Source: Bacilli bacterium | GTDB taxonomy: Bacteria; Bacillota_I; Bacilli_A; RFN20; CAG-826 | Assembly: GCA_034176765.1 (NCBI GenBank) | Contig: JAXFTN010000141.1 | Coordinates: 1-42,799, forward strand | Length of the DNA stretch: 42,799 nucleotides | Reading direction: 5' to 3' | In this document: positions 1 to 42,799 of the stretch, piece after piece | Layout of the letters: the number at the start of each line of letters is the position of its first letter | Position numbering within the stretch: the first letter of the stretch is position 1 | The notes under the pieces: generated by a model | Database searches by the model: none | Told to the model about the DNA's origin: nothing | Seen by the model: only the letters and a program-made list of their open reading frames with translations | Position numbers and translations under genes: made by a program

Positions 1-43
1 GCAAAGACTTAATTAACTTGAAAAGCTTTATTAATGTCTTTGC
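1..43 (-). terminator. Possible hairpin downstream of the protease gene, truncated by the window edge
   Basis: GCAAAGAC (1-8) is the reverse complement of GTCTTTGC (36-43). It lies 9 nt beyond the minus-strand stop at 52-54. Any U-tract would be off-window. Confidence 0.25.
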
Positions 44-51
44 TTTATTAA

Positions 52-864
52 TTATAAGATTTTTAATTCTTCTTTTTGTTCGACTTCTTTTATGAATTCA
101 AGAATGACTTTTAAAGGAATAGCATAATTCATAACAAGAGCATCGTTACTTCCACTAGTAACCATACCAAGTAGTTCTCCATTTTCATTAAATACAGGAC
201 CACCCGAATTACCATTTGTGACTAAAGCAGTAATCATCATATATTCATGGCCACTAATTTCACGCACATTATCAGCTACAATTCCATCAAGAATTGCTAG
301 GCCTTTTCCTTTACTATTTCCAATTGTATATACCTTTTCACCAGTAACACAATCGCCACTTGCAAATGAACAAGATTTATAATTGCTCTCATAAGCAAAA
401 TGTAAAATACATATATCAAGTTCTTTTGAAGCAAATACAAATTCTAATTCATATAATGTATCACTATCATTAAATTTAGCAAATACATTTTCGCATAAAG
501 TAGTATTTTCAGGATCATCTTTATCAAAAACAATATGTGCATTTGTGATTACATAATTTGAATTAATTATAAATCCAGTACCAGTAGAAGCCTTATTAGC
601 AAAATTACAATAAATTGCAACTACACTATCAATGTTATCTTTAAATATATCTTTAGCATCTTTTTTATTAGTTGCACTAGATATATTAGAAGTTTCTACT
701 CTAGATTTTTGAATATATTTATTCCTTTTAGATAAAGAAGAGAAAGTTTCATTACAAGAACTACATACATATGAATAAACAGTATCCTCTTCAACATTTT
801 CTTTAGAAATAACTTTAATATTTTTTGATCCACATATTGGACAAATATCATATATGAATTCCAT
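52..864 (-). CDS. Zinc-ribbon-fused trypsin-like (S1, Trypsin_2-type) serine protease
   Basis: N-terminal four-Cys ribbon CPICGS...CSSCN. Catalytic-triad contexts TNAHIV (His), LDICILH (Asp), GNSGGPVF (Ser). Start moved to ATG 864 (MEFIYD) because GAGGTG lies 6 nt upstream; the ORF-track GTG at 873 sits inside that SD. Follows the TIR gene stop by 12 nt. Confidence 0.8.
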   Translation of the reverse strand: MEFIYDICPICGSKNIKVISKENVEEDTVYSYVCSSCNETFSSLSKRNKYIQKSRVETSNISSATNKKDAKDIFKDNIDSVVAIYCNFANKASTGTGFIINSNYVITNAHIVFDKDDPENTTLCENVFAKFNDSDTLYELEFVFASKELDICILHFAYESNYKSCSFASGDCVTGEKVYTIGNSKGKGLAILDGIVADNVREISGHEYMMITALVTNGNSGGPVFNENGELLGMVTSGSNDALVMNYAIPLKVILEFIKEVEQKEELKIL

Positions 865-876
865 TTTAAACACCTC

Positions 877-3447
877 TTATTTTTTAGGTGAATACTCTTC
901 TACCAAGTGATCAAAGTACTCATATTTATTTTTATAAACAGCTAATTCTTGAAGTAATTTCTTTTCTTTTCTTCTTAAGTTAGCATATTTATTAAACATT
1001 GATTTAGAAGTAATCTTATTACCAATAAATATAAATAGGCGTAAGATAAATACAAAATCAAAGAATGCAGCGATACCTAAGAAAACTTTTCCCAATATTT
1101 CTTGTGCCATATTTGGAGAATGTAAGAAATCTTTAAAGATAAAGAATAGTACATTAAATAAAACTACAAAGAAAAGAAGTGCTTTTGGGAATGTATTTGT
1201 TTTTGACTTTTTATTAGCTTTATTGAACCTTTTCTCACATTTTTTCATTTCTGAATGTATTGAATTTTGAGTGGAGTAAACACTAAGAATATTATCTCTT
1301 TCTTGTTTAAATTCCATATCTTCTTCATGATATTTACGTTGTTTTTTAACAATATCCATAAAGAATTTTGTTTGTTCATCATCAGCATGATTTAACATAG
1401 GAATATACTCATCAAATGATAAAATATCACGTGAATATATTAGTTCCTTTTCATTTTTAACTTCACATTTCGCCATAATTATATAGTAATAAAATGTAGC
1501 TTCTGTAGAGTCAATAGAAGACAATAATTCAAATAAATATTTAGCTGCAGAGAATTTTCCTGTTTCTAAATAAATATTACCTTTTTTAAATATTTCACTA
1601 CTGAAACACTTAATATTTTCAGGATAAAATTTTAATAATTCTGTATAAAAATCTAAATTTAAAGAATCATACGGAATCGCTTTTAAAATTGCTTCAATTT
1701 CTTGTTTTTGTTGATCTTGATTTTGATATTTTAATAAATCTTTTAAACTCTCATAAGTTTTCAATTTATCAATATTAGCATCATATTCAACTAAAGAAGG
1801 ATCAAGAGTTGAACAAGTTGCAATTCTAATTAATGCTCGACGAGCAACATTATTTCCTTCGTCAACACTAATTAATGTATTTGCAATCTCACTTGCCTTA
1901 GAGAAATTACCGCTTGTTACTTCATGAGATAATAATTTAGTTAACCAATAAATATATTTATCAATGTCATCAATTGAAATAATTTTTACTAATATTTCGA
2001 ATAAAGTAAAATCATAATATTCGATAGCTTTTTGTATAAATTGTTCTAAGTAGTCATTTCTTTTACTATATTCATAGACAAAGATTATATCACATAACTT
2101 GTAAGCTTTTTGAGCATTTGCACCAAGAGGATTTTCTAATAATCTTTGGAAAAATTTATAAAATGTTTCAATAATTAAAAGGGCATAATTTTCACTGCAA
2201 TGACGCAATGCTTGTTCGATGAGTTCTAAATCAGTAACTTTTTGTAAATTCATTGTTAATACTGCATCAAGACCTTTTAACTTATTGATACATAAGAATT
2301 TTCTAAAAATAGCATCTCCATCAAGTGGCTCATTTTCTAGAATTTTATTAATGTGGTCAAGTCCTAAATCAAAGACGCCATTATCAATAAATTTATCTGC
2401 AATATTTAATTTTTCATTAACTGTATAAGATTTGCCTTCAATTGCTTCAGCTCCAATAATACGATTTGAAACATCATGCTCACTGCTTAATTTAGTAGCT
2501 TTCTTTCCAATCTCTTGTTCAATTACAGCTTTCTTTAATCCCTTTTTTCCACTAGGAGTATTTTTCAATACACTAGATACATAAGATTCAAGTGAATCCA
2601 TCCAAGTGATATTACTTACATCAATTGCTTGTAATGATTTTAAAGGATTAGGTAGTGTTCCAGGATTCAATCCTTTATATAAAAGAATTAATGAATTACT
2701 TGCTTTTTCTTTATTTACAATTCTTCTTGCAAATCTGGACCATTCATTTTTGACCCACGTTGAAGTAATATATTCTTCTTTAGAACCATAAATGATCATA
2801 ATTTTTGCTGTATTTAAGGCATTAAAAATATATGGTTCATATTTTTCACCATAACAATTCAAAGAAATTCGCGAAAAGAAAACATTATAACCTTTTGACT
2901 TTAAAAAATGATAAACTTCTTGAGCTTCATAACTATCACGTGTTCTTTCAATACCATTTTCAGTTTCGGTATCTTTATAAGAAATGAAAATATCATATGG
3001 TGGAAGCTTTGAAGCTTTCTCGACCCATTCAATACGATTCTTTTCAATTATTTCAGCTTGTTTTTCATAATAATCTTTTTCGTCTTTACTACCATAACGT
3101 AAAGCTAATTTATAGTTCTTATCTTCATATAATGAAGCATAACTTGTTGCATAACATGTAGGAATTTTCTTTCCATCATAATCGGTCTCATATTTGATAC
3201 CATATTTAGAAAGTAATAATCCCCAATAATTACGAGATGAATGTGGGTATTTAACAACTATATCTGAAAATAAATTTTCAGCTTCTTCAAAATTACATAA
3301 TCTTAATGCTTGAGAAGCATTGTAATAAAGGGTGTCTTCTTCATTTGATAATTCTTCTGGTTTATAGGCACCACATGCTTCACATACCCATTTCCCATTT
3401 TTATATACATATGTACCACCACATATATTACAAATATTTTTGTCCAT
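877..3447 (-). CDS. Zinc-ribbon / TIR domain / long helical-repeat protein with C-terminal membrane hairpin
   Basis: N-terminal CNICGG...CEACG ribbon followed by TPR-like helices. The central segment YDIFISYKDTE...NVFFSRISL...IMIIYGS...STWVKNEWSRF matches the TIR (TIR_2) strand-helix pattern, including a conserved Glu. A helical region of more than 400 aa follows. Two hydrophobic helices lie near the C-terminus (ALLFFVVLFNVLFFIF and VFLGIAAFFDFVFILRLFIFIG). GGGGGTG SD upstream. Confidence 0.8.
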   Translation of the reverse strand: MDKNICNICGGTYVYKNGKWVCEACGAYKPEELSNEEDTLYYNASQALRLCNFEEAENLFSDIVVKYPHSSRNYWGLLLSKYGIKYETDYDGKKIPTCYATSYASLYEDKNYKLALRYGSKDEKDYYEKQAEIIEKNRIEWVEKASKLPPYDIFISYKDTETENGIERTRDSYEAQEVYHFLKSKGYNVFFSRISLNCYGEKYEPYIFNALNTAKIMIIYGSKEEYITSTWVKNEWSRFARRIVNKEKASNSLILLYKGLNPGTLPNPLKSLQAIDVSNITWMDSLESYVSSVLKNTPSGKKGLKKAVIEQEIGKKATKLSSEHDVSNRIIGAEAIEGKSYTVNEKLNIADKFIDNGVFDLGLDHINKILENEPLDGDAIFRKFLCINKLKGLDAVLTMNLQKVTDLELIEQALRHCSENYALLIIETFYKFFQRLLENPLGANAQKAYKLCDIIFVYEYSKRNDYLEQFIQKAIEYYDFTLFEILVKIISIDDIDKYIYWLTKLLSHEVTSGNFSKASEIANTLISVDEGNNVARRALIRIATCSTLDPSLVEYDANIDKLKTYESLKDLLKYQNQDQQKQEIEAILKAIPYDSLNLDFYTELLKFYPENIKCFSSEIFKKGNIYLETGKFSAAKYLFELLSSIDSTEATFYYYIIMAKCEVKNEKELIYSRDILSFDEYIPMLNHADDEQTKFFMDIVKKQRKYHEEDMEFKQERDNILSVYSTQNSIHSEMKKCEKRFNKANKKSKTNTFPKALLFFVVLFNVLFFIFKDFLHSPNMAQEILGKVFLGIAAFFDFVFILRLFIFIGNKITSKSMFNKYANLRRKEKKLLQELAVYKNKYEYFDHLVEEYSPKK

Positions 3448-3460
3448 ACCTACACACCCC

Positions 3461-4597
3461 CTACATCAAACCATTTTTATAAAGTTCAAATTTTTCTAAA
3501 TCTTCTTTCGAAGTTTTTGGTTTATTTTTTGCAATAATTACATCACAATCATTTTGTGAAATTAATACTTCTTTTCCAGACTTAACTGATTTTTTATATG
3601 CCTCAGCACGAATCTTGTCACACATTGAAACTATATCGCCACCATTGTATCCTTCAGTTTTTTGTGCTAATAGATTAAAATCAAAATTTTCAGTTAAAGG
3701 AACGCCTTTCATAGCTTTTTTTATCATAAATAAACGTGCTTCAAAATCTGGTAAACCCACATATATATGTGTATCAAATCGACCACCACGGCACATTGCA
3801 GGATCTAAAGCCCATGGTCTATTAGTAGCACCAATTAATAGTAACATTTTACAAGTTTTAGATTTTTTAAATCCATCAACTTTTGTTAAAAATGTTGCAA
3901 CAAATCGAGCCATTTCAGCGTCAACTCCACCAGTTGAATCTTCTCTTTTTGATGCGACTGCATCCATTTCGTCAAAGAAAATAATAGCTCTTTCATTCTT
4001 TTGAGCCTCTTCAAAAAGTGCATCTAATTGTTTAGAACTTTCACCCATATATTTTGAAATTAAATCAGAACATTTTATTGAATAAAATTTTGCATCAACT
4101 TCACCAGCAATTGCTCGTGCAATAAATGTCTTACCAGTACCTGGTGGGCCATATAAAATGATTTTACCACCAGCCTTAATGTTATATTTTTTTGCTAATT
4201 CTGGATTTTTTAAAGGTTCAATTACATTATAAATAATTTGATCTTTTACATCTTGTAAACCTGCAACATCATTAAATGTAACTTTATCTTCTTTAGGAAT
4301 TTCAATAGCTTGAAATGTTTTTTCTTCCTCTTCAGAATCTCCTTTTTGTTTATTAGTTATATTTTTAACTGGACGTTTTTTTACACAGTTTTCTCTAACA
4401 AAAACAAGAATTTTTTCCGCTACTTTATGATATTCAGTTCTTACATCATAACTAGTTGCATCAATTGAAATTTTATTTGCTAATTCGGCTGCTTTTAAAA
4501 AGGCACTTCTAGCACTTTCAATGTCACCTTTAGCAAAATACTCTTTGCCTTGTTGATAAAAACTTTTATACGCCTCTACTACTGATCCATTATTCAT
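3461..4597 (-). CDS. Vps4-like AAA+ ATPase with N-terminal MIT/TPR-like three-helix domain
   Basis: Walker A ILYGPPGTGKT, Walker B IIFFDEMDA, second region of homology GATNRPWALDPAMCRGGRFD. SDLISKYMGES and the PW motif resemble the Vps4/katanin/spastin clade. The first ~75 aa (AYKSFYQQGKEYFAKGDIESARSAFLKAAELANK...EYHKVAEKILVFV) look like an MIT-type helical bundle. GGAGG SD. Confidence 0.8.
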   Translation of the reverse strand: MNNGSVVEAYKSFYQQGKEYFAKGDIESARSAFLKAAELANKISIDATSYDVRTEYHKVAEKILVFVRENCVKKRPVKNITNKQKGDSEEEEKTFQAIEIPKEDKVTFNDVAGLQDVKDQIIYNVIEPLKNPELAKKYNIKAGGKIILYGPPGTGKTFIARAIAGEVDAKFYSIKCSDLISKYMGESSKQLDALFEEAQKNERAIIFFDEMDAVASKREDSTGGVDAEMARFVATFLTKVDGFKKSKTCKMLLLIGATNRPWALDPAMCRGGRFDTHIYVGLPDFEARLFMIKKAMKGVPLTENFDFNLLAQKTEGYNGGDIVSMCDKIRAEAYKKSVKSGKEVLISQNDCDVIIAKNKPKTSKEDLEKFELYKNGLM

Positions 4598-4619
4598 AGA
4601 GAACCTCCACTAGTAATAA

Positions 4620-5210
4620 TTATAATAATTTATTTTTTTCTGCTTCGATTTCTTTTGTTAAATCAATGTCACTTACTTTTGGCATTGAAGCATTTTGTCC
4701 TGTTAATTTAGCTCTAGCTGCATCAATCATTGGACGTACAGAAGCAATTTCAGCTTGAGAGCGTACTCTATTAGCTGGGTTAGATGATTTCATAACACTT
4801 CCCATTGCTTTTTGAGATATTTTAATTTGTCTCATATATTTAGCAATTTTTACATTTGCTCTTTGAATTTTTGCAATATTTGGCATCTTATTTTTATTGT
4901 TTGCCATGTTATTTAATGCATTTACAGCCATAGCCATATTTGTTGCAATTGAATTAGATACATTAATGATATCAAAATTTGCTTTTGTTTGAGTTAAACT
5001 AGAAATAACATCATTTAATTCCATCAATGCACTTAAAGCAACGTCATAACTTCCTTGGTCTCCATTAACTTCAGCCTCAGCAGCAATATGTGCATATTCT
5101 TGTCTTTTTGCTTTTAATTCGTTGATTTGATCATTGAAAATTTGCATTTGCTCATCACGTTGCATTTGAGCCATGATTTCTTTTTCTGCTTTTGTCTTAA
5201 AAAATGCCAT
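4620..5210 (-). CDS. ESCRT-III (Snf7/CHMP)-like helical protein
   Basis: 196 aa, all-helical by composition, with a basic N-terminus MAFFKTKAEK and a long heptad hairpin region. The Met/Asn/Ala-rich segment AMAVNALNNMANNKNKMPNIAKIQRANVKIAKYM resembles the CHMP alpha3-alpha4 region. Acidic amphipathic C-terminus DIDLTKEIEAEKNKLL. The ATG overlaps the upstream stop (TAATG). Confidence 0.6.
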   Translation of the reverse strand: MAFFKTKAEKEIMAQMQRDEQMQIFNDQINELKAKRQEYAHIAAEAEVNGDQGSYDVALSALMELNDVISSLTQTKANFDIINVSNSIATNMAMAVNALNNMANNKNKMPNIAKIQRANVKIAKYMRQIKISQKAMGSVMKSSNPANRVRSQAEIASVRPMIDAARAKLTGQNASMPKVSDIDLTKEIEAEKNKLL

Positions 5211-6223
5211 TATTTTGTACCCCCGACTTCTAATTCTTCACTAGCATCAATTCCTGAATCCATTTCTTTTTGATTACTTTTCAATTCTTCTTTTTCTTTT
5301 TTCTTACGAAGAAGTTGTTCTTTATAAGCTAAAGCATCTTGAGAAACAGATATTGTTGATGTGTTAACTCCAAATACTTTTTCATCCATATTTTTTGTTC
5401 TTTCAGCAATTAATTGAGTATCTTTTTCCATTCTCTTTAAAATAGATATAGCTTTCTCAGGCTCAGAAATAACTGATTTTAATCTAGACATATTTAGAAG
5501 CGCTCTTGCTTTTCCTAAATCTTCTAACGAATAATCACTTTCTACTACAATCTCATTAGCATTGCTATAAATTAAATCTAATAAATTAAAGCAAGCTGAA
5601 TAATTAGCTTTTCTAACATTGAGCATATCTAATTTACTCTTTAAAGAAGATATCTTACGATATAATTCATTAATACGACGTTCATTCTCTTCTTTTAGCA
5701 TTAAACTATCTAATTCGTTTAAATCTTTTTCTAATGAATAAATATCTTTTTCTAATCTTTGTTCATTCGCTACAAATTGATTTTTAATAGTTGCTAATTC
5801 ATCAAGTCTATTTTGTAATTTCTTTCTAGACCATGTCATTTTTTCTTTTTCGGTAGTACCAATTTCTTCACTATTCATATCACCTTGGAGTACAGATTTC
5901 CAAACATCAACTGAATAAGTAAGATTTGATACACCTTCTTCAAGTCTAGTTACTAAATCTTGATTAGCTAATTCATTTAATTCAACGACTTGTTTTGAAA
6001 CTGTTTCAGCAATACTTGAAATATCTTCTTTACCAGTTCCTACACAATTATCAAGTCCTGAAATGGCATCTTTTAATTCTACAGCTAATGCATCGACTGC
6101 ATCTTTATCTAAATAACTATTTACTTTATGAGTTTCAAGTTTAAAACATACTTTCTTTAAATCTTTTAATGCTTTGTCTTTAAGAGCATTATTATTTTTA
6201 ATTGATGGACTATATTTTTTCAT
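5210..6223 (-). CDS. 337-aa coiled-coil protein, possible second ESCRT-III/PspA-superfamily subunit or adaptor
   Basis: Long heptad-rich helices (KLQNRLDELATIKNQFVANEQRLEKDIYSLEKDLNELDSL...INELYRKISSLKSKLDMLNVRKANY) and an acidic C-terminal tail DSGIDASEELEVGG. GGAGGA SD. Its stop overlaps the next start. Confidence 0.6.
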   Translation of the reverse strand: MKKYSPSIKNNNALKDKALKDLKKVCFKLETHKVNSYLDKDAVDALAVELKDAISGLDNCVGTGKEDISSIAETVSKQVVELNELANQDLVTRLEEGVSNLTYSVDVWKSVLQGDMNSEEIGTTEKEKMTWSRKKLQNRLDELATIKNQFVANEQRLEKDIYSLEKDLNELDSLMLKEENERRINELYRKISSLKSKLDMLNVRKANYSACFNLLDLIYSNANEIVVESDYSLEDLGKARALLNMSRLKSVISEPEKAISILKRMEKDTQLIAERTKNMDEKVFGVNTSTISVSQDALAYKEQLLRKKKEKEELKSNQKEMDSGIDASEELEVGGTK

Positions 6224-6237
6224 ACATTATTCCTCCA

Positions 6238-6891
6238 TTAAGCTACTTTGCTTCTAATTCTTTCAAGATCATCACTATTAATATGAATACCTTCAACTGT
6301 TAAAGAATTTAATTTAAGACCCATTGACTTAAATGATTTTTCTTCACATAAAGAGCTGAACAATCTTTCTTGTAATTCCTTTGCTTTTAAAGTTGCATTG
6401 AAGACTGAAACTTCTTTATCAACTAAAAGATTATTTAATATAGGAGCACCCACTGATTTAATTACTGAGATTGTCTTTTCTCTTAAATCATCAATAGTAA
6501 CAACATTGAATCCAGAATATGCGGCAATCAATCGACCAAAATCTTCAATTTCGAGAGCGTATTTTCCATTTGCTCCAGCTTTATACAATTCATTTTGATG
6601 ATCGTTTTTGATTTCAATATTTCCAAATCCCCATGCAAGTAAAGGTAAAGAATTAATTAATATAAAACATACTTTGACATTTTGCCCTAATAAATCTTTT
6701 CCATATTCTTTTAATAAGTTAATATGATTACAATTATCAACTCTGAAACTTAATTTTTCATTAATATATACGAAACCTTTATAACCATTAGGAACTGTAA
6801 GAAAAACGCTTTTATCAATTTTAGCAGAAGGTGAAAATTGAACAACACAATCAGTTAAATAACTACTAGGTGCCAATTCATTTGTTTTCAT
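6238..6891 (-). CDS. Divergent SPFH/Band-7-like protein (YdjI-type fold, no zinc ribbons)
   Basis: Colinear block similarity by eye to the two YdjI-like proteins in this window. LTVPNGYKGFVYINEKL matches LVVREGQRAIFINKGKL. VKVCFILINS...WGFG matches ADIYFIQTK...WKTP. GANGKYALEIEDFG matches EAEGKFSFKVTEPS. MGLKLNSLTVEGIHIN matches LGLDVCGLYIENIVLP. GGGGGA SD. Confidence 0.6.
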   Translation of the reverse strand: MKTNELAPSSYLTDCVVQFSPSAKIDKSVFLTVPNGYKGFVYINEKLSFRVDNCNHINLLKEYGKDLLGQNVKVCFILINSLPLLAWGFGNIEIKNDHQNELYKAGANGKYALEIEDFGRLIAAYSGFNVVTIDDLREKTISVIKSVGAPILNNLLVDKEVSVFNATLKAKELQERLFSSLCEEKSFKSMGLKLNSLTVEGIHINSDDLERIRSKVA

Positions 6892-6906
6892 TTGTCATAA
6901 TCCCCC

Positions 6907-7254
6907 TTATTTCTTTTCAATAATTTCGCAAAGTTGATTTAATGTTGCTTCACTAAGATCATCTTTAGTCAAAGCAAAAATTAATTTCTTTTGCGTTTCA
7001 CTTAGTTCAGATAAATCAACTTTTACAGAATCCGAAGTAGCAGCAATTGCATCACGTAATGACTTGACTTCTTTTTCCGTTAAATCATAATTTTTGCAAA
7101 CAATGGCATCAAAATTCTTTGGAACATTTCGTTTGCCATTTTCAATAGCAGATAAATAAGAAGAAGATAATTCTAGTTTCTCAGCCATTGTTCTCATACT
7201 GTCTCCAGAATTAATACGAATAATTCGAAGAACTTTACCTAATTGAGTAATCAT
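6907..7254 (-). CDS. XRE-family helix-turn-helix transcriptional regulator, first gene of the operon
   Basis: LGKVLRIIRINSGDSMRTMAEKLELSSSYLSAIENGKRNVP is a classic XRE/Cro-C1 HTH. GAGGGGG SD. Promoter immediately upstream. Confidence 0.85.
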   Translation of the reverse strand: MITQLGKVLRIIRINSGDSMRTMAEKLELSSSYLSAIENGKRNVPKNFDAIVCKNYDLTEKEVKSLRDAIAATSDSVKVDLSELSETQKKLIFALTKDDLSEATLNQLCEIIEKK

Positions 7255-7283
7255 AAATAATGCCCCCTCTATATTACAAGAAA

Positions 7284-7312
7284 ATTATACCAACATTTAA
7301 ATTGATTGTCTA
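7284..7312 (-). promoter_or_regulatory. Sigma-A-like promoter of the seven-gene operon
   Basis: On the minus strand: TAGACA (7312-7307), a 17-nt spacer, then TGgTATAAT extended -10 (TATAAT at 7289-7284), about 30 nt upstream of the XRE ATG. Confidence 0.55.
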
Positions 7313-7342
7313 CAAAATTGTAAACACTTTTTTCAATTTTGT
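7312..7342. promoter_or_regulatory. 9-bp perfect inverted repeat abutting the -35 box (candidate XRE operator or weak ansA terminator)
   Basis: ACAAAATTG (7312-7320) and CAATTTTGT (7334-7342) are separated by 13 nt. No U-tract follows on the minus strand. Confidence 0.4.
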
Positions 7343-7359
7343 GATATTTTTTATAATTT

Positions 7360-8358
7360 TTATAGGTTGATATCGTTATTTATTTTGGTATAAAGCAATT
7401 TTTTAATTAAATTTTTATCATTAGTTTGCCCTAAAACCCACATTACTTTACAAACTAAACTTTCAAGAGTCATGTCATATGCTTCAAGAACTTCATATTT
7501 ATCTTTAATTTTCTTACCGACTTTATATAATCCCAAATTACTACCTTCATAAGGAACTTGTGTTGTTATTATTAAAGTTTTATTTGACAAAATAAATCTT
7601 TCTAAAGCATCAGAAAATTGTTGTTCATCATACATTGGTATTCCACCAACACCAAATGATTCAATTATACATGCATCATAATGTTCGCTCACATAATCAA
7701 ATATATCTAAGCTCATACCAGGAATTAGTTTAAGTACAAAAACTTTAGGATTCATTGAATCATAGAATTTAACTCCTTTATTAACATCGATATTAACTTC
7801 AATGTATTCAATTACTTTACCATCTTGAATATTTGCAATTGCAGGATAATTAATACTAGTAAATGCATTATATGATTTTGTTCTATTTTTCTTAGCACGA
7901 GTACCAAGTATAACTTTACCATCAAAAACAATAGTAACCCCATGGCCTGTTGGATGACTAGCATAAATAAAGGCATCAAATAAATTGCTACGTGCATCGC
8001 TATCTTTCATAAAAATAGATTTTTGTGATCCAGTTAAGACTATTGGTTTAATTGAATTTTGAATTAAATAAGATAATGCTGAAGCTGTAAAAGCCATAGT
8101 ATCAGTACCATGAGTGATTACAAATCCATCATATTTATCATAATTTTCTTTAATAGTTTCAACCATTTTTAACCAATGTACATAGTTGATATTTGTACTA
8201 TCAAAATTAAAAAGTTCAATAGTGTCAATATTACATACATTAGATAAATCATCTAAATATGATAATAATTCTTTACTATTGATTTTAGGCATAAAGCCAT
8301 CGATTGTAGGTTTAGAAGCTATTGTTCCACCTGTTGTAATAAGTAATATATTTTTCAT
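7360..8358 (-). CDS. ansA: L-asparaginase, type I
   Basis: ILLITTGGTIAS and ITHGTDTMAFTASALSYL signature blocks. 332 aa length is typical. Confidence 0.9.
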   Translation of the reverse strand: MKNILLITTGGTIASKPTIDGFMPKINSKELLSYLDDLSNVCNIDTIELFNFDSTNINYVHWLKMVETIKENYDKYDGFVITHGTDTMAFTASALSYLIQNSIKPIVLTGSQKSIFMKDSDARSNLFDAFIYASHPTGHGVTIVFDGKVILGTRAKKNRTKSYNAFTSINYPAIANIQDGKVIEYIEVNIDVNKGVKFYDSMNPKVFVLKLIPGMSLDIFDYVSEHYDACIIESFGVGGIPMYDEQQFSDALERFILSNKTLIITTQVPYEGSNLGLYKVGKKIKDKYEVLEAYDMTLESLVCKVMWVLGQTNDKNLIKKLLYTKINNDINL

Positions 8359-8443
8359 AAAAGTACCTTCATTTTTAATTTATCACAACACTAATATAAA
8401 CAAAAGATAATTATAATATTCCCATGAAAAAATTGCAGTTTTT

Positions 8444-8488
8444 AAATGTACTCCTTTCCTGTTTTTCTCTAGAATTAGGAGTACATTT
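8444..8488. repeat. 12-bp perfect inverted repeat with 21-nt loop in the bioY-ansA intergenic region
   Basis: AAATGTACTCCT (8444-8455) pairs with AGGAGTACATTT (8477-8488). No adjacent U-tract on either strand. Confidence 0.5.
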
Positions 8489-8596
8489 CATACTTGAATC
8501 TCTTTTTTATTATTTGATTAATATTATTAATCTTAAAACTTCTATGTATATTTCAAATAATCTAAATAAATAATTATATAAAATAAAAATAGAATA

Positions 8597-8623
8597 CTAC
8601 TGATCACCTTTTTACATCAGTAG
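8597..8623 (-). terminator. Probable rho-independent terminator of bioY
   Basis: CTACTGAT/ATCAGTAG 8-bp stem with an 11-nt loop, followed on the minus strand by TATTCTATTTTTATTTT. Confidence 0.5.
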
Positions 8624-8666
8624 CATAAATATTTATTTTTAATTAATATTCATATATCTAAAAATT

Positions 8667-9206
8667 TCATTTATAAAGAACTGGTTTTAACCTTTTACCA
8701 ATTACAGTTACTAAATATATTTTTAAAGCATCTATTAAAACAAAAGGAACAACGCAAGACATTAAAATTTTTCCAAAAGTTATAGATGTGCCTCTAGAAA
8801 CATAAACAATATAGAACCATAAAGTACCTACAATATAAATAGCAAGTGTTCCAATGAGCATTAAAAAAATGTAATGAATCTTTTTAATTTCAAAGATTTT
8901 TTCAAATATCCAATAAATAATCCCAGCAAATATAAATCCAACAATAAATCCACCAGTTGGACCTAAAATATATGCTAATCCTCCATTAAATGAAGCAAAA
9001 ACAGGAAGCCCTAAAGCGCCTAATAAAACATATAATATAATTGACAAAGTTCCTCTTTTACCACCAAGAACCATTAAAGTTAAAAATACACCGAATGTCT
9101 GAAGAGTAAATGGGACAACAAAAGGTACTGAAATCCACGAACAAATGCATATTACAGCAGCAAATAATCCAATATAACAAATATCTTTAACTCTATCATG
9201 TTCCAT
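8667..9206 (-). CDS. bioY: Biotin transporter S-component BioY
   Basis: Six hydrophobic helices. GGKRGTLSIILYVLLGALGLPVFA and GPTGGFIVGFIFAG are typical BioY blocks. Confidence 0.85.
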   Translation of the reverse strand: MEHDRVKDICYIGLFAAVICICSWISVPFVVPFTLQTFGVFLTLMVLGGKRGTLSIILYVLLGALGLPVFASFNGGLAYILGPTGGFIVGFIFAGIIYWIFEKIFEIKKIHYIFLMLIGTLAIYIVGTLWFYIVYVSRGTSITFGKILMSCVVPFVLIDALKIYLVTVIGKRLKPVLYK

Positions 9207-9225
9207 AAAATCAACCTATCTTTCC

Positions 9226-9252
9226 AAAAATAAAAGCCTGATTAAACAGGCT
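9226..9252 (-). terminator. Short hairpin plus U-tract after tRNA-Ser(GCU)
   Basis: AGCCTG/CAGGCT 6-bp stem with a 6-nt loop, followed on the minus strand by TTTTATTTTT. Confidence 0.45.
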
Positions 9253-9263
9253 GTTTTGCGCGA

Positions 9264-9354
9264 TGGCGGAGCAAGAGAGACTCGAACTCTCGCACCAGTT
9301 ACCCGATCTACTTCCTTAGCAGGGAAGCCCCTTCACCAACTTGGGTATTGCTCC
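9264..9354 (-). tRNA. tRNA-Ser (anticodon GCU), encoded CCA
   Basis: The reverse complement reads GGAGCAATACCCAAGTTGGTGAAGGGGCTTCCCTGCTAAGGAAG...GGTGCGAGAGTTCGAGTCTCTCTTGCTCCGCCA. 7-bp acceptor stem, CTTCC/GGAAG anticodon stem with loop CTGCTAA, long variable arm, GTTCGAGTC T-loop. Confidence 0.9.
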
Positions 9355-9365
9355 AATGCTTTATT

Positions 9366-9394
9366 ATATTAGCAAAATTTAACCATCATTTCAA
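9366..9394 (-). promoter_or_regulatory. Sigma-A-like promoter for tRNA-Ser(GCU)
   Basis: Minus strand: TTGAAA (9394-9389), a 17-nt spacer, TAATAT (9371-9366), about 12 nt upstream of the tRNA 5' end. Confidence 0.5.
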
Positions 9395-9471
9395 TATAAA
9401 ATTATATAAATGGCCAATTTTGCAATTAATTAAGCATATTACATGTGTATTCCAAATAAAGCATTATATTT

Positions 9472-9516
9472 ATAAAAAAACTTTATATTGAAAGATAAAC
9501 GATCAATATAAAGTTT
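9472..9516 (-). terminator. Rho-independent terminator of proS
   Basis: AAACTTTATATTGA (9478-9491) pairs with TCAATATAAAGTTT (9503-9516). A run of Ts follows on the minus strand. Confidence 0.7.
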
Positions 9517-9526
9517 ATTCAAAAAT

Positions 9527-10963
9527 CTAATAAGCCTTAGCAAATAGACAGACATATTTTGCTTCTTTACCACAGATAGCACATTTATCACTATGAGCTT
9601 GTTGAGTAAATGGCATACATCTTGATGTTGCTTGGAACTCTTCTTTTATAACGTTTTCACATTCGACGTTCCCACACCACATCATTTTTGCATAGCCACC
9701 TTTAGTGTTAACAACTTCTCCCAATTCTTCTTTTGTATAAACTGTAGTAGTGTGTTCATCTAAATAAGCTTGTGCTTTATTTAACATTTCACCGTGAATT
9801 ATTTCAAGTGTAGACAATACTTTGTCTTCTAATTCATCTAGAGAAATAACACATTTTGTTCCATCATTACGTTTAGCAAGTACGCAATTATTATTCTCAA
9901 TATCACGTGGTCCTAATTCAATTCTTAAAGGAATACCTTTCATTTCATGTTCATGGAATTTCCAACCAGGTGAAGCATTTGTATCATCAACAATTACACG
10001 AACACCTTTTTTAAGTAATCGTTCTTTTAGTTCATTTGCTTTTTGTAAAACACCATCTTTTTGTTGTTGAATAGGAATAATAACTACTTGATTAGGAGCT
10101 ACTCTAGGTGGTAATACTAAACCATTATCATCTCCGTGTACCATAATAATTGCACCAAGTAAACGTGTAGAAACGCCCCATGAAGTTTGATTTACATAAG
10201 AAATTTTACCATCTTTATCTTGAAATTTAATTCCAAATGCTTTTGCAAATCCATCTCCGAAGAAATGAGTTGTTCCACTTTGTAAAGCTTTGCCATCAGG
10301 CATTAGAGCTTCTATTGTATATGTTGATTCAGCACCTGCAAATTTTTCTTTATCAGTTTTCTTTCCTGTAACAAAAGGAATAGCTAATAAATTACGTCCC
10401 ATTTCATTATAAATATCTAACATTTTCAATGTTTCTTCCATTGCTTCTTCTTTCGATGCGTGAATTGTATGACCTTCTTGCCATAAGAATTCACTACCTC
10501 TTAAGAATGGTCGAGTTGTTTTTTCCCAACGAACAACAGAACACCATTGATTATATTTTTTAGGTAAATCTCTATATGAATTAACAATTTTAGCAAAGTG
10601 TTCGCAAAATAAAGTTTCAGAAGTTGGTCTAACAATAAGACGGTCTTCTAATTCATCTTTACCTCCAACTGTAATAATTGCACATTCTGGAGCAAATCCT
10701 TCAACGTGATCTTTTTCTTTTTGGAATAAAGATTCAGGAATAACCATTGGCATATACACATTTTGATGTCCTGTTTCTTTAAATTTATTGTCTAGATAAT
10801 GTTGAATTTGTTCCCAAATAGCATATCCGTAAGGTCTATAAATAATAAAACCTTTAACAGATGAATAGTCCATTAATTCTGCCTTACGACATACATCTGT
10901 ATACCATTGAGCAAAATCTTCTTTTTGTGATGTAATAGCATCATTTTTAATATCAATTGCCAT
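9527..10963 (-). CDS. proS: Prolyl-tRNA synthetase, archaeal/eukaryotic-like short form with C-terminal zinc-binding domain
   Basis: Class II motifs ([26 protein letters not shown]) and no large INS editing insertion. C-terminal Cys cluster CGNVECE...[18 protein letters not shown]. Confidence 0.9.
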
Positions 10964-10982
10964 ATAAATACCTTTCTTTCTT

Positions 10983-12728
10983 TTATTTCTTAATTAAATT
11001 ATTAATTTTTGATAAATTTGGTGGAATAATAATCTCACGCGGTTCACCAAATAATTTACCACCAACTATACGAATATTGTTTTCATATATAACTTTAAAA
11101 TCTGATTTTGTATCAACACCAACTGAAATAATTGGCTTATTATAAATTTCTAATTTATTTAAAATAGCTCTAAATGAACTTGAAGTCTCAACAGCTTCTC
11201 GTGAAACATTAATGTGCTTAGTAAACAAGAAATAATCAAATAATTGATATAATTCCCTAGTCCAAGGAAAATCACGGTCTTTAATACGTAAACATAATTC
11301 GTAGTTTTTAGTTTTGAAAACTTCTAATAGTTTAAAAGCTCTATCAATATCTTTTTCAACAATTTCGTTGAGTACTGATTCACTTATAACGAAAACTAAA
11401 TTACATTCATCTAAATGCTTTACTTCACTTAGTGTATTAAATATTGAATCAATATCAAATTTTGATAGTTGTATGAACAACTTTTGAGGACATTTACCTT
11501 TTCTATTTTGAAAAACCTTTACAAAAGTTGAATAATAAATACCAATTAATCTTTTGACGACAACATTAGATAACTCATTAACCAAGCCATGTTCATGAGC
11601 AGCTTCAAACATGTCATTTAAACTTTTAAATTTTGTTGAATAAGCAACTGTTTTTGTATAAAAGCCAAATAAAGAACAAGTGTCAGCATCAATTAGTGGT
11701 AAATACAAAGATTCAATTTTCTTTTCTCTATTATTACCTTCAATCAGTTGAAGAAGTTCGTGTTTTTCAACTAATGATTTTTCAATCGAGTCATCATTAA
11801 CTTTGTTATACCATTCAACTTTGTTATTATTTTCATTATGAAAATAAGTTAAATTTTTAATTTCTTCTAAACAGTCAATAGGATCTTTAAAAAATTCATT
11901 TTGGGCTACACCAATGAAAAAATCAAATACAGATGAATAACCAGATAATTCAAGACGAGCCTGTAATTTCCTACTAAGATTATTTAAAATAGTTTTGTAT
12001 TCTTCTAATGATTCATCGGTATAATCAATTATTCCAAAACCATTTTTGTCATCTTCTCCAAGATTCAATCTTTGTCTTAAGTTTGATTCTCCTGTAAAAG
12101 CAATACAAATAGTCTTTAAATCATTAATTATAATATTAGCTTTTTCTTGTATAACTTCTCTATCTAAAGGAAAAATTCTAATATATATCATATAGCCATC
12201 AGCTCTATGTTTTCTTAAATATGCAGTACCAATAGAAATACCACTACTATTATTAACAAAATGTGACATACCTTTTGAATAAGAAATTGGATAACCCACT
12301 AAATGAAGAATTGAGTTTGAAGATTTCATTTCTTCAACAAAATAAAAAGAAATGAATTCATCTTCTCCTACTAAAATATCAATTTCAGAATTAAGTGATT
12401 TATTAATCCCATTATTTAAATCAGATAAATAAATCTTAAACATTCCCAATTTACGCGGGTCTGGAATTTTTTTATAGAAATCTTTAAAAGAGTATTTTTC
12501 AATTTTACTAGCGTTATATCTTTTAAAATAAGTTACTTGTTTTTTATTAAAATCAAAAATAAATTCATAAATGTTTTTGTTACGTTTATTAATTTCATTT
12601 GCACGAGTTTTATTTAAGAAAAAAGAATGAATTACGCCTAAAATGCAAGCAATGCAAAAAAAGCCAATAACTACAATAGAAATTGTCGTTAAAATATCGC
12701 TAACATCCATTGAAAACACTGTAAGCAT
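10983..12728 (-). CDS. Membrane-anchored protein with degenerate GGDEF-like and EAL-like domains
   Basis: N-terminal TM helix. [14 protein letters not shown] sits where RxGGDEF is expected. EAL-like blocks have substituted catalytic positions: [21 protein letters not shown] (YTK in place of EAL), [16 protein letters not shown] (in place of DDFGTG), [12 protein letters not shown]...VGGKLFGEP (in place of AEGVET...QG). Confidence 0.55.
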
Positions 12729-12751
12729 ATTAATTCCTCTCTTTCTTGAAT

Positions 12752-12780
12752 ATTATATACTTATAATAAATAATAAACAA
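12752..12780 (-). promoter_or_regulatory. Candidate promoter for the GGDEF/EAL-like gene and proS
   Basis: Minus strand: TTGTTT (12780-12775), a 17-nt spacer, TATAAT (12757-12752). AGAGAGGAA SD before the ATG at 12728. Confidence 0.4.
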
Positions 12781-12818
12781 CAAAATAAAAAGATAAGAGC
12801 AATAAATATTGCTCTTAT
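12781..12818 (-). terminator. Rho-independent terminator of the SPFH/zinc-ribbon operon
   Basis: ATAAGAGCAAT (12793-12803) pairs with ATTGCTCTTAT (12808-12818) around a 4-nt loop. CTTTTTATTTTG follows on the minus strand. Confidence 0.75.
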
Positions 12819-12833
12819 TTCATCATCTTATTA

Positions 12834-13898
12834 TTATAATTTTTCTCCGCATTCACTACAGAATTTAGAGCCTTTTTTTACTTCTGCACCACAATTAGGA
12901 CAGAACTTTTTCTTTTCTACAATTTTTGCTCCACATTCACTGCAGAATTTTGATCCTTCTTTAACTTCTGCTTTACATTCAGGGCAAATAATGGAACCTT
13001 TAGCTTTTTCTTTAGAAGAACTTTGTTCTGAGACTTCTTCTTTCTTTGATAAGTTTTCAGCAAACATTTTTCCTAAAGCAACTCCTGCACCTAAACCAAT
13101 GCCTGCACCTGATAATCCACCTGGATTTTTTGCAGCATCACGCATTGCTTCAACACTTTGCATTTTTGCATAGTCATCAATGCTTCCCTTCATTACACCA
13201 ACTGAAGTTCTCTTATCCATCATTTTATTAACTTCTTCTGGTAAGACAATATTTTCAATATATAGTCCACATACATCAAGACCCAAAGATCCTAAATCAT
13301 CTTTTAATTTATCTTTTGCATTATCAGCAATTAATTCGTAGTTTGCAGCTAAATCTAATGCAGCTAATTTTAATTCACCAATAGATGTAGTTAAAATTGA
13401 TGACATAATGGATTTTAAATATGTATTAACGTCGCTTACACGTAAAATATCAGTTGAACCGAATAATTCAAACATTGCTTGAGAAGGTTCAGTTACTTTA
13501 AAAGAGAATTTACCTTCTGCTTCAATACGAACCATTCCAAAGTCTTTATCTCTTAACATTATAGGTCTTGGAGTTTTCCAAACATTATCCATGAATTGTT
13601 TTGTTTGAATAAAATAAATATCAGCAGTAAATGGACTTTCAAAAGCATATGTCCAACTATAAATAGCAGTTAAAATTGGTATATTTTTTACATCATCTAA
13701 ATCATATGTACCTGGTTCAAAAACATCAGCTAATTTACCTTTATTGATGAAAATAGCACGTTGACCTTCTCTAACTACTAATTTAGAATGCTTCATTATT
13801 TCAACTTTTTTTTCAAGAGGATATTTATAAACAATAACATCTCTTGGCACATCTTCCCATTGAATAACTTTTCTAAATTGATTTCTTAAAAATCCCAT
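12834..13898 (-). CDS. YdjI-like SPFH/Band-7 protein with two C-terminal zinc ribbons
   Basis: N-terminal VIQWEDV...VVREGQRAIFINKGKLADVF...FESPFTADIYFIQTKQF is typical of the SPFH 'virion core protein-like' family. Gly/Ala-rich hydrophobic linker. C-terminus CPECKAEVKEGSKFCSECG...FCPNCGAEVKKGSKFCSECG. Confidence 0.8.
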   Translation of the reverse strand: MGFLRNQFRKVIQWEDVPRDVIVYKYPLEKKVEIMKHSKLVVREGQRAIFINKGKLADVFEPGTYDLDDVKNIPILTAIYSWTYAFESPFTADIYFIQTKQFMDNVWKTPRPIMLRDKDFGMVRIEAEGKFSFKVTEPSQAMFELFGSTDILRVSDVNTYLKSIMSSILTTSIGELKLAALDLAANYELIADNAKDKLKDDLGSLGLDVCGLYIENIVLPEEVNKMMDKRTSVGVMKGSIDDYAKMQSVEAMRDAAKNPGGLSGAGIGLGAGVALGKMFAENLSKKEEVSEQSSSKEKAKGSIICPECKAEVKEGSKFCSECGAKIVEKKKFCPNCGAEVKKGSKFCSECGEKL

Positions 13899-13910
13899 AT
13901 TTTTTCCTCC

Positions 13911-15014
13911 TTAAAATATATTAGAAATATCGATTACATCAGTCCATATTAATACTAATATAATAATAGCAATAAATATAATTACAGTAAATACAATTCC
14001 AAGTACTTTTGCAACTGAAACAGGCGCTTCACCCTTTGCTTTTCCTGTAATACCATGAATTCGACATTGATAATTTTTGTTTTTATAAATATAGTTAATA
14101 AAATAAATTGGAACCAAAATGTATTTGTAGCAAGTATCATTAAAACTTGTATTCGCTTGATAAGAAATAACTGTATCTACACCTGTATACTTATTTATTA
14201 CGCCTCTTTTAATGCGAGCTTTCATAATATCAACTGCTTCATTCCACGAGTCTCCAATTGATTCAGAATATCTTTCACAAGAATATCCACTGATAAATTG
14301 ATCATGAAACGAAGATGCTTGATTAGTGTTAAAGCCACCTAGAGCATCATATTTATTTTGTTCAATATGACAACTTGATTCAATATTAATATCATCAAAA
14401 TTCATATTAATAATTCCACTACCACTATGAGTGGTCATATATGTTTCAGTGTGTCTATTTTTTCCTGTTCCTACCGTACGTGTATGATATGTTCCATATG
14501 TTAATTTATAAGAACTAACTGTTTTACTATCAAAAGTAAATGTAGGGATATAAACACCATCAATTTTTCGTTCTCGAGCTGTTTTCTTAAAAGATTTAGG
14601 TGCCATATTTTTACTTTTAACCCATTTCAAAAAAATATTTTTAGCTTCTTTGTAACCTATCTCAAAAGGAATAATACCTGAAGGTCTAATTCCTGGAATC
14701 TCTCCTCTTTCTAAAATATGAACTCGGCCACAAAATGGACAACTTGTTGATGTTTCATTATTACTTAAAACAAATTCCGCACCACAATCTTCACATTGAA
14801 CACATTTAGTCCCCGTCCACATACATGATTTACTTATAACATCATTTGTAAAAGGAGTCTCCTTAGCAAGCTGAGTTTGTACTAAAGGCATTGTTGAATC
14901 ACAATGAGGACATCTCATAACTCCATCATCAGCATCGTAGATAAAAGAAGATCCACAGTTTTCACAAAAATAAGATTTAGAGGTATAAACTTTATTAGTT
15001 CCCTTTTCGTCCAT
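13911..15014 (-). CDS. YdjG-like double zinc-ribbon protein with C-terminal transmembrane anchor
   Basis: Two ribbons, CENCGSSF...CPHCDS and CEDCGAEF...CPFCGR. C-terminal TM VLGIVFTVIIFIAIIILVLIW. GGAGG SD. The ATG overlaps the upstream stop (TAATG). Position between SPFH genes recalls B. subtilis ydjG. Confidence 0.65.
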   Translation of the reverse strand: MDEKGTNKVYTSKSYFCENCGSSFIYDADDGVMRCPHCDSTMPLVQTQLAKETPFTNDVISKSCMWTGTKCVQCEDCGAEFVLSNNETSTSCPFCGRVHILERGEIPGIRPSGIIPFEIGYKEAKNIFLKWVKSKNMAPKSFKKTARERKIDGVYIPTFTFDSKTVSSYKLTYGTYHTRTVGTGKNRHTETYMTTHSGSGIINMNFDDINIESSCHIEQNKYDALGGFNTNQASSFHDQFISGYSCERYSESIGDSWNEAVDIMKARIKRGVINKYTGVDTVISYQANTSFNDTCYKYILVPIYFINYIYKNKNYQCRIHGITGKAKGEAPVSVAKVLGIVFTVIIFIAIIILVLIWTDVIDISNIF

Positions 15015-16075
15015 TATAATTTACCTCCACAGTTAGGACAAAATTTTGCACTTTCTTTTACTTCAGTACCACATTCTTTACAAAATCTTTTTCCTAAAGG
15101 TGTACCACAATTTGAGCAAAACTTTGCACTTGTTTTATTTTCAAAATTACATTTTGGACAAACCTTATTATTGCTATTTGAAGAAGGTTTAGAAGTTTGA
15201 TCATTAGCTTGATTCATCATTTCTTTACCAGCTTTTAAAGCAAAAGCAAATCCTAATCCTGTATTCATTCCATTGTTAATTTCATTGTTGCCGTTACCTG
15301 GATTTTTAGCAGCATCACGCATTGCTTCAACTGTTTCAATTTTAGCATAGTCATCAATGCTTCCTTTCATGACACCAACGCCAGTTCTTTTATCAATCAT
15401 TTTTTCAACATCAGTAGGTAAAGATAAGTTTTCAATATAAAGGCCTTTAATTTCAATTCCTAATCTAGAAAATTCTTTTTCTAATTTTTCTTTTGCAATT
15501 AAAGTAATATCATCATAGTTCATTGCTAAATCTAAAGCTGGACAACCTAGTTCAGCAATAGAGTTAGATAAAATAGAAGTAATAATTGATCTAAAATATT
15601 TATCAACATCACTAACATATAAATAATCTGTACTTCCAGCTATCTCAAATATAGCATCTTGTGGCTTCTTAATAGCAAAACTATATTTACCAAAGCCCCT
15701 GATACGTACCATACCAAAATCTTTGTCACGCATCATTATAGGTTTAGAAGTTCCCCATTTGTTATCTAAAAATTGTTTAGTCTGGAAAAAAATTATATCA
15801 GCAGTAAAAGGACTTTCAAATGCATATGTCCAACTATACATAGCTGTTAATAAAGGAATATTTTTTACATCCTTTAATGAATATGTACCAGGCATAAAAA
15901 CGTCAGCAAGTTTTCCTTGATTAATAAAAACAGCACATTGACCCTCACGAACAACAAGTGTTGATTTTTTCATTATTTCTTCTTTCTTTTCAAGAGGATA
16001 TTTATATACTATTTCATCACTATTTACATTTTCCCATTGGATAACTTTACGAAATTGATTTCTAAAAAAACCCAT
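15014..16075 (-). CDS. Second YdjI-like SPFH/Band-7 protein with C-terminal zinc ribbons (paralogue of 12834-13898)
   Basis: The first ~130 aa are nearly colinear with the paralogue (MGFFRNQFRKVIQWENV...FESPFTADIIFFQTKQF). C-terminus CPKCNFENKTSAKFCSNCG...FCKECGTEVKESAKFCPNCG. Confidence 0.8.
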   Translation of the reverse strand: MGFFRNQFRKVIQWENVNSDEIVYKYPLEKKEEIMKKSTLVVREGQCAVFINQGKLADVFMPGTYSLKDVKNIPLLTAMYSWTYAFESPFTADIIFFQTKQFLDNKWGTSKPIMMRDKDFGMVRIRGFGKYSFAIKKPQDAIFEIAGSTDYLYVSDVDKYFRSIITSILSNSIAELGCPALDLAMNYDDITLIAKEKLEKEFSRLGIEIKGLYIENLSLPTDVEKMIDKRTGVGVMKGSIDDYAKIETVEAMRDAAKNPGNGNNEINNGMNTGLGFAFALKAGKEMMNQANDQTSKPSSNSNNKVCPKCNFENKTSAKFCSNCGTPLGKRFCKECGTEVKESAKFCPNCGGKL

Positions 16076-16156
16076 AAGTAATTCCTTTCACTTAACGTTT
16101 ACCTTTCTATATTTTTTATGTTATCACATTTTATTTACCTGCGCATTATTAATTAA

Positions 16157-16185
16157 TTGAAAATATATATTTGATAATATATAAT
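16157..16185 (+). promoter_or_regulatory. Sigma-A-like promoter for tRNA-Ser(CGA)
   Basis: TTGAAA (16157-16162), a 17-nt spacer, TATAAT (16180-16185), 9 nt upstream of the tRNA 5' end. Confidence 0.6.
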
Positions 16186-16194
16186 GAAAAAGCC

Positions 16195-16285
16195 GGAGAA
16201 ATACTCAAGTGGTTGAAGAGACTAGTTTCGAAAACTAGCAGGAGGTGCAAGCCTCGCGAGGGTTCAAATCCCTCTTTCTCCGCCA
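16195..16285 (+). tRNA. tRNA-Ser (anticodon CGA), encoded CCA
   Basis: GGAGAAATACTCAAGTGGTTGAAGAGACTAGTTTCGAAAACTAG...GAGGGTTCAAATCCCTCTTTCTCCGCCA. CTAGT/ACTAG anticodon stem with loop TTCGAAA. Long variable arm. Confidence 0.9.
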
Positions 16286-16381
16286 TTAATGGAAGTTTTC
16301 TATTTTTTATCTATTTGTATATATATTTTAAAAATAAGTAATAAAGAACAACTTTAGTTTATATAAATTATTTTAATAAAT

Positions 16382-16406
16382 AAAAAAAGGAGATAACTCC
16401 TTTTTT
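16382..16406. terminator. Bidirectional hairpin terminator
   Basis: AAAAAAAGGAG ATAA CTCCTTTTTT lies between the tRNA and the convergent HTH gene stop (16412). Confidence 0.65.
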
Positions 16407-16411
16407 GTTAT

Positions 16412-17212
16412 TTAGTTTTCGTTTTCAACGATATCTTCGTCTTCATCATCATCTTCTACGTCTTTTTTAAAAATACCTACTACCATATAATAAATTGGTA
16501 TTGTAATAAATAAGACCCATAATGGATGCCATAATTTTAAAAAGACACCTAAAGCACAATATAATGCTGTAATGAATACTGGATAAGCAAAATGCTTACC
16601 ATTCTTTAGTTTTATTGATTTATAAATTGAACCTGGAACAGGAATAGCTATAAATAGGAACCAAAATGCACCGTATCCAAAACCTAGTGGATTTAATATT
16701 CCTAAAATAAAATAAGAAATAACAACTACTAAAGTAGTAATGCCTGTAATAGTACCAGCAATCTTATCTTCTTTACTTTCAAATTTTTTTAATAAATCTT
16801 TCTTAACAATAGTTTTTGATTTTCCATCTTTATCAGTCACAATGGTTTTGCCTTTTTCTACTGTGACTACATTTCTTTCATCATCTTTTATTGTGACAAC
16901 ACCCTTACCTGTACTAACTATTATCCCATCATTATCTTCAAAAATTACTCCAGACTCACTATTATTCTTAAAATTGGAATTTTTGTTTTCTTCAATAATA
17001 TCCATAGCATCATCACCATTTAGTAATTCATCTAATGAGATACCATATAGTTTAGCTAATTGAATTAAATTATCAGTATCAGGAGAAGATTCACTTCTTT
17101 CCCACTTTGAAACTGCTTGTCTTGAAACTCCCAATTTATCTGCTAATTCTTCTTGTGATAAATGATGTTTTTTTCTTAATTCACATAATCTGTTTGCTGT
17201 TTTAATATTCAT
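16412..17212 (-). CDS. XRE-family HTH regulator fused to a C-terminal multi-pass membrane domain
   Basis: LCELRKKHHLSQEELADKLGVSRQAVSKWERSESSPD HTH. Four hydrophobic helices in the C-terminal half. Acidic tail DVEDDDEDEDIVENEN. Confidence 0.8.
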   Translation of the reverse strand: MNIKTANRLCELRKKHHLSQEELADKLGVSRQAVSKWERSESSPDTDNLIQLAKLYGISLDELLNGDDAMDIIEENKNSNFKNNSESGVIFEDNDGIIVSTGKGVVTIKDDERNVVTVEKGKTIVTDKDGKSKTIVKKDLLKKFESKEDKIAGTITGITTLVVVISYFILGILNPLGFGYGAFWFLFIAIPVPGSIYKSIKLKNGKHFAYPVFITALYCALGVFLKLWHPLWVLFITIPIYYMVVGIFKKDVEDDDEDEDIVENEN

Positions 17213-17387
17213 TGCTTTACCTCCCTAACAACACTTTTATTAAACCAGTAGCATACACGGTTGCACTACATATTCTAGTTTGAAACAACGCAACTATTGG
17301 TTGCAAATGCAAATTTTATCTCGTTTAAGGTGTAAATTGCTAAGTTTTACTATATTAGGTGATCTAAGAAAATAAATACTATCATTA

Positions 17388-18316
17388 TTATATAATCTTT
17401 AATATTTCTTCACCAAATCTACGTCCTAATGCTAATTCACTTAGTGAATCATAATGTCCCCAGTCAGGATTTCCTTCTGGTTCTTTATCGATAGTTAATC
17501 CCATATCGATTGTAGAAAAGTAAATATTTAGAGGTGAAAGCGTAGAAAATTTTTCTTTTGCTTCATTAATAATTGGATAAGCACGTTCACAATAAGGACT
17601 ATTAGAAATACCTGCATCAATAAAATAGATACCATCTTCACTCGCATAATCTTCTAAATCTTCACGAGGGTAAGAAACAAATGCTTTTTGGTTTTTATAA
17701 TATCTATTTGCTTTTTCATAAGTTGTATCTGATTCACCTTGCATCCAACATATAGCAGATATTTGAGGATCATAATTGAACTTTTCTAATTCACCCATAT
17801 ATTTATTAACAAATTCAATACATGCATCATAAATCCAAGCCCTTTTTTGATTATATAGCCAATGATAATTTAATGAATAACCTGACATCGTATATTTTAA
17901 AATAAAAACTTTTTCATTATTTAAATTATCATTTAATATATCAGCAATACCAAGTTCAGGGCCAAAGCGTCCTTCATATGCACATGTTAAATCAACGTTT
18001 TTAAATTCACCATCTGAAGAAACATCTTGATTATCAATACAATAATTAATCAAAACATTTTCAAAACCATTTTCGAATTTTTGATACTCTTCTTCAGAAA
18101 TATTTTTTTGTAAATAATCATTATATGAACAACCCGAAGCATTACTCTGTCCTAAAAGCAAAACTACTTTTGTTTTGTTTCCATTTCCATCTTCTAAATT
18201 TTAAGTATCTTTATAATCGGTATTCATATCTATTTTATAATAGTCTTTATTTTCACAAGAAGATAAACACAAACAACAAAGCATTAAAATACAAGTATAA
18301 AATGTATTTTTTTCAT
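17388..18316 (-). pseudogene. Disrupted lipoprotein esterase of the SGNH / sialate O-acetylesterase-like (GQSN) family
   Basis: The 3' ORF contains VVLLLGQSNASG (block I) but has no ATG. Reading upstream in frame hits TAA at 18203-18201. Further upstream, ATG 18316 encodes MKKIHFILVF and then stops. One extra T in the T4 run (18286-18289) would give MKKIHFILVFLMLCCLCLSSCENK, a signal peptide with an LSSC lipobox, in frame with the esterase. Confidence 0.6.
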
Positions 18317-18339
18317 AATATCAACAAAAAATTTCATTA

Positions 18340-19107
18340 TTATTCTTCAATATTTTTTGAAGATTCTTTTCTCTCCGGAATATACGTAAATAAATCTTTA
18401 ATAGATTTAAACCAACGATCTTCCTTTTTCCTTGTGAAATGTTCCCATAATGAAGTAAATATAAATATCAATGCTAACATAGATAAAGCAAACATCCACC
18501 ATTTAAAGACCGGTAATTCATGTGGACCATGTACTAAGTACATTGCATTTGGACTAGGTAAGCCTCCTAAATAGAAAATTAATTCAACAATTCCACCAAC
18601 AACACCACATGATAATAGACCAAAAGTATAAGGAACTAAGTTATATACATTTATTTTTACATATCCACCAACAAATAAGAATAAGCAACCCATTAATAAA
18701 AATGAATGAGATAATGCAGATTGAAAACTACCCCACTCTTTAAAACCAGGATCTGTGAAAAAAACAGTGATTATAGCACCAAAACAACCTCCATATGCAA
18801 CAAATGTTGCCATGTTTTTAAAAAACTTAGATTCTTTATTTGGCCATAAACTTACAAGAACGAGCAAGTCCATCATATAATTGCAAAAATAAATTGGAAA
18901 TAATTGGTTATCTGCTGCTAAACCGCCACCACCATTTGCAAAAAAAGTTGTATAAATAGTTGAGATATGCATTGCAAAACAAAGTGATGCAACAATAAAT
19001 AAGAATAAATTTTTATATTTTTGTTTCTTTATATAATGAGCTAAGAATAGCGTTAATGAAACTACAAAAAATGAACAAAACAAATAGATAACTTGATCTT
19101 TAGTCAT
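18340..19107 (-). CDS. Polytopic integral membrane protein (about 7 TM), function unknown
   Basis: Hydrophobic helices throughout. Start set to ATG 19107 (MTKDQV), which has an AAGGAAG SD. The ORF-track start 19143 falls inside the upstream terminator hairpin. Confidence 0.6.
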   Translation of the reverse strand: MTKDQVIYLFCSFFVVSLTLFLAHYIKKQKYKNLFLFIVASLCFAMHISTIYTTFFANGGGGLAADNQLFPIYFCNYMMDLLVLVSLWPNKESKFFKNMATFVAYGGCFGAIITVFFTDPGFKEWGSFQSALSHSFLLMGCLFLFVGGYVKINVYNLVPYTFGLLSCGVVGGIVELIFYLGGLPSPNAMYLVHGPHELPVFKWWMFALSMLALIFIFTSLWEHFTRKKEDRWFKSIKDLFTYIPERKESSKNIEE

Positions 19108-19122
19108 AAATACTTCCTTTCT

Positions 19123-19156
19123 AAAATAAAAATGTATCTTCATTGAAGATACATTT
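19123..19156 (-). terminator. Rho-independent terminator after the thioredoxin-like gene
   Basis: AAATGTATCTT (19130-19140) pairs with AAGATACATTT (19146-19156). TTATTTT follows on the minus strand. Confidence 0.7.
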
Positions 19157-19173
19157 ATTCATCATAACATAAA

Positions 19174-19893
19174 TTATTTTCTAGTAACGTTCTTTTCAAA
19201 TGTTCCTTCATGATAATAGAAGTCACTTATAAATTCTGCAATAACAATTTTTTCTGTACCATCAATACCAAAGTAAACATCAACAATTTCACCATTCTCA
19301 TACAAAACTAATGTAGGAGTAGGAGTTTCACCATTTGCAAGATCATCACTGAAATCTTGGTCAGATACTTCTTCGCATTCTTCTGTTGTTAAACCATTAA
19401 CAATTTGAAGAGCATCTACATTATTTTCAAACCATTGATAATAATGTGGTACATCTTTATAATCTTTATCATTTTCATCATAAGCAAAATCTGTGTCATA
19501 TGCATACATAAATTTAACAACAGGTTTTTCATGTGATGAATTTTTTTCATAATATTCATTTACAAAATATTTGATACCTTTTTCAGCTGTTGTACATGCA
19601 TTACAATCTTCACCAACTAAAATCAATAAGAATTTATCACCATATTCAGAAGTTAATTTACCTTCTTCTTCATATTTTAAGAAATCTTCAGCACTGATAT
19701 CGTTTTTATTAATAAAACTATATTTGCCGCTATTTTCTGATAAATCTTTAATTCCTTTAGAAATTGAAGGAATTGAGAAAATAATCCCGAAAATAATACC
19801 AACAACCAATAAAGGTTGAATCCAAGCTGTTTCTTTAATCCAGTTCCAAATTTTAGCAAAGAATGAACCTATTGCCTTAAAAACTTTTTTCAT
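19174..19893 (-). CDS. Membrane-anchored thioredoxin-fold protein (CNAC motif)
   Basis: N-terminal TM helix. LILVGEDCNACTTAEK is a CxxC context. TPTPTLVLYENGEIVDV resembles the thioredoxin cis-Pro/beta-strand block. Confidence 0.55.
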   Translation of the reverse strand: MKKVFKAIGSFFAKIWNWIKETAWIQPLLVVGIIFGIIFSIPSISKGIKDLSENSGKYSFINKNDISAEDFLKYEEEGKLTSEYGDKFLLILVGEDCNACTTAEKGIKYFVNEYYEKNSSHEKPVVKFMYAYDTDFAYDENDKDYKDVPHYYQWFENNVDALQIVNGLTTEECEEVSDQDFSDDLANGETPTPTLVLYENGEIVDVYFGIDGTEKIVIAEFISDFYYHEGTFEKNVTRK

Positions 19894-20110
19894 TTTATAG
19901 ACCTCCTATATATACACAATATAGCCATTTAATATTACCATTAAAAAGAAGTCATTTCAATAAATATTTTGTATTTTTTCTTGTCATTATAGAAAAATTT
20001 CAATAAATTATATTTTGTATATTATATATAATCTTTTATTATTAAATTATATATTTAATAATTGCTTTTTTTCTTTCTTAGTATAAAATACATATATGAG
20101 GTTTTGATTT

Positions 20111-21091
20111 ATGAATGGAACAAAGAAAAGTTTAAAGAAAAAATATGATGATTATATGTTTAATCATCTTAAATTAAAAAATACAATTGATACTACATTT
20201 TCTTTGATAGCAATTATTTTATCAGCATTTATCTTTGCTTTTGGATTCAGATCATTTATTTCTCCAGCAACAGGAACTAGCTTAGCATCTGGAGGGATGT
20301 CAGGATGTTCACAAATTATATTAAGAATTATTGTTCTTATTCATGGTGAAATAGATCAAACTGTTGCTGAAAACATTGTTTCTATAGCATATTTTGTTTT
20401 AAATATACCTATTTTCATACTAGCTTGGAAAGGTATTGGAAAACGTTTTGCTATTTATTCGTTAGTAAATATTTTCTTCGTTTCATTCTTTATTTCTTTT
20501 ATTCCTGATTCATTGACTAATTTATTTACAATAGCTCCTGAAGATTTTATTTCTAGAGCATTATTTGCTGGTATATGTACAGGTTTAAGTAGTTCACTAG
20601 CTTATTTTGTTGATGGTTCAGCTGGTGGCCTTGATGTAATTTCTTATTACTTCGCAATTAAAAAATCAACTTCAGTAGGAAAATACATGTTCAGTTTCAA
20701 TGCTGTTGTCATTACTGTATTCACAATATTGTCATCAATAAATAATTCTTCTGCTTCAATTATTTTACTTTATACAATCGTATATTTATTTACTTCTTCA
20801 ACTGTAACTGATAAATTTAGCATTCGAAATAAAAAATCGCAAATTCAAATTATCACTCAACACGAGGAATTACCACAAGTTTTAATTGCCAATTTCCCTC
20901 ATGGATGTACTGTAGCTGATGCAAAAGGTGCATTCTCTGGAAACGGTGTCAAAATCATCTATATGATTGTTTCTTCATTTGAAGTAAAAAGTGTTGTAGA
21001 GTTAGTTAATAAAGTTGATCCAAATGCCTTTGTTAATGTATTTAACATTAATCAAGTATATGGCAAATTCTATATTAAGCCGATTAAATAA
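20111..21091 (+). CDS. YitT-family membrane protein (DUF161 repeats plus C-terminal DUF2179-like domain)
   Basis: GG-containing TM repeats (ASGGMSG, SAGGLDV). C-terminal soluble block PHGCTVADAKGAFSGNGVKIIYMIVSSFEV...DPNAFVNV. Confidence 0.8.
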   Translation: MNGTKKSLKKKYDDYMFNHLKLKNTIDTTFSLIAIILSAFIFAFGFRSFISPATGTSLASGGMSGCSQIILRIIVLIHGEIDQTVAENIVSIAYFVLNIPIFILAWKGIGKRFAIYSLVNIFFVSFFISFIPDSLTNLFTIAPEDFISRALFAGICTGLSSSLAYFVDGSAGGLDVISYYFAIKKSTSVGKYMFSFNAVVITVFTILSSINNSSASIILLYTIVYLFTSSTVTDKFSIRNKKSQIQIITQHEELPQVLIANFPHGCTVADAKGAFSGNGVKIIYMIVSSFEVKSVVELVNKVDPNAFVNVFNINQVYGKFYIKPIK

Positions 21092-21092
21092 A

Positions 21093-21545
21093 TTAATTCA
21101 ATATCCAAACAGCAGCATTAAGGTATGTTGCTATTAGTAGCCATAAAGGATAGATACATAATATTATATCAATATATTTGAATTTATCTCTTAATTCCAT
21201 TAGTAAATAAACTGCAGCTATTAAATTAAATAAGATTATTACCATACTTAAAAAGAGATTGTGTATAACAAAAAATGTTAAACACCAAAAAATATTTAAG
21301 ATTCCATTTACACTTAATAAGATAACTAGGTTCTTAGTTATCTTTTTTTCTCTTAATAAATAATAAATGCAGATTGCAAAAAGTGTATATATAACTGTCC
21401 ACATCAAAGGGAATAAGAAATTTGGTGGCCAGTAACTAGGTTTTGTTATCTCCATAAACCAATCTTTTGATAGCATAAAGAAAGTAGTCCCTAAGATTGC
21501 AACAATCAAAACCGGTATAATGCTTAATAAAATATTTTTTATCAT
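21093..21545 (-). CDS. tspO: TspO/MBR family tryptophan-rich sensory protein
   Basis: Five TM helices. KPSYWPPNFLFPLMWTVIYTLFAI matches the TspO signature region. Ends 1 nt from the convergent yitT-like stop. Confidence 0.75.
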   Translation of the reverse strand: MIKNILLSIIPVLIVAILGTTFFMLSKDWFMEITKPSYWPPNFLFPLMWTVIYTLFAICIYYLLREKKITKNLVILLSVNGILNIFWCLTFFVIHNLFLSMVIILFNLIAAVYLLMELRDKFKYIDIILCIYPLWLLIATYLNAAVWILN

Positions 21546-21591
21546 AGTGTTTCTCCCTTTATTAATATATTCACTTTTTATTAATTAATAC

Positions 21592-21618
21592 AAAAAAGCT
21601 AAGAGATTACCTCTTAGC
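21592..21618 (-). terminator. Rho-independent terminator after the CotD-like gene
   Basis: GCTAAGAG (21598-21605) pairs with CTCTTAGC (21611-21618) around a 5-nt loop. TTTTTTG follows on the minus strand. Confidence 0.7.
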
Positions 21619-21670
21619 TAATATTCTCAATAATCTCGAGATTCAAAAGAATAAGAAAAGTTAATGAATT

Positions 21671-21898
21671 CTATCGTCCGTAATATGTATTTTTCATGCC
21701 TTCACATACATTTTCCTCAGTAGTTGTATGTGATGGATAATAAACTGGTCGAGGAACAAAATGATTAACTATCCTCGTTTGTGTAGGACAAATAACCGGT
21801 TGTTCAACTGTATAATATCTATTACATACAGTTTCCTTTACAGGCATTACTATTGGTTCATATTTACAAGGACATTGTGGTGTACACCTTCTATACAT
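21671..21898 (-). CDS. Small Cys/Pro/Tyr/His-rich protein resembling spore coat protein CotD family
   Basis: 75 aa. The repeating pattern PIVMPVKETV...VEQPVICPTQTRIVNHFVPRPVYYPSHT recalls CotD-type coat proteins. It has its own terminator. Confidence 0.45.
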   Translation of the reverse strand: MYRRCTPQCPCKYEPIVMPVKETVCNRYYTVEQPVICPTQTRIVNHFVPRPVYYPSHTTTEENVCEGMKNTYYGR

Positions 21899-21922
21899 AA
21901 ATATATTCTCCCGTATTAAGAT

Positions 21923-22873
21923 ATGTTAAATAGAAAAATGTGTAATGACATTTGCCTAATTTTTAAATTATTTACATACTCTATAATGATGAAAACATTA
22001 AAAAAATTATTTCCTTTTGTCTTTTTACTTATTTTAATTATCTTTTCTTCAATTAGTTCACTTGTATTTATTAAAGTACAAGCTTTATTTGAAACATTCT
22101 TTTTTTCTTTAATTCCACTCCTAGCACCAACAATTCTTTTTGATTGTCTATTTGTAAATAGTGGTGGATTAGATACATTATGTGAATTATGTAATCACAA
22201 AAGTAACTTATTTTTAAAAATTATTATCATAATAATTGGAATTATTGGTGGGTCTGCTTCTTTATCATTTTATATAAACCACTTAATTAAAAAAAATATA
22301 CTTTCTATAAAGGAAGGTCAACTAATACTAAATTATTTTTTCTTACCATCATTACCATTTGTTATTAATATTGTCTTAATAAAATTAGACTTTAAATTAT
22401 CATTAATATTCATTTTTTTACTTTATGTTATTCCTTTTTTTATTTATATAATTAGAAGTACTAAAAAAAGGAATAAGATTGTGTTTTTAGAAAATACGAC
22501 AATAGAAAAAAATTCTATTGATTTTATAGCTAACTCAATTTATCAAGCAGGTAAAACAATGGTAATTATATGTGGAACTATTATCTTATATAATATTCCT
22601 TACTATACACTTATTCATTTTTTCCATTTAGATGATTACTACGAAATACAAGGATTAATCGAATTTTCAAATGCAATAATAAACTTAACAAACAATTTAA
22701 CTACTAAAAGTATTTGTTCAATAATGTTTATTCTTTCATTTTCTTCTTTTTCAACATACTCTCAAACTCATATAATGGTCGAAAATCTTAATATTTTCGA
22801 TCTTATTAAAAAAAGGCTATTACTAGCCTTAATAAATACAACTATTATTTTGCTTTTTCTTTTAAATATTTAG
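21923..22873 (+). CDS. YlbJ-like sporulation integral membrane protein (start uncertain, possibly the MMKTLKK Met near 21986)
   Basis: Polytopic membrane protein convergent with coaD, as ylbJ is in B. subtilis. Its 3' end overlaps coaD by 29 nt. Confidence 0.45.
   Translation: MLNRKMCNDICLIFKLFTYSIMMKTLKKLFPFVFLLILIIFSSISSLVFIKVQALFETFFFSLIPLLAPTILFDCLFVNSGGLDTLCELCNHKSNLFLKIIIIIIGIIGGSASLSFYINHLIKKNILSIKEGQLILNYFFLPSLPFVINIVLIKLDFKLSLIFIFLLYVIPFFIYIIRSTKKRNKIVFLENTTIEKNSIDFIANSIYQAGKTMVIICGTIILYNIPYYTLIHFFHLDDYYEIQGLIEFSNAIINLTNNLTTKSICSIMFILSFSSFSTYSQTHIMVENLNIFDLIKKRLLLALINTTIILLFLLNI
22806..22830 (-). terminator. Terminator of the ylb-like operon embedded in the 3' end of the convergent membrane-protein gene
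   Basis: AAGGCTA (22813-22819) pairs with TAGCCTT (22824-22830) around a 4-nt loop. TTTTTTTAAT follows on the minus strand, 15 nt past the coaD stop. Confidence 0.6.
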
Positions 22874-23321
22874 TTACCATTGGTGGAACTAAAGAAGAAA
22901 CATCTTGTCCTGCTAGAGCCATCTCTTTAATCATCGAAGATGAAATAAAGTTATTTTCAGAATTTGCCATAAAGAAGACCATTTCTATTTCATTGTTAAT
23001 AAATCTATTAGCCGCTGCTAATTGAAATTCATATTCGAAATCAGAAACTGCTCGTAACCCACGTACTAAAACTTGTACATTGTTCTTACTTGCATAATCA
23101 ACAACTAATCCTTCGTAAAAATCAACTTTCACATTTGGTAAGTCTTTAACTGAATCTTTAATCATATTAACTTTTTCTTCTATTGAAAAGAAAGGCTTTT
23201 TGGCAGGAGAAATAGCTACTAATACAATTAATTCATCATACAATTTTGATGCTCTATTTATTATATTTAAATGTCCATTTGTAATAGGATCGAAACTACC
23301 AGGATATACTGCTTTTATCAT
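22845..23321 (-). CDS. coaD: Phosphopantetheine adenylyltransferase
   Basis: AVYPGSFDPITNGHLNII nucleotidyltransferase motif. 158 aa. Confidence 0.95.
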   Translation of the reverse strand: MIKAVYPGSFDPITNGHLNIINRASKLYDELIVLVAISPAKKPFFSIEEKVNMIKDSVKDLPNVKVDFYEGLVVDYASKNNVQVLVRGLRAVSDFEYEFQLAAANRFINNEIEMVFFMANSENNFISSSMIKEMALAGQDVSSLVPPMVTKYLKEKAK

Positions 23322-23323
23322 AC

Positions 23324-23857
23324 TTACCTCCTCAATATGGTTAAATGTATAAAACCATATTTAAATCTTTTTACTTTGGAAAATAAAGATTCATCGATTT
23401 GAAACTCTTTATCAGTTTCAACAACAATTATACCATCATCAGTTATTATTTTTCTATCTATAAGAAAATTTACAATATCGTTACATATATCCATTGCATA
23501 AGGAGGATCTAATAAAACAACATCAAATGAATTTTCTTGTAAAGTATTCAAATAATTTTGATAATCTGACTTAACAACTTTAGCATTATCTATTTTTAAT
23601 GTAGTTAAATTGGTTTTAATACATTTAATTGGTTCATTTTCTAAATCAACAAAAGTACAAAAAGAAGCTCCTCGAGATAAAGCCTCTATGCCATAAGCAC
23701 CAGATCCAGCGAATAAATCAAGGACCCGTTTTGTAACAATACTATCGCCAAGAGAAGAAAATAAAGATTCTCGTATCCTATCTTTTGTTGGACGAGTTGT
23801 CTTTTCACTTGGAAAAATAATATTTCTATGTCGATAAATACCACCAATAATTCTCAT
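23324..23857 (-). CDS. rsmD: 16S rRNA (guanine966-N2)-methyltransferase RsmD
   Basis: RPTKDRIRESLFS, LDLFAGSGAYGIEALSRGA and VLLDPPY motifs. Confidence 0.9.
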   Translation of the reverse strand: MRIIGGIYRHRNIIFPSEKTTRPTKDRIRESLFSSLGDSIVTKRVLDLFAGSGAYGIEALSRGASFCTFVDLENEPIKCIKTNLTTLKIDNAKVVKSDYQNYLNTLQENSFDVVLLDPPYAMDICNDIVNFLIDRKIITDDGIIVVETDKEFQIDESLFSKVKRFKYGFIHLTILRR

Positions 23858-23860
23858 ATA

Positions 23861-24223
23861 CTAATCTACCTTATGTTCACACTTATGTTGAAAATCGCCT
23901 AAAATCTCATGTTCTATATTTTCATATATTTTTCTAACTTCCGAAAAAGCACTTAAGTATTCTTTTACTAAAGGATGCTCATCTAATTCTTTTTTAGCTA
24001 TATATAATTTATGTTGAAACTCTTTAGCTTCTTTAGAATCTTCTTTATAAATTTTTAAAATATCATTATATTCTGTTTGTGCATTAGAAAAACGATATGA
24101 CAATGCCATAACTTCTTCACTAAGTTCCATATTTTTCTCAGCTTCTTTTAGTCTTTTAACTTCATTAGAACTTTCTAATGCATCTTTTAATTCATAAGTT
24201 AAATTTAATATTGTTTCATCCAT
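23861..24223 (-). CDS. YlbF/YmcA-like helical protein
   Basis: 120-aa helical protein in the ylbF position upstream of rsmD-coaD. The heptad pattern and the C-terminal Cys/His are compatible with the family. Confidence 0.55.
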   Translation of the reverse strand: MDETILNLTYELKDALESSNEVKRLKEAEKNMELSEEVMALSYRFSNAQTEYNDILKIYKEDSKEAKEFQHKLYIAKKELDEHPLVKEYLSAFSEVRKIYENIEHEILGDFQHKCEHKVD

Positions 24224-24444
24224 TACAATAATTCTCGAGCTAGAGTCATCATTAAAGAAAAATCTTCAACTTTGTCTACAACTCTTTTCCTTCTTACTAT
24301 TTTATAGTCTTTTACGAATTCCTGAAAGTTTTCAGGATGTCTAGATAATTCACGATACCATTGTGGTTTTTCTCTTAAAAACTGCCAGTAATCTGTGTTT
24401 TTATCTAATTCTATTATAACAACTGAATGCATATTAGTCATCAC
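24223..24444 (-). CDS. YlbE-like small protein
   Basis: FLREKPQWYRELSRHPENFQEF resembles the YlbE-like motif (P-WYR-LSRxP). TAATG overlap with the next gene. Confidence 0.55.
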   Translation of the reverse strand: MMTNMHSVVIIELDKNTDYWQFLREKPQWYRELSRHPENFQEFVKDYKIVRRKRVVDKVEDFSLMMTLARELL

Positions 24445-24829
24445 TTCTTTTGTAAGGTTTACTCATTTTTCTTCTCGTAACCATCGGTTGTTCTTCAGGT
24501 TTTGTAACTTCATTTAATATATTTAATATTTTCTTCATTCCATTTAATCCATCACTAATCTTATTAACATCTATACCTGCAATAGTATCAAAAATATTAT
24601 TAGTTGTATTTTCATTTACTTTATTTGAACTTCTTTGATTTTCTTCTTCTTTATTACTTGAAACAATATCTTCATCTTCATTACTTTCTTCTTTAAATAG
24701 CTTATCATCAGGACCAAATATATCATATCGTTCAAAAAGTTCTTGCCATGTATATTTTTTTGTTTCTATCAATTTAAAAACATAACGATGATTTTTAATA
24801 AATTCTTTGAATTCATCAAGCTTATTCAT
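24434..24829 (-). CDS. YlbD-like (putative coat) protein
   Basis: LDEFKEFIKNHRYVFKLIETKKYTWQELFERYDIFGPDD resembles the YlbD-like N-terminal block. Synteny with ylbE/ylbF-like genes. Confidence 0.55.
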   Translation of the reverse strand: MNKLDEFKEFIKNHRYVFKLIETKKYTWQELFERYDIFGPDDKLFKEESNEDEDIVSSNKEEENQRSSNKVNENTTNNIFDTIAGIDVNKISDGLNGMKKILNILNEVTKPEEQPMVTRRKMSKPYKRSDD

Positions 24830-24941
24830 AACTATACTCCTTCCTTACATTATTAAAATATGCACTTATACAAATAAAGTATTCAAACCATAAACAAATA
24901 ATGCATAAATTCATATATTAAAATGTGGAGGTCTTTTTATT

Positions 24942-25115
24942 ATGTATTATTATGGACAAAATTATGGCTATCCAGGATATAATTCAAATTATATGTATCC
25001 ACAAACTCAAAGTAGTTACATATCATGGTTAGTAATTGCCATTATAATTTTTGTTTTATTAGTAATAATAGCAGCTCCAAATCGTTCTACTTCATCTAAT
25101 AATTCTTGCTATTAA
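24942..25115 (+). CDS. Unlisted 57-aa Tyr/Gly/Asn-rich single-pass membrane protein
   Basis: GGAGG lies 8 nt upstream of ATG 24942. Translation: MYYYGQNYGYPGYNSNYMYPQTQSSYISWLVIAIIIFVLLVIIAAPNRSTSSNNSCY. Below the ORF-track length cut-off. Confidence 0.55.
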   Translation: MYYYGQNYGYPGYNSNYMYPQTQSSYISWLVIAIIIFVLLVIIAAPNRSTSSNNSCY

Positions 25116-25166
25116 TATCTTTTGACATTTATATAAAAATCTAGTATTATTACTCAGGTGATAAAA

Positions 25167-25709
25167 ATGTTTAAAATAGTAAAAGACACAAATCAAAGTA
25201 TTAGAGAAAAAAGTAGTGATGTTGATTTACCACCTTCTAAAGATGATATAAAACTGTTAAAAAATATGATTAATTATTTAAAACTCAGCCAGGATGAAAA
25301 ATATGCTGAAAAACATAATATTAGACCTGGTGTAGGTTTAGCAGCCCCTCAAATAGGTATTAATCGAAAAATGATTGCTATCTATTATGAACTAGATGAA
25401 AAAAATAAGGTTGAATTAGGTTTAATTAATCCACGTATTGTTAGCAATTCTGTTAAAGAATGTTATCTTAAAAATGGTGAAGGTTGCTTATCAGTAGATG
25501 AAGATCATAAAGGATATGTTTATCGTTATTTTAAAATTACAGTAAAAGCTTTTGATGTTATACAAAATAAAGATATTGAAATCGTTGCTCGTGGATACGA
25601 CGCAATCGTTTTACAACATGAAATTGATCATCTATCAGGAATTTTATACTATGATAGAATCGATAAAAAGAATCCTTTCTTAAAAAAAGACAATTCAATT
25701 GAAATATAA
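25167..25709 (+). CDS. def: Peptide deformylase
   Basis: GVGLAAPQIG, EGCLSV and QHEIDHLSG motifs. Start set to ATG 25167 with an AGGTGA SD; the ORF-track GTG 25158 lies inside the SD. Confidence 0.95.
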   Translation: MFKIVKDTNQSIREKSSDVDLPPSKDDIKLLKNMINYLKLSQDEKYAEKHNIRPGVGLAAPQIGINRKMIAIYYELDEKNKVELGLINPRIVSNSVKECYLKNGEGCLSVDEDHKGYVYRYFKITVKAFDVIQNKDIEIVARGYDAIVLQHEIDHLSGILYYDRIDKKNPFLKKDNSIEI

Positions 25710-25744
25710 ATAATATTTAATATTTTTATCATAATTTTTTAATC

Positions 25745-25773
25745 TTTACAAAAGATAGATTTATTAATATAAT
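25745..25773 (+). promoter_or_regulatory. Sigma-A-like promoter for RNase J / maf
   Basis: TTTACA (25745-25750), a 17-nt spacer, TATAAT (25768-25773). Confidence 0.55.
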
Positions 25774-25828
25774 ATTGTAAACAATATTAAAAAGATAATT
25801 ACGCATTAATAAAGGAGGTTATTATTTA

Positions 25829-27502
25829 ATGGCGCCAAATTTAATAAGAACACCTATTAGTATTTATGCTTTAGGTGGTTTAGGTGAGGTTGGAAAAAAT
25901 ACATATTGTATAGAAAGTGAAAAAAGCATTATCATCATCGATGCAGGAGTTAAATTTCCTGATGCTGATCTTCCTGGAATTGATTATGTCATTCCAGATT
26001 ATTCTCATTTAAAAAAGAATAGAGGTAAAATAAAAGCATTATTTATTACTCATGGACACGAAGATCATATTGGTGGTATTCCCTTCTTAGTACAAAATGT
26101 ACATATTCCTGTAATATATGCTCCAAAACTTGCAGCATCTTTAATAAAAAATAAAATTCAAGAAAGTAGAATTAGAGAACCAGTTAATGTTGTTGAATAT
26201 AAAGAAGAAGACATTATTAAAGTTGCTGAATTTACAGTTCAATTTTTCAATGTAACACACTCTATTCCAGACTCTTTTGGTATTTGTGTTGATACACCTG
26301 AAGGCCGTATTGTTACAACAGGTGACTTTAAAGTCGACTTAACTCCAGTTGGACCAGATATTAATCTTCAAAAAATGGCTCGTCTTGGTACTGAAGGTAT
26401 TGATTTATTAATGAGTGATTCAACAAATGCTGAAATTGAAGGATATACTCCATCTGAAAAAAATGTTATTAGTTCTATTAACGATGTCTTTGCGAAAGCT
26501 CCTGGTCGATTAATTATCTCAACTTTCTCTTCAAATATTTCTCGTATTCAACAAATTGTTGAGGCATGTATCAAATATAATAAGAAAATTGTCATTATTG
26601 GACGTTCAATGGAAAATGCTGTAGCAGCTGCTAGAAGTTTCGGTTACATTAAAATTCCAGATTCTTCATTAGTAAATGCTGATGATATTAAAACTCTTTC
26701 ATATAATGAAACGGTTATTTTATGCACAGGTTCCCAAGGTGAACCAATGGCTGCATTATCAAGAATTGCAAATGGTGAACATAAAACAATTCATATTAAT
26801 CCTGGTGATACTGTCGTATTCTCCTCTTCTCCAATTCCTGGAAATGGAGCATTCATTAATAAAGTAATTAACCAGTTAACTAGAGTTGGTGCTAATGTTT
26901 TAACTAATTCCGTTTTCTATTCTTTACACTCTTCTGGTCACCCTTCAAAACAAGAATTAAGAATTGTTCAAAAATTATTAAAACCAAAATATTTTATGCC
27001 AATTCATGGTGAATATCGTATGCTTAAAATCCATGCTGATATTGCTGTATCTTTAGGTATGCCAAAAGAAAATACTTTTATTTTAAGTAATGGTGATACA
27101 TTATATCTTCAAGATCATGAAGTTACTTATGGTCCACGTATTCAAGCTGATGAAATTTACATTGATGGTCGTGATATTAATGGATTAAGCGCTAGTGTTA
27201 TCCACGACCGTAAAGTATTATCTCAAGATGGAATGGTTGCTGTTTCTATCGTTATTGATTCACGTACAAACCAATTATTATCTAGACCTAAAATAATAAC
27301 TAAAGGTTTTGTTCACGAATCAAATACAATATTAATTGATAAAGCTCAAATCAAAATAGAAACAATTTTAAAAGAATTAATGAAAAATAAAGTAACATTT
27401 GCTGAAATTAAATCTACTATTAAGAATACACTTGGACGTTATTTGTTTGCAAAAACACAGCGTACACCTTATATTATTCCAGTAATAATGAATAAAAACT
27501 AA
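25829..27502 (+). CDS. rnj: Ribonuclease J (metallo-beta-lactamase / beta-CASP)
   Basis: ITHGHEDHIGG zinc motif, beta-CASP blocks, 557 aa. AAGGAGG SD. Confidence 0.95.
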   Translation: MAPNLIRTPISIYALGGLGEVGKNTYCIESEKSIIIIDAGVKFPDADLPGIDYVIPDYSHLKKNRGKIKALFITHGHEDHIGGIPFLVQNVHIPVIYAPKLAASLIKNKIQESRIREPVNVVEYKEEDIIKVAEFTVQFFNVTHSIPDSFGICVDTPEGRIVTTGDFKVDLTPVGPDINLQKMARLGTEGIDLLMSDSTNAEIEGYTPSEKNVISSINDVFAKAPGRLIISTFSSNISRIQQIVEACIKYNKKIVIIGRSMENAVAAARSFGYIKIPDSSLVNADDIKTLSYNETVILCTGSQGEPMAALSRIANGEHKTIHINPGDTVVFSSSPIPGNGAFINKVINQLTRVGANVLTNSVFYSLHSSGHPSKQELRIVQKLLKPKYFMPIHGEYRMLKIHADIAVSLGMPKENTFILSNGDTLYLQDHEVTYGPRIQADEIYIDGRDINGLSASVIHDRKVLSQDGMVAVSIVIDSRTNQLLSRPKIITKGFVHESNTILIDKAQIKIETILKELMKNKVTFAEIKSTIKNTLGRYLFAKTQRTPYIIPVIMNKN

Positions 27503-28041
27503 TGTATATACTTGCTAGTCAATCTCCAAGAAGAAATGAACTACTATCACAGATTATTCGTGAATTTAAAGTCATTCCATCTAATATTGATGAGAATATA
27601 AAAGTTAATACTCCTGAGGAGTTGCCTTTAATGCTTTCTAAATTAAAAGCTGAAGAAATTTTTAAAACTCATCAAGATGATACTATTATTGCAGCAGACA
27701 CAATCGTTGTCTTAGATAAAAAAATTCTTGGAAAACCTAAAAATGAAAAAGAAGCTTACAAGATGTTAACTTCTTTATCTAATAAAAAACATGAAGTTAT
27801 TACCGGATATACTATTTTATCAAAAGAAAAATGCATTAGTAGAGCAATAAAAACTGAAGTTTACTTTAATAAACTAAACGAACAAACTATTAAAGAATAT
27901 ATAAAAACTGGCTCACCATTTGATAAAGCTGGTGGTTATGGAATACAAGATAAAGAGTTTAATCTTGTAAAAAAAATAAAAGGAAGTCTATCTAATGTAA
28001 TTGGTCTTCCTCTTGAAAGTTTAGCAAATGATATATTATAA
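27502..28041 (+). CDS. maf: Maf-like nucleoside triphosphate pyrophosphatase
   Basis: ILASQSPRRNELL, AADTIV and AGGYGIQ motifs. The start overlaps the rnj stop. Confidence 0.9.
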   Translation: MYILASQSPRRNELLSQIIREFKVIPSNIDENIKVNTPEELPLMLSKLKAEEIFKTHQDDTIIAADTIVVLDKKILGKPKNEKEAYKMLTSLSNKKHEVITGYTILSKEKCISRAIKTEVYFNKLNEQTIKEYIKTGSPFDKAGGYGIQDKEFNLVKKIKGSLSNVIGLPLESLANDIL

Positions 28042-28049
28042 AAGCACAA

Positions 28050-28090
28050 ACACTCCATTATGTCATATTTATAAATGGAGTGTTTTTTAT
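28050..28090 (+). terminator. Rho-independent terminator after maf
   Basis: ACACTCCAT (28050-28058) pairs with ATGGAGTGT (28075-28083). TTTTTAT follows. The right arm contains the only GGAG upstream of the next ORF. Confidence 0.65.
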
Positions 28091-28412
28091 GCAACCAGTT
28101 TATTTTATACCTAGCGAAGATGAATATTTGTATCGTAATGATGAACGTTTTATTGGTCCACTTCTACCTTTTTTAGGAGGTTTCCTACTAGCAGAAGTTT
28201 TACCACCATTTGCTCCATATAATTATGGAGGTTATCCTCAAAATCAATACTATAACCAACCTACACCTCCTTATTATCAAACAAACTACTCTTATCCTAG
28301 TGAAACAAATTCATATACAACTAATAATTATCAAGCATACCCAAAACAACCAAATATGAACTCATATTCATCGACATATCCATATTATAAATCTACACAA
28401 AGTTATTATTAA
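28089..28412 (+). CDS. Tyr/Pro/Asn/Gln-rich low-complexity protein (coat-like?), start uncertain
   Basis: 107-110 aa: ...PPFAPYNYGGYPQNQYYNQPTPPYYQTNYSYPSETNSYTTNNYQAYPKQPNMNSYSSTYPYYKSTQSYY. The Pro-rich composition argues against an AT-bias artefact. The SD is sequestered in the preceding terminator stem. Confidence 0.45.
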   Translation: MQPVYFIPSEDEYLYRNDERFIGPLLPFLGGFLLAEVLPPFAPYNYGGYPQNQYYNQPTPPYYQTNYSYPSETNSYTTNNYQAYPKQPNMNSYSSTYPYYKSTQSYY

Positions 28413-28478
28413 AAAAGATTTGTAGCAAGTCATATCATAAGTGATATCACTTAAAGATATACTTCTACAAATCTTTTT
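28412..28478. terminator. Long inverted repeat between convergent genes (bidirectional terminator candidate)
   Basis: AAAAAGATTTGTAG (28412-28425) pairs with CTACAAATCTTTTT (28465-28478). The 39-nt loop contains the internal palindrome GTGATATCAC. Confidence 0.55.
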
Positions 28479-28944
28479 ATTTTTCAAAATATTCTTTTAA
28501 TTTTAAAGCGTCTTCCCCAATAACAAGTGTTACTTTACTTGTCATTACGATTACACCTTCAACACCAATATTTTTTAAAGCATCAATATTCAATAAACTA
28601 TTATCTTTTAAAACAATACTTAATCTTGATCCACGTGCTGTCATTTCAACAATATTCTCTTTTCCACCTAGATTTAAGATAATTTCATCATAAGTACTAT
28701 TAATGTTTTTATCTTTATTTTTCTTTGATTCTTTTCTAAGTTTAGTATTTTCTTGATTTTTTTCTTTCTTCTCTTCATTTTTATTATCTTCTTTTGTTTC
28801 TTTAACTTTATCTAAATAAAATTTAACAATTAGACATGATAAAATAAAAATAAAGAATAAAAGAATAATTGCTACAACAACATAGAAAATATTTCTTTGT
28901 AACCAATCAGTTAAAAATAAATTCAATAAAACCATATATATCAC
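28477..28944 (-). CDS. Membrane-anchored protein with a PTS EIIB-like domain lacking the phospho-Cys
   Basis: N-terminal TM, then a Lys/Glu-rich linker. LNLGGKENIVEMTARGSRLSIVLKD...GVEGVIVMTSKVTLVIGEDA matches the glucose-family EIIB pattern (GGxxNI...CxTRLR...kD), but Arg sits at the Cys position. Confidence 0.6.
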   Translation of the reverse strand: MIYMVLLNLFLTDWLQRNIFYVVVAIILLFFIFILSCLIVKFYLDKVKETKEDNKNEEKKEKNQENTKLRKESKKNKDKNINSTYDEIILNLGGKENIVEMTARGSRLSIVLKDNSLLNIDALKNIGVEGVIVMTSKVTLVIGEDALKLKEYFEK

Positions 28945-29735
28945 TCCTTTAAAAATGACGATCTTAGTTTATCAATAAAATCACTATGTGAAAAACGTAA
29001 TAATTTAACTTTTCTTTCCGACATAAAAATATCTACTAATAATAGTTTACCATTTTTTTCATTAATTTTATTATCAAATCCAATAATTTCTTTATCAAAT
29101 GGGCCTTCAAAAATAATATGAGCATCATTTTTTAAGACAAGTGAATTACTTAAACTTGAATAATAATAATTATTTATAGGATTAATTTCAGTTAATTGAA
29201 GCAAATTTAACGATGTATCTATAACTGATCCATTACATGATTTATTATATCCTGTGCTTCCTAAAGAAGAAGAAACAAGTAACCCACTTCCCCTAAAAGT
29301 TTCAAGAAATTTATCGTTAATATAAACATTACATTCTAAAGTTTTAAAAGGATTTTCAATTCTTACTTCATTAATTGCATATATATTAGATTCTTCATTA
29401 TTATCATATTTTAAGGTGGCTTCTAATAGATTATGTTCTTCAATAAAATATTCTGAATTATTCAAAACATTATCTACTATTTCATCTAAATCTTGAGCAC
29501 TATATTCAAAGAAATAGCCAAGTGTTCCAGTCTTTATTCCAATAAAATAAATAGAATCTAATCTATCGATATACTTATGAACAGTTTTTAAAAATGTTCC
29601 ATCTCCACCAATAACAAAAACTATTTCTGGACATACTTCATCAGCAACAAAATTATTATTGTCTAAAATAATGCTTAATCTATTCTTTATTTCTTGTGAC
29701 TTTTCATTTTGTTTAGCTGAGATTGAATATTTCAT
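28941..29735 (-). CDS. nadK: NAD kinase
   Basis: VFVIGGDGTFL (GGDG motif), NEVRIE, and the Gly-rich block SSLGSTGYNKS. Confidence 0.85.
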   Translation of the reverse strand: MKYSISAKQNEKSQEIKNRLSIILDNNNFVADEVCPEIVFVIGGDGTFLKTVHKYIDRLDSIYFIGIKTGTLGYFFEYSAQDLDEIVDNVLNNSEYFIEEHNLLEATLKYDNNEESNIYAINEVRIENPFKTLECNVYINDKFLETFRGSGLLVSSSLGSTGYNKSCNGSVIDTSLNLLQLTEINPINNYYYSSLSNSLVLKNDAHIIFEGPFDKEIIGFDNKINEKNGKLLLVDIFMSERKVKLLRFSHSDFIDKLRSSFLKE

Positions 29736-29798
29736 ATTTTTCTCCTTTATCCTAAATCTATTTTATTGTATCATAATAAAGAAGGTAGGTTAATATTT

Positions 29799-30371
29799 AT
29801 GTCAAACAATATTGAAATAGAAGGCAAAATTTTAGTTACAGAAACGGAATTTGAAAGTTTATTAAAGTATTTTAAAAGAACTGATGAAGATAAAATTGTT
29901 CAAATTAATCATTACATTGATTCACAAGATCAACAACTTCGCAAATTAGGATTCGCTTTACGTATTAGAGAAAAAAATAATCATTATGTTTTAACTTTAA
30001 AAACTCCTTTAAGTGAAGGACTACTTGAAAAAGATCAAGATATTTCTAAAGAAGTATATAAATCATTTAAATATGAGAATAAATTTCCTGATGGTAGTAT
30101 TAAAAATTTTTTACTTATGTTAGGTCTAAATGTTGATTCATTATCAATTGTTACAAGTTTAAAAACTGAACGATATGATATTGATTATAATGGTGGTCTT
30201 TTATCACTTGATAAAAACACATATAATAACATCGTTGATTATGAGGTTGAACTTGAAGAAACATCTTTAGAAAGAGCTCAAGCAAATCTAAAAGAAATTT
30301 GTGAAAAAGTTAATATAGAATATAAAATCAATCATCTTTCTAAACAAGCTCGAGCAATGAATTCAAAATAA
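29799..30371 (+). CDS. CYTH-domain protein (YjbK-like triphosphatase/CyaB-like)
   Basis: IEIEGKILV (the ExExK motif) at the N-terminus. ~190 aa beta-barrel-type alternation. Start set to ATG 29799 with a GAAGGTAGG SD. Confidence 0.7.
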   Translation: MSNNIEIEGKILVTETEFESLLKYFKRTDEDKIVQINHYIDSQDQQLRKLGFALRIREKNNHYVLTLKTPLSEGLLEKDQDISKEVYKSFKYENKFPDGSIKNFLLMLGLNVDSLSIVTSLKTERYDIDYNGGLLSLDKNTYNNIVDYEVELEETSLERAQANLKEICEKVNIEYKINHLSKQARAMNSK

Positions 30372-30373
30372 AT

Positions 30374-30411
30374 AAAAGGTCTATAAAGCATTAGCACTTT
30401 ATAGACCATTT
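30374..30411. terminator. Bidirectional hairpin terminator
   Basis: GGTCTATAAAG (30378-30388) pairs with CTTTATAGACC (30397-30407). T-runs on both strands. Confidence 0.75.
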
Positions 30412-30846
30412 TTAGTTTTTCCTAACAAATTGTAAGTAACCTACTTCCTCAAAATTATTCTTTTTATATGCTTTAATAGCGAAAACATTATTTTTATCAA
30501 CTTCTAAACGTTGTATTGTATCTTTATAGTTTTCTTTAAGAAAATCAAAAAATAATGAACCTAATTTTTTGTGGCGATAATCTTCTTTTATATATAAGTC
30601 TTCTATCCAAATACATGGTTTACCAAATTCAGTTGAAAAACTTTTAGCTACCATAGCATATCCACAGATATTATCGTTTTCTTCAAAAACATAACCTTCT
30701 AAATAAGGGCAGGAATTAATGCAGTTATTAAAATCACTTTCAAATATTTCTCTACTTCCATTTGTAGAAACGGCTTCTGAAGCATAAAATACTGTCATCA
30801 TTTCAATAACTTCATCTTTGTCTTGTTCTTTCATTAATCTAATCAT
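30412..30846 (-). CDS. GNAT-family N-acetyltransferase (YjbC-like position next to spx)
   Basis: Acetyl-CoA binding block IKEDYRHKKLGSLFFDFL. Start set to the second ATG (30846), 7 nt from GGAG, giving a TAATG overlap with the spx stop. Confidence 0.75.
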   Translation of the reverse strand: MIRLMKEQDKDEVIEMMTVFYASEAVSTNGSREIFESDFNNCINSCPYLEGYVFEENDNICGYAMVAKSFSTEFGKPCIWIEDLYIKEDYRHKKLGSLFFDFLKENYKDTIQRLEVDKNNVFAIKAYKKNNFEEVGYLQFVRKN

Positions 30847-31295
30847 TAGCATTCTCCGTTTTCTTTTTTAAATTGAGCGTGTTCACATGTATCAAATTTT
30901 TCACAATTTTCTTTAGAACAAGCTTTGAAAGCAATCTCCCTTGCTTCACGAGGTATAAATGTACGAATTTCTTCTTCATTATATCCAACTTGAATACGAC
31001 GATCATCAACCATAATTGGTCTTTTTAGTATTGAAGGATTTTCTTTAATAAAAGTAATTAATTCGCTAATTTTCATATCGTTAATGTCGATATTTTTATC
31101 TTTCATAATTTTAGAACGTCCTGAAATAATATCATCTGTACCATTTTCAGATTTATTCAAAATTTCTTTTAAATCATTTTCATTTAAAACAGATGAAAAA
31201 ATATTTTTTTCTTCATATGGTATATTTTGTTCCTCAAACCATTTTTTTACTTTTCTACACGAACTACAACTTGGTGAAGTATAAATCTTAATCAT
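30846..31295 (-). CDS. spx: Spx-family (ArsC-fold) global redox regulator with extended Cys-rich C-terminus
   Basis: MIKIYTSPSCSSCRKVKKWFEEQNIPYEEKNIF...GTDDIISGRSK...LKRPIMVDDRRIQVGYNEEEIRTFIPRE is nearly colinear with B. subtilis Spx, including the CxxC. Start set to ATG 31295 with an AGGAGA SD. Confidence 0.9.
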   Translation of the reverse strand: MIKIYTSPSCSSCRKVKKWFEEQNIPYEEKNIFSSVLNENDLKEILNKSENGTDDIISGRSKIMKDKNIDINDMKISELITFIKENPSILKRPIMVDDRRIQVGYNEEEIRTFIPREAREIAFKACSKENCEKFDTCEHAQFKKENGEC

Positions 31296-31403
31296 AAAAC
31301 TCATCTCCTATTGTCATCAAATAAATTGTAAGTAATAATCAGTAATTTTTCAATGATAAAATTTATGACACAAAAGTATTTAATAAAAAATAATATAGTT
31401 AAA

Positions 31404-31432
31404 TTGACTTTATTGCTCGTAAAACTTATAAT
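31404..31432 (+). promoter_or_regulatory. Near-consensus sigma-A promoter of trpS
   Basis: TTGACT (31404-31409), a 17-nt spacer, TATAAT (31427-31432). The ATG is only ~27 nt downstream. Confidence 0.7.
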
Positions 31433-31459
31433 TTTACTTATTAAACGGAGGTTTAATTT

Positions 31460-32437
31460 ATGGAAAGAATTTTAAGTGGTATTAAACCAACAGGAAACCT
31501 AACATTAGGTAATTATATAGGAGCACTTCGTAACTTTAAAAATTTTCAAGATCAAGGTGAAACTTTTATCTTTATTGCCGATTTGCATGCTTTAACTTTA
31601 CCAATTGATCCTGAATTTTTAAGAACTAACTCTCGAGACATTGCTGCTTTTTATTTAGCAGCCGGTCTAGATCCTAAAAAGACACATATTTTCTTGCAAA
31701 GTCATGTTTCTGCTCATGCAGAAATGAATGCTATTATGCAAAACTTTTTATATATGGGTGAGTTATCTCGAATGACTCAATTTAAAGAAAAATCACATAA
31801 TCTTAAAAATGATGCAATAGGTTTAGGATTATTTGCATACCCAGTATTAATGGCTTGTGATATTTTACTATATGATGCAACGATTGTTCCAGTAGGAGAA
31901 GATCAAACTCAACATGTTGAATTAACTCGCGATTTATGTAAACGATTTAACAATCGATTTGGAGATATTTTAACAATGCCAAAAGCTGTTGTTACAAAAG
32001 TTGGAGCACGTATTATGTCTTTATCAAATCCATCTGTTAAGATGTCAAAATCCGATCCTAAAGGTGATGTTTTCTTAAAAGATGATATTCAAGTTATCAG
32101 AAAGAAAATTATGTCTGCTGTTACAGATTCTGAAATGGAAGTAAGATATGATAAAGAAAATAAACCTGGTATTTCTAACTTATTAACAATTTATGCTTCT
32201 TTAAAGAATATTACAATTGAAGAAGCTGAAAAAGAATTTGTGGGAGCAAATTATGGTACATTTAAGCGTGCTGTTGCTGATGTAGTATGTAATGAACTTC
32301 AATCATTCCAAGAACGTTATCAATATTTTATTAATTCAGGTGAAGTCGATAAAGTTCTTGAAGAAGGCGCTGAAGCAGCACGTAAAGTAGCAAATAAAAC
32401 TTTACAACGTGTAAAAGACGCTGTTGGATTATTATAA
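31460..32437 (+). CDS. trpS: Tryptophanyl-tRNA synthetase
   Basis: GIKPTGNLTLGNYIGAL (HIGH-type region), the GEDQTQHVELTRD block and the KMSKS motif (VKMSKSDP). 325 aa. Confidence 0.95.
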   Translation: MERILSGIKPTGNLTLGNYIGALRNFKNFQDQGETFIFIADLHALTLPIDPEFLRTNSRDIAAFYLAAGLDPKKTHIFLQSHVSAHAEMNAIMQNFLYMGELSRMTQFKEKSHNLKNDAIGLGLFAYPVLMACDILLYDATIVPVGEDQTQHVELTRDLCKRFNNRFGDILTMPKAVVTKVGARIMSLSNPSVKMSKSDPKGDVFLKDDIQVIRKKIMSAVTDSEMEVRYDKENKPGISNLLTIYASLKNITIEEAEKEFVGANYGTFKRAVADVVCNELQSFQERYQYFINSGEVDKVLEEGAEAARKVANKTLQRVKDAVGLL

Positions 32438-32441
32438 AATC

Positions 32442-32468
32442 AACCAAGCCACTGGCTTGGTTTTATAT
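32442..32468 (+). terminator. Rho-independent terminator of trpS
   Basis: AACCAAGCC (32442-32450) pairs with GGCTTGGTT (32454-32462). TTATATT follows. Confidence 0.75.
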
Positions 32469-32485
32469 TGGGAGGAACTAGTTAT

Positions 32486-33304
32486 ATGGAAAACAAATTT
32501 CTTATAGGAATTGATTTAGATGGAACTCTTTTAAATAAGAAATCTAGATTATCATTTTCTACTATTTCATATTTAAAAAAAATATCAAAACAAGGACACA
32601 TTATTGTTTTATGTACCGGTAGACCTTTAAGAGCAATGTTACCATATTATAAAATTTTAAAACTTAATACTCCTGTTATTTGTTATAATGGTGGTCGTGT
32701 TTTTAATCCAAACGATAAAAATTTTCCTAGTATTACCCACTCATTTAGCAAAGAAGATATTAAAGATATTATTAACACAATTGGTCTAGATAAAATTGAT
32801 AATATTATGTGTGAAGTAGATGATAAAGCTTGGGTATATACACATGATGAAAAGATAGAAGAAATACTTTGGCACAACAATATCTCATTAATTTATGGTG
32901 ACTTAAATAATACATTAAATGAAAATCCAATTACCTTTCTAATTTTTTCAACAAACAAGGAATGTAAAAAGATTCTTAGCAAACATATTAAAGAAAGCTA
33001 TCCTAATCTTAAATATCGTTTTTGGAACGGTTATCTTGAAAACTTCTCTGAAATTTTTGATAAACATATTTCAAAATATAATGCTTTAAAAAAAGTTGCT
33101 CAATATTATGATATACCTGTAAAAAACATTATCACTTTTGGTGATGGTGAAAATGATATAGATATGATATCGAAGGCAAATTATGGTTTTGCTATGATAA
33201 ATGCAGCTGATAATATCAAGAAAAAAGCTAAATATATTACAACAAAAGATAATGATAATGATGGCGTCATCTTTGAATTAAAGAAAATATTGAAAAGAAA
33301 ATAA
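32486..33304 (+). CDS. Cof-type HAD-IIB phosphatase
   Basis: IGIDLDGTLL motif I, CTGRP motif II, FGDGENDIDM motif IV. Start set to ATG 32486 with a GGGAGGA SD. Confidence 0.85.
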   Translation: MENKFLIGIDLDGTLLNKKSRLSFSTISYLKKISKQGHIIVLCTGRPLRAMLPYYKILKLNTPVICYNGGRVFNPNDKNFPSITHSFSKEDIKDIINTIGLDKIDNIMCEVDDKAWVYTHDEKIEEILWHNNISLIYGDLNNTLNENPITFLIFSTNKECKKILSKHIKESYPNLKYRFWNGYLENFSEIFDKHISKYNALKKVAQYYDIPVKNIITFGDGENDIDMISKANYGFAMINAADNIKKKAKYITTKDNDNDGVIFELKKILKRK

Positions 33305-33330
33305 AAATGAATGCAATGCATTCATTTTTT
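33303..33330. terminator. Bidirectional hairpin terminator
   Basis: AAAAATGAATGC (33303-33314) pairs with GCATTCATTTTT (33318-33329) around a 3-nt loop, between convergent stops. Confidence 0.75.
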
Positions 33331-35035
33331 AAAGCTTTAATATGTTCTTGATATATAAATATATCCTTTGTGGTTTATTAAATACTTCATCTTTTGTTCT
33401 ACCAACGGCATTAACATAAATTTTGCATTTTGGTTCAGTACCACTTGGTCTAATAGAAACAACCGATTTATCTTCAAGAATAAATCTCATTACATCAGAT
33501 TTTGGTAAAGTTAATTCTTTAACTTCTTCACCCTCATAACGTTTTGATTCTAAATAATCTTCAAAAGCAACAACACGTAAACGACTAATTTCTTTAAATG
33601 GTTTTGCTCTAACTTTTGCTAAAAGATTTTTCATGTTCTCACTACCTTCAGCTCCTTTAAATTCAACTGAATATTGAACATCTTTATAGAATTCACCTAA
33701 TTTACGTTGAAGATTATAAAGTACTTCATCTAAGCATAAACCCTGTTCATGATAAAAGCATGCTAGCTCTGCATATAGTAATGAAGCTTGAAGACCATCT
33801 TTATCTCTAACAAATGGAGCAATCAAAGCACCATAACTTTCTTCATAACCAAATTCAAAATGAGGACCATTTTCTTCAATTTCAAATTCATGAATTTTAT
33901 CACCAATAAATTTAAATCCAGTTAATAATGATATTGTTTTTACTCCATATTGTTTTGCTACATTTTCTCCAAAAGAAGAAGTAACAATTGTATTAAACAT
34001 AACACCATTTGGACTTAATAATCCTTTTGCTTGTCTTTGTGATAAAACATAATCAAGTAATAATGCACCAGCCTCATTACCATTTAATTTTCGATATGTA
34101 CCATCCGAAGCTAAATAAGCAATACCAACTCTATCAGCATCAGGATCAGTTGTTATAATTAAAGGAGCCTTAATACTTTCAGCTATTTCAAGTGCTTTAG
34201 TATAAGCTTTAGGACTTTCTGGGTTAGGTGATTCCGTACCAGAAAAATTTGGGTCTGGATCACATTGAGAAGTTACAGGAACAATTTCATAACCTGCTTC
34301 ATTAAAAATTCTCATTAAATTAACATAAGATGTTCCGTGTTGTGGTGAGAAAACAATTTTATAGCCCTCTTTTTTGACATCTGGATTTAATCTTATACCT
34401 AAAACTGCTTGACAATATGCATCATCAACTTCTGAATTTAAAATGTTTGTTTCACCATGTGGTTGGAATTCACTAACAGCTGTAGCTAATTCATGATCTT
34501 TAGAAGCAATAATTTCTAATAGTCTTTCAATTTTATCAGGTACTAATTGACAGCCGTTTTCATCATAAACCTTAAATCCATTATATTCTTTAGGATTGTG
34601 AGATGCTGTAATAACAATACCTCCAACACAATTTAGATATCGTATAGCAAAAGATAGTTCAGGAGTTGGTCTTAAACTATCAAAAATATATACATTAATA
34701 CCATTAACATTTAAAATTTCTGCTGTTTCATTACAAAACTCACGAGAATTCATACGATTATCATGAGCAATAACTACACCTCTTTGACGAGCATCTGGGA
34801 ATTTTTCTACTAAATATTCACCATAACAAACAGCAGCTTTAAGTATAGTAAAGAAATTTAATCTGTTACTACCAGGTCCCATTACCCCACGCATACCTGC
34901 TGTACCAAATTCAATATCTTTAAAGAAAGCATCACTTCTTTCTTCTTGTGTCATTTTTCGTAAAATATTTTTATCTTCTTTAGAAACTAAATCAGATTTA
35001 ACCCATGTTTTATATTTATCATCAATACTTCTCAT
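33329..35035 (-). CDS. Phosphoglucomutase/phosphomannomutase (alpha-D-phosphohexomutase, PgcA-like)
   Basis: Active-site loop ITASHNPKEYNGFKV, metal loop TDPDADRVG, sugar loop GYEESYG. 568 aa. Confidence 0.9.
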   Translation of the reverse strand: MRSIDDKYKTWVKSDLVSKEDKNILRKMTQEERSDAFFKDIEFGTAGMRGVMGPGSNRLNFFTILKAAVCYGEYLVEKFPDARQRGVVIAHDNRMNSREFCNETAEILNVNGINVYIFDSLRPTPELSFAIRYLNCVGGIVITASHNPKEYNGFKVYDENGCQLVPDKIERLLEIIASKDHELATAVSEFQPHGETNILNSEVDDAYCQAVLGIRLNPDVKKEGYKIVFSPQHGTSYVNLMRIFNEAGYEIVPVTSQCDPDPNFSGTESPNPESPKAYTKALEIAESIKAPLIITTDPDADRVGIAYLASDGTYRKLNGNEAGALLLDYVLSQRQAKGLLSPNGVMFNTIVTSSFGENVAKQYGVKTISLLTGFKFIGDKIHEFEIEENGPHFEFGYEESYGALIAPFVRDKDGLQASLLYAELACFYHEQGLCLDEVLYNLQRKLGEFYKDVQYSVEFKGAEGSENMKNLLAKVRAKPFKEISRLRVVAFEDYLESKRYEGEEVKELTLPKSDVMRFILEDKSVVSIRPSGTEPKCKIYVNAVGRTKDEVFNKPQRIYLYIKNILKL

Positions 35036-35089
35036 AAATAGACCCCTTATTAATATAAATTTTTATTAGATTATTAGCAATGATTAAAT

Positions 35090-36052
35090 TTATAATTTTG
35101 CTAAAATTTCTTTTTCTTTATTCCCTAATTCACACATAAACTCTTTATTAGATAGGTAGCTTAAGATACCATTTAATATTTTAAATTGAATTTTATATGA
35201 ATGTAGAAATTGTGTATTATAGTTAAAGTCTTGACTAAACTCTTTATTAATAGCAAAATCCCCATATTTGCTATCACCAACTATAGGATGCCCAATGTGA
35301 GCCATGTGCACCCTTATTTGATGAGTTCGTCCAGTAATCAATTTAACTTCAAGTAATGTGAATTGATCATAATGTTTAACTATAGAATATTCACTAATTG
35401 CCGTTTTTGCCCCATTAGCTATAGTAGAGACTTGTACCATTCCTGTTTTTTCATTTTTTAATAATGGTGCATTTACCACTCCATCTTTTGTTATTTTTCC
35501 TTTTACTAAGGCATAATAATATTTATTAATGTTTTCCTTATCCTTAAATAGTTCTAATAACTGTTGTAATGAAGGTAAGTTTTTGCCAAATATTATTAGA
35601 CCTGATGTATTCCTATCAAGTCGATGAGCAGGTCCAGGTATAAATCCTTGGTCAATTGTTGGATCATATTCACCTTTACTGATTAAATAAGAAATTACAT
35701 ATTTATCTAATGTAGCTTTATTATTTTTATCGTCACTATGAACTAATAGCCCCTTTGGTTTATTGATAATTATAATGTTTTTATCTTCATATATAATATC
35801 AAGATTATAAGTAGTTAAATCAAACTCTTTAGGTTTATTAAAACTTTCTAGTTGTTCATCTGTTACATATATTTTAATAACATCATTTTCCTTTAATATA
35901 TAATCAATATCAACACGCTTATCATTTACTTTGATATCTTTTTTTCTAAAAATTTTATATATAAAAGAAAGGGGAGCTTCATTTAAAACTTTCCTAACGT
36001 ATTTATCCACTCGTTGATTACAATCTTTTGTATTTATCGTTCTTTGAATCAT
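35090..36052 (-). CDS. RluA/RluD-family pseudouridine synthase with N-terminal S4 domain (YjbO-like)
   Basis: HRLDRNTSGLIIFGK catalytic Asp motif and GRTHQIRVHMAHIGHPIVGD block. Confidence 0.85.
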   Translation of the reverse strand: MIQRTINTKDCNQRVDKYVRKVLNEAPLSFIYKIFRKKDIKVNDKRVDIDYILKENDVIKIYVTDEQLESFNKPKEFDLTTYNLDIIYEDKNIIIINKPKGLLVHSDDKNNKATLDKYVISYLISKGEYDPTIDQGFIPGPAHRLDRNTSGLIIFGKNLPSLQQLLELFKDKENINKYYYALVKGKITKDGVVNAPLLKNEKTGMVQVSTIANGAKTAISEYSIVKHYDQFTLLEVKLITGRTHQIRVHMAHIGHPIVGDSKYGDFAINKEFSQDFNYNTQFLHSYKIQFKILNGILSYLSNKEFMCELGNKEKEILAKL

Positions 36053-36103
36053 ATTATCACCTTAAATAGTATATCACATAGAATAAATAAATTTAATTTA
36101 TTA

Positions 36104-36132
36104 ATGACAAAAAAGATATTAATTGATATAAT
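36104..36132 (+). promoter_or_regulatory. Sigma-A-like promoter for tRNA-Ser(GGA)
   Basis: ATGACA (36104-36109), a 17-nt spacer, TGaTATAAT extended -10 (TATAAT at 36127-36132), 13 nt upstream of the tRNA. Confidence 0.6.
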
Positions 36133-36145
36133 AACAAATGCAAAT

Positions 36146-36236
36146 GGAGAAATACCCAAGAGGCTGAAGGGGCTGGCTTGGAAAGCTAGTAGATGGGTAA
36201 CACTATGCGAGGGTTCGAATCCCTCTTTCTCCGCCA
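36146..36236 (+). tRNA. tRNA-Ser (anticodon GGA), encoded CCA
   Basis: GGAGAAATACCCAAGAGGCTGAAGGGGCTGGCTTGGAAAGCTAG...GAGGGTTCGAATCCCTCTTTCTCCGCCA. Anticodon loop TTGGAAA. Long variable arm. Confidence 0.9.
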
Positions 36237-36250
36237 GTATATAAAATATG

Positions 36251-36278
36251 GGTTTGGTTGCTTTCCAAGCCTTTTTTT
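36251..36278 (+). terminator. Rho-independent terminator after tRNA-Ser(GGA)
   Basis: GGTTTGG (36251-36257) pairs with CCAAGCC (36265-36271), with one G-U pair. TTTTTTT follows. Confidence 0.7.
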
Positions 36279-36317
36279 ATTTGAACACTTGACAAACTAT
36301 TCAAATGTTATATTATA
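36279..36317 (+). promoter_or_regulatory. Promoter of the ArsR-family operon with overlapping inverted repeat
   Basis: TTGACA (36289-36294) with TATTAT/ATTATA 16-17 nt downstream. The half-sites ATTTGAA (36279-36285) and TTCAAAT (36300-36306) bracket the -35 region. Confidence 0.55.
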
Positions 36318-36337
36318 TTAAGTAAGGAGGTTGCATT

Positions 36338-36643
36338 ATGACAGAAAATGAAAAAAAAGAAGAAGCTTTGCTCTATGCAGCTGATTTATTTAAAATTCTA
36401 GGTGATTCAACTCGCATTAAAATTTTATCAGTTTTAATGGATAATGAATTAAATGTAAGTCAAATATGTGAAAGCATAAATTTAAATACCTCCGCTGTTT
36501 CACATCAATTAAGAATTCTACGTCAATCCTATTTAGTTAAAAGTAGAAGAGTGGGAAAGGAAATATATTATTCTTTGGATGATGAACATGTTTCCATTAT
36601 CATTAATATTGCTTTAGAGCATATAAATGAAAAGAAATGGTAG
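36338..36643 (+). CDS. ArsR/SmtB-family metalloregulator, alpha5-site (Zn/Co/Cd-type) sensor
   Basis: LGDSTRIKILSVLMDNELNVSQICESINLNTSAVSHQLRILR winged-helix HTH. LDDEHVSIIINIALEHINE fits the DxHx10Hx2E alpha5 metal site. No alpha3 Cys pair. Confidence 0.85.
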   Translation: MTENEKKEEALLYAADLFKILGDSTRIKILSVLMDNELNVSQICESINLNTSAVSHQLRILRQSYLVKSRRVGKEIYYSLDDEHVSIIINIALEHINEKKW

Positions 36644-36668
36644 AAATACCATTTATATTTTAGATAAC

Positions 36669-36688
36669 ATTTGAATATTTGTTCAAAT
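36669..36688 (+). promoter_or_regulatory. ArsR/SmtB-type operator palindrome upstream of the HMA/ATPase genes
   Basis: ATTTGAA TATTTG TTCAAAT contains the TGAA-N6-TTCA core typical of SmtB/CzrA-type operators. Same half-sites as at 36279-36306. Confidence 0.55.
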
Positions 36689-36712
36689 AATCAAAAAAAA
36701 CGAGGTGTTATT

Positions 36713-36934
36713 ATGAGAAAGATTTATAAATTAGACGAATTAGATTGTGCTTTGTGTGGCGAAAAAATGCAAAAAGCTATTTTAGATTTAAATGGTGTTA
36801 AAGATTGTACAGTAAGTTATATCACACAAAAAATGACAATTGAATATGAAGGCAACATCAATGAAGACGATTTATATAATAAAATTAAGAAAATTTGTCA
36901 TAAAATCGAACCAGATTGTCAAATTATTAGATAA
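36713..36934 (+). CDS. Stand-alone heavy-metal-associated (HMA) domain protein
   Basis: 73 aa. KLDELDCALCGEKMQKAI has the CxxC of the ferredoxin-like HMA fold. Start set to ATG 36713 with a GAGGTG SD; the ORF-track TTG start overlaps the operator. Confidence 0.75.
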   Translation: MRKIYKLDELDCALCGEKMQKAILDLNGVKDCTVSYITQKMTIEYEGNINEDDLYNKIKKICHKIEPDCQIIR

Positions 36935-36948
36935 AGTAGGTGACTATT

Positions 36949-38820
36949 ATGTCAAAAAAACAAAAAAAGAAACTAATAAGAATTATTATTTCTCTAGTTT
37001 TATTTGTAATTCTATTTATTTTAGACCTAATTTTTGCTCTTGATAGTCTCATACCAAATAATAAAATATCATGGATTTTGCCATTAATTTTATATTTATC
37101 TATATACTTAATTATAGGATATGATGTCCTTTTAAAAGCTATTAGGAATATTTTTAAAGGACAAATATTTGATGAAAATTTTTTAATGATTATAGCTACA
37201 ATTGGGGCATTTGGCATTAAAGAATATGCTGAAGGAGTCGCTGTTTTATTATTTTATCAAATTGGAGAATGGTTCCAAGACTATGCTGTTAGGAAATCAA
37301 GAAAATCAATATCAAGTTTAATGGATATTCGTCCTGATTTTGCAAATTTAAGAAATAGTGATGGTACTTACGAAATTGTTGATCCAGATAAAGTTAATGT
37401 TGGCGACATAATACTTGTTAAACCTGGAGAAAAAATACCACTTGATGGAATAATAATTAATGGAGAATCTTCTTTAGACGCAAAAGCCTTAACAGGAGAA
37501 TCTATTCCAGTTGAAGTATCTTCTAATAATGAAGTATTATCTGGATCATTGAATTTAACTGGAACTATCGAAATAAAAGTTACAAAAACTTTTTACAATT
37601 CAACAGTATCTAAGATATTAGATTTAGTAGAAAATGCTGCTAGTAAAAAATCTAAATCTGAAAATTTCATTTCAAAATTTGCACGTTTTTATACTCCAAT
37701 TGTCGTTTTTGCTGCACTTGTATTAGCTATTAGTGGTGGTCTAATTACGCAAGATTGGCTTATTTGGATCAAAAGAGCCCTAAACTTTTTAGTTGTTTCT
37801 TGTCCATGTGCTCTAGTCATTTCAATACCTTTATCTTTTTTTGCAGGAATTGGAGGGGCATCTAAAAATGGTATATTAATTAAAGGCTCCTCATTTTTGG
37901 AAAAATTAAATAAAGCAAATATATTTGTTTTTGATAAAACTGGTACATTAACAAAAGGTAATTTTGCGATAACTAGTATTATTCCAGAATCAAAGAAAGA
38001 TGAAATATTAAAATATGCAGCCATTGCTGAAGCTAATTCTAATCATCCGATTGCTCTTTCAATTAAAGAAGCATATAAGAAAAAAGTTAATACTAATTAC
38101 CAATTAACTAATATTTCAGGAAAAGGAATAATTGCTAAAGGTAAAGAAGTTATATTATGTGGTAATGAAAAATTACTAGAAGAAAACAATATTAAATACG
38201 AAAAAAGTAATGCCATTGGTACTCTTATTTATGTAGCAGTTAATGATAAATTTCTGGGTGTAATATGTATAGCAGATGAAATAAAAGCAGAAGCAAAAGA
38301 GACCATTAACTACTTAAATACTATCGGTGCTAAATCGATAATGCTTACTGGAGATAATGAAAAAATTGCCTCTTCAGTTGCTAATGAACTCAAATTAACT
38401 TATTATAGATCATCTTTACTACCTCAAAACAAAGTAGAAGAATTAGATAGAATTTTAACTAATAAAAATAAGAATGATGTAGTTTGCTTTGTTGGTGATG
38501 GCATCAACGATGCTCCTGCTTTAATGAATTCTGATATTGGTATTTCAATGGGTGGTGTCGGGTCAGATGCAGCAATAGAAGCTTCTGACATAGTAATAAT
38601 GAATGACAATTTAAGCGCTATTAGTAAAGCTAAAAAAATTGCTAAAAAAACGCTTACCATCGTAAATGAAAATATTATATTTGCGTTAGGAATCAAAGCA
38701 ATAGTATTAATATTATCAATATTTGGTTTAGCTAATATGTGGCTTGCTATTATTGCAGATGTAGGTGTTTCCGTTCTTGCAATTTTAAATGCCATGAGAT
38801 GCAATTCAAAAAAATATTAA
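36949..38820 (+). CDS. P1B-type heavy-metal-translocating ATPase (Cd/Zn/Co-type) lacking a fused N-terminal HMA domain
   Basis: TGES (ALTGESIPV), the CPC transmembrane motif (SCPCALVISIP), DKTGTLT, SNHPIA and GDGINDAPAL. Start set to ATG 36949 with a GTAGGTGA SD. Confidence 0.95.
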   Translation: MSKKQKKKLIRIIISLVLFVILFILDLIFALDSLIPNNKISWILPLILYLSIYLIIGYDVLLKAIRNIFKGQIFDENFLMIIATIGAFGIKEYAEGVAVLLFYQIGEWFQDYAVRKSRKSISSLMDIRPDFANLRNSDGTYEIVDPDKVNVGDIILVKPGEKIPLDGIIINGESSLDAKALTGESIPVEVSSNNEVLSGSLNLTGTIEIKVTKTFYNSTVSKILDLVENAASKKSKSENFISKFARFYTPIVVFAALVLAISGGLITQDWLIWIKRALNFLVVSCPCALVISIPLSFFAGIGGASKNGILIKGSSFLEKLNKANIFVFDKTGTLTKGNFAITSIIPESKKDEILKYAAIAEANSNHPIALSIKEAYKKKVNTNYQLTNISGKGIIAKGKEVILCGNEKLLEENNIKYEKSNAIGTLIYVAVNDKFLGVICIADEIKAEAKETINYLNTIGAKSIMLTGDNEKIASSVANELKLTYYRSSLLPQNKVEELDRILTNKNKNDVVCFVGDGINDAPALMNSDIGISMGGVGSDAAIEASDIVIMNDNLSAISKAKKIAKKTLTIVNENIIFALGIKAIVLILSIFGLANMWLAIIADVGVSVLAILNAMRCNSKKY

Positions 38821-38830
38821 TTCCATATTA

Positions 38831-38866
38831 AAAGGCTATTGTTAATTAACAATAGCCTCTTTTTTA
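38831..38866. terminator. Bidirectional hairpin terminator
   Basis: AGGCTATTGTTAA (38833-38845) pairs with TTAACAATAGCCT (38846-38858). T-runs on both strands. Confidence 0.8.
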
Positions 38867-38880
38867 AATTTTATTATTTA

Positions 38881-39270
38881 TTATTCTTCCTTATTTTCTA
38901 CAACATCTGTTGCTTCAACTTCAACAACTTCTTCTTGTACTGGAGTAGACATAGTAGAATCTAAACGTTGTTTTCTCTTAAGTTCTCTTTCTTTAACTAA
39001 ATCATCTTTTTTTGCAAAATGATATAAAGTTAATACAACAACTAAAAGTCCAATTAAGAAGATAACAAACCCTAAAGATAAAAATGTTACTCTAAATTTG
39101 AACCAGTTAGTCATTGAAACTTCAGCTTGATAAATTGAGTTATCTGCTAATGGACAATTTAATAAAGAACCTACAATATGAGTAATAATTAGGGCAAGAC
39201 CACCTAATAAAAAGATTCCACCAATAATGTCCCAAACTAATTCTTTTATATAAATTTTTCTTTTTTTCAT
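38881..39270 (-). CDS. Small membrane protein (2-3 TM) with acidic C-terminal tail
   Basis: Hydrophobic helices IIGGIFLLGGLALIITHIV and FLSLGFVIFLIGLLVVVLTLY. Charged tail. Confidence 0.55.
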   Translation of the reverse strand: MKKRKIYIKELVWDIIGGIFLLGGLALIITHIVGSLLNCPLADNSIYQAEVSMTNWFKFRVTFLSLGFVIFLIGLLVVVLTLYHFAKKDDLVKERELKRKQRLDSTMSTPVQEEVVEVEATDVVENKEE

Positions 39271-39356
39271 AAATTAATTCATCTCCTAGTCTTAAAAATT
39301 TTACCATAATTAAATTGTATATTCAATCATTATTCTAGGAAACAAACTAAATTATA

Positions 39357-39569
39357 TTATCCAATTATATCGTCAAAAAAGATATCATCAGGTTTAACAT
39401 CAAAAATATTTGCCATAGAAATTGCCATCTTATAATCTAAACTTCTTTTACCAGTTTCAATCATAGATAGATAAGCTTTTGATACATTTAATTTCTTTGC
39501 AATAGTATCTAGATTTAATCCCCTTTCTTTTCTCATACATCTAAATTTTGATAATCTAGCTTCGTTCAT
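39357..39569 (-). CDS. Small XRE-family HTH regulator
   Basis: MRKERGLNLDTIAKKLNVSKAYLSMIETGKRS HTH. Start set to ATG 39569 with an AGGAGG SD 6 nt upstream. Confidence 0.8.
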   Translation of the reverse strand: MNEARLSKFRCMRKERGLNLDTIAKKLNVSKAYLSMIETGKRSLDYKMAISMANIFDVKPDDIFFDDIIG

Positions 39570-39646
39570 ATATTTCCTCCTAAACAAAGAGTAAATCGTT
39601 TTCAAAAAAAGAACTATATGTTTATTTATTAGTTTTAAATTGTAAA

Positions 39647-39695
39647 GAAAAAAACGACAAATTATGATTTAATGTGTTTTTAATTTGTCGTTTTT
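39647..39695 (-). terminator. Rho-independent terminator after the 303-aa helical protein gene
   Basis: AAAAACGACAAATTA (39650-39664) pairs with TAATTTGTCGTTTTT (39681-39695). TTTTTTTCTTT follows on the minus strand. Confidence 0.7.
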
Positions 39696-39759
39696 AATCT
39701 TAATTTGTATATCTTGCTTTGTAAGAATTTTTAATTCTTCGATAACTTATCAATTTAAA

Positions 39760-40671
39760 TTATTCTTTTGAAGTTTCTTCTGAAGTAGCTTCTTCTCCTG
39801 CTACTTCATTACTTGCAGCTTTTGCTTGACTCATAATAAAATCATTAGCTTCAGTAAAGACTTTTTTCAAAGAAACCATATTTAATTGTTCATATTTTGC
39901 AACTAAAGCTTGAATTTGTTTTAGATTTTCATTAGCAGATGCAAATAAATTTTCGCCTTCAGCTAATTTAACTCTACCATTCATTTTTGAAATAATGTTT
40001 TCTGTTGCATCAAACATTGTAATCAATTCAGCATCAGCTTTTGGTTGATTACGATCAAATTGAGAATGTGCTCTAATAAAGTTCAAGAAACTTACTAATT
40101 GATTGATATCATTAGTAATGAAGTTAGATTGAGGTGATGGTTGACCATTATTTTCTCTCATCGCATCATTAAATTCCTTAAATGTTTTTACTAAATCAGT
40201 GAAAATTACCATATAAGATAATGCACGATAAAATTTATTATTAGTTTCAACTGCATCACTAAATCCATCATCTAATAGATTGTCTTTTTTTGCTTGATTA
40301 ATGAATCCATAAACAATATCTGAAAGAGTTTCATATAATCCAACAACATAAGAATAAATTTTTATGTGTTGAGAATGATCTACTCTTAAACCTTCATTAC
40401 TCAAACGTAAAACAATTGAGTCATCACCATAAATTTCATCAATAAATTCTCTTAATTGAGAATCAATTTTAGCACCTGTCTCTCCGTTTCTTTTTAAGAA
40501 ATCAGATAATTGTGTTGGTTTGTCTAAAGATTCAAGAAGAATTCTTCTTCTTTCTTTAAACATTTCTACATTGTATTCTCTTCCTTCTTTCATTAAAGTA
40601 TACTCTAAAGTATCTCTAATTAAGATTGAATAATGAAATAATGTAAAGATTGCGTGTGTAGTCCTATTCAT
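39760..40671 (-). CDS. Hypothetical all-helical protein with acidic Ser/Glu tail
   Basis: Open frame with a GGAGG SD before ATG 40671. No motif I recognise. Co-transcribed with the upstream HAD gene (19-nt gap). Confidence 0.6.
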   Translation of the reverse strand: MNRTTHAIFTLFHYSILIRDTLEYTLMKEGREYNVEMFKERRRILLESLDKPTQLSDFLKRNGETGAKIDSQLREFIDEIYGDDSIVLRLSNEGLRVDHSQHIKIYSYVVGLYETLSDIVYGFINQAKKDNLLDDGFSDAVETNNKFYRALSYMVIFTDLVKTFKEFNDAMRENNGQPSPQSNFITNDINQLVSFLNFIRAHSQFDRNQPKADAELITMFDATENIISKMNGRVKLAEGENLFASANENLKQIQALVAKYEQLNMVSLKKVFTEANDFIMSQAKAASNEVAGEEATSEETSKE

Positions 40672-40690
40672 AATAACCTCCATAAAATGA

Positions 40691-41524
40691 CTAATCTAGA
40701 TATTCTTCTAATGCATAAACCCTTTTAACTGTATGCTTAGCGTGACATCTAACGTGTTCAGCAGCGTGCTTCATACAAAATGAATTATGGTAAAATGCAT
40801 CAAACATTGGAATATCATTTCCTGAATCACCAATAACATATAATTCATTAGGCTCTTTTTTATAATAATTTAGTACCTGTTTAAGACCTTCAGATTTATT
40901 ACAACCAGCAGGTGTTATTTCTAAATATGCTCCAGTAAAAGCTGACTCAACTTCTTTGTAATTTTCTTTTAAGAATTCATGAGCAGCAATTGCTTGTTTT
41001 TTTGCTTTTCTATTTAATCCAAAAAATAACATAAGTTTATAAACTTTGCCATTTAATAATTCATTTTGCTCAGCATTATCATCAACAAATAAATAATCCT
41101 CAGCATAGACTCCTTGAAAGCTATAAGCAACGGTTAATAGAAACTTGAAAAAGCCATGATATTTTCCTGGGTTAATTAATAAAGGGAATTCTTCTGACAT
41201 AATAGTAGATGCACAAACATTAAATTTTTGTCGTAACTTTTCATATATTTCAATAATTCGATCACCAAGACCAATATTTTGAGTAATTTCCCCATTTACC
41301 TTAATAAATGCTCCATTACAATTAACAAAATCTAAAGGTCGACCAACTAACGTCTCTACTTTTTTTCCATATTCATAATTACGACCAGAGACTATAACAA
41401 TATGATCTCCTTTATCTATCCTATCCCTTAAAAATCTTAGATTCTTTTTACTAATCATTTTAATTCTTTTTTTAGGGTAAAATAGTGTGCCATCTAAATC
41501 TGTTGCAATAAGTTTAAAACCCAC
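40691..41524 (-). CDS. Cof-type HAD-IIB phosphatase (GTG start)
   Basis: IATDLDGTLF motif I, VSGRN motif II, IGDSGNDIPMF motif IV. Confidence 0.8.
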   Translation of the reverse strand: MGFKLIATDLDGTLFYPKKRIKMISKKNLRFLRDRIDKGDHIVIVSGRNYEYGKKVETLVGRPLDFVNCNGAFIKVNGEITQNIGLGDRIIEIYEKLRQKFNVCASTIMSEEFPLLINPGKYHGFFKFLLTVAYSFQGVYAEDYLFVDDNAEQNELLNGKVYKLMLFFGLNRKAKKQAIAAHEFLKENYKEVESAFTGAYLEITPAGCNKSEGLKQVLNYYKKEPNELYVIGDSGNDIPMFDAFYHNSFCMKHAAEHVRCHAKHTVKRVYALEEYLD

Positions 41525-41610
41525 TTTTTAATCACCTTTCATTATTATACACCATAACTGTATAAAAAGTAATAACAAGTTAATACTAGATTATATAAAG
41601 GAACTTTATA

Positions 41611-42507
41611 ATGAATCAAACTACTAAATCAATCAACAGAGAATCAACTAAATTGTTTTTATTGAACTATTTTCCCATTTTAATTTTTTTTGCATTATCC
41701 ATAATTATGATAATACTTTTAAATGTAACATCTTTAAAAATTTTCTTGTTTTTTATAATCACAGCTATACTATCAATTTTGACTTGCTTAACAATCTTAA
41801 TAATCAAAAAAAAGAATAAACAAAACAATGAATCGTTTATCAAAAAATATCAAAAAGCAAATCTTTCTAATGTAATACAAATTCTAGATAGTAATCTTAC
41901 ATATTGCGAAGATACTAATACAATTAATGATTTAAACAATTTTCATATATTCAATAACATAAGTAAGATAAATGGAAATTATTATCTTGCTGGTCAGTAT
42001 CTAAAAAATGATATTAAAATGGGTTATGTTTCAATTACTGAAGAATTTAAAAAAATAATACAAGGCAAAAAAAGAAGATTTAAAATTAAATCTTTCTCTG
42101 GCTATTTAATAAATCTCTCTTTAAAAGAAAATCTTGTTAATGGTGACCTATTAATTCTACCTTATGGAGATTTATCAGATGGACTAAAAAACCAATTGTT
42201 TTTAAATTTCAATCTAAAAGAGATGGTGAATAATGAATTTACACTCGATAAATATATTTTTCTTAATAGTAATCTAAATGAAAATAACACAGAATTTTTA
42301 TCAGTTAAAATTAAAAAAGCTTTAATGAAGTTAGCAATGCAATGTGATAATAAAATACGTTTACATATTAATAATAATCGCCTATTAATACTTATTGAAA
42401 ATAACTCATATAAACTTCCTTTAATTAAGTTTATAAACAAAAGAAATACACTAAATTTATTAAATACACATCTTCAGTTATTGAATGTTGTTAATTCATT
42501 CATTTAA
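41611..42507 (+). CDS. Hypothetical membrane protein (two N-terminal TM helices plus soluble domain)
   Basis: Hydrophobic helices LLNYFPILIFFALSIIMIILL and IFLFFIITAILSILTCLTILII, then a ~220-aa Asn/Lys-rich domain. No recognisable motif. Confidence 0.5.
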   Translation: MNQTTKSINRESTKLFLLNYFPILIFFALSIIMIILLNVTSLKIFLFFIITAILSILTCLTILIIKKKNKQNNESFIKKYQKANLSNVIQILDSNLTYCEDTNTINDLNNFHIFNNISKINGNYYLAGQYLKNDIKMGYVSITEEFKKIIQGKKRRFKIKSFSGYLINLSLKENLVNGDLLILPYGDLSDGLKNQLFLNFNLKEMVNNEFTLDKYIFLNSNLNENNTEFLSVKIKKALMKLAMQCDNKIRLHINNNRLLILIENNSYKLPLIKFINKRNTLNLLNTHLQLLNVVNSFI

Positions 42508-42798
42508 TAATTTATTAACAATCAATCTCTTTGCAGAAAGCAACTGTGTATTAATCAATTTCACTTTTACAAATGATTCATTAACAAATATCTCTTTTAT
42601 GACGATATGATTTTCTTTGAATAATTCTTCTATTTCAAGTTTTACTTTACAAGGAAATCGACAAGCAATGTTAATTATGTTTTGATTGATTTTGAATCCA
42701 AATATAGAATTTTCGCACTCTTTATTACTAATTGTCGTCTTAATATTATTATCATCTAAAAAAACAATATTGATTGTTATCTCATATTTTTTAGCATA
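42496..42798 (-). CDS. C-terminal 100 codons of an ORF truncated by the window edge, function unknown
   Basis: The minus-strand frame is open from the window end to TGA at 42498-42496 (...INIACRFPCKVKLEIEELFKENHIVIKEIFVNESFVKVKLINTQLLSAKRLIVNKLLNE). Overlaps the convergent gene end by 12 nt. Confidence 0.4.
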   Translation of the reverse strand, partial: YAKKYEITINIVFLDDNNIKTTISNKECENSIFGFKINQNIINIACRFPCKVKLEIEELFKENHIVIKEIFVNESFVKVKLINTQLLSAKRLIVNKLLNE

Positions 42799-42799
42799 C

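Follow-up and report, generated by a model that had tools for sequence, protein, structure and literature searches.

The window analysed here, a 42,799-nt stretch of a Bacilli bacterium genome (contig JAXFTN010000141.1), contains a conserved, previously undescribed operon of seven genes that appears to join an ESCRT-III-like protein to a Vps4-style MIT-AAA ATPase in a bacterium, a pairing that reviews report as missing there. We infer, with about even confidence, that this operon is a membrane-associated conflict system built on an ESCRT-III/MIT-AAA scaffold, most likely with an anti-phage, abortive-infection or membrane-guard function. On this reading it is chromosomal and self-contained, and travels between genomes as a unit.

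Organisation of the seven-gene operon

Seven close-packed minus-strand ORFs span positions 52–7254 and make up a single unit, led by a strong promoter and followed by a terminator-like hairpin. In transcription order they encode an HTH regulator, an SPFH protein, a coiled-coil protein, the ESCRT-III-like protein, the MIT-AAA ATPase, a TIR membrane protein and a protease. Recomputed coordinates and distances agree with the gaps given in the sequence-only reading (15, 14, −1, 22, 13 and 12 nt), with the stop of the 337-aa coiled-coil gene overlapping the start of the ESCRT-III-like gene in TAATG. For the protease ORF the ATG at 864 is taken as the start; the mechanical call runs on to a GTG at 873. 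Purine-rich SD sequences, claimed by that reading for each gene, were present upstream of 7/7 starts (in listed ORF order AGAGGGGG, AAGGGGGA, TGGAGGA, CGGGGGT, TGGAGG, AGGGGGTG and AGAGG, the shortest).

The single sigma-A-like promoter proposed at 7284–7312 on the minus strand (TAGACA, 17-nt spacer, TG-extended TATAAT) also stood, with 11/12 matches and the top score within 8.7 kb (positions 1–8700). Since the total of promoter-like sites in positions 1–8700 was not above that of shuffled sequence, only the position and quality of this site serve as evidence. Directly abutting its −35 box is a 13-nt inverted repeat (ACAAAATTGTAAA/TTTTCAATTTTGT; 7312–7342), whose arms are 92% complementary and 5 nt apart, which is a candidate operator of the HTH protein. 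A minus-strand scan for terminator-like sites within the cluster found none, in line with the claimed absence of an internal terminator. 3′ of the protease stop, the window contains the stem alone of a terminator-like hairpin (1–44, minus strand), the T-run lying past the window edge; the hairpin is complete at locus L001 (94–99% identical), where it reads GCAAAGAC...GTCTTTGC, then TTTTATTT. It was not called by the consensus scanner because its loop is long. GC content was alike in the cluster (0.281) and the remaining window (0.272). These data confirm that the seven genes form one operon.

The predicted ESCRT-III/MIT-AAA scaffold and its partners

The XRE-family HTH regulator (115 aa; 6907–7254), which has a helical extension at its C-terminus, matched Pfam HTH_31, HTH_19 and HTH_3 as well as PADLOC HTH_VI (2.4e-10) and, more weakly, control-protein and CapH models. 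Its gene comes first in the cluster at most related loci. The following gene encodes a soluble SPFH protein (217 aa; 6238–6891) that exceeds the gathering score of Band_7_1 (PF13421; E = 5.6e-6) and has no predicted TM segment; both family assignments had been made by eye and are borne out. SPFH homologs occur in 32/38 loci, and related loci also hold a longer form of ~495 aa with an additional conserved C-terminal domain. The conserved helical/coiled-coil protein (337 aa; 5210–6223) has homologs in 34/38 loci, no family in Pfam, PADLOC or NCBIfam searches, and generic coiled-coil matches only in the PDB. Considered as an ESCRT-III-like family member, it showed no relation on comparison.

The 196-aa protein (4620–5210, minus strand) was confirmed as ESCRT-III-like, with weak-to-moderate statistics, by its AF2 model, Foldseek, PDB profile matches and conservation. 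It is predicted to comprise an N-terminal MAFFK[TS]K, invariant in the family, a long α1–α2 hairpin, three short helices, a variable linker and a conserved C-terminal acidic helix that is possibly a MIT-interacting motif. In a profile search of the PDB, CdvB was the best match (2.2e-4), followed by four CHMP3 entries, and the ESCRT-III superfamily accounted for 15/16 of the top Foldseek matches. To this extent the earlier Snf7/CHMP-like call stands, but the window protein falls below Pfam Snf7 itself, a model that 1/22 family members reach. An hhalign comparison with thin CdvB/CHMP3 templates gave a probability of only 2–6%, and no Foldseek E-value for this model or the N-terminal MIT-like model was ≤ 1e-3. 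No PspA_IM30 match was found in Pfam or NCBIfam, and a control search of a viral library gave no coherent family. In 1.84 billion proteins the family comprises 47 clusters (50% identity).

The ATPase (378 aa; 3461–4597, minus strand) is ordered as an MIT-fold three-helix bundle (residues 4–70, nt 4388–4588), a linker, a single classical AAA module (3.8e-40) with intact Walker A/B and sensor 1 and the arginine-finger region RGGRFD, an AAA lid (AAA_lid_3) and a C-terminal helix. Its description as MIT-like plus AAA agrees with the structure search, in which some two dozen of the 40 best Foldseek matches to the N-terminal domain were MIT domains (TM up to 0.72/0.83, rmsd 1.0–1.8 Å) and the CdvC MIT domain superposed on the bundle with TM 0.71/0.80 and rmsd 1.8 Å; Pfam MIT was not reached. 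The further claim of Vps4-type motifs held in part. Vps4 is matched in pore loop 1 and in the C-terminal helix, but RGGRFD is of the CDC48/PAN/FtsH type, the beta-domain is absent, the CdvC model aligns end-to-end at 184 bits, under its cut-off, and Vps4_C was missed (16.6 bits versus 21.3). CDC48, PAN and FtsH scored above CdvC in NCBIfam, and a second AAA type, in related loci, exceeds the Vps4_C gathering score. The ATPase also matched PADLOC IetA (1.4e-44, 151 bits) and NCBIfam IteA (127 bits versus a 510-bit cut-off). From sequence and modelling, it is Vps4-like in architecture and not a demonstrable Vps4/CdvC family member. The ESCRT-III and MIT calls, each weak, reinforce each other, since binding ESCRT-III is the dedicated role of MIT domains and the two genes lie side by side or nearly so at every locus.

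Putative effector genes and related loci

The membrane protein (856 aa; 877–3447, minus strand) consists of a zinc ribbon, TPR-like helices, a TIR domain (residues 153–279, nt 2611–2991; TIR_2 4.4e-11), helical repeats, a predicted two-TM hairpin (residues 757–802, nt 1042–1179) and a 54-aa tail. The last gene encodes a 270-aa fusion of a zinc ribbon with a trypsin-like serine protease (52–864; Trypsin_2 1.9e-23), and both architectures match those read by eye. The catalytic Glu in W-x-x-[ND]-E-W-x-R is invariant across 23 TIR paralogs, and the His/Asp/Ser triad and CxxC...CxxC of the protease are conserved among 17 sequences. PADLOC matched the protease to RT-Protease_XI (9e-23) and Avs1b (1e-7), and no catalogued defence TIR model in PADLOC/NCBIfam matched the TIR protein. 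Some paralogs carry ~1,400 extracellular aa with LRR_5, Flg_new and Lectin_C domains, whereas the window protein has its TM hairpin only and no ectodomain.

The genes co-occur elsewhere: a co-linear HTH–SPFH–coiled-coil–ESCRT-III block was found in 38 other genomes with unlike flanking genes, the hosts being uncultured gut Firmicutes, several of them Acholeplasmatales- or Anaeroplasma-type MAGs. The combination had not been recognised as a named defence system, and no described system in PADLOC, NCBIfam or the literature matches it. Downstream of the ESCRT-III gene lies a polymorphic slot with one to four zinc-ribbon–TIR paralogs of 400–2,370 aa, with AbiH at two loci (E 1e-51 to 1e-53; PADLOC AbiH 7.7e-33), and with LmuB-like, PDC-S66 and PIN-like proteins. 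The MIT-AAA and protease co-occur in 18/22 loci and are directly adjacent in 15, and the protease is missing from 5/5 loci with only the other AAA type. Three very divergent loci (L039–L041) hold homologs 21–26% identical with AAA, protease and HTH neighbours in rearranged order; TIR was not found at them. Because homologs this divergent retain AAA and protease neighbours, we regard the TIR as an accessory effector, variable and outside the core. Some flanks contain defence genes (PDC-S01 twice, PDC-S34, BrxP, MzaA, SoFic), a modest defence-island signal, and several flank matches could be housekeeping relatives (UvrD-like helicase, cysteine desulfurase, methylase). The cluster was absent from the phages, plasmids and IMG/VR contigs searched.

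Proposed function and relation to known systems

In the conflict system that we favour, the XRE HTH protein would repress the operon via the inverted repeat beside the −35 box, and the SPFH, coiled-coil and ESCRT-III-like proteins would assemble at the inner face of the membrane, anchored by the invariant MAFFKTK, in a possible parallel to the recruitment of PspA by YdjI in B. subtilis and to ESCRT-III gathering on damaged membrane. The zinc-ribbon–TPR–TIR membrane proteins would be sensor-effectors: LRR_5, Flg_new and C-type lectin ectodomains in many relatives may detect a cue from outside the cell or from the envelope (phage adsorption, for instance), and the two-TM protein of the window may react to membrane perturbation directly. 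IetAS is a protease-toxin/ATPase-antitoxin pair (PMC13069673) in which the ATPase restrains the protease; the MIT-AAA may, by analogy, also control the zinc-ribbon trypsin-like protease encoded beside it. Once the ATPase is drawn to an ESCRT-III polymer where the membrane is perturbed, the protease would be released or switched on to cut a component of the system, trypsin-like proteases being activators of pro-effectors in Hachiman and AVAST (PMC12799240), and clustered TIR domains would hydrolyse NAD+ or produce a signal, arresting the infected cell. This proposal draws on the operon anatomy, the ESCRT-III-like fold and profile matches and the MIT fold on an AAA with intact motifs; on recurrence in 38 species with unrelated flanks and an AAA/protease/HTH association that outlasts 21–26% identity; on the polymorphic slot, invariant TIR Glu, conserved protease triad and AAA–protease coupling; and on the IetA match, the defence-associated protease matches and the defence genes in some flanks. 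Against it, PADLOC/NCBIfam called no system and matched the TIR protein to no catalogued defence model, the flank signal is modest, GC is ordinary, and phages, plasmids and IMG/VR lack the cluster. L039–L041 are without TIR, and the MIM–MIT contact and protease target are proposals. The large LRR_5/Flg_new/lectin ectodomains are also typical of adhesins, and the core of ESCRT-III, MIT-AAA, SPFH and zinc-ribbon/TM proteins parallels archaeal ESCRT cargo-sorting loci.

The main rival, which we hold tentatively and think somewhat unlikely, is an archaeal-style cargo-sorting or vesicle-forming machine, in which the SPFH, coiled-coil and ESCRT-III-like proteins form a budding/scission scaffold recycled by the MIT-AAA, the ectodomain-bearing zinc-ribbon–TPR–TIR–TM proteins are cargo or adaptors (e.g. 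adhesins displayed, shed or vesicle-packed), the TIR is an oligomerisation module and the protease a processing/shedding enzyme. ESCRT-III and MIT-AAA are the canonical membrane-scission pair, the ectodomains are adhesin-type, and several hosts belong to the wall-less Acholeplasmatales/Anaeroplasma lineages, where outward budding is physically easy. Meth_adaptin ESCRT loci of similar make-up (Vps4, ESCRT-III, an SPFH-coiled-coil-zinc-ribbon protein and zinc-ribbon/TM-linked adaptors) are read by their authors as serving protein sorting/vesicle formation (PMC10936438). Against this rival stand the invariant catalytic Glu, the AbiH, LmuB-like and PIN-like genes in the same slot, and the close IetAS-like AAA–protease coupling; patchy distribution, unrelated flanks and an XRE regulator at the head are typical of conflict systems, and a TIR protein with a TM hairpin only has no obvious cargo function. 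The ectodomain paralogs and the archaeal cargo-sorting parallel are additions to the interpretation given in the sequence-only reading.

We consider it distinctly unlikely that the operon serves, in the manner of Psp/YdjGHI, as a specialised system against envelope stress or for membrane repair, with the ESCRT-III-like protein in place of PspA, SPFH recruiting to damage, MIT-AAA recycling, and the protease and TIR protein acting in quality control or signalling. A housekeeping repair system should be stable in synteny and widely passed on by vertical descent, but the flanks are unrelated and the family numbers just 47 clusters; such a system would not be expected to carry AbiH, giant ectodomains or a polymorphic set of TIR paralogs, and Pfam and NCBIfam searches found no PspA_IM30, PspB/C, LiaI or Toastrack partners. 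In its favour is the window SPFH protein, a member of Band_7_1, which we take to be the Pfam family of YdjI. YdjI is tied to PspA membrane recruitment in work cited in PMC10936438 and PMC7619361, the zinc-ribbon membrane and coiled-coil proteins echo YdjG and YdjH (PMC11237479), and membrane repair is the proposed primordial ESCRT-III role (PMC7619361). Convergence, with generic helical hairpins and bundles mimicking ESCRT-III and MIT in an IetAS-like AAA–protease module (toxin-antitoxin or defence) accompanied by TIR effectors and by unrelated coiled-coil accessories, would explain the lack of Foldseek E-values ≤ 1e-3, the missed Pfam Snf7 and MIT, the 2–6% hhalign probability on thin templates, the arginine finger and NCBIfam scores favouring CDC48, PAN and FtsH over CdvC, and the 151 bits on IetA. 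We find it very improbable: two independent methods single out ESCRT-III in very large libraries (CdvB/CHMP3 as the top five PDB sequence matches; 15/16 of the top fold matches), the viral library yielded no coherent family, MIT domains recur among the top 40 matches, the second AAA type exceeds Vps4_C, and the two calls are mutually supportive, with genes side by side or nearly so at every locus.

Among known systems, archaeal ESCRT (CdvABC of Sulfolobales, especially Meth_adaptin; Makarova et al. 2024, PMC10936438) shares an ESCRT-III-family gene beside an MIT-AAA, and SPFH, coiled-coil and zinc-ribbon/TM-linked accessories in one locus, a likeness also seen in the CdvB match and CdvC superposition. 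The window operon differs in its bacterial hosts (gut Firmicutes, Mollicutes-like MAGs), in missing CdvA, winged-helix ESCRT-II-like and adaptin-appendage proteins, in its ATPase (RGGRFD, no beta-domain, CdvC/Vps4_C cut-offs missed) and in adding TIR, trypsin-like protease, XRE and occasional AbiH. PspA-YdjGHI likewise combines ESCRT-III-superfamily, Band_7_1 SPFH, zinc-ribbon membrane and coiled-coil proteins, and its SPFH-to-ESCRT-III recruitment logic is plausible here; the window protein, however, aligns with CdvB/CHMP3, not PspA/Vipp1, and lacks PspA_IM30, the MIT-AAA, TIR and protease are missing from Psp systems, and distribution here is patchy and island-like. In most related loci, as in IetAS, a classical AAA gene directly precedes one for a serine protease, and the protease-toxin/ATPase-regulator logic could apply, but IetS is subtilisin-like whereas the protease here is of the trypsin-like S1 type and bears a zinc ribbon, the ATPase has an MIT domain and falls short of IteA (127 bits versus 510), and the two genes belong to a larger ESCRT-III/SPFH/TIR operon of seven. 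TIR_2 with a conserved catalytic Glu is shared with Thoeris and other TIR abortive-infection systems, although a ThsA-type partner and a match to any catalogued defence TIR model are both lacking. As in Toll-like receptors, a single TM helix links TIR and a leucine-rich-repeat ectodomain in the paralogs; the window copy has no ectodomain. Their domain order is the reverse of that in the receptors, with an N-terminal cytoplasmic TIR and a C-terminal ectodomain, and BspA-type LRR, Flg_new and lectin domains replace the TLR-type LRRs.

Organization and distribution of the operon

The first 7.3 kb of the window hold seven minus-strand genes: an XRE-family HTH gene (6907-7254; Pfam HTH_31/19/3), an SPFH gene (6238-6891; Band_7_1, E 5.6e-6), a 337-aa helical/coiled-coil gene (5210-6223), the gene for a 196-aa ESCRT-III-like protein (4620-5210; assigned by family profile and AF2 model), an MIT-AAA ATPase gene (3461-4597; AAA and AAA_lid_3), the gene for a zinc-ribbon-TIR membrane protein (877-3447; TIR_2) and that for a zinc-ribbon trypsin-like protease (52-864; Trypsin_2). 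ORF calling reproduced this layout as the sequence-only reading had described it, with gaps of 15, 14, -1, 22, 13 and 12 nt and a purine-rich Shine-Dalgarno sequence ahead of every start codon, and Pfam confirmed its XRE HTH, SPFH/Band-7, AAA, TIR and trypsin-like assignments. The single promoter that it proposed was also borne out: TAGACA-17-TG-TATAAT (7312..7284, minus strand; 11/12 matches) is the top-scoring promoter site of the region, and a scan of the cluster found no minus-strand terminator-like site inside it. A 13-nt inverted repeat, ACAAAATTGTAAA/TTTTCAATTTTGT (7312-7342), adjoins the -35 hexamer of this promoter and could be the operator of the XRE regulator. The stop codon of the protease gene is followed by a GCAAAGAC...GTCTTTGC hairpin and then TTTTATTT; this arrangement is whole in the near-identical locus L001, and the stem alone fits in the window (positions 1-44).

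The GC fraction is 0.281 in the cluster versus 0.272 in the rest of the window, which looks like ordinary chromosome with asparaginase-like and BioY-like ORFs and three tRNA-Ser genes. The latter lie at 9264-9354 (minus strand), 16195-16285 (plus) and 36146-36236 (plus), with anticodons GCT, CGA and GGA. None of them adjoins the cluster, so nothing points to integration targeted at a tRNA gene.

Scanning one genome per species yielded 38 related loci. Their hosts are gut Clostridia, Christensenellales, Bacilli and Anaeroplasma/Acholeplasmatales MAGs together with two oddly binned MAGs, and in nearly every locus the HTH, SPFH, coiled-coil and ESCRT-III-like genes keep the same linear order. The sequence-only reading had treated the genes as one system, and they do co-occur in other genomes: between 17 and 37 of the 38 loci share a given system gene, against at most one other locus for the genes flanking L001, which argues that the cluster travels as a unit. 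Two loci have a non-Firmicutes assignment, L002 (Elusimicrobiaceae MAG) and L011 (Bacteroidaceae MAG); their ESCRT-III-like proteins are 74-78% identical, and their placement is due either to horizontal transfer or to mis-binning of contigs. Searches for the ESCRT-III-like protein in phage genomes, plasmids and IMG/VR viral contigs were all negative, and the system is thus without evident phage or plasmid carriage.

The ESCRT-III-like protein and its neighbouring ATPase

As a single sequence, the 196-aa protein had no match in Pfam or NCBIfam, and PADLOC and a direct PDB sequence search gave nothing usable, so that ESCRT-III was reached solely through a family profile and a structure model. 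The family comprises 654 clusters at 90% identity, all unnamed and mostly from gut Clostridia, Christensenellales, Bacilli and Acholeplasmatales-type MAGs. At 50% identity it forms 47 clusters in an exhaustive HMMER search of 1.84 billion representatives, which provided no bridge to Snf7, PspA or any known family. When the family profile was compared with all PDB sequences, the top match was Sulfolobus islandicus CdvB (E 2.2e-4, residues 20-105 against 32-117), followed by four CHMP3 entries (E 0.003-0.03) and CHMP2A (E 0.18). Comparison by hhalign with very thin CdvB/CHMP3 templates, built on three partial CdvB sequences, gave the same register at E 0.006-0.027 and a probability of 2-6%.

In the AF2 model of the protein (mean pLDDT 66), hairpin helices 7-49 and 52-103 exceed a pLDDT of 80 and are followed by helices 112-128, 133-143 and 152-170, a disordered linker and a terminal helix (184-195). 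The predicted fold thus has the long alpha1-alpha2 hairpin, shorter alpha3-alpha5 helices and flexible C-terminal tail of the ESCRT-III superfamily. Using Foldseek against the PDB, we found that 15 of the 16 top matches belong to this superfamily (Asgard ESCRT-IIIB, CHMP2A/3, CHMP1B, Vipp1, CdvB/CdvB2 and PspA), the best at E 0.014 and none at or below 1e-3; the viral structure library, searched as a negative control, returned no coherent family and no meaningful match. An N-terminal MAFFK[TS]K motif is invariant across the family (M1, F3, K5, K7) and resembles the N-termini of CHMP3 and CHMP2A, and a conserved acidic helix, D-L-x-x-E-I-E-A-E-K-N-K-L-L, follows the variable linker at the C-terminus. 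ESCRT-III proteins carry a membrane anchor at the N-terminus and an MIT-interacting motif at the C-terminus; the two conserved elements occupy these positions and are candidates for the same roles, the C-terminal helix not fitting the canonical MIM1 consensus. In all, the 196-aa protein quite probably belongs to the ESCRT-III superfamily, and we rate it nearer to the CdvB/CHMP branch than to PspA. Its earlier designation as Snf7/CHMP-like is supported, with weak-to-moderate statistics, by the profile matches to CdvB and CHMP3 and by Foldseek; Pfam Snf7 (PF03357) is missed by the window protein and reached by one divergent member among 22 (E 0.0016).

The gene immediately downstream encodes a 378-aa ATPase with a single AAA module of the classical clade (PF00004, E 3.8e-40, with AAA_lid_3). 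Twenty orthologs retain the Walker A and B, sensor 1 and pore-loop sequences (GPPGTGKT, IIFFDEMD, ATNRP and SKYMGES) and the Arg residues. Among NCBIfam models, CDC48 (222 bits), PAN (218) and FtsH (207) score above CdvC (183.7 bits against a cut-off of 650), and the CdvC model is the sole one to align end to end, N-terminal region included (23-373 against 24-364 of 370). PADLOC IetA gave 151 bits; we rejected IetA as an identity for this protein, the NCBIfam IteA score being 127.5 bits against a cut-off of 510.

Pfam MIT (PF04212) matched none of ten N-terminal domains from the two ATPase types found in these loci, and the first 80 residues of the MIT-AAA match, by sequence, one single TPR unit. 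AF2 modelled residues 1-85 (pLDDT 86, pTM 0.71) as a three-helix bundle (4-23, 26-46 and 50-70), for which about two dozen of the top 40 PDB matches in Foldseek are MIT domains (best E 0.053), among them katanin p60-N, NRBF2, VPS4A/B, yeast Vps4, MITD1, calpain-7, spartin and Sulfolobus CdvC. The bundle superposes on CdvC 2w2u_B and 2v6y with TM-scores of 0.71/0.80 (rmsd 1.8 A) and on MITD1 with 0.72/0.83 (rmsd 1.0 A), so the N-terminal MIT bundle typical of Vps4 and CdvC is predicted to be present. At the other end, an S-x-x-D-L-x-x-F-E-x-Y helix is present, and Pfam Vps4_C, a model that takes in the beta-domain and the C-terminal helix, scores 16.6 bits against a cut-off of 21.3, covering only the terminal helix (model positions 27-56). 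The arginine-finger region reads RGGRFD, which we take to be the CDC48/PAN/FtsH type as opposed to the meiotic-clade RRRF type. The protein therefore has the architecture of Vps4, CdvC and katanin, namely a modelled MIT domain, a linker, one AAA module and a C-terminal helix. We do not place it in the Vps4/CdvC family, since it scores below family level with both the CdvC equivalog and Vps4_C. The proposed MIT-like, classic-clade ATPase is supported by the MIT fold and the AAA module; the Vps4-type motifs seen in it are so only in part, as pore loop 1 and the C-terminal helix fit and the arginine finger does not.

Related loci may also encode a second AAA type (L019:10587-11867; L002:6724-7944; L017:9772-11223; L022:3465-4745; L027:11749-12969; L030:5719-7125). 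This optional protein of 406-483 aa has a different helical N-terminal domain and a long acidic linker and is about 37% identical to the MIT-AAA of the same locus. Unlike the window ATPase, it clears the gathering score of Vps4_C (24.5 against 21.3 bits).

Partner proteins and the variable block

The protease joins an N-terminal zinc ribbon to a Trypsin_2 domain whose His/Asp/Ser triad is kept across orthologs. It is found in 18 of the 22 loci with an MIT-AAA, directly adjacent in 15, and in none of the five loci whose only AAA is the second type. The 337-aa protein is conserved, helical/coiled-coil and without detectable relatives; tested as a second ESCRT-III or PspA-like protein, it proved unrelated to the ESCRT-III-like protein. 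SPFH proteins in many loci take a long form of about 495-711 aa (L002:1402-2898; L015:7481-8974; L038:1958-3442; L017:6029-8164), in which an acidic or coiled-coil spacer, internally repeated in L017, separates the SPFH domain from a conserved C-terminal domain of about 190 aa that lacks a zinc ribbon and matches nothing in Pfam.

The window TIR protein consists of an N-terminal zinc ribbon, TPR-like helices, TIR_2 and two TM segments at residues 757-802, and the TIR Glu, within W-x-x-[ND]-E-W-x-R, is invariant in 23 paralogs. Related loci encode one to four zinc-ribbon-TPR-TIR proteins of 400-2,370 aa. Giant paralogs (L002:7978-14112; L038:6131-13243; L017:11287-17988; L012:10607-16330) have, on the cytoplasmic side, a zinc ribbon, TPR, TIR and helical repeats, then one TM helix and an ectodomain of about 850-1,440 aa with LRR_5 (BspA), Flg_new and, in one case, a C-type lectin. 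Their topology is that of a Toll-like receptor in reverse order.

These TIR proteins belong to a variable block 3' of the ESCRT-III-like gene, made up of the optional second AAA, the one to four TIR proteins, and the MIT-AAA with the protease. Two loci carry AbiH (L023:4919-5860 and L031:576-1517; Pfam E 1e-51 to 1e-53, PADLOC AbiH 7.7e-33) directly between the ESCRT-III-like and zinc-ribbon-TIR genes on the same strand, and LmuB-like, PDC-S66-like, TM2 and weak PIN-like proteins occupy the same slot in single loci. Within 6.5 kb of the loci, bona fide defence genes comprise PDC-S01 (twice), PDC-S34, BrxP, MzaA and SoFic, other matches being ambiguous; the defence-gene signal in the flanks is modest.

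The most divergent ESCRT-III-like homologs (21-26% identity) also adjoin AAA ATPases, one of them a clear MIT-AAA at 335 bits, and trypsin-like proteases and an HTH regulator lie nearby, with the gene order rearranged. The protease comes first in L039:482-8584, where two AAA genes flank the ESCRT-III gene; L040:2648-7220 holds an HTH gene, three unknown proteins, the ESCRT-III-like gene and an MIT-AAA; and L041:623-6420 contains a Sel1-repeat-protease fusion. No TIR domain was detected in these three loci. Gene retention here suggests a core of ESCRT-III-like protein, MIT-AAA and protease, with the upstream helical and SPFH proteins, and since AAA and protease are kept without a detectable TIR, the TIR proteins are likely to be accessory effectors.

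Possible function and relation to known systems

We give about an even chance to the best-supported reading, a membrane-associated conflict system in which the XRE protein would repress the operon and the SPFH, coiled-coil and ESCRT-III-like proteins would build a sub-membrane assembly, with the zinc-ribbon-TIR membrane proteins as sensor-effectors. [quoted passage not shown] A perturbation that diverts the ATPase would then free the protease and trigger the TIR NADase; Hachiman and AVAST are precedents for effectors activated by a protease (PMC12799240). We infer every one of these steps.

The main rival, an ESCRT-type cargo-sorting or vesicle machine, strikes us as somewhat unlikely. It would account for the adhesin-type ectodomains of the TIR paralogs and has a parallel in archaeal Meth_adaptin loci, which join Vps4, ESCRT-III, an SPFH-coiled-coil-zinc-ribbon protein and zinc-ribbon/TM adaptors (PMC10936438). 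The SPFH link would suit a Psp-like repair system, but the patchy distribution and the polymorphic TIR/AbiH slot do not, and we consider such a role improbable. That the ESCRT-III and MIT resemblances are purely convergent seems very improbable, since two independent calls, each weak by itself, fall on neighbouring genes for proteins of two kinds known to bind each other. A bolder reading, which we regard as doubtful, is a genuine bacterial ESCRT-III/Vps4-type immune membrane guard, in which TM TIR receptors with LRR/lectin ectodomains would sense phage at the surface or membrane damage, and the MIT-AAA would read the state of the polymer and gate suicide by protease and TIR NADase. If true, it would be a prokaryotic counterpart of TLR-type sensing and of ESCRT control of programmed cell death.

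Necroptosis and pyroptosis are restrained by ESCRT-III in eukaryotic cells; to our knowledge, no link between membrane remodelling and effectors has been described in bacterial immunity. [quoted passage not shown] As candidate surface-sensing TIR receptors, the TM TIR proteins carrying LRR and lectin ectodomains would be without precedent in bacteria, and in practice human and animal gut commensals would supply a new candidate defence system. According to recent reviews, a Vps4-like ATPase 'appears absent in bacteria' (PMC7619361), and ESCRT components beyond the PspA/ESCRT-III superfamily occur in archaea 'but not in bacteria', where ESCRT homologs are said not to be identifiable (PMC10936438). 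The operon described here combines a CdvB/CHMP3-like ESCRT-III protein with both an MIT-AAA and an SPFH protein.

Among known systems, IetAS shares the adjacency of AAA and protease seen in 15 of 22 related loci, but it joins the IetA ATPase to the subtilisin-like IetS, and the partner protease here is Trypsin_2 and not a subtilase. PspA-YdjGHI and Psp share the Band_7_1 SPFH partner (E 5.6e-6 in the window) but are defined by PspA_IM30 together with Band_7_1; no PspA_IM30 match was found here, and the family profile prefers CdvB and CHMP3 over PspA/Vipp1. Thoeris shares TIR_2 with its conserved Glu, but it combines a ThsB-type TIR with ThsA, and the cluster has no ThsA-like (SIR2/Macro-SLOG) gene; PADLOC has no match for the TIR protein, and NCBIfam Thoeris ThcB4 reaches E 0.0029 (16.5 bits against a cut-off of 220). 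PADLOC and NCBIfam recognised no system at the cluster and full-text literature searches returned no description of the gene combination, in agreement with the sequence-only reading, which knew it as no named defence system. The closest prior art is the comparative genomics of PSP, which reports rare bacterial Snf7-clade proteins and Vps4-like transfers with snf7 displaced (PMC11237479); the 'Tir' of that paper is the CesT/Tir chaperone and not a TIR domain. The system may work like Cdv/ESCRT, PspA-YdjGHI, IetAS or Thoeris and is not demonstrably a member of any. It is best described as an ESCRT-III/MIT-AAA/SPFH module newly joined, in bacteria, to TIR and protease effectors.

Follow-up and report, generated by a model that had tools for sequence, protein, structure and literature searches.

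A membrane-anchored TIR protein encoded together with ESCRT-III-like and Vps4-like proteins in gut Bacillota

The window analyzed here, a stretch of 42,799 nucleotides from a Bacilli bacterium (GCA_034176765.1 JAXFTN010000141.1:1-42799), encodes at positions 877..3447 a TIR protein, which the original prediction described as tethered to the membrane, located directly downstream of a Vps4-like ATPase, and therefore possibly controlled by the membrane state or by an ESCRT-like polymer. Is this arrangement a conserved functional unit, and what could it tell about the way in which the TIR domain is switched on? The observation was confirmed by our analysis, while the interpretation is partly supported, as detailed below.

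Domain architecture of the TIR protein

The gene corresponds to a single 856-aa ORF on the minus strand with exactly the coordinates predicted, and 13 bp separate its start from the AAA ATPase gene upstream (3461-4597). The encoded protein comprises, in this order, a zinc ribbon, TPR-like helices, the TIR domain, a linker, a TPR-like solenoid and a TM hairpin:

877..3447, minus strand: whole TIR-protein ORF, 856 aa (ORF translation, Pfam, hydropathy, AF2 model)
3358..3447, minus strand: N-terminal C4 zinc ribbon, aa 1-30, with C6, C9, C22 and C25 (conservation and AF2)
3010..3357, minus strand: TPR-like helical domain that includes a beta hairpin, aa 31-146 (AF2, TPR_14, family identity)
2557..3009, minus strand: TIR domain, aa 147-297 (Pfam TIR_2, profile against solved TIR domains, AF2 topology)
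2743..2745, minus strand: E235 codon; this WxxxE Glu occupies the position that is catalytic in NADase TIRs (conservation, alignment)
2428..2556, minus strand: linker, aa 298-340, in which K306 and K316 are invariant (pLDDT, alignment)
1213..2427, minus strand: TPR-like alpha-solenoid and then two long helices, aa 341-745, predicted cytoplasmic (AF2, Foldseek)
1012..1197, minus strand: two-helix membrane hairpin, aa 751-812 (hydropathy, K/R-rich flanks)
877..1011, minus strand: basic C-terminal helix tail, aa 813-856, predicted cytoplasmic, and stop codon (hydropathy, AF2)

The predicted zinc ribbon was borne out by the presence of all four Cys residues in 120 of 120 homologues and by beta strands in the AF2 model (aa 12-16 and 19-22); profile matches to the L37Ae and rubredoxin ribbons were weak. 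The following domain is modeled as helices 36-81 and 110-146 with strands at 84-98; it shows a weak match to TPR_14 (Pfam, aa 46-72) and about 55% identity across the zinc ribbon-TIR family.

The TIR assignment was upheld by a Pfam profile search, in which TIR_2 (PF13676) was found at aa 153-279 with a score well above the cut-off (43.8 bits vs 28, E=4.4e-11). The phmmer search with the full-length protein revealed no match in the PDB and a full-length profile built from seven sequences yielded only a weak match to a TLR (E=0.038), hence a profile restricted to the TIR domain was needed; it identified the solved TIR domains of TLR15/2 (3.5e-6), RUN1 (5.9e-5) and Roq1 (9e-5), with further values ranging to 1e-3. 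The AF2 model exhibits alternating beta/alpha elements across aa 150-296, with strands 153-156, 189-191, 216-221, 253-257 and 274-276 and helices 170-184, 204-213, 230-244 and 282-296, i.e. the flavodoxin-like arrangement of the TIR fold. Among the top 50 Foldseek matches of the full AF2 model there were TPR proteins only, and none with the TIR fold.

The Glu expected at the catalytic position is present in the motif TWVKNEWSRF (nt 2731-2760), of which W231, E235, W236 and R238 are 100% conserved in the 120 homologues. E235 is aligned with the Glu of WCLDEL in RUN1 (E100) and of WCLEEL in Roq1 (the catalytic Glu), and thus the TIR domain carries the catalytic Glu of NADase TIRs in the WxxxE motif of alphaC. 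The motif is necessary for NADase activity but not sufficient, as the TIR domains of TLR2 and TLR15, which are not known to be NADases, carry it as well. An E235-dependent NADase activity of the TIR protein is therefore putative.

The linker shows pLDDT values of 53-57 around aa 321-340 and below 50 at 322-327, and is probably disordered according to the model. The long helical-repeat region that had been predicted corresponds to aa 341-745, modeled entirely as helix with pLDDT mostly >85, and the Foldseek search matched the AF2 model with TPR superhelices (CTR9, OGT, CTPR, APC/C; E=6e-6 to 1e-3). The C-terminal hairpin was likewise recovered, as two hydrophobic segments (~753-775 and 787-810; KD hydropathy >1.6 at 751-777 and 783-812). 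Since K/R-rich sequences flank it on both sides and the loop is short (~11 residues), both the N- and C-termini are predicted to be cytoplasmic. The hairpin is kept in the homologues P0002, P0004 and P0005. A secreted or extracellular TIR was considered and rejected, as the protein lacks a signal peptide and the hairpin is bordered by basic sequence on either side.

A conserved operon with ESCRT-III-like and Vps4-like products

The TIR gene belongs to an operon of seven genes, all on the minus strand and either overlapping or separated by 3-22 bp, and TM segments are present in its product but in none of the other six. The remaining features of the operon are:

7284..7312, minus strand: promoter-like site, TAGACA, 17-nt spacer, TG-TATAAT (11/12 matches, consensus match only)
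6907..7254, minus strand: HTH regulator of the XRE family, encoded at the head of the operon (Pfam, PADLOC)
6238..6891, minus strand: YdjI-type SPFH protein (Band_7_1), soluble (26.6 bits vs cut-off 24)
5210..6223, minus strand: coiled-coil protein, 337 aa, without recognizable family (Pfam, profile searches)
4620..5210, minus strand: E3, helical-hairpin protein, 196 aa (AF2, Foldseek, hhalign)
3461..4597, minus strand: AAA ATPase, 378 aa, with TPR/MIT-like N-domain (Pfam, NCBIfam, profile searches)
52..873, minus strand: protease, C4 zinc ribbon and trypsin-like serine protease, cytoplasmic, 273 aa (Trypsin_2 E=2e-23)

The promoter-like site lies upstream of the HTH gene and is a strong one. 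The SPFH protein scores above the gathering threshold of Band_7_1 and its relatives reach 36.8 bits. For the coiled-coil protein the profile matches in the PDB were unrelated short coiled coils and helical proteins, and hhalign comparisons with E3 and with ESCRT-III remained at noise level.

The AAA protein possesses a single classical cassette (Pfam AAA, E=3.8e-40, and AAA_lid_3), preceded by a three-helix TPR/MIT-like N-domain and followed by a Vps4_C-type C-terminal helix. Thus, the predicted Vps4-like neighbor holds with respect to adjacency and to the Vps4/CdvC-like layout, but not in every detail: the Vps4_C score of the window protein (16.9 bits) is below the Pfam cut-off (21.3), and the second region of homology reads RGGRFD, the Cdc48/PAN/FtsH type. 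Vps4_C scores 21.6 bits in the orthologue from locus L005 and 22.2-26.0 bits in a paralogous type from sister operons. The N-domain consists of a TPR-like helix pair (aa 12-39) and a third helix, and its profile matched consensus TPR proteins only, not the solved MIT domains. The NCBIfam CdvC model was aligned end to end (aa 23-373 vs positions 24-364 of 370), with a score of 183.7 bits vs the equivalog cut-off of 650. According to recent reviews, bacteria lack any Vps4-like ATPase that works together with proteins of the ESCRT-III type (PMC7619361, PMC10936438).

E3 is the most conserved product of the operon (66-84% identity) and evolves slowly. Its AF2 model (mean pLDDT 73; helices 7-49, 52-102, 112-128, 132-141, 152-169 and 184-195) shows an ESCRT-III-like layout, i.e. 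a hairpin of 45-50 residues followed by four short helices, and the top Foldseek matches were CdvB2, PspA, CdvB, Asgard ESCRT-IIIB and Vipp1, all at E>=0.58. The hhalign comparison with ESCRT-III gave a probability of 34% (P=4.3e-4, controls P ~0.1), in register over 107 columns. A deep search from ESCRT-III seed sequences validated the seeds but yielded vertebrate CHMP3 almost exclusively and thus widened the diversity only a little. Neither E3 nor 12 relatives matched Snf7 or PspA_IM30 in Pfam even at E<=10, E3 had no match among PDB sequences, and its comparison with E. coli PspA was at noise level. The homology of E3 to ESCRT-III is therefore suggestive only, and this is the part of the predicted ESCRT-like link that did not become firm; the part that did is the recurrence of the gene set across species with rearranged order.

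Chance adjacency of the TIR and ATPase genes was rejected on account of this conservation. The gene set recurs in about 35 loci of gut Bacillota, down to 30% TIR identity: it is the same in L001 and L004 (TIR identity 51-54%) and in L005, where the TIR identity is 30%, the TIR and AAA genes are swapped and the flanks are unrelated. At least 30 gut bacterial species inherit the membrane-anchored TIR protein together with ESCRT-III/Vps4-like genes. A scan for E3 in species-representative genomes revealed 32 loci, and at about 28 of the ~30 E3 loci with enough downstream sequence at least one zinc ribbon-TIR protein is encoded; E3 was absent from the viral contigs searched. Conversely, three of five family members chosen regardless of context sit in such an operon. 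Some members (L007, L041, L045) are encoded alone, away from such an operon, as would be expected if the TIR protein acted on its own and stood beside an unrelated membrane-stress operon by chance. With a linkage that persists at 30-70% identity, in rearranged order and between different flanks, and with intergenic gaps of only 3-22 bp, this reading is disfavored and we regard it as highly improbable. The TIR, E3, coiled-coil and SPFH proteins could not be assigned to any system by PADLOC, NCBIfam or PHROGs, and nothing relevant to a described SPFH/AAA/TIR system or a 'bacterial Vps4' was found in the literature searched, in which the pairing of a membrane-anchored TIR with an ESCRT-III/Vps4-like gene set is undescribed.

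The protease is encoded downstream of the TIR gene, has no TM segment, and retains C11, C14, C37, C40, H113, D153 and S223 in 19-20 of 20 homologues. Its gene directly adjoins that of the AAA protein in most loci (L005, L011-L018, L034, L038), and in the window and L047 the two flank the TIR gene. SPFH proteins are known protease partners (HflK/C-FtsH, stomatin-NfeD), and among the PADLOC models the AAA protein matches IetA best (E=1.4e-44). Could the two proteins form an ATP-dependent processing pair, which upon a signal would cut the linker at aa 298-340 and release a soluble zinc ribbon-TIR fragment to oligomerize and consume NAD+, by analogy to the IetA-IetS defense pair or to FtsH inside the HflK/C SPFH cage? 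The conserved triad and zinc ribbon of a cytoplasmic protease and the low-confidence linker with its invariant lysines would agree with such a mechanism. However, many loci with the SPFH, coiled-coil, E3, AAA and TIR genes lack the protease (several of these contigs end early), the AAA protein is far below the NCBIfam IteA cut-off (127.5 vs 510), and IetS is a subtilase; altogether, proteolytic release seems quite improbable. Membership in the IetAS anti-phage system as such was rejected for the same score and for the Trypsin_2 rather than subtilase type of the protease: both systems pair a classical AAA ATPase with a serine protease, but here the latter is trypsin-like with a zinc ribbon and five further genes are conserved.

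The zinc ribbon-TIR family

More than 1000 family members share the zinc ribbon-TIR module, which is ~55% identical and always N-terminal; TM segments come after it in nearly all cases, and LRR ectodomains are frequent. TM segments were found after residue 300 in 107 of 119 homologues and before residue 290 in none of the 119. Hence, while the TIR protein is tethered as claimed, tethering does not set it apart in the way the original prediction assumed by comparison with soluble TIR effectors: anchoring is not exceptional but the rule in its family. In 67 of 119 homologues a single TM segment is followed by >150 aa, with ectodomains that include BspA-type LRR, Flg_new, SBP_bac_3, DUF6273 and Sel1. 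Paralogues with this module occur in tandem within operons (four in L036, three in L040), and many others are scattered as single genes between metabolic ones and have large ectodomains of the LRR or Flg_new type.

These relatives bring up a different explanation, namely that a large family of N-in/C-out membrane receptors and surface proteins uses the zinc ribbon-TPR-TIR module as its shared cytoplasmic part for docking or signaling, and that the SPFH/ESCRT-III-like/Vps4-like machine would cluster, sort, bud off or turn over these proteins. The TIR domain would then serve mainly as a protein-interaction scaffold or a non-lethal signaling enzyme, and the window protein, which has no ectodomain, as an adaptor between the receptor TIRs and the machine. 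Besides the size of the family, its uniform topology, its varied ectodomains and both the tandem and the scattered paralogues, this explanation is favored by the slow evolution of E3, as expected for a structural machine component, by the zinc-ribbon/TM cargo-like proteins of archaeal ESCRT loci (PMC10936438), and by flanks composed of housekeeping genes in several lineages (the first three examined). On the other hand, 120 of 120 homologues retain the WxxxE motif along with several further TIR residues, beyond the needs of docking, and the very protein under study lacks an ectodomain. Moreover, the locus L038 encodes no TIR protein and instead a HEPN-like domain fused to an ATPase whose N-domain is the one found in the type-2 AAA, an effector-type swap, and mobile-element genes adjoin some loci; both point to a conflict system. 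On balance, we think the odds are somewhat against the receptor explanation.

Proposed gating of the TIR domain by a scaffold and comparison with known systems

The reading we prefer, with a probability of about 40%, is that the activity of the TIR domain is gated by assembly of an SPFH/ESCRT-III-like scaffold. TIR NADases are switched on by oligomerization (SARM1, AbTir, TIR-SAVED, SPARTA). The TIR protein would be both the membrane anchor of the module and its output, with the zinc ribbon and/or the TPR solenoid as the membrane dock for the SPFH, coiled-coil and E3 proteins, which are soluble themselves. E3 and the SPFH protein might form a higher-order scaffold, probably at a perturbed membrane, which would bring the tethered TIRs together, and the TIR-TIR contact would lead to cleavage of NAD+ via E235 and to NAD+ depletion or a nucleotide signal. 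The MIT-like N-domain of the AAA protein could bind the conserved C-terminal helix of E3, dismantle the scaffold and reset the system, and the protease would add a second, proteolytic level of control. The role of such a module might be in abortive defense or as an envelope-stress alarm.

In favor of the gated TIR are the architecture of the protein, the Glu at the catalytic position, its status as the sole membrane component and the tight co-inherited operon, the ESCRT-III-like layout of E3 and the CdvC-like AAA with a Vps4_C-type helix, as well as the HEPN swap, the mobile-element neighbors and the activation of TIR NADases by oligomerization mentioned above. Precedents that link SPFH proteins with the ESCRT-III superfamily in B. 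subtilis (PMC8581546) and archaea (PMC10936438) support it by analogy. Against it are the same Glu in TLR2/TLR15, the weak E3-ESCRT-III homology, the lack of a PADLOC system match, the housekeeping flanks, and the slow evolution of E3, unlike that of an arms-race component; the scattered LRR/Flg_new paralogues also fit a receptor/surface-protein family better than a suicide effector.

The closest parallel to the proposed docking is found in B. subtilis, where YdjI and PspA need the membrane proteins YdjG and YdjH (PMC8581546), which dock them. The pspA-ydjGHI (samGHI) module and the operon both encode an SPFH protein of the Band_7_1 type that is soluble, a candidate polymer resembling the ESCRT-III superfamily, and a membrane protein whose N-terminus has a CxxC motif and which in B. 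subtilis is required for recruitment to the membrane (PMC8581546). They differ in that E3 is outside PspA_IM30 and that the operon adds the AAA, TIR, protease and separate coiled-coil proteins, while it has no counterpart of the TPM-domain YdjH. In archaea, ESCRT loci that carry SPFH combine Vps4, ESCRT-III and zinc-ribbon/TM cargo-like proteins, and the SPFH-containing 'Meth_adaptin' loci likewise bring SPFH, coiled-coil and zinc-ribbon/TM proteins together (PMC10936438). The archaeal CdvB/CdvC systems and the operon both pair a helical-hairpin protein with a single-cassette AAA that has a three-helix N-domain and a Vps4_C-type helix; here, by contrast, the host is bacterial, the AAA is of the RGGRFD type with a CdvC score of 184 vs 650, there are no ESCRT-I/II-like parts, and the pair is coupled to a TIR and a serine protease.

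With the enzymatic TIRs (RUN1/Roq1, SARM1, AbTir, ThsB) the protein shares the TIR_2 fold and the WxxxE Glu, but its TIR domain is preceded by an N-terminal zinc ribbon/TPR module and followed by a TPR solenoid that ends in the membrane hairpin, and the operon has no ThsA-type effector, SAVED, STING or Argonaute partner. The Pfam analysis revealed no SLOG, Macro, SIR2 or caspase-like partner within the operon either, and the TIR protein matched no PADLOC or NCBIfam defense model (NCBIfam ThcB4: 16.5 bits vs cut-off 220). A preprint survey of Thoeris types contains no SPFH or AAA type. Assignment to a Thoeris type was rejected for want of an effector and of a model match.

The operon offers a candidate for a bacterial ESCRT-III/Vps4-type pair that is concrete, conserved and open to testing, and one linked to TIR, the module that is the hallmark of innate immunity in bacteria and humans alike. 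If a membrane-bound polymer gates the TIR domain, this would be a new mode of triggering, in which the state of the membrane takes the place of a soluble ligand; should the TIR module instead mark a large family of surface receptors that the machine handles, it would point to an unrecognized membrane-protein pathway in abundant uncultured gut bacteria. Either reading offers defined proteins and point mutants (E235A, S223A) for experiments. Or perhaps gut Bacillota possess a true bacterial ESCRT-III/Vps4 counterpart with SPFH scaffolds, whose clients or triggers would be inverted 'Toll-like' TM proteins, in a TIR-based immune/sensing or a cargo-sorting/vesicle-budding pathway with the window protein as the TIR-polymer adaptor? 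We consider this combination fairly unlikely.

The likeness to Toll-like receptors is that relatives from sister operons also have their TIR in the cytoplasm, joined through a single TM helix to a large ectodomain of LRRs, and that the TIR domain of TLR15/TLR2 is the best sequence match among solved structures. The differences are the N-terminal position of the TIR, i.e. the inverted order, the BspA-type LRRs, and the lack of an ectodomain in the window protein; the likeness is one of convergent architecture, not orthology.

Architecture of the TIR protein and its relatives

The TIR protein corresponds exactly to a single open reading frame of 856 aa (877..3447, minus strand), which contains every architectural element listed in the original prediction; the observation itself is confirmed. 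The cysteines of the N-terminal zinc ribbon (C6, C9, C22 and C25) are invariant in 120 of 120 homologs and lie on short β-strands in the AlphaFold2 model (mean pLDDT 85.6), where helices (aa 36–81), a β-hairpin (aa 84–98) and further helices (aa 110–146) follow. The TIR domain (aa 150–296) was identified by Pfam TIR_2 (43.8 bits, E = 4.4e-11; cut-off 28 bits), and its strands and helices alternate in the model. A profile restricted to the TIR region matched solved TIR domains (TLR15/2: 3.5e-6, RUN1: 5.9e-5, Roq1: 9e-5, AbTIR: weakly). The TWVKNEWSRF motif (nt 2731–2760) includes W231 and the glutamate claimed for the catalytic position, E235, which the profile aligns with the glutamates in 'WCLDEL' of RUN1 and 'WCLEEL' of Roq1; W231, E235, W236 and R238 are 100% conserved among the 120 homologs. 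The RUN1 residue is presumably its catalytic E100, by a count along the alignment and the numbering of the construct. TLR TIR domains, which are not known to be catalytic, also keep this Glu. Beyond a low-confidence linker (aa 298–340), the model exhibits about 400 residues of helical repeats similar to TPR superhelices (Foldseek, E = 6e-6 to 1e-3). The proposed membrane hairpin was recovered as two hydrophobic helices (~753–775 and ~787–810) with a loop of ~11 residues and K/R-rich flanks; according to the positive-inside rule, both termini and the entire soluble part should therefore be cytoplasmic.

A search of a large protein collection revealed >1000 relatives, only a handful of them full-length (P0001–P0005, 51–99% identity; P0022, P0036 and P0017, ~30%), while the remaining ones match only the first ~295 residues (50–58% identity). 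Among 119 homologs none has a TM segment before residue 290; the first one falls at 300–375 in 54, at 376–650 in 33 and beyond 650 in 20, and 12 have none. A single TM segment followed by >150 residues is found in 67 homologs, and 26 are polytopic. Beyond the membrane they bear BspA-type LRR, Listeria-Bacteroides (Flg_new) repeats, SBP_bac_3, DUF6273, Sel1 or TM2. The zinc ribbon–TPR–TIR unit is therefore a conserved N-terminal module, on the cytoplasmic side, of membrane proteins with N-in/C-out topology, and tethering to the membrane is the norm in the family. In the TIR protein of the window, the ectodomain is replaced by a TPR solenoid in the cytoplasm and an anchor formed by the hairpin; its architecture is new within a known domain family. 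The family context weakens the suggestion that it is unusual because membrane-bound.

The seven-gene operon and its conservation

Genes of the operon
6907–7254, minus strand: XRE HTH regulator
6238–6891, minus strand: Band_7_1 SPFH protein, YdjI type
5210–6223, minus strand: coiled-coil protein, 337 aa
4620–5210, minus strand: E3, helical protein, 196 aa
3461–4597, minus strand: AAA ATPase
877–3447, minus strand: TIR protein, 856 aa
52–873, minus strand: zinc ribbon–trypsin-like protease, last gene, after the TIR gene

The genes are separated by 3–22 bp or overlap, and the top promoter-like site of the region (11/12 matches plus an extended −10) lies directly upstream of the HTH gene. Only the TIR protein among the seven products has TM segments. 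The window also carries three tRNA-Ser genes (9264–9354, minus; 16195–16285, plus; 36146–36236, plus; anticodons gct, cga and gga), the first ~2 kb upstream of the operon.

Loci L001–L004 share the seven genes in the same order (TIR 51–54% identical), and L005/L006 share them with TIR ahead of AAA and unrelated flanks (TIR 30% identical). A scan with the E3 alignment, one genome per species, yielded 32 loci, all in MAGs of gut or rumen origin that belong to Clostridia, Christensenellales, Borkfalkia, Bacilli and Anaeroplasmataceae; L008 ('Bacilli bacterium'), with 94–99% identity to the window in 6 of 7 proteins and 84% in the protease, is probably the same species. The HTH–SPFH–coiled coil–E3 order is invariant across the E3 loci, and at least one zinc ribbon–TIR protein (411–2487 aa) follows this core in about 28 of ~30 loci with enough sequence; in L036 it is present fourfold in tandem, in L040 threefold. 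Of all the proteins E3 is invariably the best conserved (66–84% identity), and the TPR region of the TIR protein is the least conserved (21–49%). Three of five family members picked regardless of context reside in such an operon (L040, L046, L047), L047 exhibiting the window's exact gene order with a 1480-aa TIR–LRR protein at the TIR position; the other two (L041, L045) are singletons among metabolic genes. The linkage of the TIR protein to a Vps4-like/ESCRT-like module is real and conserved, and chance adjacency is highly improbable.

The tandem paralogs (L036:8624–14700, L040:7116–13705) differ in their C-termini (TM2 domain, double zinc ribbon, polytopic). In L028:5895–6780 the TIR gene is split into overlapping 224-aa and 101-aa pieces, by frameshift in a pseudogene or by assembly error. 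A Clostridia MAG (L020:8582–16579) keeps HTH–SPFH–coiled coil–E3, but the 8 kb downstream contain sugar-acid dehydratase and rhamnosidase genes and none for a TIR protein, an AAA ATPase or a protease. Perhaps these four core genes can function on their own. Literature searches found no paper describing the seven-gene operon, which as a whole appears to be undescribed.

E3 and the AAA ATPase

E3 has no sequence matches in Pfam, NCBIfam or the PDB, and only 39 representatives among 1.84 billion clustered proteins. Its AlphaFold2 model (pLDDT 73) comprises a long hairpin (aa 7–49 and 52–102) and four short helices, a predicted arrangement that corresponds to the ESCRT-III layout. The top Foldseek matches are CdvB2, PspA, CdvB, Asgard ESCRT-IIIB and Vipp1 (all E ≥ 0.58). 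Comparison by hhalign with an ESCRT-III alignment, seeded with search-validated sequences of CHMP3, CHMP2A, CHMP1B and Snf7, gave a probability of 34% (P = 4.3e-4, 107 in-register columns), against P ~0.1–0.17 for the controls (reversed E3 and the coiled-coil protein). An ESCRT-III-like nature of E3 is probable rather than proven. Its first ~15 residues start with a near-invariant MAFFKTKxEKE, which resembles the motif MGLFGKTQEK with which the N-terminus of CHMP3 inserts into membranes, and its last ~15 residues form a conserved helix ('L..EIE.EK.K.L') that may serve the ATPase as a MIM-like handle.

The AAA ATPase is a classical-clade enzyme with a TPR-like three-helix unit at its N-terminus; the NCBIfam CdvC model aligns with it end to end, at a score far below its cut-off. 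The C-terminal helix scores 16.9 bits with Pfam Vps4_C in the window and 21.6 bits in the L005 ortholog (cut-off 21.3), and a paralogous AAA (type 2), directly after E3 in sister operons, scores 22–26 bits. The motifs are mixed: 'ATNRPWxLD' and the C-terminal 'DLEKFExYxNG' are reminiscent of the Vps4/katanin group, and 'RGGRFD' of Cdc48/PAN/FtsH. Operons L009, L019, L022–L024, L027, L029 and L032 are served by two paralogous AAA types, the window type with ~380 aa and the other with 406–483 aa, a different helical N-domain and Vps4_C above the Pfam cut-off; only for L032 are both reported side by side (8595–9734 and 9749–10969).

Possible function

Recruitment of soluble YdjI and PspA (ESCRT-III superfamily) to the B. 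subtilis membrane requires the membrane proteins YdjG and YdjH (PMC8581546); from the ydjG primer printed there we infer a YdjG N-terminus MIISYKCPNC, with a CxxC like that of the window protein. The operon resembles this system in its YdjI-type SPFH protein and the N-terminal CxxC of the TIR protein. It also resembles archaeal ESCRT loci, where SPFH, coiled-coil and zinc-ribbon/TM proteins accompany Vps4 and ESCRT-III (PMC10936438). According to two recent sources, bacteria lack Vps4-type partners (PMC7619361; PMC10936438). Ravi et al. note transfers of Vps4-like ATPases, paired with a TPR-6TM protein, only as sporadic events (PMC11237479). For research on bacterial TIR immunity and on ESCRT evolution alike, the operon is of real interest.

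In the best-supported reading, to which we assign a probability of roughly 40%, the TIR protein would be both membrane anchor and output of an SPFH/ESCRT-III-like assembly: once the scaffold forms at the membrane, the tethered TIR domains would be brought together and their putative NAD+ cleavage activated, and the AAA ATPase would reset the scaffold. The original interpretation is partly supported; NADase activity, clustering control and a role in defence are predictions. The protease, whose C4 ribbon and His/Asp/Ser triad are kept in 19–20 of 20 homologs and which has no signal peptide, would supply further, proteolytic control; that it acts with the AAA ATPase to release the TIR by proteolysis is rather improbable. 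Against the best-supported reading stand the housekeeping flanks in other lineages, the slow evolution of E3, the scattered ectodomain paralogs and the Glu kept in TLR TIRs. Perhaps the machine handles cargo or receptors, an unlikely but serious alternative.

Hints at an effector role come from three sources. One operon (L038) lacks the TIR protein and has a replacement ATPase with the type-2 AAA N-domain and, at its end, a HEPN-like domain with the Rx4H motif, whose HEPN_RiboL-PSP score of 25.2 bits falls short of the 28.4-bit cut-off. L044 joins a canonical Band_7_1 protein, a HEPN-like protein and a zinc ribbon–TIR protein, an independent SPFH–TIR association without E3. Genes for conjugation, an integrase or a resolvase border some of the operon loci.

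The L038 replacement protein (8633–10255, plus strand, Bacilli MAG, 540 aa) shares ~95 N-terminal residues with type-2 AAA (BLAST E = 1e-15) and continues into a RuvB-like AAA+ and the HEPN-like domain (RNEMVH); L034:10586–11878 also encodes this N-domain and a RuvB-like ATPase but lacks the HEPN part. In L044:2971–8016 (IMG/VR contig) the YdjI-like SPFH protein (Band_7_1, 127 bits, plus double zinc ribbon) has as its neighbors a small TM protein, a HEPN-like protein of 153 aa and a zinc ribbon–TIR–TPR–DUF6273 protein. The operon lies beside genes of mobile elements in L046:119–3339 (VirD4-type coupling protein, ArdC-like protein, DUF3801) and in L047:16271–23582 (resolvase, phage integrase); other copies have purely housekeeping flanks.

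Follow-up and report, generated by a model that had tools for sequence, protein, structure and literature searches.

Do bacteria possess a Snf7-type ESCRT-III protein that works with a dedicated Vps4-like ATPase? This question is raised by two adjacent genes in a 42,799-nucleotide stretch of DNA from an uncultured gut bacterium of the Bacilli (GCA_034176765.1, JAXFTN010000141.1; the whole stretch is referred to as the window), which encode a helical protein of 196 aa (p196) and an ATPase of 378 aa (AAA378). According to a 2025 review, a Vps4-like ATPase "appears absent in bacteria", and the bacterial ESCRT-III proteins PspA and Vipp1 must be regulated otherwise (PMC7619361), and a comparative-genomics survey of archaeal ESCRT reports that ESCRT components are not identifiable in bacteria (PMC11188069). 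The preliminary description of the pair took such a partnership to be archaeal and eukaryotic only. This is too strong, as sporadic bacterial genes for Snf7-like and Vps4-like proteins are already on record (PMC11237479). Specifically, Ravi et al. (2024; PMC11237479, section 18 and supplementary text 2.2) describe bacterial MIT + AAA ATPases whose genes adjoin that of a large TPR protein containing transmembrane helices, and some bacterial PspA/Snf7 homologues are linked to AAA+ ATPases, for which ATP-dependent membrane remodelling was proposed (PMC11237479). In their Snf7-linked cases, the ATPases contain two AAA domains and the Snf7 proteins carry a membrane anchor (PMC11237479). Compared by description, the locus studied here differs in combining a soluble Snf7-like protein with a single-cassette MIT-like AAA ATPase, in Bacillota and among genes for SPFH, coiled-coil, TIR and protease proteins.

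The operon and its genes

The genes for p196 and AAA378 are real and conserved. Both ORFs and all motifs quoted in the preliminary description were located (Table 1), and the two genes are separated by 22 nt. They are part of a single seven-gene operon on the minus strand, at 52-7254, which encodes an HTH regulator, an SPFH protein, a coiled-coil protein, p196, AAA378, a TIR/TPR membrane protein and a zinc-ribbon trypsin-like protease. This context had been overlooked. Intergenic distances within the cluster range from a one-base overlap to 22 nt, and no terminator-like sites were identified on the minus strand between 52 and 7254. The best promoter-like site of the region, ranked by consensus match alone, is a likely candidate for the operon promoter; the count of such sites is not above that in shuffled sequence. 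Housekeeping genes occur near the cluster in the window and in one related locus (L003).

Table 1. Features of the seven-gene cluster, listed in the direction of transcription (minus strand; nucleotide positions are those of the window).
Feature	Position	Strand	Residues	Basis and remarks
Promoter-like site	7284..7312	-		TAGACA, 17 nt, TG-TATAAT; 11/12 positions; 30 nt upstream of HTH gene
HTH115, XRE-family helix-turn-helix regulator, first cluster gene	6907..7254	-		HTH_31, HTH_19, HTH_3
SPFH217, SPFH/Band-7 protein, Band_7_1 type	6238..6891	-		PF13421, E=5.6e-6, above gathering score
cc337, helical, coiled-coil by sequence composition	5210..6223	-	337 aa	Immediately upstream of p196; stop overlaps p196 start
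p196, Snf7-type ESCRT-III-like protein	4620..5210	-	196 aa	Profile match to CdvB, hhalign, HMM, AF2 model
p196 N-terminal MAFFKTK motif	5190..5210	-		Resembles CHMP2A MDLLFGRRK and CHMP3 MGLFGKTQEK
p196 conserved C-terminal helix, LTKEIEAEKNKLL	4623..4661	-	184-196	Family consensus roughly AEIEAEKNKII
AAA378: MIT-like domain, linker, single classical AAA cassette, lid, C-terminal helix	3461..4597	-	378 aa	Pfam AAA, 3.8e-40
AAA378 N-terminal three-helix domain	4382..4597	-	1-72	Helices 3-22, 26-46, 50-72; AF2 and Foldseek
AAA domain proper	3752..4162	-	146-282	Pfam PF00004
Walker A, GPPGTGKT	4127-4150	-	150-157	
SDLISKYMGES with pore loop 1, SKYMGE	within 4037-4069	-	177-187	
Walker B, IIFFDEMD	3962-3985	-	205-212	
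GATNRPWALDPA		-	256-267	Located motif
GATNRPW and RGGRFD	3773-3832	-		
AAA378 C-terminal segment past the lid, ending ...SKEDLEKFELYKNGLM	3464..3565	-	345-378	Weakly like Vps4 C-terminal helix
TIR_TPR_TM856	877..3447	-		TIR_2, E=4.4e-11
protease273, zinc ribbon and trypsin-like (HtrA/S1-type) serine protease	52..873	-		Trypsin_2, E=2e-23

Genes for the SPFH protein and for cc337 are present in all 25 loci with enough upstream sequence, and the HTH gene in 19 of the 25. The SPFH protein belongs to PF13421, which we take to be the Pfam family of B. subtilis YdjI. No family or PDB match was found for cc337. The TIR protein has a zinc ribbon (CxxC at 6 and 22), a TIR domain (153-279), TPR-like repeats and two C-terminal transmembrane helices (757-802), the only transmembrane helices predicted in the cluster; the conserved W-x-x-N-E-W motif is WVKNEW (231-236) in this protein. 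Its orthologues carry LRR_5, Flg_new or GLUG repeats beyond a single transmembrane helix. The protease, which is without a transmembrane segment, is encoded in 12 of 28 loci and lies directly downstream of the type-1 ATPase in related loci.

p196 and the Snf7 family

We place p196, a divergent protein, in the Snf7 branch of the ESCRT-III superfamily. The preliminary description had called it Snf7-like, and a CdvB profile match, hhalign with its shuffle control, the reverse HMM search and the AF2 topology agree. The single significant PDB match of the p196 family profile is CdvB (9s9j, E=1.6e-4), with the hairpin loop aligned. When compared by hhalign with verified CHMP2A, CHMP3, CHMP4B and CHMP1B sequences and CdvB, p196 scored 39 (probability 69-71%, P ~4e-5) over 144-147 columns that span helices 1-5; block-shuffled and reversed templates scored 14 ± 2.3, and 0 of 100 reached the real score. 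In this alignment KMPNIAKIQ (residues 108-116) falls opposite CHMP2-type LPQIQKI, the pairing that had been suggested by eye. An HMM constructed from verified Snf7-family sequences only placed p196 relatives in the top 25 positions, and in 39 of the top 40, among 1,908 ORFs.

This kinship is remote. Direct single-sequence scans of Pfam, NCBIfam and the PDB gave no match for p196, Pfam Snf7 (PF03357) does not match it at E<=1, and PF03357 is absent from the 25 most-matched of the 55 Pfam families listed for 25 members of the p196 family. A HMMER profile search of 1.84 billion representative proteins recovered 46 clusters that stand apart as a family, none of them bridging to Snf7 or PspA. Searches from the other direction added little: an 86-aa CdvB fragment used as seed returned four proteins, whose shallow alignment scored weakly in hhalign, and a mixed ESCRT-III alignment returned CHMP2A orthologues only, which are of low diversity and served as verified sequences. 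The sole defence-related match of p196, to PADLOC PD-T4-2_B, was marginal and was judged to be due to chance. Taken with the weak Foldseek E-values described below, the lack of a Pfam Snf7 match and the isolation of the 46 relatives are what would be expected if p196 were an unrelated hairpin or coiled-coil protein that resembles ESCRT-III by chance. Against this, three independent profile tests agree on the Snf7 family in one consistent register and exceed the shuffle and reversal controls, and the neighbouring cc337, an internal control, does not score in the hhalign and HMM tests. Neither is cc337 a second ESCRT-III or PspA-like subunit, as it is not significantly ESCRT-III-like.

Membership of p196 in the PspA/IM30/Vipp1 branch was considered and rejected. 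Its hhalign score against E. coli PspA (13.6) is background, Pfam PspA_IM30 does not match, and no PspA or Vipp1 chain appeared at E<=10 in the PDB search with the family profile.

The AF2 model of p196 (pLDDT 72 overall, 82-91 over the hairpin) has the ESCRT-III order of helices, in which a long hairpin of helices 1 and 2 precedes helices 3-5 and the C-terminal tail is flexible. The long helical hairpin anticipated in the preliminary description is formed by residues 7-49 and 52-103; the other helices are 112-142, 152-169 and 184-195, with a low-confidence linker at 172-184. Foldseek ranks CdvB2, CHMP2A/3, Vipp1 and CdvB highest, all as weak matches (E>0.1). The basic N-terminus that had been attributed to p196 was not found, as residues 1-100 have a net charge of -6 and only the first few (MAFFKTK) are slightly basic. 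The remainder of the protein carries +12. This polarity is reversed relative to CHMP2A, CHMP3, CHMP4B and CHMP1B, which have +8 to +14 in the N-terminal part and -11 to -23 after it; thus, membrane binding and autoinhibition may differ. By analogy with the N-termini of CHMP2A and CHMP3, which are likewise short and hydrophobic-basic, MAFFKTK is a candidate membrane anchor.

At its other end, p196 has a tail that is helical in the model and conserved family-wide (residues 181-196 read DIDLTKEIEAEKNKLL). Motifs that recruit Vps4 include MIM1, with the consensus (D/E)xxLxxRLxxL(K/R), and the proline-rich MIM2, which is used by CdvB. Compared by eye, the tail D-I-D-L-T-K-E-I-E-A-E-K fits MIM1 in part, agreeing at D, L4, the hydrophobic position 8 and K12, and disagreeing at R7 and L11. 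Unlike CdvB, it has no obvious proline-rich segment of the MIM2 kind. The tail does not co-vary with the type of ATPase, being the same where a type-1, a type-2 or no ATPase is encoded nearby. Judged from its sequence, this helix is a candidate MIM-like, ATPase-recruiting tail.

AAA378: an MIT-like domain on a separate motor

AAA378 starts with three helices that form an MIT-like domain; a flexible linker joins this to a single AAA cassette of the classical type, whose pore loop is aromatic, and a helix forms the C-terminus. This domain architecture is Vps4-like, although the motor is not orthologous to that of Vps4. The N-terminal domain is MIT-like by fold alone. Its single-sequence AF2 model (pLDDT 88.6, pTM 0.77) gave as top Foldseek matches the MIT domains of katanin p60, S. 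solfataricus Vps4, VPS4A/B, NRBF2, MITD1 and calpain-7, with TM-scores up to 0.83. MIT domains, among them that of S. solfataricus Vps4 in its ESCRT-III-bound form (2w2u), account for more than 20 of the top 50 matches. The Foldseek E-values are weak. The MIT-like N-terminus of the preliminary description therefore stands as a predicted fold and fails as a sequence match: Pfam MIT, the MIT region of NCBIfam CdvC and a small MIT HMM do not recognize the domain, and its hhalign score against MIT sequences (21.2) is not significant relative to shuffles (12.3 ± 3.7, maximum 27.9). By sequence it matches TPR consensus proteins only.

This absence of a Pfam MIT match, the TPR-like sequence and the weak structural E-values are also compatible with a generic TPR-like bundle, in which case neither protein of the pair would have anything to do with ESCRT-III/Vps4 biology. 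However, MIT domains lead the structural list, and p196 passes the profile tests described above; we thus consider chance resemblance of the pair extremely improbable.

The motor has both pore loop 1 of the form K-(W/Y)-x-G-E (SKYMGES) and an NxPW motif (NRPW). From its SKxxGES and PW motifs it had been placed in the Vps4/katanin/spastin clade. The motifs are indeed present, and the clade membership did not survive the phylogenetic placement that the preliminary description proposed. In a neighbour-joining tree of 28 sequences with verified references, some of them taken from PDB alignments, the type-1 and type-2 ATPases of this family form their own clade with 99% bootstrap, and group with Vps4/CdvC in 1% and with FtsH in 2% of replicates. 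The tree gives the clade no firm placement as between the meiotic group and the p97/PAN/FtsH group, and identity to every reference is 31-38%. NCBIfam models for CDC48, PAN, FtsH and CdvC score 184-222 bits, all far below their cut-offs; for the CdvC equivalog, the value is 183.7 bits against a cut-off of 650. The second region of homology reads CRGGRFDTHIY in AAA378, RPGRFGTRIY in type-2 relatives and LRRFQKRIY in CdvC, so that AAA378 has the RGGRFD of Cdc48, PAN and FtsH rather than the RRFxKR of Vps4 and CdvC. Orthology with Vps4/CdvC is rejected on these three counts (bootstrap, motif and score). An assignment to SpoVK/CbbX- or FtsH-type ATPases is also rejected, as FtsH grouping is found in 2% of replicates and the SpoVK/CbbX-like model EccA scores 40 bits, compared with ~200 bits for classical-clade models. 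We conclude that the motor is a separate lineage of classical AAA ATPases. Type-2 relatives retain NKPW, and their pore loop is degenerate (LGGxGNS), without an aromatic residue.

Past the lid, the C-terminus is slightly similar to Vps4. Pfam Vps4_C matches with E=0.008 (16.6 bits, against a cut-off of 21.3), and the CdvC model aligns to the end of the protein at 27.6 bits; CDC48 D2 scores higher, at 35.8 bits.

Relative to archaeal Cdv (CdvB with CdvC/Vps4) and eukaryotic ESCRT-III-VPS4, the shared features are a Snf7-type five-helix subunit with a flexible tail and a short conserved end helix, an ATPase close in size to CdvC (378 vs 367 aa), and linkage of the subunit and ATPase genes in one operon. 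Yeast and human Vps4 are ~60 residues longer owing to the beta-domain, for which AAA378, by its length, has no room. Beyond the separate motor lineage, fold-level MIT kinship, inverted charge and lack of an obvious proline-rich tail segment described above, the partners differ, as SPFH, coiled-coil, TIR, protease and HTH proteins are encoded here, and the host is a bacterium (Bacillota). Neither CdvA nor ESCRT-I/II components were identified among the cluster genes examined.

Linkage, rival roles and proposed function

The p196 and AAA families are linked across their whole known diversity, which supports the pairing made in the preliminary description. We identified 654 database relatives of p196 and the identical p196 sequence on 405 contigs; orthologues with conserved synteny occur in 38 of 185,579 species-representative genomes. 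A type-1 or type-2 AAA ATPase is encoded in 23 of the 28 loci with >=5 kb downstream of p196, and the other five have no AAA gene within 8 kb. Relatives of p196 at 21-36% identity still adjoin an AAA ATPase. The N-domains of type-1 and type-2 ATPases are homologous, as are those of partner ATPases in divergent loci: the N-domain HMM matches the partner in 4 of 5 such loci, including one (L042) in which the domain is carried by a SpoVK/CbbX-type motor. Thus, the N-domain, rather than the motor, is the constant partner of p196.

Gene order at these loci bears on whether the ATPase serves the protease instead of p196. In most related loci the TIR gene lies between p196 and the ATPase, and the ATPase abuts the protease. 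AAA378 could then act mainly as an unfoldase of the adjacent protease, with the MIT-like domain picking p196 or another cluster protein for destruction; such a module would switch the system on or off without membrane remodelling. IetA-IetS is a two-component AAA-protease of this general kind, and its resemblance to the cluster is in the order of a classical-clade AAA ATPase directly upstream of a serine protease and in the match of PADLOC IetA models to AAA378 (1.4e-44). In most loci that encode both, the protease gene comes directly after that of the type-1 ATPase, and divergent loci (L041, L042, L043 and L046) likewise have proteases together with p196-like and AAA genes. However, type-2 loci lack the protease and have the ATPase directly after p196, and we know of no trypsin-fold protease that docks on an AAA ring. 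IetS is a subtilisin-type (S8) enzyme, whereas the protease here is Trypsin_2 (S1) with a zinc ribbon. The NCBIfam "IteA anti-phage ATPase" model scores 127.5 bits, against a cut-off of 510 and below the CDC48, PAN and FtsH scores. We know of no ESCRT-III-like, SPFH or TIR partners of IetAS. Membership of AAA378 and the protease in IetAS is ruled out by score and protease type, and regulated proteolysis as the main role is decidedly unlikely.

The cluster might alternatively be an anti-phage or conflict system, in which the TIR protein (an NADase or signal generator) and the protease are active, p196, the SPFH and the coiled-coil proteins form a scaffold, and the ATPase is a regulatory chaperone, leaving no role for ESCRT-like remodelling. 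Consistent with this are the W-x-x-N-E-W motif of the TIR domain in most orthologues, their highly variable, sensor-like C-termini (LRR_5, Flg_new, GLUG), and a patchy distribution among species representatives. Defence genes are inserted in some loci (L023 has AbiH immediately behind p196, L037 a PIN-like gene and L020 DUF2971), and the protease matches PADLOC RT-Protease_XI and Avs1b models. Nevertheless, p196 is the most conserved protein of the cluster (56-98% identity, compared with 27-56% for the TIR protein), which is unexpected for a passive scaffold. Divergent complete loci, L046/L047 among them, lack the TIR gene and retain those for the HTH, SPFH, coiled-coil, p196, AAA and protease proteins. 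None of the PADLOC models represents p196, cc337 or the SPFH protein, the p196 family has no matches in phage, plasmid or viral-contig collections, and housekeeping genes are near the cluster in the window and L003. An origin of the cluster in phages, plasmids or viruses is rejected by the same searches. We consider an anti-phage or conflict system of this make-up unlikely.

A bacterial parallel for a membrane function is the ydjFGHI-type Psp module of B. subtilis, which likewise combines an ESCRT-III-superfamily protein, a Band_7_1 SPFH protein and zinc-ribbon proteins, one of them membrane-anchored, in Bacillota (PMC8581546, PMC11237479). The SPFH protein YdjI is reported to be necessary for placing PspA on the membrane (PMC11188069, PMC8581546). 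The cluster described here differs in that its ESCRT-III member is Snf7-like and without similarity to PspA, and in the addition of the MIT-AAA ATPase, TIR protein and trypsin-like protease; no TPM-domain homologue of YdjH was seen in it.

By analogy with ESCRT-III/Vps4 and YdjI-PspA, we propose that the SPFH and coiled-coil proteins would recruit p196 to the membrane on its cytoplasmic side and that p196 would polymerise there. The hexameric ATPase may use its MIT-like domain to capture p196 by the conserved C-terminal helix, which sits on a flexible linker, and may thread p196 through its pore, so disassembling or remodelling the polymer; this turnover could drive membrane remodelling or repair. 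The type-2 pore loop, without an aromatic residue, is hard to square with threading. The TIR membrane protein may be a sensor or signalling arm, as its orthologues carry variable extracellular LRR and Listeria-Bacteroides repeats, and together with the protease it could couple the module to an envelope-stress or anti-phage response. As a whole, we consider this mechanism for an ESCRT-III/Vps4-like membrane-remodelling operon fairly likely. We regard the system as a new bacterial ESCRT-III/Vps4-like variant, with a probable role in remodelling membranes in stress response or defence.

In summary, the cluster offers, in compact bacterial form, a Snf7-type subunit that is inherited together with a dedicated MIT-like AAA ATPase. 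Its proteins are small and transmembrane helices are confined to the TIR protein, so the components look suited to reconstitution. The cluster opens to testing the age of the ESCRT-III/AAA partnership and a possible coupling of membrane remodelling to TIR-based sensing in bacteria. As a SpoVK-type motor also bears the N-domain, a further question is whether different motors can each evolve recognition of a tail by an MIT domain. A bolder and rather doubtful possibility is that gut Bacillota own a genuine ESCRT-III/Vps4-type machine, in which an MIT-AAA ATPase takes apart a Snf7-like polymer and which is wired to a receptor-like transmembrane TIR protein and a protease; its MIT-like adaptor would have either emerged or persisted independently of the motor of archaeal Vps4. 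If so, the machine would parallel, in bacteria, the ESCRT-dependent repair of membranes in eukaryotic innate immunity, and the ESCRT-III/MIT-AAA partnership would either predate the archaeal lineage or have evolved twice.

Organization of the gene cluster

The window is low in G+C (about 27%). Seven closely packed minus-strand genes occupy positions 52-7254, with spacing from a one-base overlap to 22 nt. They include the two ORFs of the preliminary description, the 196-aa protein p196 and the 378-aa ATPase AAA378, which lie at the positions given there and contain all of the quoted motifs. Source annotations name the cluster proteins no more specifically than 'hypothetical protein' or 'ATP-binding protein'. 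Of the promoter-like sites in the region, the strongest lies just upstream of the HTH gene (7312-7284; 11/12 positions, extended -10 TG), although promoter-consensus sites are no commoner here than in shuffled sequence. No terminator-like site was identified on the minus strand within the cluster. Thus, the predicted signals fit a single operon. The neighbors are housekeeping genes (asparaginase, BioY, ProRS). Also present are three tRNA-Ser genes, one of them near the cluster between BioY and ProRS, and a 581-aa ORF with a hydrophobic N-terminal segment.

Genes of the window and of related loci elsewhere (L numbers, each with its own coordinates)
Feature	Position	Strand	Description
HTH115	6907-7254	-	first gene of cluster
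SPFH217	6238-6891	-	Band_7_1 SPFH protein
cc337	5210-6223	-	conserved helical, coiled-coil protein
p196	4620-5210	-	Snf7-type ESCRT-III-like protein
AAA378	3461-4597	-	AAA ATPase
TIR_TPR_TM856	877-3447	-	856-aa TIR protein
protease273	52-873	-	trypsin-fold protein
tRNA-Ser genes	9264-9354, 16195-16285, 36146-36236		anticodons differ (GCT, CGA, GGA)
581-aa ORF	10983-12728		just past ProRS
Longer SPFH genes	L013:4428-6995, L002:1366-2898		examples
Type-2 ATPase	L019:8587-9867		directly after p196
Long-C-terminus TIR orthologues	L019:9886-16269, L022:4724-10951, L012:8607-14330, L028:2750-8071		zinc ribbon, TIR, TPR, one transmembrane helix
AbiH gene	L023:4919-5860		directly after p196, E = 1e-51
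PIN_12-like gene	L037:5110-6114		weak match
DUF2971 gene	L020:6906-7787		
L046/L047			HTH, SPFH, coiled-coil, p196-like, AAA (378), two trypsin-like proteases; no TIR gene
L041			p196-like, then AAA, then protease
L044			HTH gene, then p196-like, then AAA
L043	L043:3212-7007		protease, zinc-ribbon SPFH-like protein, AAA genes either side of p196-like gene
L042	L042:4688-5839 (ATPase)		Sel1-trypsin protease, then p196-like, then AAA

p196 and its putative partner ATPase

Direct scans of p196 gave no match in Pfam, NCBIfam or (single-sequence search) the PDB, and the curated Pfam Snf7 model does not recognise it. When 1.84 billion representative proteins were searched with a profile, only 46 clusters were recovered. 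All belong to one small family, and none links it to Snf7 or PspA. The profile of 25 diverse family members (down to 20% identity) had a single significant match in the PDB, to CdvB, the ESCRT-III protein of Saccharolobus islandicus (9s9j, E = 1.6e-4). Profile positions 19-104 correspond to residues 31-116 of 9s9j, and the conserved 'GD' of the hairpin loop falls on the 'GD' of CdvB. No PspA or Vipp1 chain was retrieved by this profile even at E<=10.

The AlphaFold2 model of p196 (mean pLDDT 72; 82-91 in the hairpin) begins with a long hairpin formed by helices 7-49 and 52-103. Helices 112-142 and 152-169 follow, and a low-confidence linker (172-184) leads to a terminal helix (184-195). The predicted helix order is that of ESCRT-III: helices 1-5, then a tail helix. 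An NPA motif between helices 4 and 5 (residues 144-146) is at least 90% conserved in the diverse family alignment. Foldseek comparison with the PDB gave no E-value <0.1, but extended helical proteins often give values above 0.1. At the head of the list are a CdvB2 filament and CHMP2A-CHMP3; Vipp1, CdvB, CHMP3 and Asgard ESCRT-IIIB also appear.

The p196 family was also aligned using hhalign with Snf7-family references (CHMP2A orthologues, CHMP3, CHMP4B, CHMP1B and CdvB fragments), each of which was a database search result or was confirmed by exact look-up. The alignment spans 144-147 columns and covers helices 1-5 (probability 69-71%, P about 4e-5, score about 39). As had been guessed, the p196 segment KMPNIAKIQ is placed on KLPQIQKI of CHMP2A. 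A chance resemblance, for which the empty direct scans could be cited, is very improbable in our assessment: with an earlier reference alignment the score was 29.4, versus 14.2 +/- 2.3 (maximum 21.3) for block-shuffled templates, of which 0/100 reached the real score, and 14.3 for a reversed template. E. coli PspA scored only 13.6 against the family. In the reverse direction, the verified Snf7-family sequences alone were used to build an HMM, with which all 1,908 ORFs from 38 related loci and distant family members were searched. The top 25 matches, and 39 of the top 40, were p196 relatives (best E = 3e-5). The more sensitive tests (profile, model, hhalign and reverse HMM) are mutually consistent and place p196 in the Snf7 family as a divergent member.

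Charge polarity is inverted relative to eukaryotic CHMPs. The hairpin (residues 1-100) is acidic, with a net charge of -6, and helices 4-5 are basic, helix 4 strongly so (+8). Thus, the basic N-terminus previously ascribed to p196 does not extend past the first seven residues. The conserved C-terminal helix has the consensus AEIEAEKNKII, whichever type of ATPase is present. It is the obvious candidate ligand for the N-terminal domain of the ATPase. By eye, its match to the MIM1 consensus is only partial.

Residues 1-78 of AAA378, modelled from the single sequence, form a confident three-helix bundle (pLDDT 88.6, pTM 0.77; helices 3-22, 26-46 and 50-72). MIT domains make up more than 20 of the top 50 Foldseek matches in the PDB. 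These include katanin p60 (5lb7, 6gzc, 5ow5), the Vps4-like MIT domain of S. solfataricus, both free and in complex with archaeal ESCRT-III (2v6y, 2w2u; TM-scores up to 0.77-0.80), NRBF2, VPS4A, VPS4B/SKD1, MITD1 (TM 0.78-0.83), calpain-7, yeast Vps4 and spartin. The E-values are just 0.05-0.7, in our view because the domain is small. At the sequence level, Pfam yielded TPR-like matches alone, and the orthologue profile matched consensus-TPR designs rather than MIT. The CdvC model did not match the isolated domain, an MIT HMM did not pick out the N-domains among the locus ORFs, and hhalign against a small verified-MIT alignment scored 21.2 (shuffles 12.3 +/- 3.7, maximum 27.9). Thus, the proposed MIT-like N-terminus stands as a description of fold and architecture, but not of demonstrated homology.

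AAA378 also contains a typical AAA cassette of the classical clade (PF00004, E = 3.8e-40). The protein has similar scores against the NCBIfam models for CDC48 (222 bits), PAN (218), FtsH (207) and CdvC (184), in each case far under the family cut-off. We constructed a neighbor-joining tree (273 trimmed columns, 300 bootstraps) with yeast Vps4, VPS4B, katanin p60, spastin, Msp1, ATAD1, p97 D1/D2, PAN, PSMC5, E. coli FtsH and three crenarchaeal CdvC/Vps4 sequences, each of which either passed an exact look-up or came from a printed PDB alignment. AAA378, its orthologues (type 1) and a second ATPase family of related loci (type 2) form one clade with 99% bootstrap, apart from all references and 31-38% identical to each. 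The tree does not settle where between the meiotic and the p97/PAN/FtsH groups this clade attaches; bootstrap values for grouping are 1% with Vps4/CdvC, 2% with FtsH, 0% with PAN and 27% with p97 D1. The motifs are mixed. Pore loop SKYMGE and NRPW resemble Vps4 and katanin, whereas the second region of homology is RGGRFD, as in Cdc48/PAN/FtsH, not the RRFxKR of Vps4/CdvC. The match of the C-terminal helix to Vps4_C is sub-threshold. We therefore do not retain the assignment to the Vps4/katanin/spastin clade. The motor is not orthologous to Vps4, nor is it of SpoVK/CbbX or FtsH type; judged from sequence, it represents a separate bacterial lineage whose architecture is Vps4-like.

Gene content of related loci

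Orthologues of p196 (56-98% identity) were identified in 38 species-representative genomes. The hosts are gut or digester MAGs, labelled mostly as Clostridia (including Christensenellales and Oscillospiraceae) and Bacilli/Acholeplasmatales. Two MAGs carry labels from outside Bacillota (L002, Elusimicrobiaceae; L011, Bacteroidaceae) and encode p196 74-78% identical to that of the window, an identity that suggests either horizontal transfer or mis-binned contigs. The phage, plasmid and viral-contig collections contain no member of the family.

Genes for the SPFH protein and cc337 lie upstream of p196 in 25/25 loci with enough upstream sequence. The SPFH protein belongs to Band_7_1, which we take to be the Pfam family of B. 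subtilis YdjI. Recruitment of PspA to the membrane reportedly requires YdjI (PMC11188069, PMC8581546). The SPFH proteins of many loci are 447-855 aa in length, two to four times the 217 aa of the window version, with Band_7_1 inside additional sequence that lacks a family match. Relatives of cc337 were not detectable, and its hhalign score against ESCRT-III (about 21) is not significant.

An AAA ATPase of type 1 or 2 is encoded in 23/28 loci with at least 5 kb downstream of p196, directly beside p196 in only nine of the 23. In three loci with a defence-type gene inserted in or beside the cluster (AbiH, PIN_12-like or DUF2971), the ATPase is displaced or not nearby. Type-2 ATPases (406-483 aa) directly follow p196 in L019 and eight other loci; L027 encodes both types. 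They are 40% identical to AAA378, with a degenerate pore loop 1 (LGGxGNS for SKYMGE, the aromatic residue being lost) and a long acidic or proline-rich linker after the N-domain. The N-domains of the two types are homologous (hhalign 25.3; shuffles 11.8 +/- 2.3).

In many type-1 loci the TIR gene lies between p196 and the ATPase, and the protease gene immediately follows the ATPase. The window protease combines a trypsin fold with a zinc ribbon and has no predicted transmembrane segment. These genes could form a degradation switch of AAA ATPase plus protease, which we regard as quite unlikely; no protease gene was found in type-2 loci.

In the 856-aa TIR protein, an N-terminal zinc ribbon precedes a TIR domain with a conserved W-x-x-N-E-W motif, TPR-like repeats and two C-terminal transmembrane helices. 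In NADase TIR domains, SxWCxxEL carries the catalytic glutamate, and we take W-x-x-N-E-W to resemble it. Orthologues are highly variable past the TIR-TPR part, and in some of them as many as about 1,300 residues follow a single transmembrane helix. In the L019 copy, which was scanned, this region contains LRR_5, Listeria-Bacteroides (Flg_new) and GLUG repeats, typical surface-protein modules. Thus, these orthologues appear receptor-like in topology. They would couple an intracellular TIR domain to an extracellular repeat sensor, an arrangement reminiscent of Toll-like receptors with reversed orientation. The window copy has just the two transmembrane helices and no ectodomain. A defence system centred on the TIR protein, with p196 merely a scaffold, seems to us unlikely; L046 and L047 have the other components and no TIR gene.

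The strongest evidence for a partnership of p196 with the ATPase comes from distant p196 relatives (21-36% identity), found by a search for contigs encoding family members. The type-1 N-domain HMM matches the N-termini of partner ATPases in L046, L041, L044 and L042. In L042, where the p196 relative has 26% identity, the N-terminus matches (E = 7e-5) and the motor is of SpoVK/EccA/CbbX type (SpoVK model, 290 bits). Thus, the N-domain, rather than a given motor, is the constant companion of p196-like genes, as expected if it is an adaptor that recognises the p196 system. In L043, the p196-like gene lies between two different AAA ATPases (421 and 411 aa), and a RuvB-like AAA protein follows; a 193-aa ORF upstream of these genes has no detectable likeness to p196.

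Proposed function and relation to known systems

On computational evidence throughout, we consider it fairly probable that the cluster encodes a module for membrane remodelling that resembles ESCRT-III/Vps4. On this account, p196 would be put on the membrane by the SPFH and coiled-coil proteins and would polymerise there. The MIT-like domain of a hexameric ATPase may capture the exposed C-terminal helix of p196, and the ATPase would then use ATP to pull out subunits via its aromatic pore loop. A possible trigger is envelope damage or phage attack; the TIR membrane protein and the protease would couple its detection to the module. The analysis establishes gene linkage, domain architectures and the assignments of fold and family; the steps outlined here, and the trigger, are inferred. 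The degradation-switch and TIR-defence explanations overlap this account more than they exclude it.

The nearest known systems are of three kinds. The architecture is common to archaeal CdvB-CdvC and eukaryotic ESCRT-III-VPS4, although the motor here is not orthologous. The B. subtilis Psp module ydjFGHI has SPFH and zinc-ribbon partners in common with the cluster, but uses PspA and lacks an ATPase. Sporadic Vps4-like and Snf7-like genes have been reported in other bacterial phyla (Ravi et al., 2024; PMC11237479). As described there, snf7 is displaced by a TPR-6TM protein, or a membrane-anchored Snf7 occurs with two-domain ATPases, unlike the present arrangement. A 2025 review considers that a Vps4-like ATPase appears absent in bacteria (PMC7619361). 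No account of this Bacillota cluster came up in literature searches, and p196, cc337 and the SPFH protein are not covered by any PADLOC model. To a specialist, a co-inherited pair of Snf7-like protein and MIT-like AAA ATPase in Bacillota would be surprising, as would a single putative adaptor domain carried by two different AAA motors.

Follow-up and report, generated by a model that had tools for sequence, protein, structure and literature searches.

The open reading frame at 6238..6891 on the minus strand of contig JAXFTN010000141.1 from a Bacilli bacterium (here 'the window', a stretch of 42,799 nt) almost certainly encodes a genuine, minimal member of the YdjI family (PF13421) of SPFH proteins that has been cut down to its SPFH core. 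The frame stands first among the structural genes of a tight seven-gene operon. In the reading that we prefer, to which we assign a probability of about 0.5 as a whole, the SPFH protein and a 337-aa helical protein would form a membrane-proximal hub that serves two clients, a polymer-forming ESCRT-III-like protein and a group of zinc-ribbon-TIR membrane proteins. The features discussed below are as follows, in window coordinates.

7311..7322, no strand: palindrome TACAATTTTGTA, overlapping the -35 hexamer, read directly from the sequence
7284..7312, minus strand: promoter-like site TAGACA-17 nt-TATAAT with an extended TG, 11/12 consensus matches, 30 nt upstream of the HTH gene
6907..7254, minus strand: XRE-type HTH regulator of 115 aa, first operon gene, with Pfam HTH_31, HTH_19 and HTH_3 above their cut-offs
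6238..6891, minus strand: SPFH gene, encoding a soluble, truncated PF13421 (YdjI-family) SPFH protein of 217 aa
5210..6223, minus strand: helical/coiled-coil protein of 337 aa, family not recognised, invariant neighbour of the SPFH gene
4620..5210, minus strand: ESCRT-III-like protein of 196 aa, predicted to form a long helical hairpin followed by four short helices
3461..4597, minus strand: AAA+ ATPase of 378 aa with a Vps4-like layout, Pfam AAA at 3.8e-40
877..3447, minus strand: protein of 856 aa with a zinc ribbon, a TIR domain (Pfam TIR_2 at 4.4e-11), helical repeats and two C-terminal TM segments
52..873, minus strand: protein of 273 aa with a zinc ribbon and a trypsin-like serine protease domain (Pfam Trypsin_2 at 2e-23, full length), last operon gene

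The SPFH protein and its family

The SPFH frame starts at an ATG with a Shine-Dalgarno site, AAGGGGGA, 9 nt upstream. Its product is composed of an N-terminal β-rich part and the SPFH α/β domain, and we found no TM or hydrophobic segment, coiled coil, linker or zinc ribbon within it. An earlier note on this DNA had called the product a divergent SPFH-like protein and proposed a search with the PF13421 (Band_7_1) model. That search confirmed the assignment: the protein matched at 26.6 bits (E 5.6e-6), passing the curated cut-off of 24, with residues 73-206 aligned to profile positions 69-197 of 211, and two relatives (P0134 and P0145) scored 27.7 and 40.9 bits. Comparison by hhalign of a nine-sequence SPFH family alignment with 16 canonical YdjI-like proteins, both window paralogues included, gave a probability of 99.6% (E 5.1e-24, 202 columns) and was collinear from end to end, spanning residues 13-217 of the SPFH protein and 26-240 of the canonical set. 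Three residues that are invariant in the canonical proteins, W107, G129 and G206, correspond to W87, G109 and G191, which are invariant in the protein's own family too. The AlphaFold2 model (pLDDT 91.0, pTM 0.79) likewise has the SPFH fold, and the 48 PDB matches that it gives at E ≤ 1e-3 belong without exception to SPFH proteins, including stomatin (2.2e-7), prohibitin, HflK/C, QmcA, flotillin, erlin and the major vault protein.

Similarity to the paralogues at 12834-13898 and 15014-16075 had been described as visible by eye, which was generous. BLASTP aligned the SPFH protein to the second paralogue at E 0.002, with 23% identity over 130 aa, and returned no alignment to the first; a phmmer search of PDB sequences gave nothing useful. 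Because the pairwise BLASTP result is marginal, kinship with YdjI rests on the profile and fold evidence. The description of the protein as short, in contrast, was accurate. Both paralogues carry a Gly-rich linker and a double zinc ribbon (DZR/Zn_Ribbon_1 in Pfam), whereas the SPFH protein has no zinc-ribbon match and stops at the end of the SPFH domain, and therefore lacks both elements. Within its own subfamily, which is marked by a WGFGNI motif, about one-third of the members bear a C-terminal extension of ~280 aa that is unlike the YdjI linker and ribbons. Homologues down to 37% identity share 28 invariant columns, and matches to the protein comprise 221 cluster representatives in a library of 1.84 billion proteins. 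The protein belongs to a known family, in which it represents a new, minimal subfamily, and it is the operon neighbours that give it weight. Its association with the membrane is an assumption in what follows, because we recognised neither a TM segment in it nor a membrane partner for it.

Operon layout and distribution

The seven genes follow one another in the order HTH, SPFH, 337-aa helical protein, 196-aa protein, AAA+ ATPase, zinc-ribbon-TIR membrane protein and zinc-ribbon-trypsin protein, with gaps of 0-23 nt and Shine-Dalgarno sites; the start of the 196-aa gene overlaps the stop of the gene upstream. The promoter-like site is the top-scoring one within positions 1-8500 and is a match to consensus only. 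On its sequence and position, the adjoining palindrome is a candidate operator for the HTH protein, which matches the PADLOC HTH_VI model at 2.4e-10 and whose gene precedes the SPFH gene in most related loci. Positions 3125-7384 are covered by RNA-derived contigs from four pig-gut metatranscriptomes, which end near 7384. We found no pspA gene and no ydjG- or ydjH-type membrane-partner gene within the operon; a YdjG-like gene does occur at 13911-15014, between the two canonical paralogues and 7 kb from the SPFH gene.

The order HTH-SPFH-337aa-196aa is conserved in loci of 30 species-level genomes, in which the SPFH proteins are 34-48% identical and the flanking genes differ. The SPFH and 337-aa genes are present, and adjoin each other, in 30/30 of these loci, and the 196-aa protein in 27/30; conversely, contexts anchored on the 196-aa protein contained the SPFH and 337-aa genes in 5/5 cases. 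Two kinds of reduced operon occur. Three species (L026, L031 and L035) have SPFH, 337-aa and TIR genes without the 196-aa protein or the ATPase, and two loci (L016 and L043) consist of the HTH, SPFH, 337-aa and 196-aa genes only. The earlier placement of the SPFH gene at the head of an ESCRT-like module holds insofar as the gene heads a conserved module, but the gene immediately downstream encodes the 337-aa helical protein and not an ESCRT-III-like one.

The relatives are almost all from uncultured gut Firmicutes (Clostridia, Bacilli and Anaeroplasmataceae), with a patchy spread that extends to one Elusimicrobiaceae MAG and one Bacteroidaceae MAG. Some related loci have serine recombinase, Mob_Pre or SmpB neighbours, and in two related Bacilli genomes the operon sits at a chromosomal, syntenic site near proS. 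A tblastn search of sequenced plasmids and phages with the most conserved operon protein found no match, which lends no support to an origin on such elements, and we found no published description of the operon in the literature. The module is abundant in gut Firmicutes, judging from the SPFH cluster representatives and from at least 654 homologues of the 196-aa protein at 70-85% identity.

Proposed partners of the SPFH protein

The 337-aa protein has no match in Pfam, PDB, PADLOC, NCBIfam or PHROGs, and a PDB profile search gave coiled-coil noise only. Two candidate identities were rejected on negative hhalign results: a second ESCRT-III protein (compared with the 196-aa family and with reference ESCRT-III sequences) and the coiled-coil/C-terminal domain that long SPFH variants have (compared with their C-terminal extension). 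Its divergence matches that of its neighbour, with a median identity of 43.9% for both the SPFH and 337-aa proteins, compared with 62.5% for the ATPase and 71% for the 196-aa protein, the most conserved component. In mirror-tree comparisons, SPFH distances correlated with those of the ATPase (r 0.77) and, at r 0.79 (partial 0.74), with those of the 337-aa protein, but did not follow those of the 196-aa protein (r 0.42, partial -0.12); partial correlations of the 337-aa protein were 0.5 with the 196-aa protein and 0.66 with the ATPase; the pairs underlying these values are non-independent, and conservation of the 196-aa protein is close to saturated. We consider it very probable that the SPFH/337-aa pairing is obligate. 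Co-variation and the reduced variants together point to the 337-aa protein, rather than the polymer, as the direct SPFH partner. Since the SPFH protein tracks the 337-aa protein and three species lack both the 196-aa protein and the ATPase, a recruiter-polymer link, if real, is probably indirect.

This bears on the arrangement envisaged in the earlier note, in which the SPFH protein would itself bind and recruit the 196-aa protein; the 337-aa protein would then be a second polymer subunit or accessory. The precedent is real: in B. subtilis, YdjI links PspA to the membrane (Scholz 2021, PMC8581546), and archaeal ESCRT loci also include SPFH genes (Makarova et al. 2024, PMC11188069). Shared Pfam family membership with YdjI and the frequent co-occurrence of the SPFH and 196-aa genes (27/30 loci and 5/5 anchored contexts) fit direct recruitment as well. 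However, the SPFH/196-aa correlation vanishes once the 337-aa protein is accounted for, the three reduced species keep the SPFH/337-aa pair without any 196-aa protein, and the 337-aa protein is not similar to the 196-aa family. YdjI, moreover, requires the membrane proteins YdjG/H, neither of which the operon encodes, and has the linker and zinc ribbons that the SPFH protein lacks. Direct recruitment is therefore unlikely, and what probably survives of the proposal, by analogy, is that the YdjI-PspA logic, in which an SPFH protein brings an ESCRT-III-type polymer to the membrane, has been reused through an adaptor in an immune-like setting.

The earlier note had also described the downstream genes as a Snf7/Vps4-type machine. 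[quoted passage not shown] These matches are weak, at E 8e-3 to 0.3, and generic long-helix proteins in a control library of viral structures matched the model with equally good E-values. Sequence searches gave no significant match to Snf7 or PspA: Pfam searched to E 10 returned neither Snf7 (PF03357) nor PspA_IM30, one of 20 family members scanned matched Snf7 (E 0.022), a PDB profile search found no ESCRT-III protein, phmmer against PDB sequences gave nothing of use, and hhalign of the family against approximate sequences of CHMP3, CHMP2A, CHMP1B, Snf7 and PspA, taken as a lead only, did no better than reversed controls. No family name came from PADLOC, NCBIfam or PHROGs. A MAFFKTK motif marks the N terminus of the protein, and its C-terminal helix is acidic and conserved. 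On the predicted model, we favour membership of the ESCRT-III superfamily, with reasonable though incomplete confidence.

The layout of the ATPase is Vps4-like: a TPR/MIT-like helical domain of ~75 aa at the N terminus is followed by a charged linker, a single classic AAA cassette (motifs GPPGTGKT and DEMD) and a C-terminal helix. The protein aligns collinearly with the NCBIfam CdvC model (23-373 against 24-364 of 370, E 4.8e-54). The CdvC score of 184 bits, however, lies below the cut-off of 650, and unfoldase models (CDC48, PAN and FtsH) outscore it, CDC48 reaching 222 bits. The conserved N-terminal helical domain matched TPR_8 below the cut-off (E 1e-4), and a PDB profile search for MIT in this domain matched only designed or consensus TPR proteins. 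Vps4_C matched the window ATPase at E 0.005 and 17.2 bits, below the GA threshold of 21.3. A second ATPase type found in relatives passes that threshold (L023), and at one locus (L041) both types carry Vps4_C, the match of the window-type orthologue being precomputed and weak. The label 'ESCRT-like' for the module is only partly shown.

Another reading is an arrangement of the HflK/C or stomatin type, in which the SPFH protein, with the 337-aa protein, would form a cage or platform that regulates the AAA+ unfoldase and trypsin-like protease and so the stability or activation of the TIR membrane proteins, with the 196-aa protein as a helical adaptor rather than an ESCRT-III polymer. Pairing with a protease is a classic trait of SPFH proteins, and the fold matches of the present one include the HflK/C-FtsH and QmcA-YbbJ structures. 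The ATPase core scores as well against FtsH, PAN and CDC48 as against CdvC, SPFH and ATPase distances correlate, the trypsin gene directly follows the ATPase gene in many loci, and the ESCRT-III assignment of the 196-aa protein is weak. Yet the trypsin gene is missing from many otherwise complete loci, the SPFH protein has neither a TM anchor nor a cage-forming coiled coil, and neither a TM nor a protease domain is present in the ATPase. The 196-aa protein is as conserved as a polymer or a part of a machine should be, all of its best fold matches are to ESCRT-III, and both ATPase types show Vps4_C signals. We regard this arrangement as improbable.

Turning to the second proposed client, the 856-aa protein, with TM segments at 751-777 and 783-812, is on its sequence a candidate NADase effector or sensor. 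Its S.W..NEW motif, whose glutamate we take to be at the catalytic position of TIR NADases, does not vary among 34 related N-terminal modules. Related loci carry 1-4 TIR genes of 400-2300 aa, some of whose zinc-ribbon-TIR membrane products have huge extracellular LRR/Flg_new (LRR_5) ectodomains, and one variant (L044) carries a gene for a RES domain, which is NADase-type. The trypsin-like protease retains recognisable His (TNAHIV) and Ser (GNSGGP) motifs, as read from the sequence. PADLOC-DB v2 assigned no component to a known defence system; the SPFH and TIR proteins had no match, and the operon's only matches were to generic IetA/TRIP13 AAA, RT-protease and HTH models. NCBIfam and PHROGs likewise gave the SPFH protein no system or family name. 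With its variable TIR or RES effectors, its protease and the patchy, in places mobile, setting of its loci, the operon looks like a conflict-type system and not a Psp-like stress operon, and we lean slightly towards a conflict or defence role. Its link to membrane TIR proteins, a few of them bearing LRR ectodomains, and to a RES-domain gene suggests a previously unclassified membrane-linked immune system.

Alternatively, the operon could be a housekeeping module for envelope stress, membrane repair or vesicle formation, like Psp or Lia, in which the TIR-LRR proteins would be cargo or surface proteins with no defence role. The chromosomal synteny near proS, the absence of a PADLOC system call and apparent expression in gut metatranscriptomes without known induction agree with this, and LRR_5/Flg_new ectodomains are typical of surface proteins. 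Patchy distribution, differing flanks, recombinase and Mob_Pre neighbours and the variable number and size of TIR genes do not, nor do the invariant TIR glutamate and the RES gene, and the fast evolution of the SPFH/337-aa pair fits conflict systems better, leaving a housekeeping role a small chance. That the SPFH gene is a non-functional copy, now in decay, of the YdjI-like genes nearby, as its shortness and marginal BLASTP similarity might imply, is refuted by the conservation data, given its intact frame, ribosome-binding site and confident model (pLDDT 91), its invariant columns and many cluster representatives, and an operon position kept in 30 species.

In the preferred hub reading, the 337-aa protein would contribute, in trans, the coiled-coil part that is present in cis in canonical SPFH proteins, and through it the hub would reach both clients, the zinc-ribbon-TIR membrane proteins and the 196-aa polymer. 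The Vps4-like ATPase would turn this polymer over, its N-terminal MIT-like domain binding the conserved C-terminal helix. An envelope or phage-related signal might pass by way of the SPFH platform to the TIR (or RES) proteins and lead to NAD+ destruction, while the ESCRT-III-like/ATPase pair could act in membrane remodelling or repair, or gate the effectors; the trypsin-like protease would provide proteolytic control and the HTH protein transcriptional control. Every interaction that we propose among the operon proteins we infer from gene order and co-variation. Taken separately, SPFH-dependent membrane targeting of the 196-aa polymer falls a little short of even odds. More tentative, and on balance doubtful, is the fullest version, a bona fide bacterial ESCRT-III/Vps4-type membrane-remodelling machine that an SPFH-plus-adaptor platform would tether and that would be connected to proteins in the style of Toll-like receptors (extracellular LRR, one TM, cytoplasmic TIR).

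Were that version true, a prokaryotic immune or membrane-damage module would join an SPFH microdomain, ESCRT-III/Vps4 and a TIR receptor, three machineries usually regarded as eukaryotic-type. Surveys have found ESCRT components and Vps4-like ATPases to be absent from bacteria, or present as rare transfers without Snf7 (PMC11188069, PMC7619361, PMC11237479), and a true ESCRT-III/Vps4 pair here would contradict the current view that Vps4-regulated ESCRT-III is missing from bacteria (PMC7619361, PMC11188069). Such a pair would also provide a compact system in which to study the nucleation of ESCRT-III polymers by SPFH platforms, and the proposed ancient connection between SPFH proteins and ESCRT-III becomes directly testable in bacteria.

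Comparison with known systems

Relative to YdjI and other PF13421 proteins, including the window paralogues, the SPFH protein has the same Pfam family, fold and invariant Trp and two Gly residues, and is collinear up to the end of the SPFH domain. Both are soluble proteins without TM segments, encoded beside a gene for a protein of ESCRT-III-superfamily type. The SPFH protein differs in ending at residue 217, before the Gly-rich linker and double zinc ribbon, and in its ~16% profile identity, and it is encoded with a different set of partners, namely the 337-aa protein, an ESCRT-III-like protein other than PspA, an AAA+ ATPase, TIR proteins and a protease. HflK/C-FtsH and the stomatin/QmcA-NfeD/YbbJ systems provide the best fold matches and likewise encode an SPFH protein with an AAA+ ATPase and a serine protease. 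Unlike them, however, our SPFH protein has no TM anchor, cis cage-forming coiled coil or NfeD partner, and its ATPase and protease neighbours are two separate soluble proteins, of which the protease is trypsin-like and has a zinc ribbon.

Among defence systems, Thoeris and other TIR anti-phage systems share with the operon a TIR domain with the S.W..NEW glutamate, and IetAS shares an AAA+ ATPase beside a serine protease; an HTH regulator and variable effector content are further points in common. The operon has no ThsA, however, its ThcB4 match reaches only E 0.003, and its TIR proteins are membrane-anchored, some with LRR ectodomains. The IetA/IteA similarity is generic to AAA proteins (127 bits against a cut-off of 510), and IetS is subtilisin-like whereas the operon protease is trypsin-like.

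The nearest archaeal parallel is provided by ESCRT-III/Vps4 loci (of Cdv and 'Meth_adaptin' type) that include a single protein with SPFH, coiled-coil and zinc-ribbon parts (PMC11188069). [quoted passage not shown] The bacterial operon departs from these loci in that its 196-aa protein has no Snf7 match and its ATPase falls below the CdvC and Vps4_C thresholds, and it has no ESCRT-I/II, adaptin or GOLD components and carries TIR or RES effectors together with a protease.

An SPFH protein of a new minimal subfamily

The SPFH-like gene is the second of a tightly packed array on the minus strand, and its 217-aa ORF is preceded by a ribosome-binding site (AAGGGGGA) 9 nt 5′ of the ATG.

Features of the array and its promoter region
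7312..7284, minus strand: promoter-like site TAGACA-17-TATAAT with an extended TG, the best site across 8.5 kb
7254..6907, minus strand: HTH regulator
6891..6238, minus strand: SPFH-like protein
6223..5210, minus strand: 337-aa helical protein
5210..4620, minus strand: 196-aa protein
4597..3461, minus strand: AAA+ ATPase
3447..877, minus strand: zinc-ribbon-TIR protein with two C-terminal TM segments
873..52, minus strand: zinc-ribbon-trypsin-like protease

A perfect palindrome, TACAATTTTGTA (TACAA-TT-TTGTA, window 7311-7322), overlaps the −35 hexamer of the promoter-like site and is a possible operator for the HTH protein. The sequence is present in pig-gut and wastewater metagenomes, and contigs from four pig-gut metatranscriptomes span approximately 3125-7384, ending near the promoter in two of the four. 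These contigs hint only weakly at expression of the operon, since their depth measures it poorly and carried-over DNA may contribute. Across 877-3125, the contigs of related strains, RNA- and DNA-derived alike, are interrupted or jump inside the TIR gene (for example, at a joint of 964/2514), and coverage is far patchier than across 3125-7384, a pattern suggesting that the effector part has been replaced between strains.

The SPFH-like protein matched Pfam PF13421 (Band_7_1, the YdjI-type SPFH family) over residues 73-206 with 26.6 bits (E = 5.6e-6), exceeding the curated threshold of 24 bits. By BLASTP, similarity to the two full-length YdjI-like paralogues of the window, which are 60% identical to one another, was marginal for the one at 15014-16075 (E = 0.002, 23% identity across 130 aa), and no alignment was returned for the one at 12834-13898; profile methods removed the doubt raised by the marginal match. 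When the alignment of the target’s family (9 sequences) was compared by hhalign with that of 16 canonical YdjI-like proteins, both paralogues included, the probability was 99.6% (E = 5.1e-24) over 202 columns, pairing target residues 13-217 with 26-240. The canonical set has just three invariant residues (W107, G129, and G206), and their equivalents in the target family (W87, G109, and G191) are invariant too. The AlphaFold2 model was confident (pLDDT 91.0, pTM 0.79), and all 48 of its PDB matches at E ≤ 1e-3 were SPFH proteins, including stomatin (2.2e-7), prohibitin, HflK/C, QmcA, flotillin, erlin, and the major vault protein.

The target is a genuine SPFH protein. An earlier note had proposed a divergent SPFH-like protein at 6238-6891 and had named a PF13421 search and a fold check as its tests; the family match is present and the fold is Band-7. 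The similarity to the paralogues that it described holds for profile and fold methods but is marginal or absent in pairwise BLASTP. As it had also said, the Gly-rich linker and zinc ribbons carried by both paralogues are missing. The C-terminus coincides with the end of the SPFH domain, and no hydrophobic segment was found in the protein. It represents a new minimal subfamily within a known family. Approximately one-third of subfamily members are 450-625 aa long (proteins P0134, P0139, P0145, P0146, and P0166, L014:1775-3298, and similar), with the same core and, after it, an acidic coiled coil plus a conserved alpha domain whose end reads ...NKIRHKSxEN...GLYTKD; this extension bears no relation to any other protein of the operon. 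In P0135, HTH and SPFH are either fused or were merged in gene calling.

Conservation and variants of the operon

Only 13 SPFH homologues were found by word-based search. In a full HMM search, 221 of 1.84 billion cluster representatives matched at E ≤ 1e-3, 109 of them at E ≤ 1e-10, and the tail of the matches contained canonical zinc-ribbon YdjI-like proteins. One genome was scanned for each species, which yielded 30 loci, annotated with the window’s own proteins, nearly all from uncultured gut Clostridia, Bacilli, or Anaeroplasmataceae, with one Elusimicrobiaceae MAG and one Bacteroidaceae MAG as outliers; the window shares 97% identity with a ‘Bacilli bacterium’ MAG. The 337-aa gene directly follows SPFH in all 30 loci, the 196-aa gene comes after it in 27, and the HTH gene lies upstream in most. 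All five contexts retrieved through the 196-aa protein had SPFH and 337-aa genes upstream. The downstream part is variable, with one or two AAA+ ATPases (approximately 380 aa, as in the window, and/or 406-468 aa), one to four TIR proteins (400-2300 aa), and often a protease.

Flanks differ among loci (proS, pnp, smpB, serine recombinases, and Mob_Pre), and so the element is patchy and, in some cases at least, mobile; none of the sequenced plasmids and phages searched carried it. In three species (loci L026, L031, and L035, at approximately 9990-17400), a reduced variant comprises only SPFH (221 aa), a C-terminally shortened helical protein of 312 aa, and a giant TIR protein, without the HTH gene, 196-aa protein, ATPase, or protease. 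A core-only variant (L043:4132-7582 and L016:9621-13081) encodes the HTH protein, a 500-aa SPFH protein, the helical protein, and the 196-aa protein, lacks an ATPase or TIR gene, and is followed by sugar-metabolism genes; the L043 locus adjoins Mob_Pre and a serine recombinase. The operon is widespread and apparently undescribed, full-text literature searches having yielded no description of it.

The SPFH partner, the polymer candidate, and the ATPase

The SPFH and 337-aa genes were never apart in the 30 loci and are equally diverged, with a median pairwise identity of 43.9% each, below the 71% of the 196-aa protein and the 62.5% of the ATPase. Distance-matrix correlation, a crude measure because pairs are not independent, gave r = 0.79 (partial 0.74) for SPFH and the 337-aa protein, r = 0.42 (partial −0.12) for SPFH and the 196-aa protein, and partial values of 0.5 and 0.66 for the 337-aa protein with the 196-aa protein and the ATPase, respectively. 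Constant association, equal divergence, and correlated distances point, at the level of sequence, to the 337-aa protein as the direct partner of SPFH. The 337-aa protein has no detectable relatives and no similarity to the 196-aa family or to the C-terminal extension of long SPFH variants. The reduced operons agree with this: the SPFH/helical pair resembles a hub, one able to serve the polymer or the TIR proteins.

The earlier note had instead read the locus as YdjI-PspA logic reused, with SPFH as the direct recruiter of the polymer. Membership of PF13421 speaks for this, but it is the 337-aa protein and not the 196-aa protein that tracks SPFH divergence, and we regard direct recruitment as unlikely. 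The observation behind that reading is confirmed and its interpretation partly supported.

For the 196-aa protein, more than 654 homologues were found at 70-85% identity; searches of Pfam, NCBIfam, PDB sequences, and PHROG placed it in no family. Its model is mediocre overall (pLDDT 62.5; approximately 80 in the long hairpin), with predicted helices at 7-49, 52-103, 112-128, 133-142, 152-170, and 184-195, an order that we take to be that of ESCRT-III. [quoted passage not shown] Tests at the sequence level came out negative: a Snf7 match was seen in one of 20 family members (E = 0.022), and hhalign against approximate CHMP, Snf7, and PspA sequences did no better than reversed controls. The conserved N-terminus (M-A-F-F-K-T-K, aromatic then basic) and the invariant, acidic, hydrophobic C-terminal helix LDLSAEIEAEKNKII, which may resemble an MIT-interacting motif, would be compatible with ESCRT-III. 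Together, we consider an ESCRT-III identity reasonably likely. After the HTH gene, the SPFH gene does head a conserved operon; the earlier note had placed it at the head of an ESCRT-like module, a name that carries only this degree of confidence. In PADLOC, residues 10-79 of the 196-aa protein weakly matched PD-T4-2_B (E = 8.6e-4, 17.4 bits), which may be coiled-coil noise or a distant tie to a known two-gene anti-phage system.

Walker motifs are intact in the ATPase, whose conserved helical N-domain of approximately 75 aa, with a TPR-like signature, is followed by a charged linker, a single classic AAA cassette, and a C-terminal helix that matches Vps4_C below threshold (E = 0.005, 17.2 bits versus 21.3). 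The CdvC model is collinear with it end to end (E = 4.8e-54), although CDC48, PAN, and FtsH models outscore CdvC on the AAA core. The longer ATPase type (404-468 aa) stands beside or replaces the 380-aa type (L005:9009-10226, L023:13437-14657, L037:6724-7944, and L041:7588-8802); that of L023 exceeds the Pfam Vps4_C threshold, and in L041 both types match Vps4_C. A Vps4-like architecture is quite probable.

Effectors, role, and known relatives

Common to all TIR proteins are a zinc ribbon at the N-terminus, a TPR-like helix, and a TIR module, with an S.W..NEW motif invariant in 34 of 34 sequences whose glutamate is presumably the counterpart of the catalytic glutamate in TIR NADases. The giant TIR proteins of relatives continue past the TIR module with a single TM segment (predicted, e.g., at 317-346) and then with Flg_new and BspA-type LRR_5 repeats that extend over as many as 1600 residues (L026:11636-17443, L035:11626-15681, and L022:12964-18687), a topology in the style of Toll-like receptors. 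One variant carries a RES-domain gene (PF08808, L044:8942-9805) 3′ of the ATPase, with a 2525-aa gene next. RES is another NAD+-degrading toxin domain, and this gene looks like a second effector type of the same system.

PADLOC recognized no known system in the operon. Variable, multi-copy NADase-type effectors, the protease, the HTH regulator, fast-evolving adaptors, and patchy spread favour a conflict or defence-type system over all other readings, at a probability of roughly 55%. For the interactions and biological role, we infer that SPFH and the 337-aa protein would form a membrane-proximal platform, which the latter would allow to position an ESCRT-III-like polymer turned over by the Vps4-like ATPase. 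The platform would also gather the zinc-ribbon-TIR membrane proteins. NAD+ hydrolysis by TIR or RES would then be set off by a signal from the envelope or a phage, and the polymer/ATPase pair might remodel or repair the membrane, or gate the effectors. An HflK/C-like regulator of an unfoldase/protease pair is a doubtful alternative, although HflK/C is among the fold matches. A housekeeping membrane-stress module, set against the same patchy spread and variable effectors, seems slightly less probable still. A decaying paralogue, against which the conservation of the gene and of its operon position speaks, can be dismissed.

The SPFH protein belongs to PF13421 but is no YdjI orthologue, because the linker, the zinc ribbons, and pspA/ydjG/ydjH neighbours are missing. 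YdjI, with YdjG/H, tethers PspA to the membrane (PMC8581546). Elsewhere in the window (12834-16075, minus strand), the two YdjI-like genes (354 and 353 aa, a double zinc ribbon each) enclose a gene for a YdjG-like protein of 367 aa, with two zinc ribbons and a TM segment at the C-terminus, and are followed by a gene for a 581-aa TM protein (10983-12728), with no pspA gene adjacent to the cluster; in L003, a single YdjI-like gene and genes of 364 and 584 aa adjoin proS in the same order. Surveys describe bacteria as lacking ESCRT components and Vps4-like ATPases, or as having them only as transfers with snf7 displaced (PMC11188069, PMC7619361, PMC11237479). Some archaeal ESCRT loci include SPFH genes, and an ancient link between SPFH and ESCRT-III has been proposed (PMC11188069).
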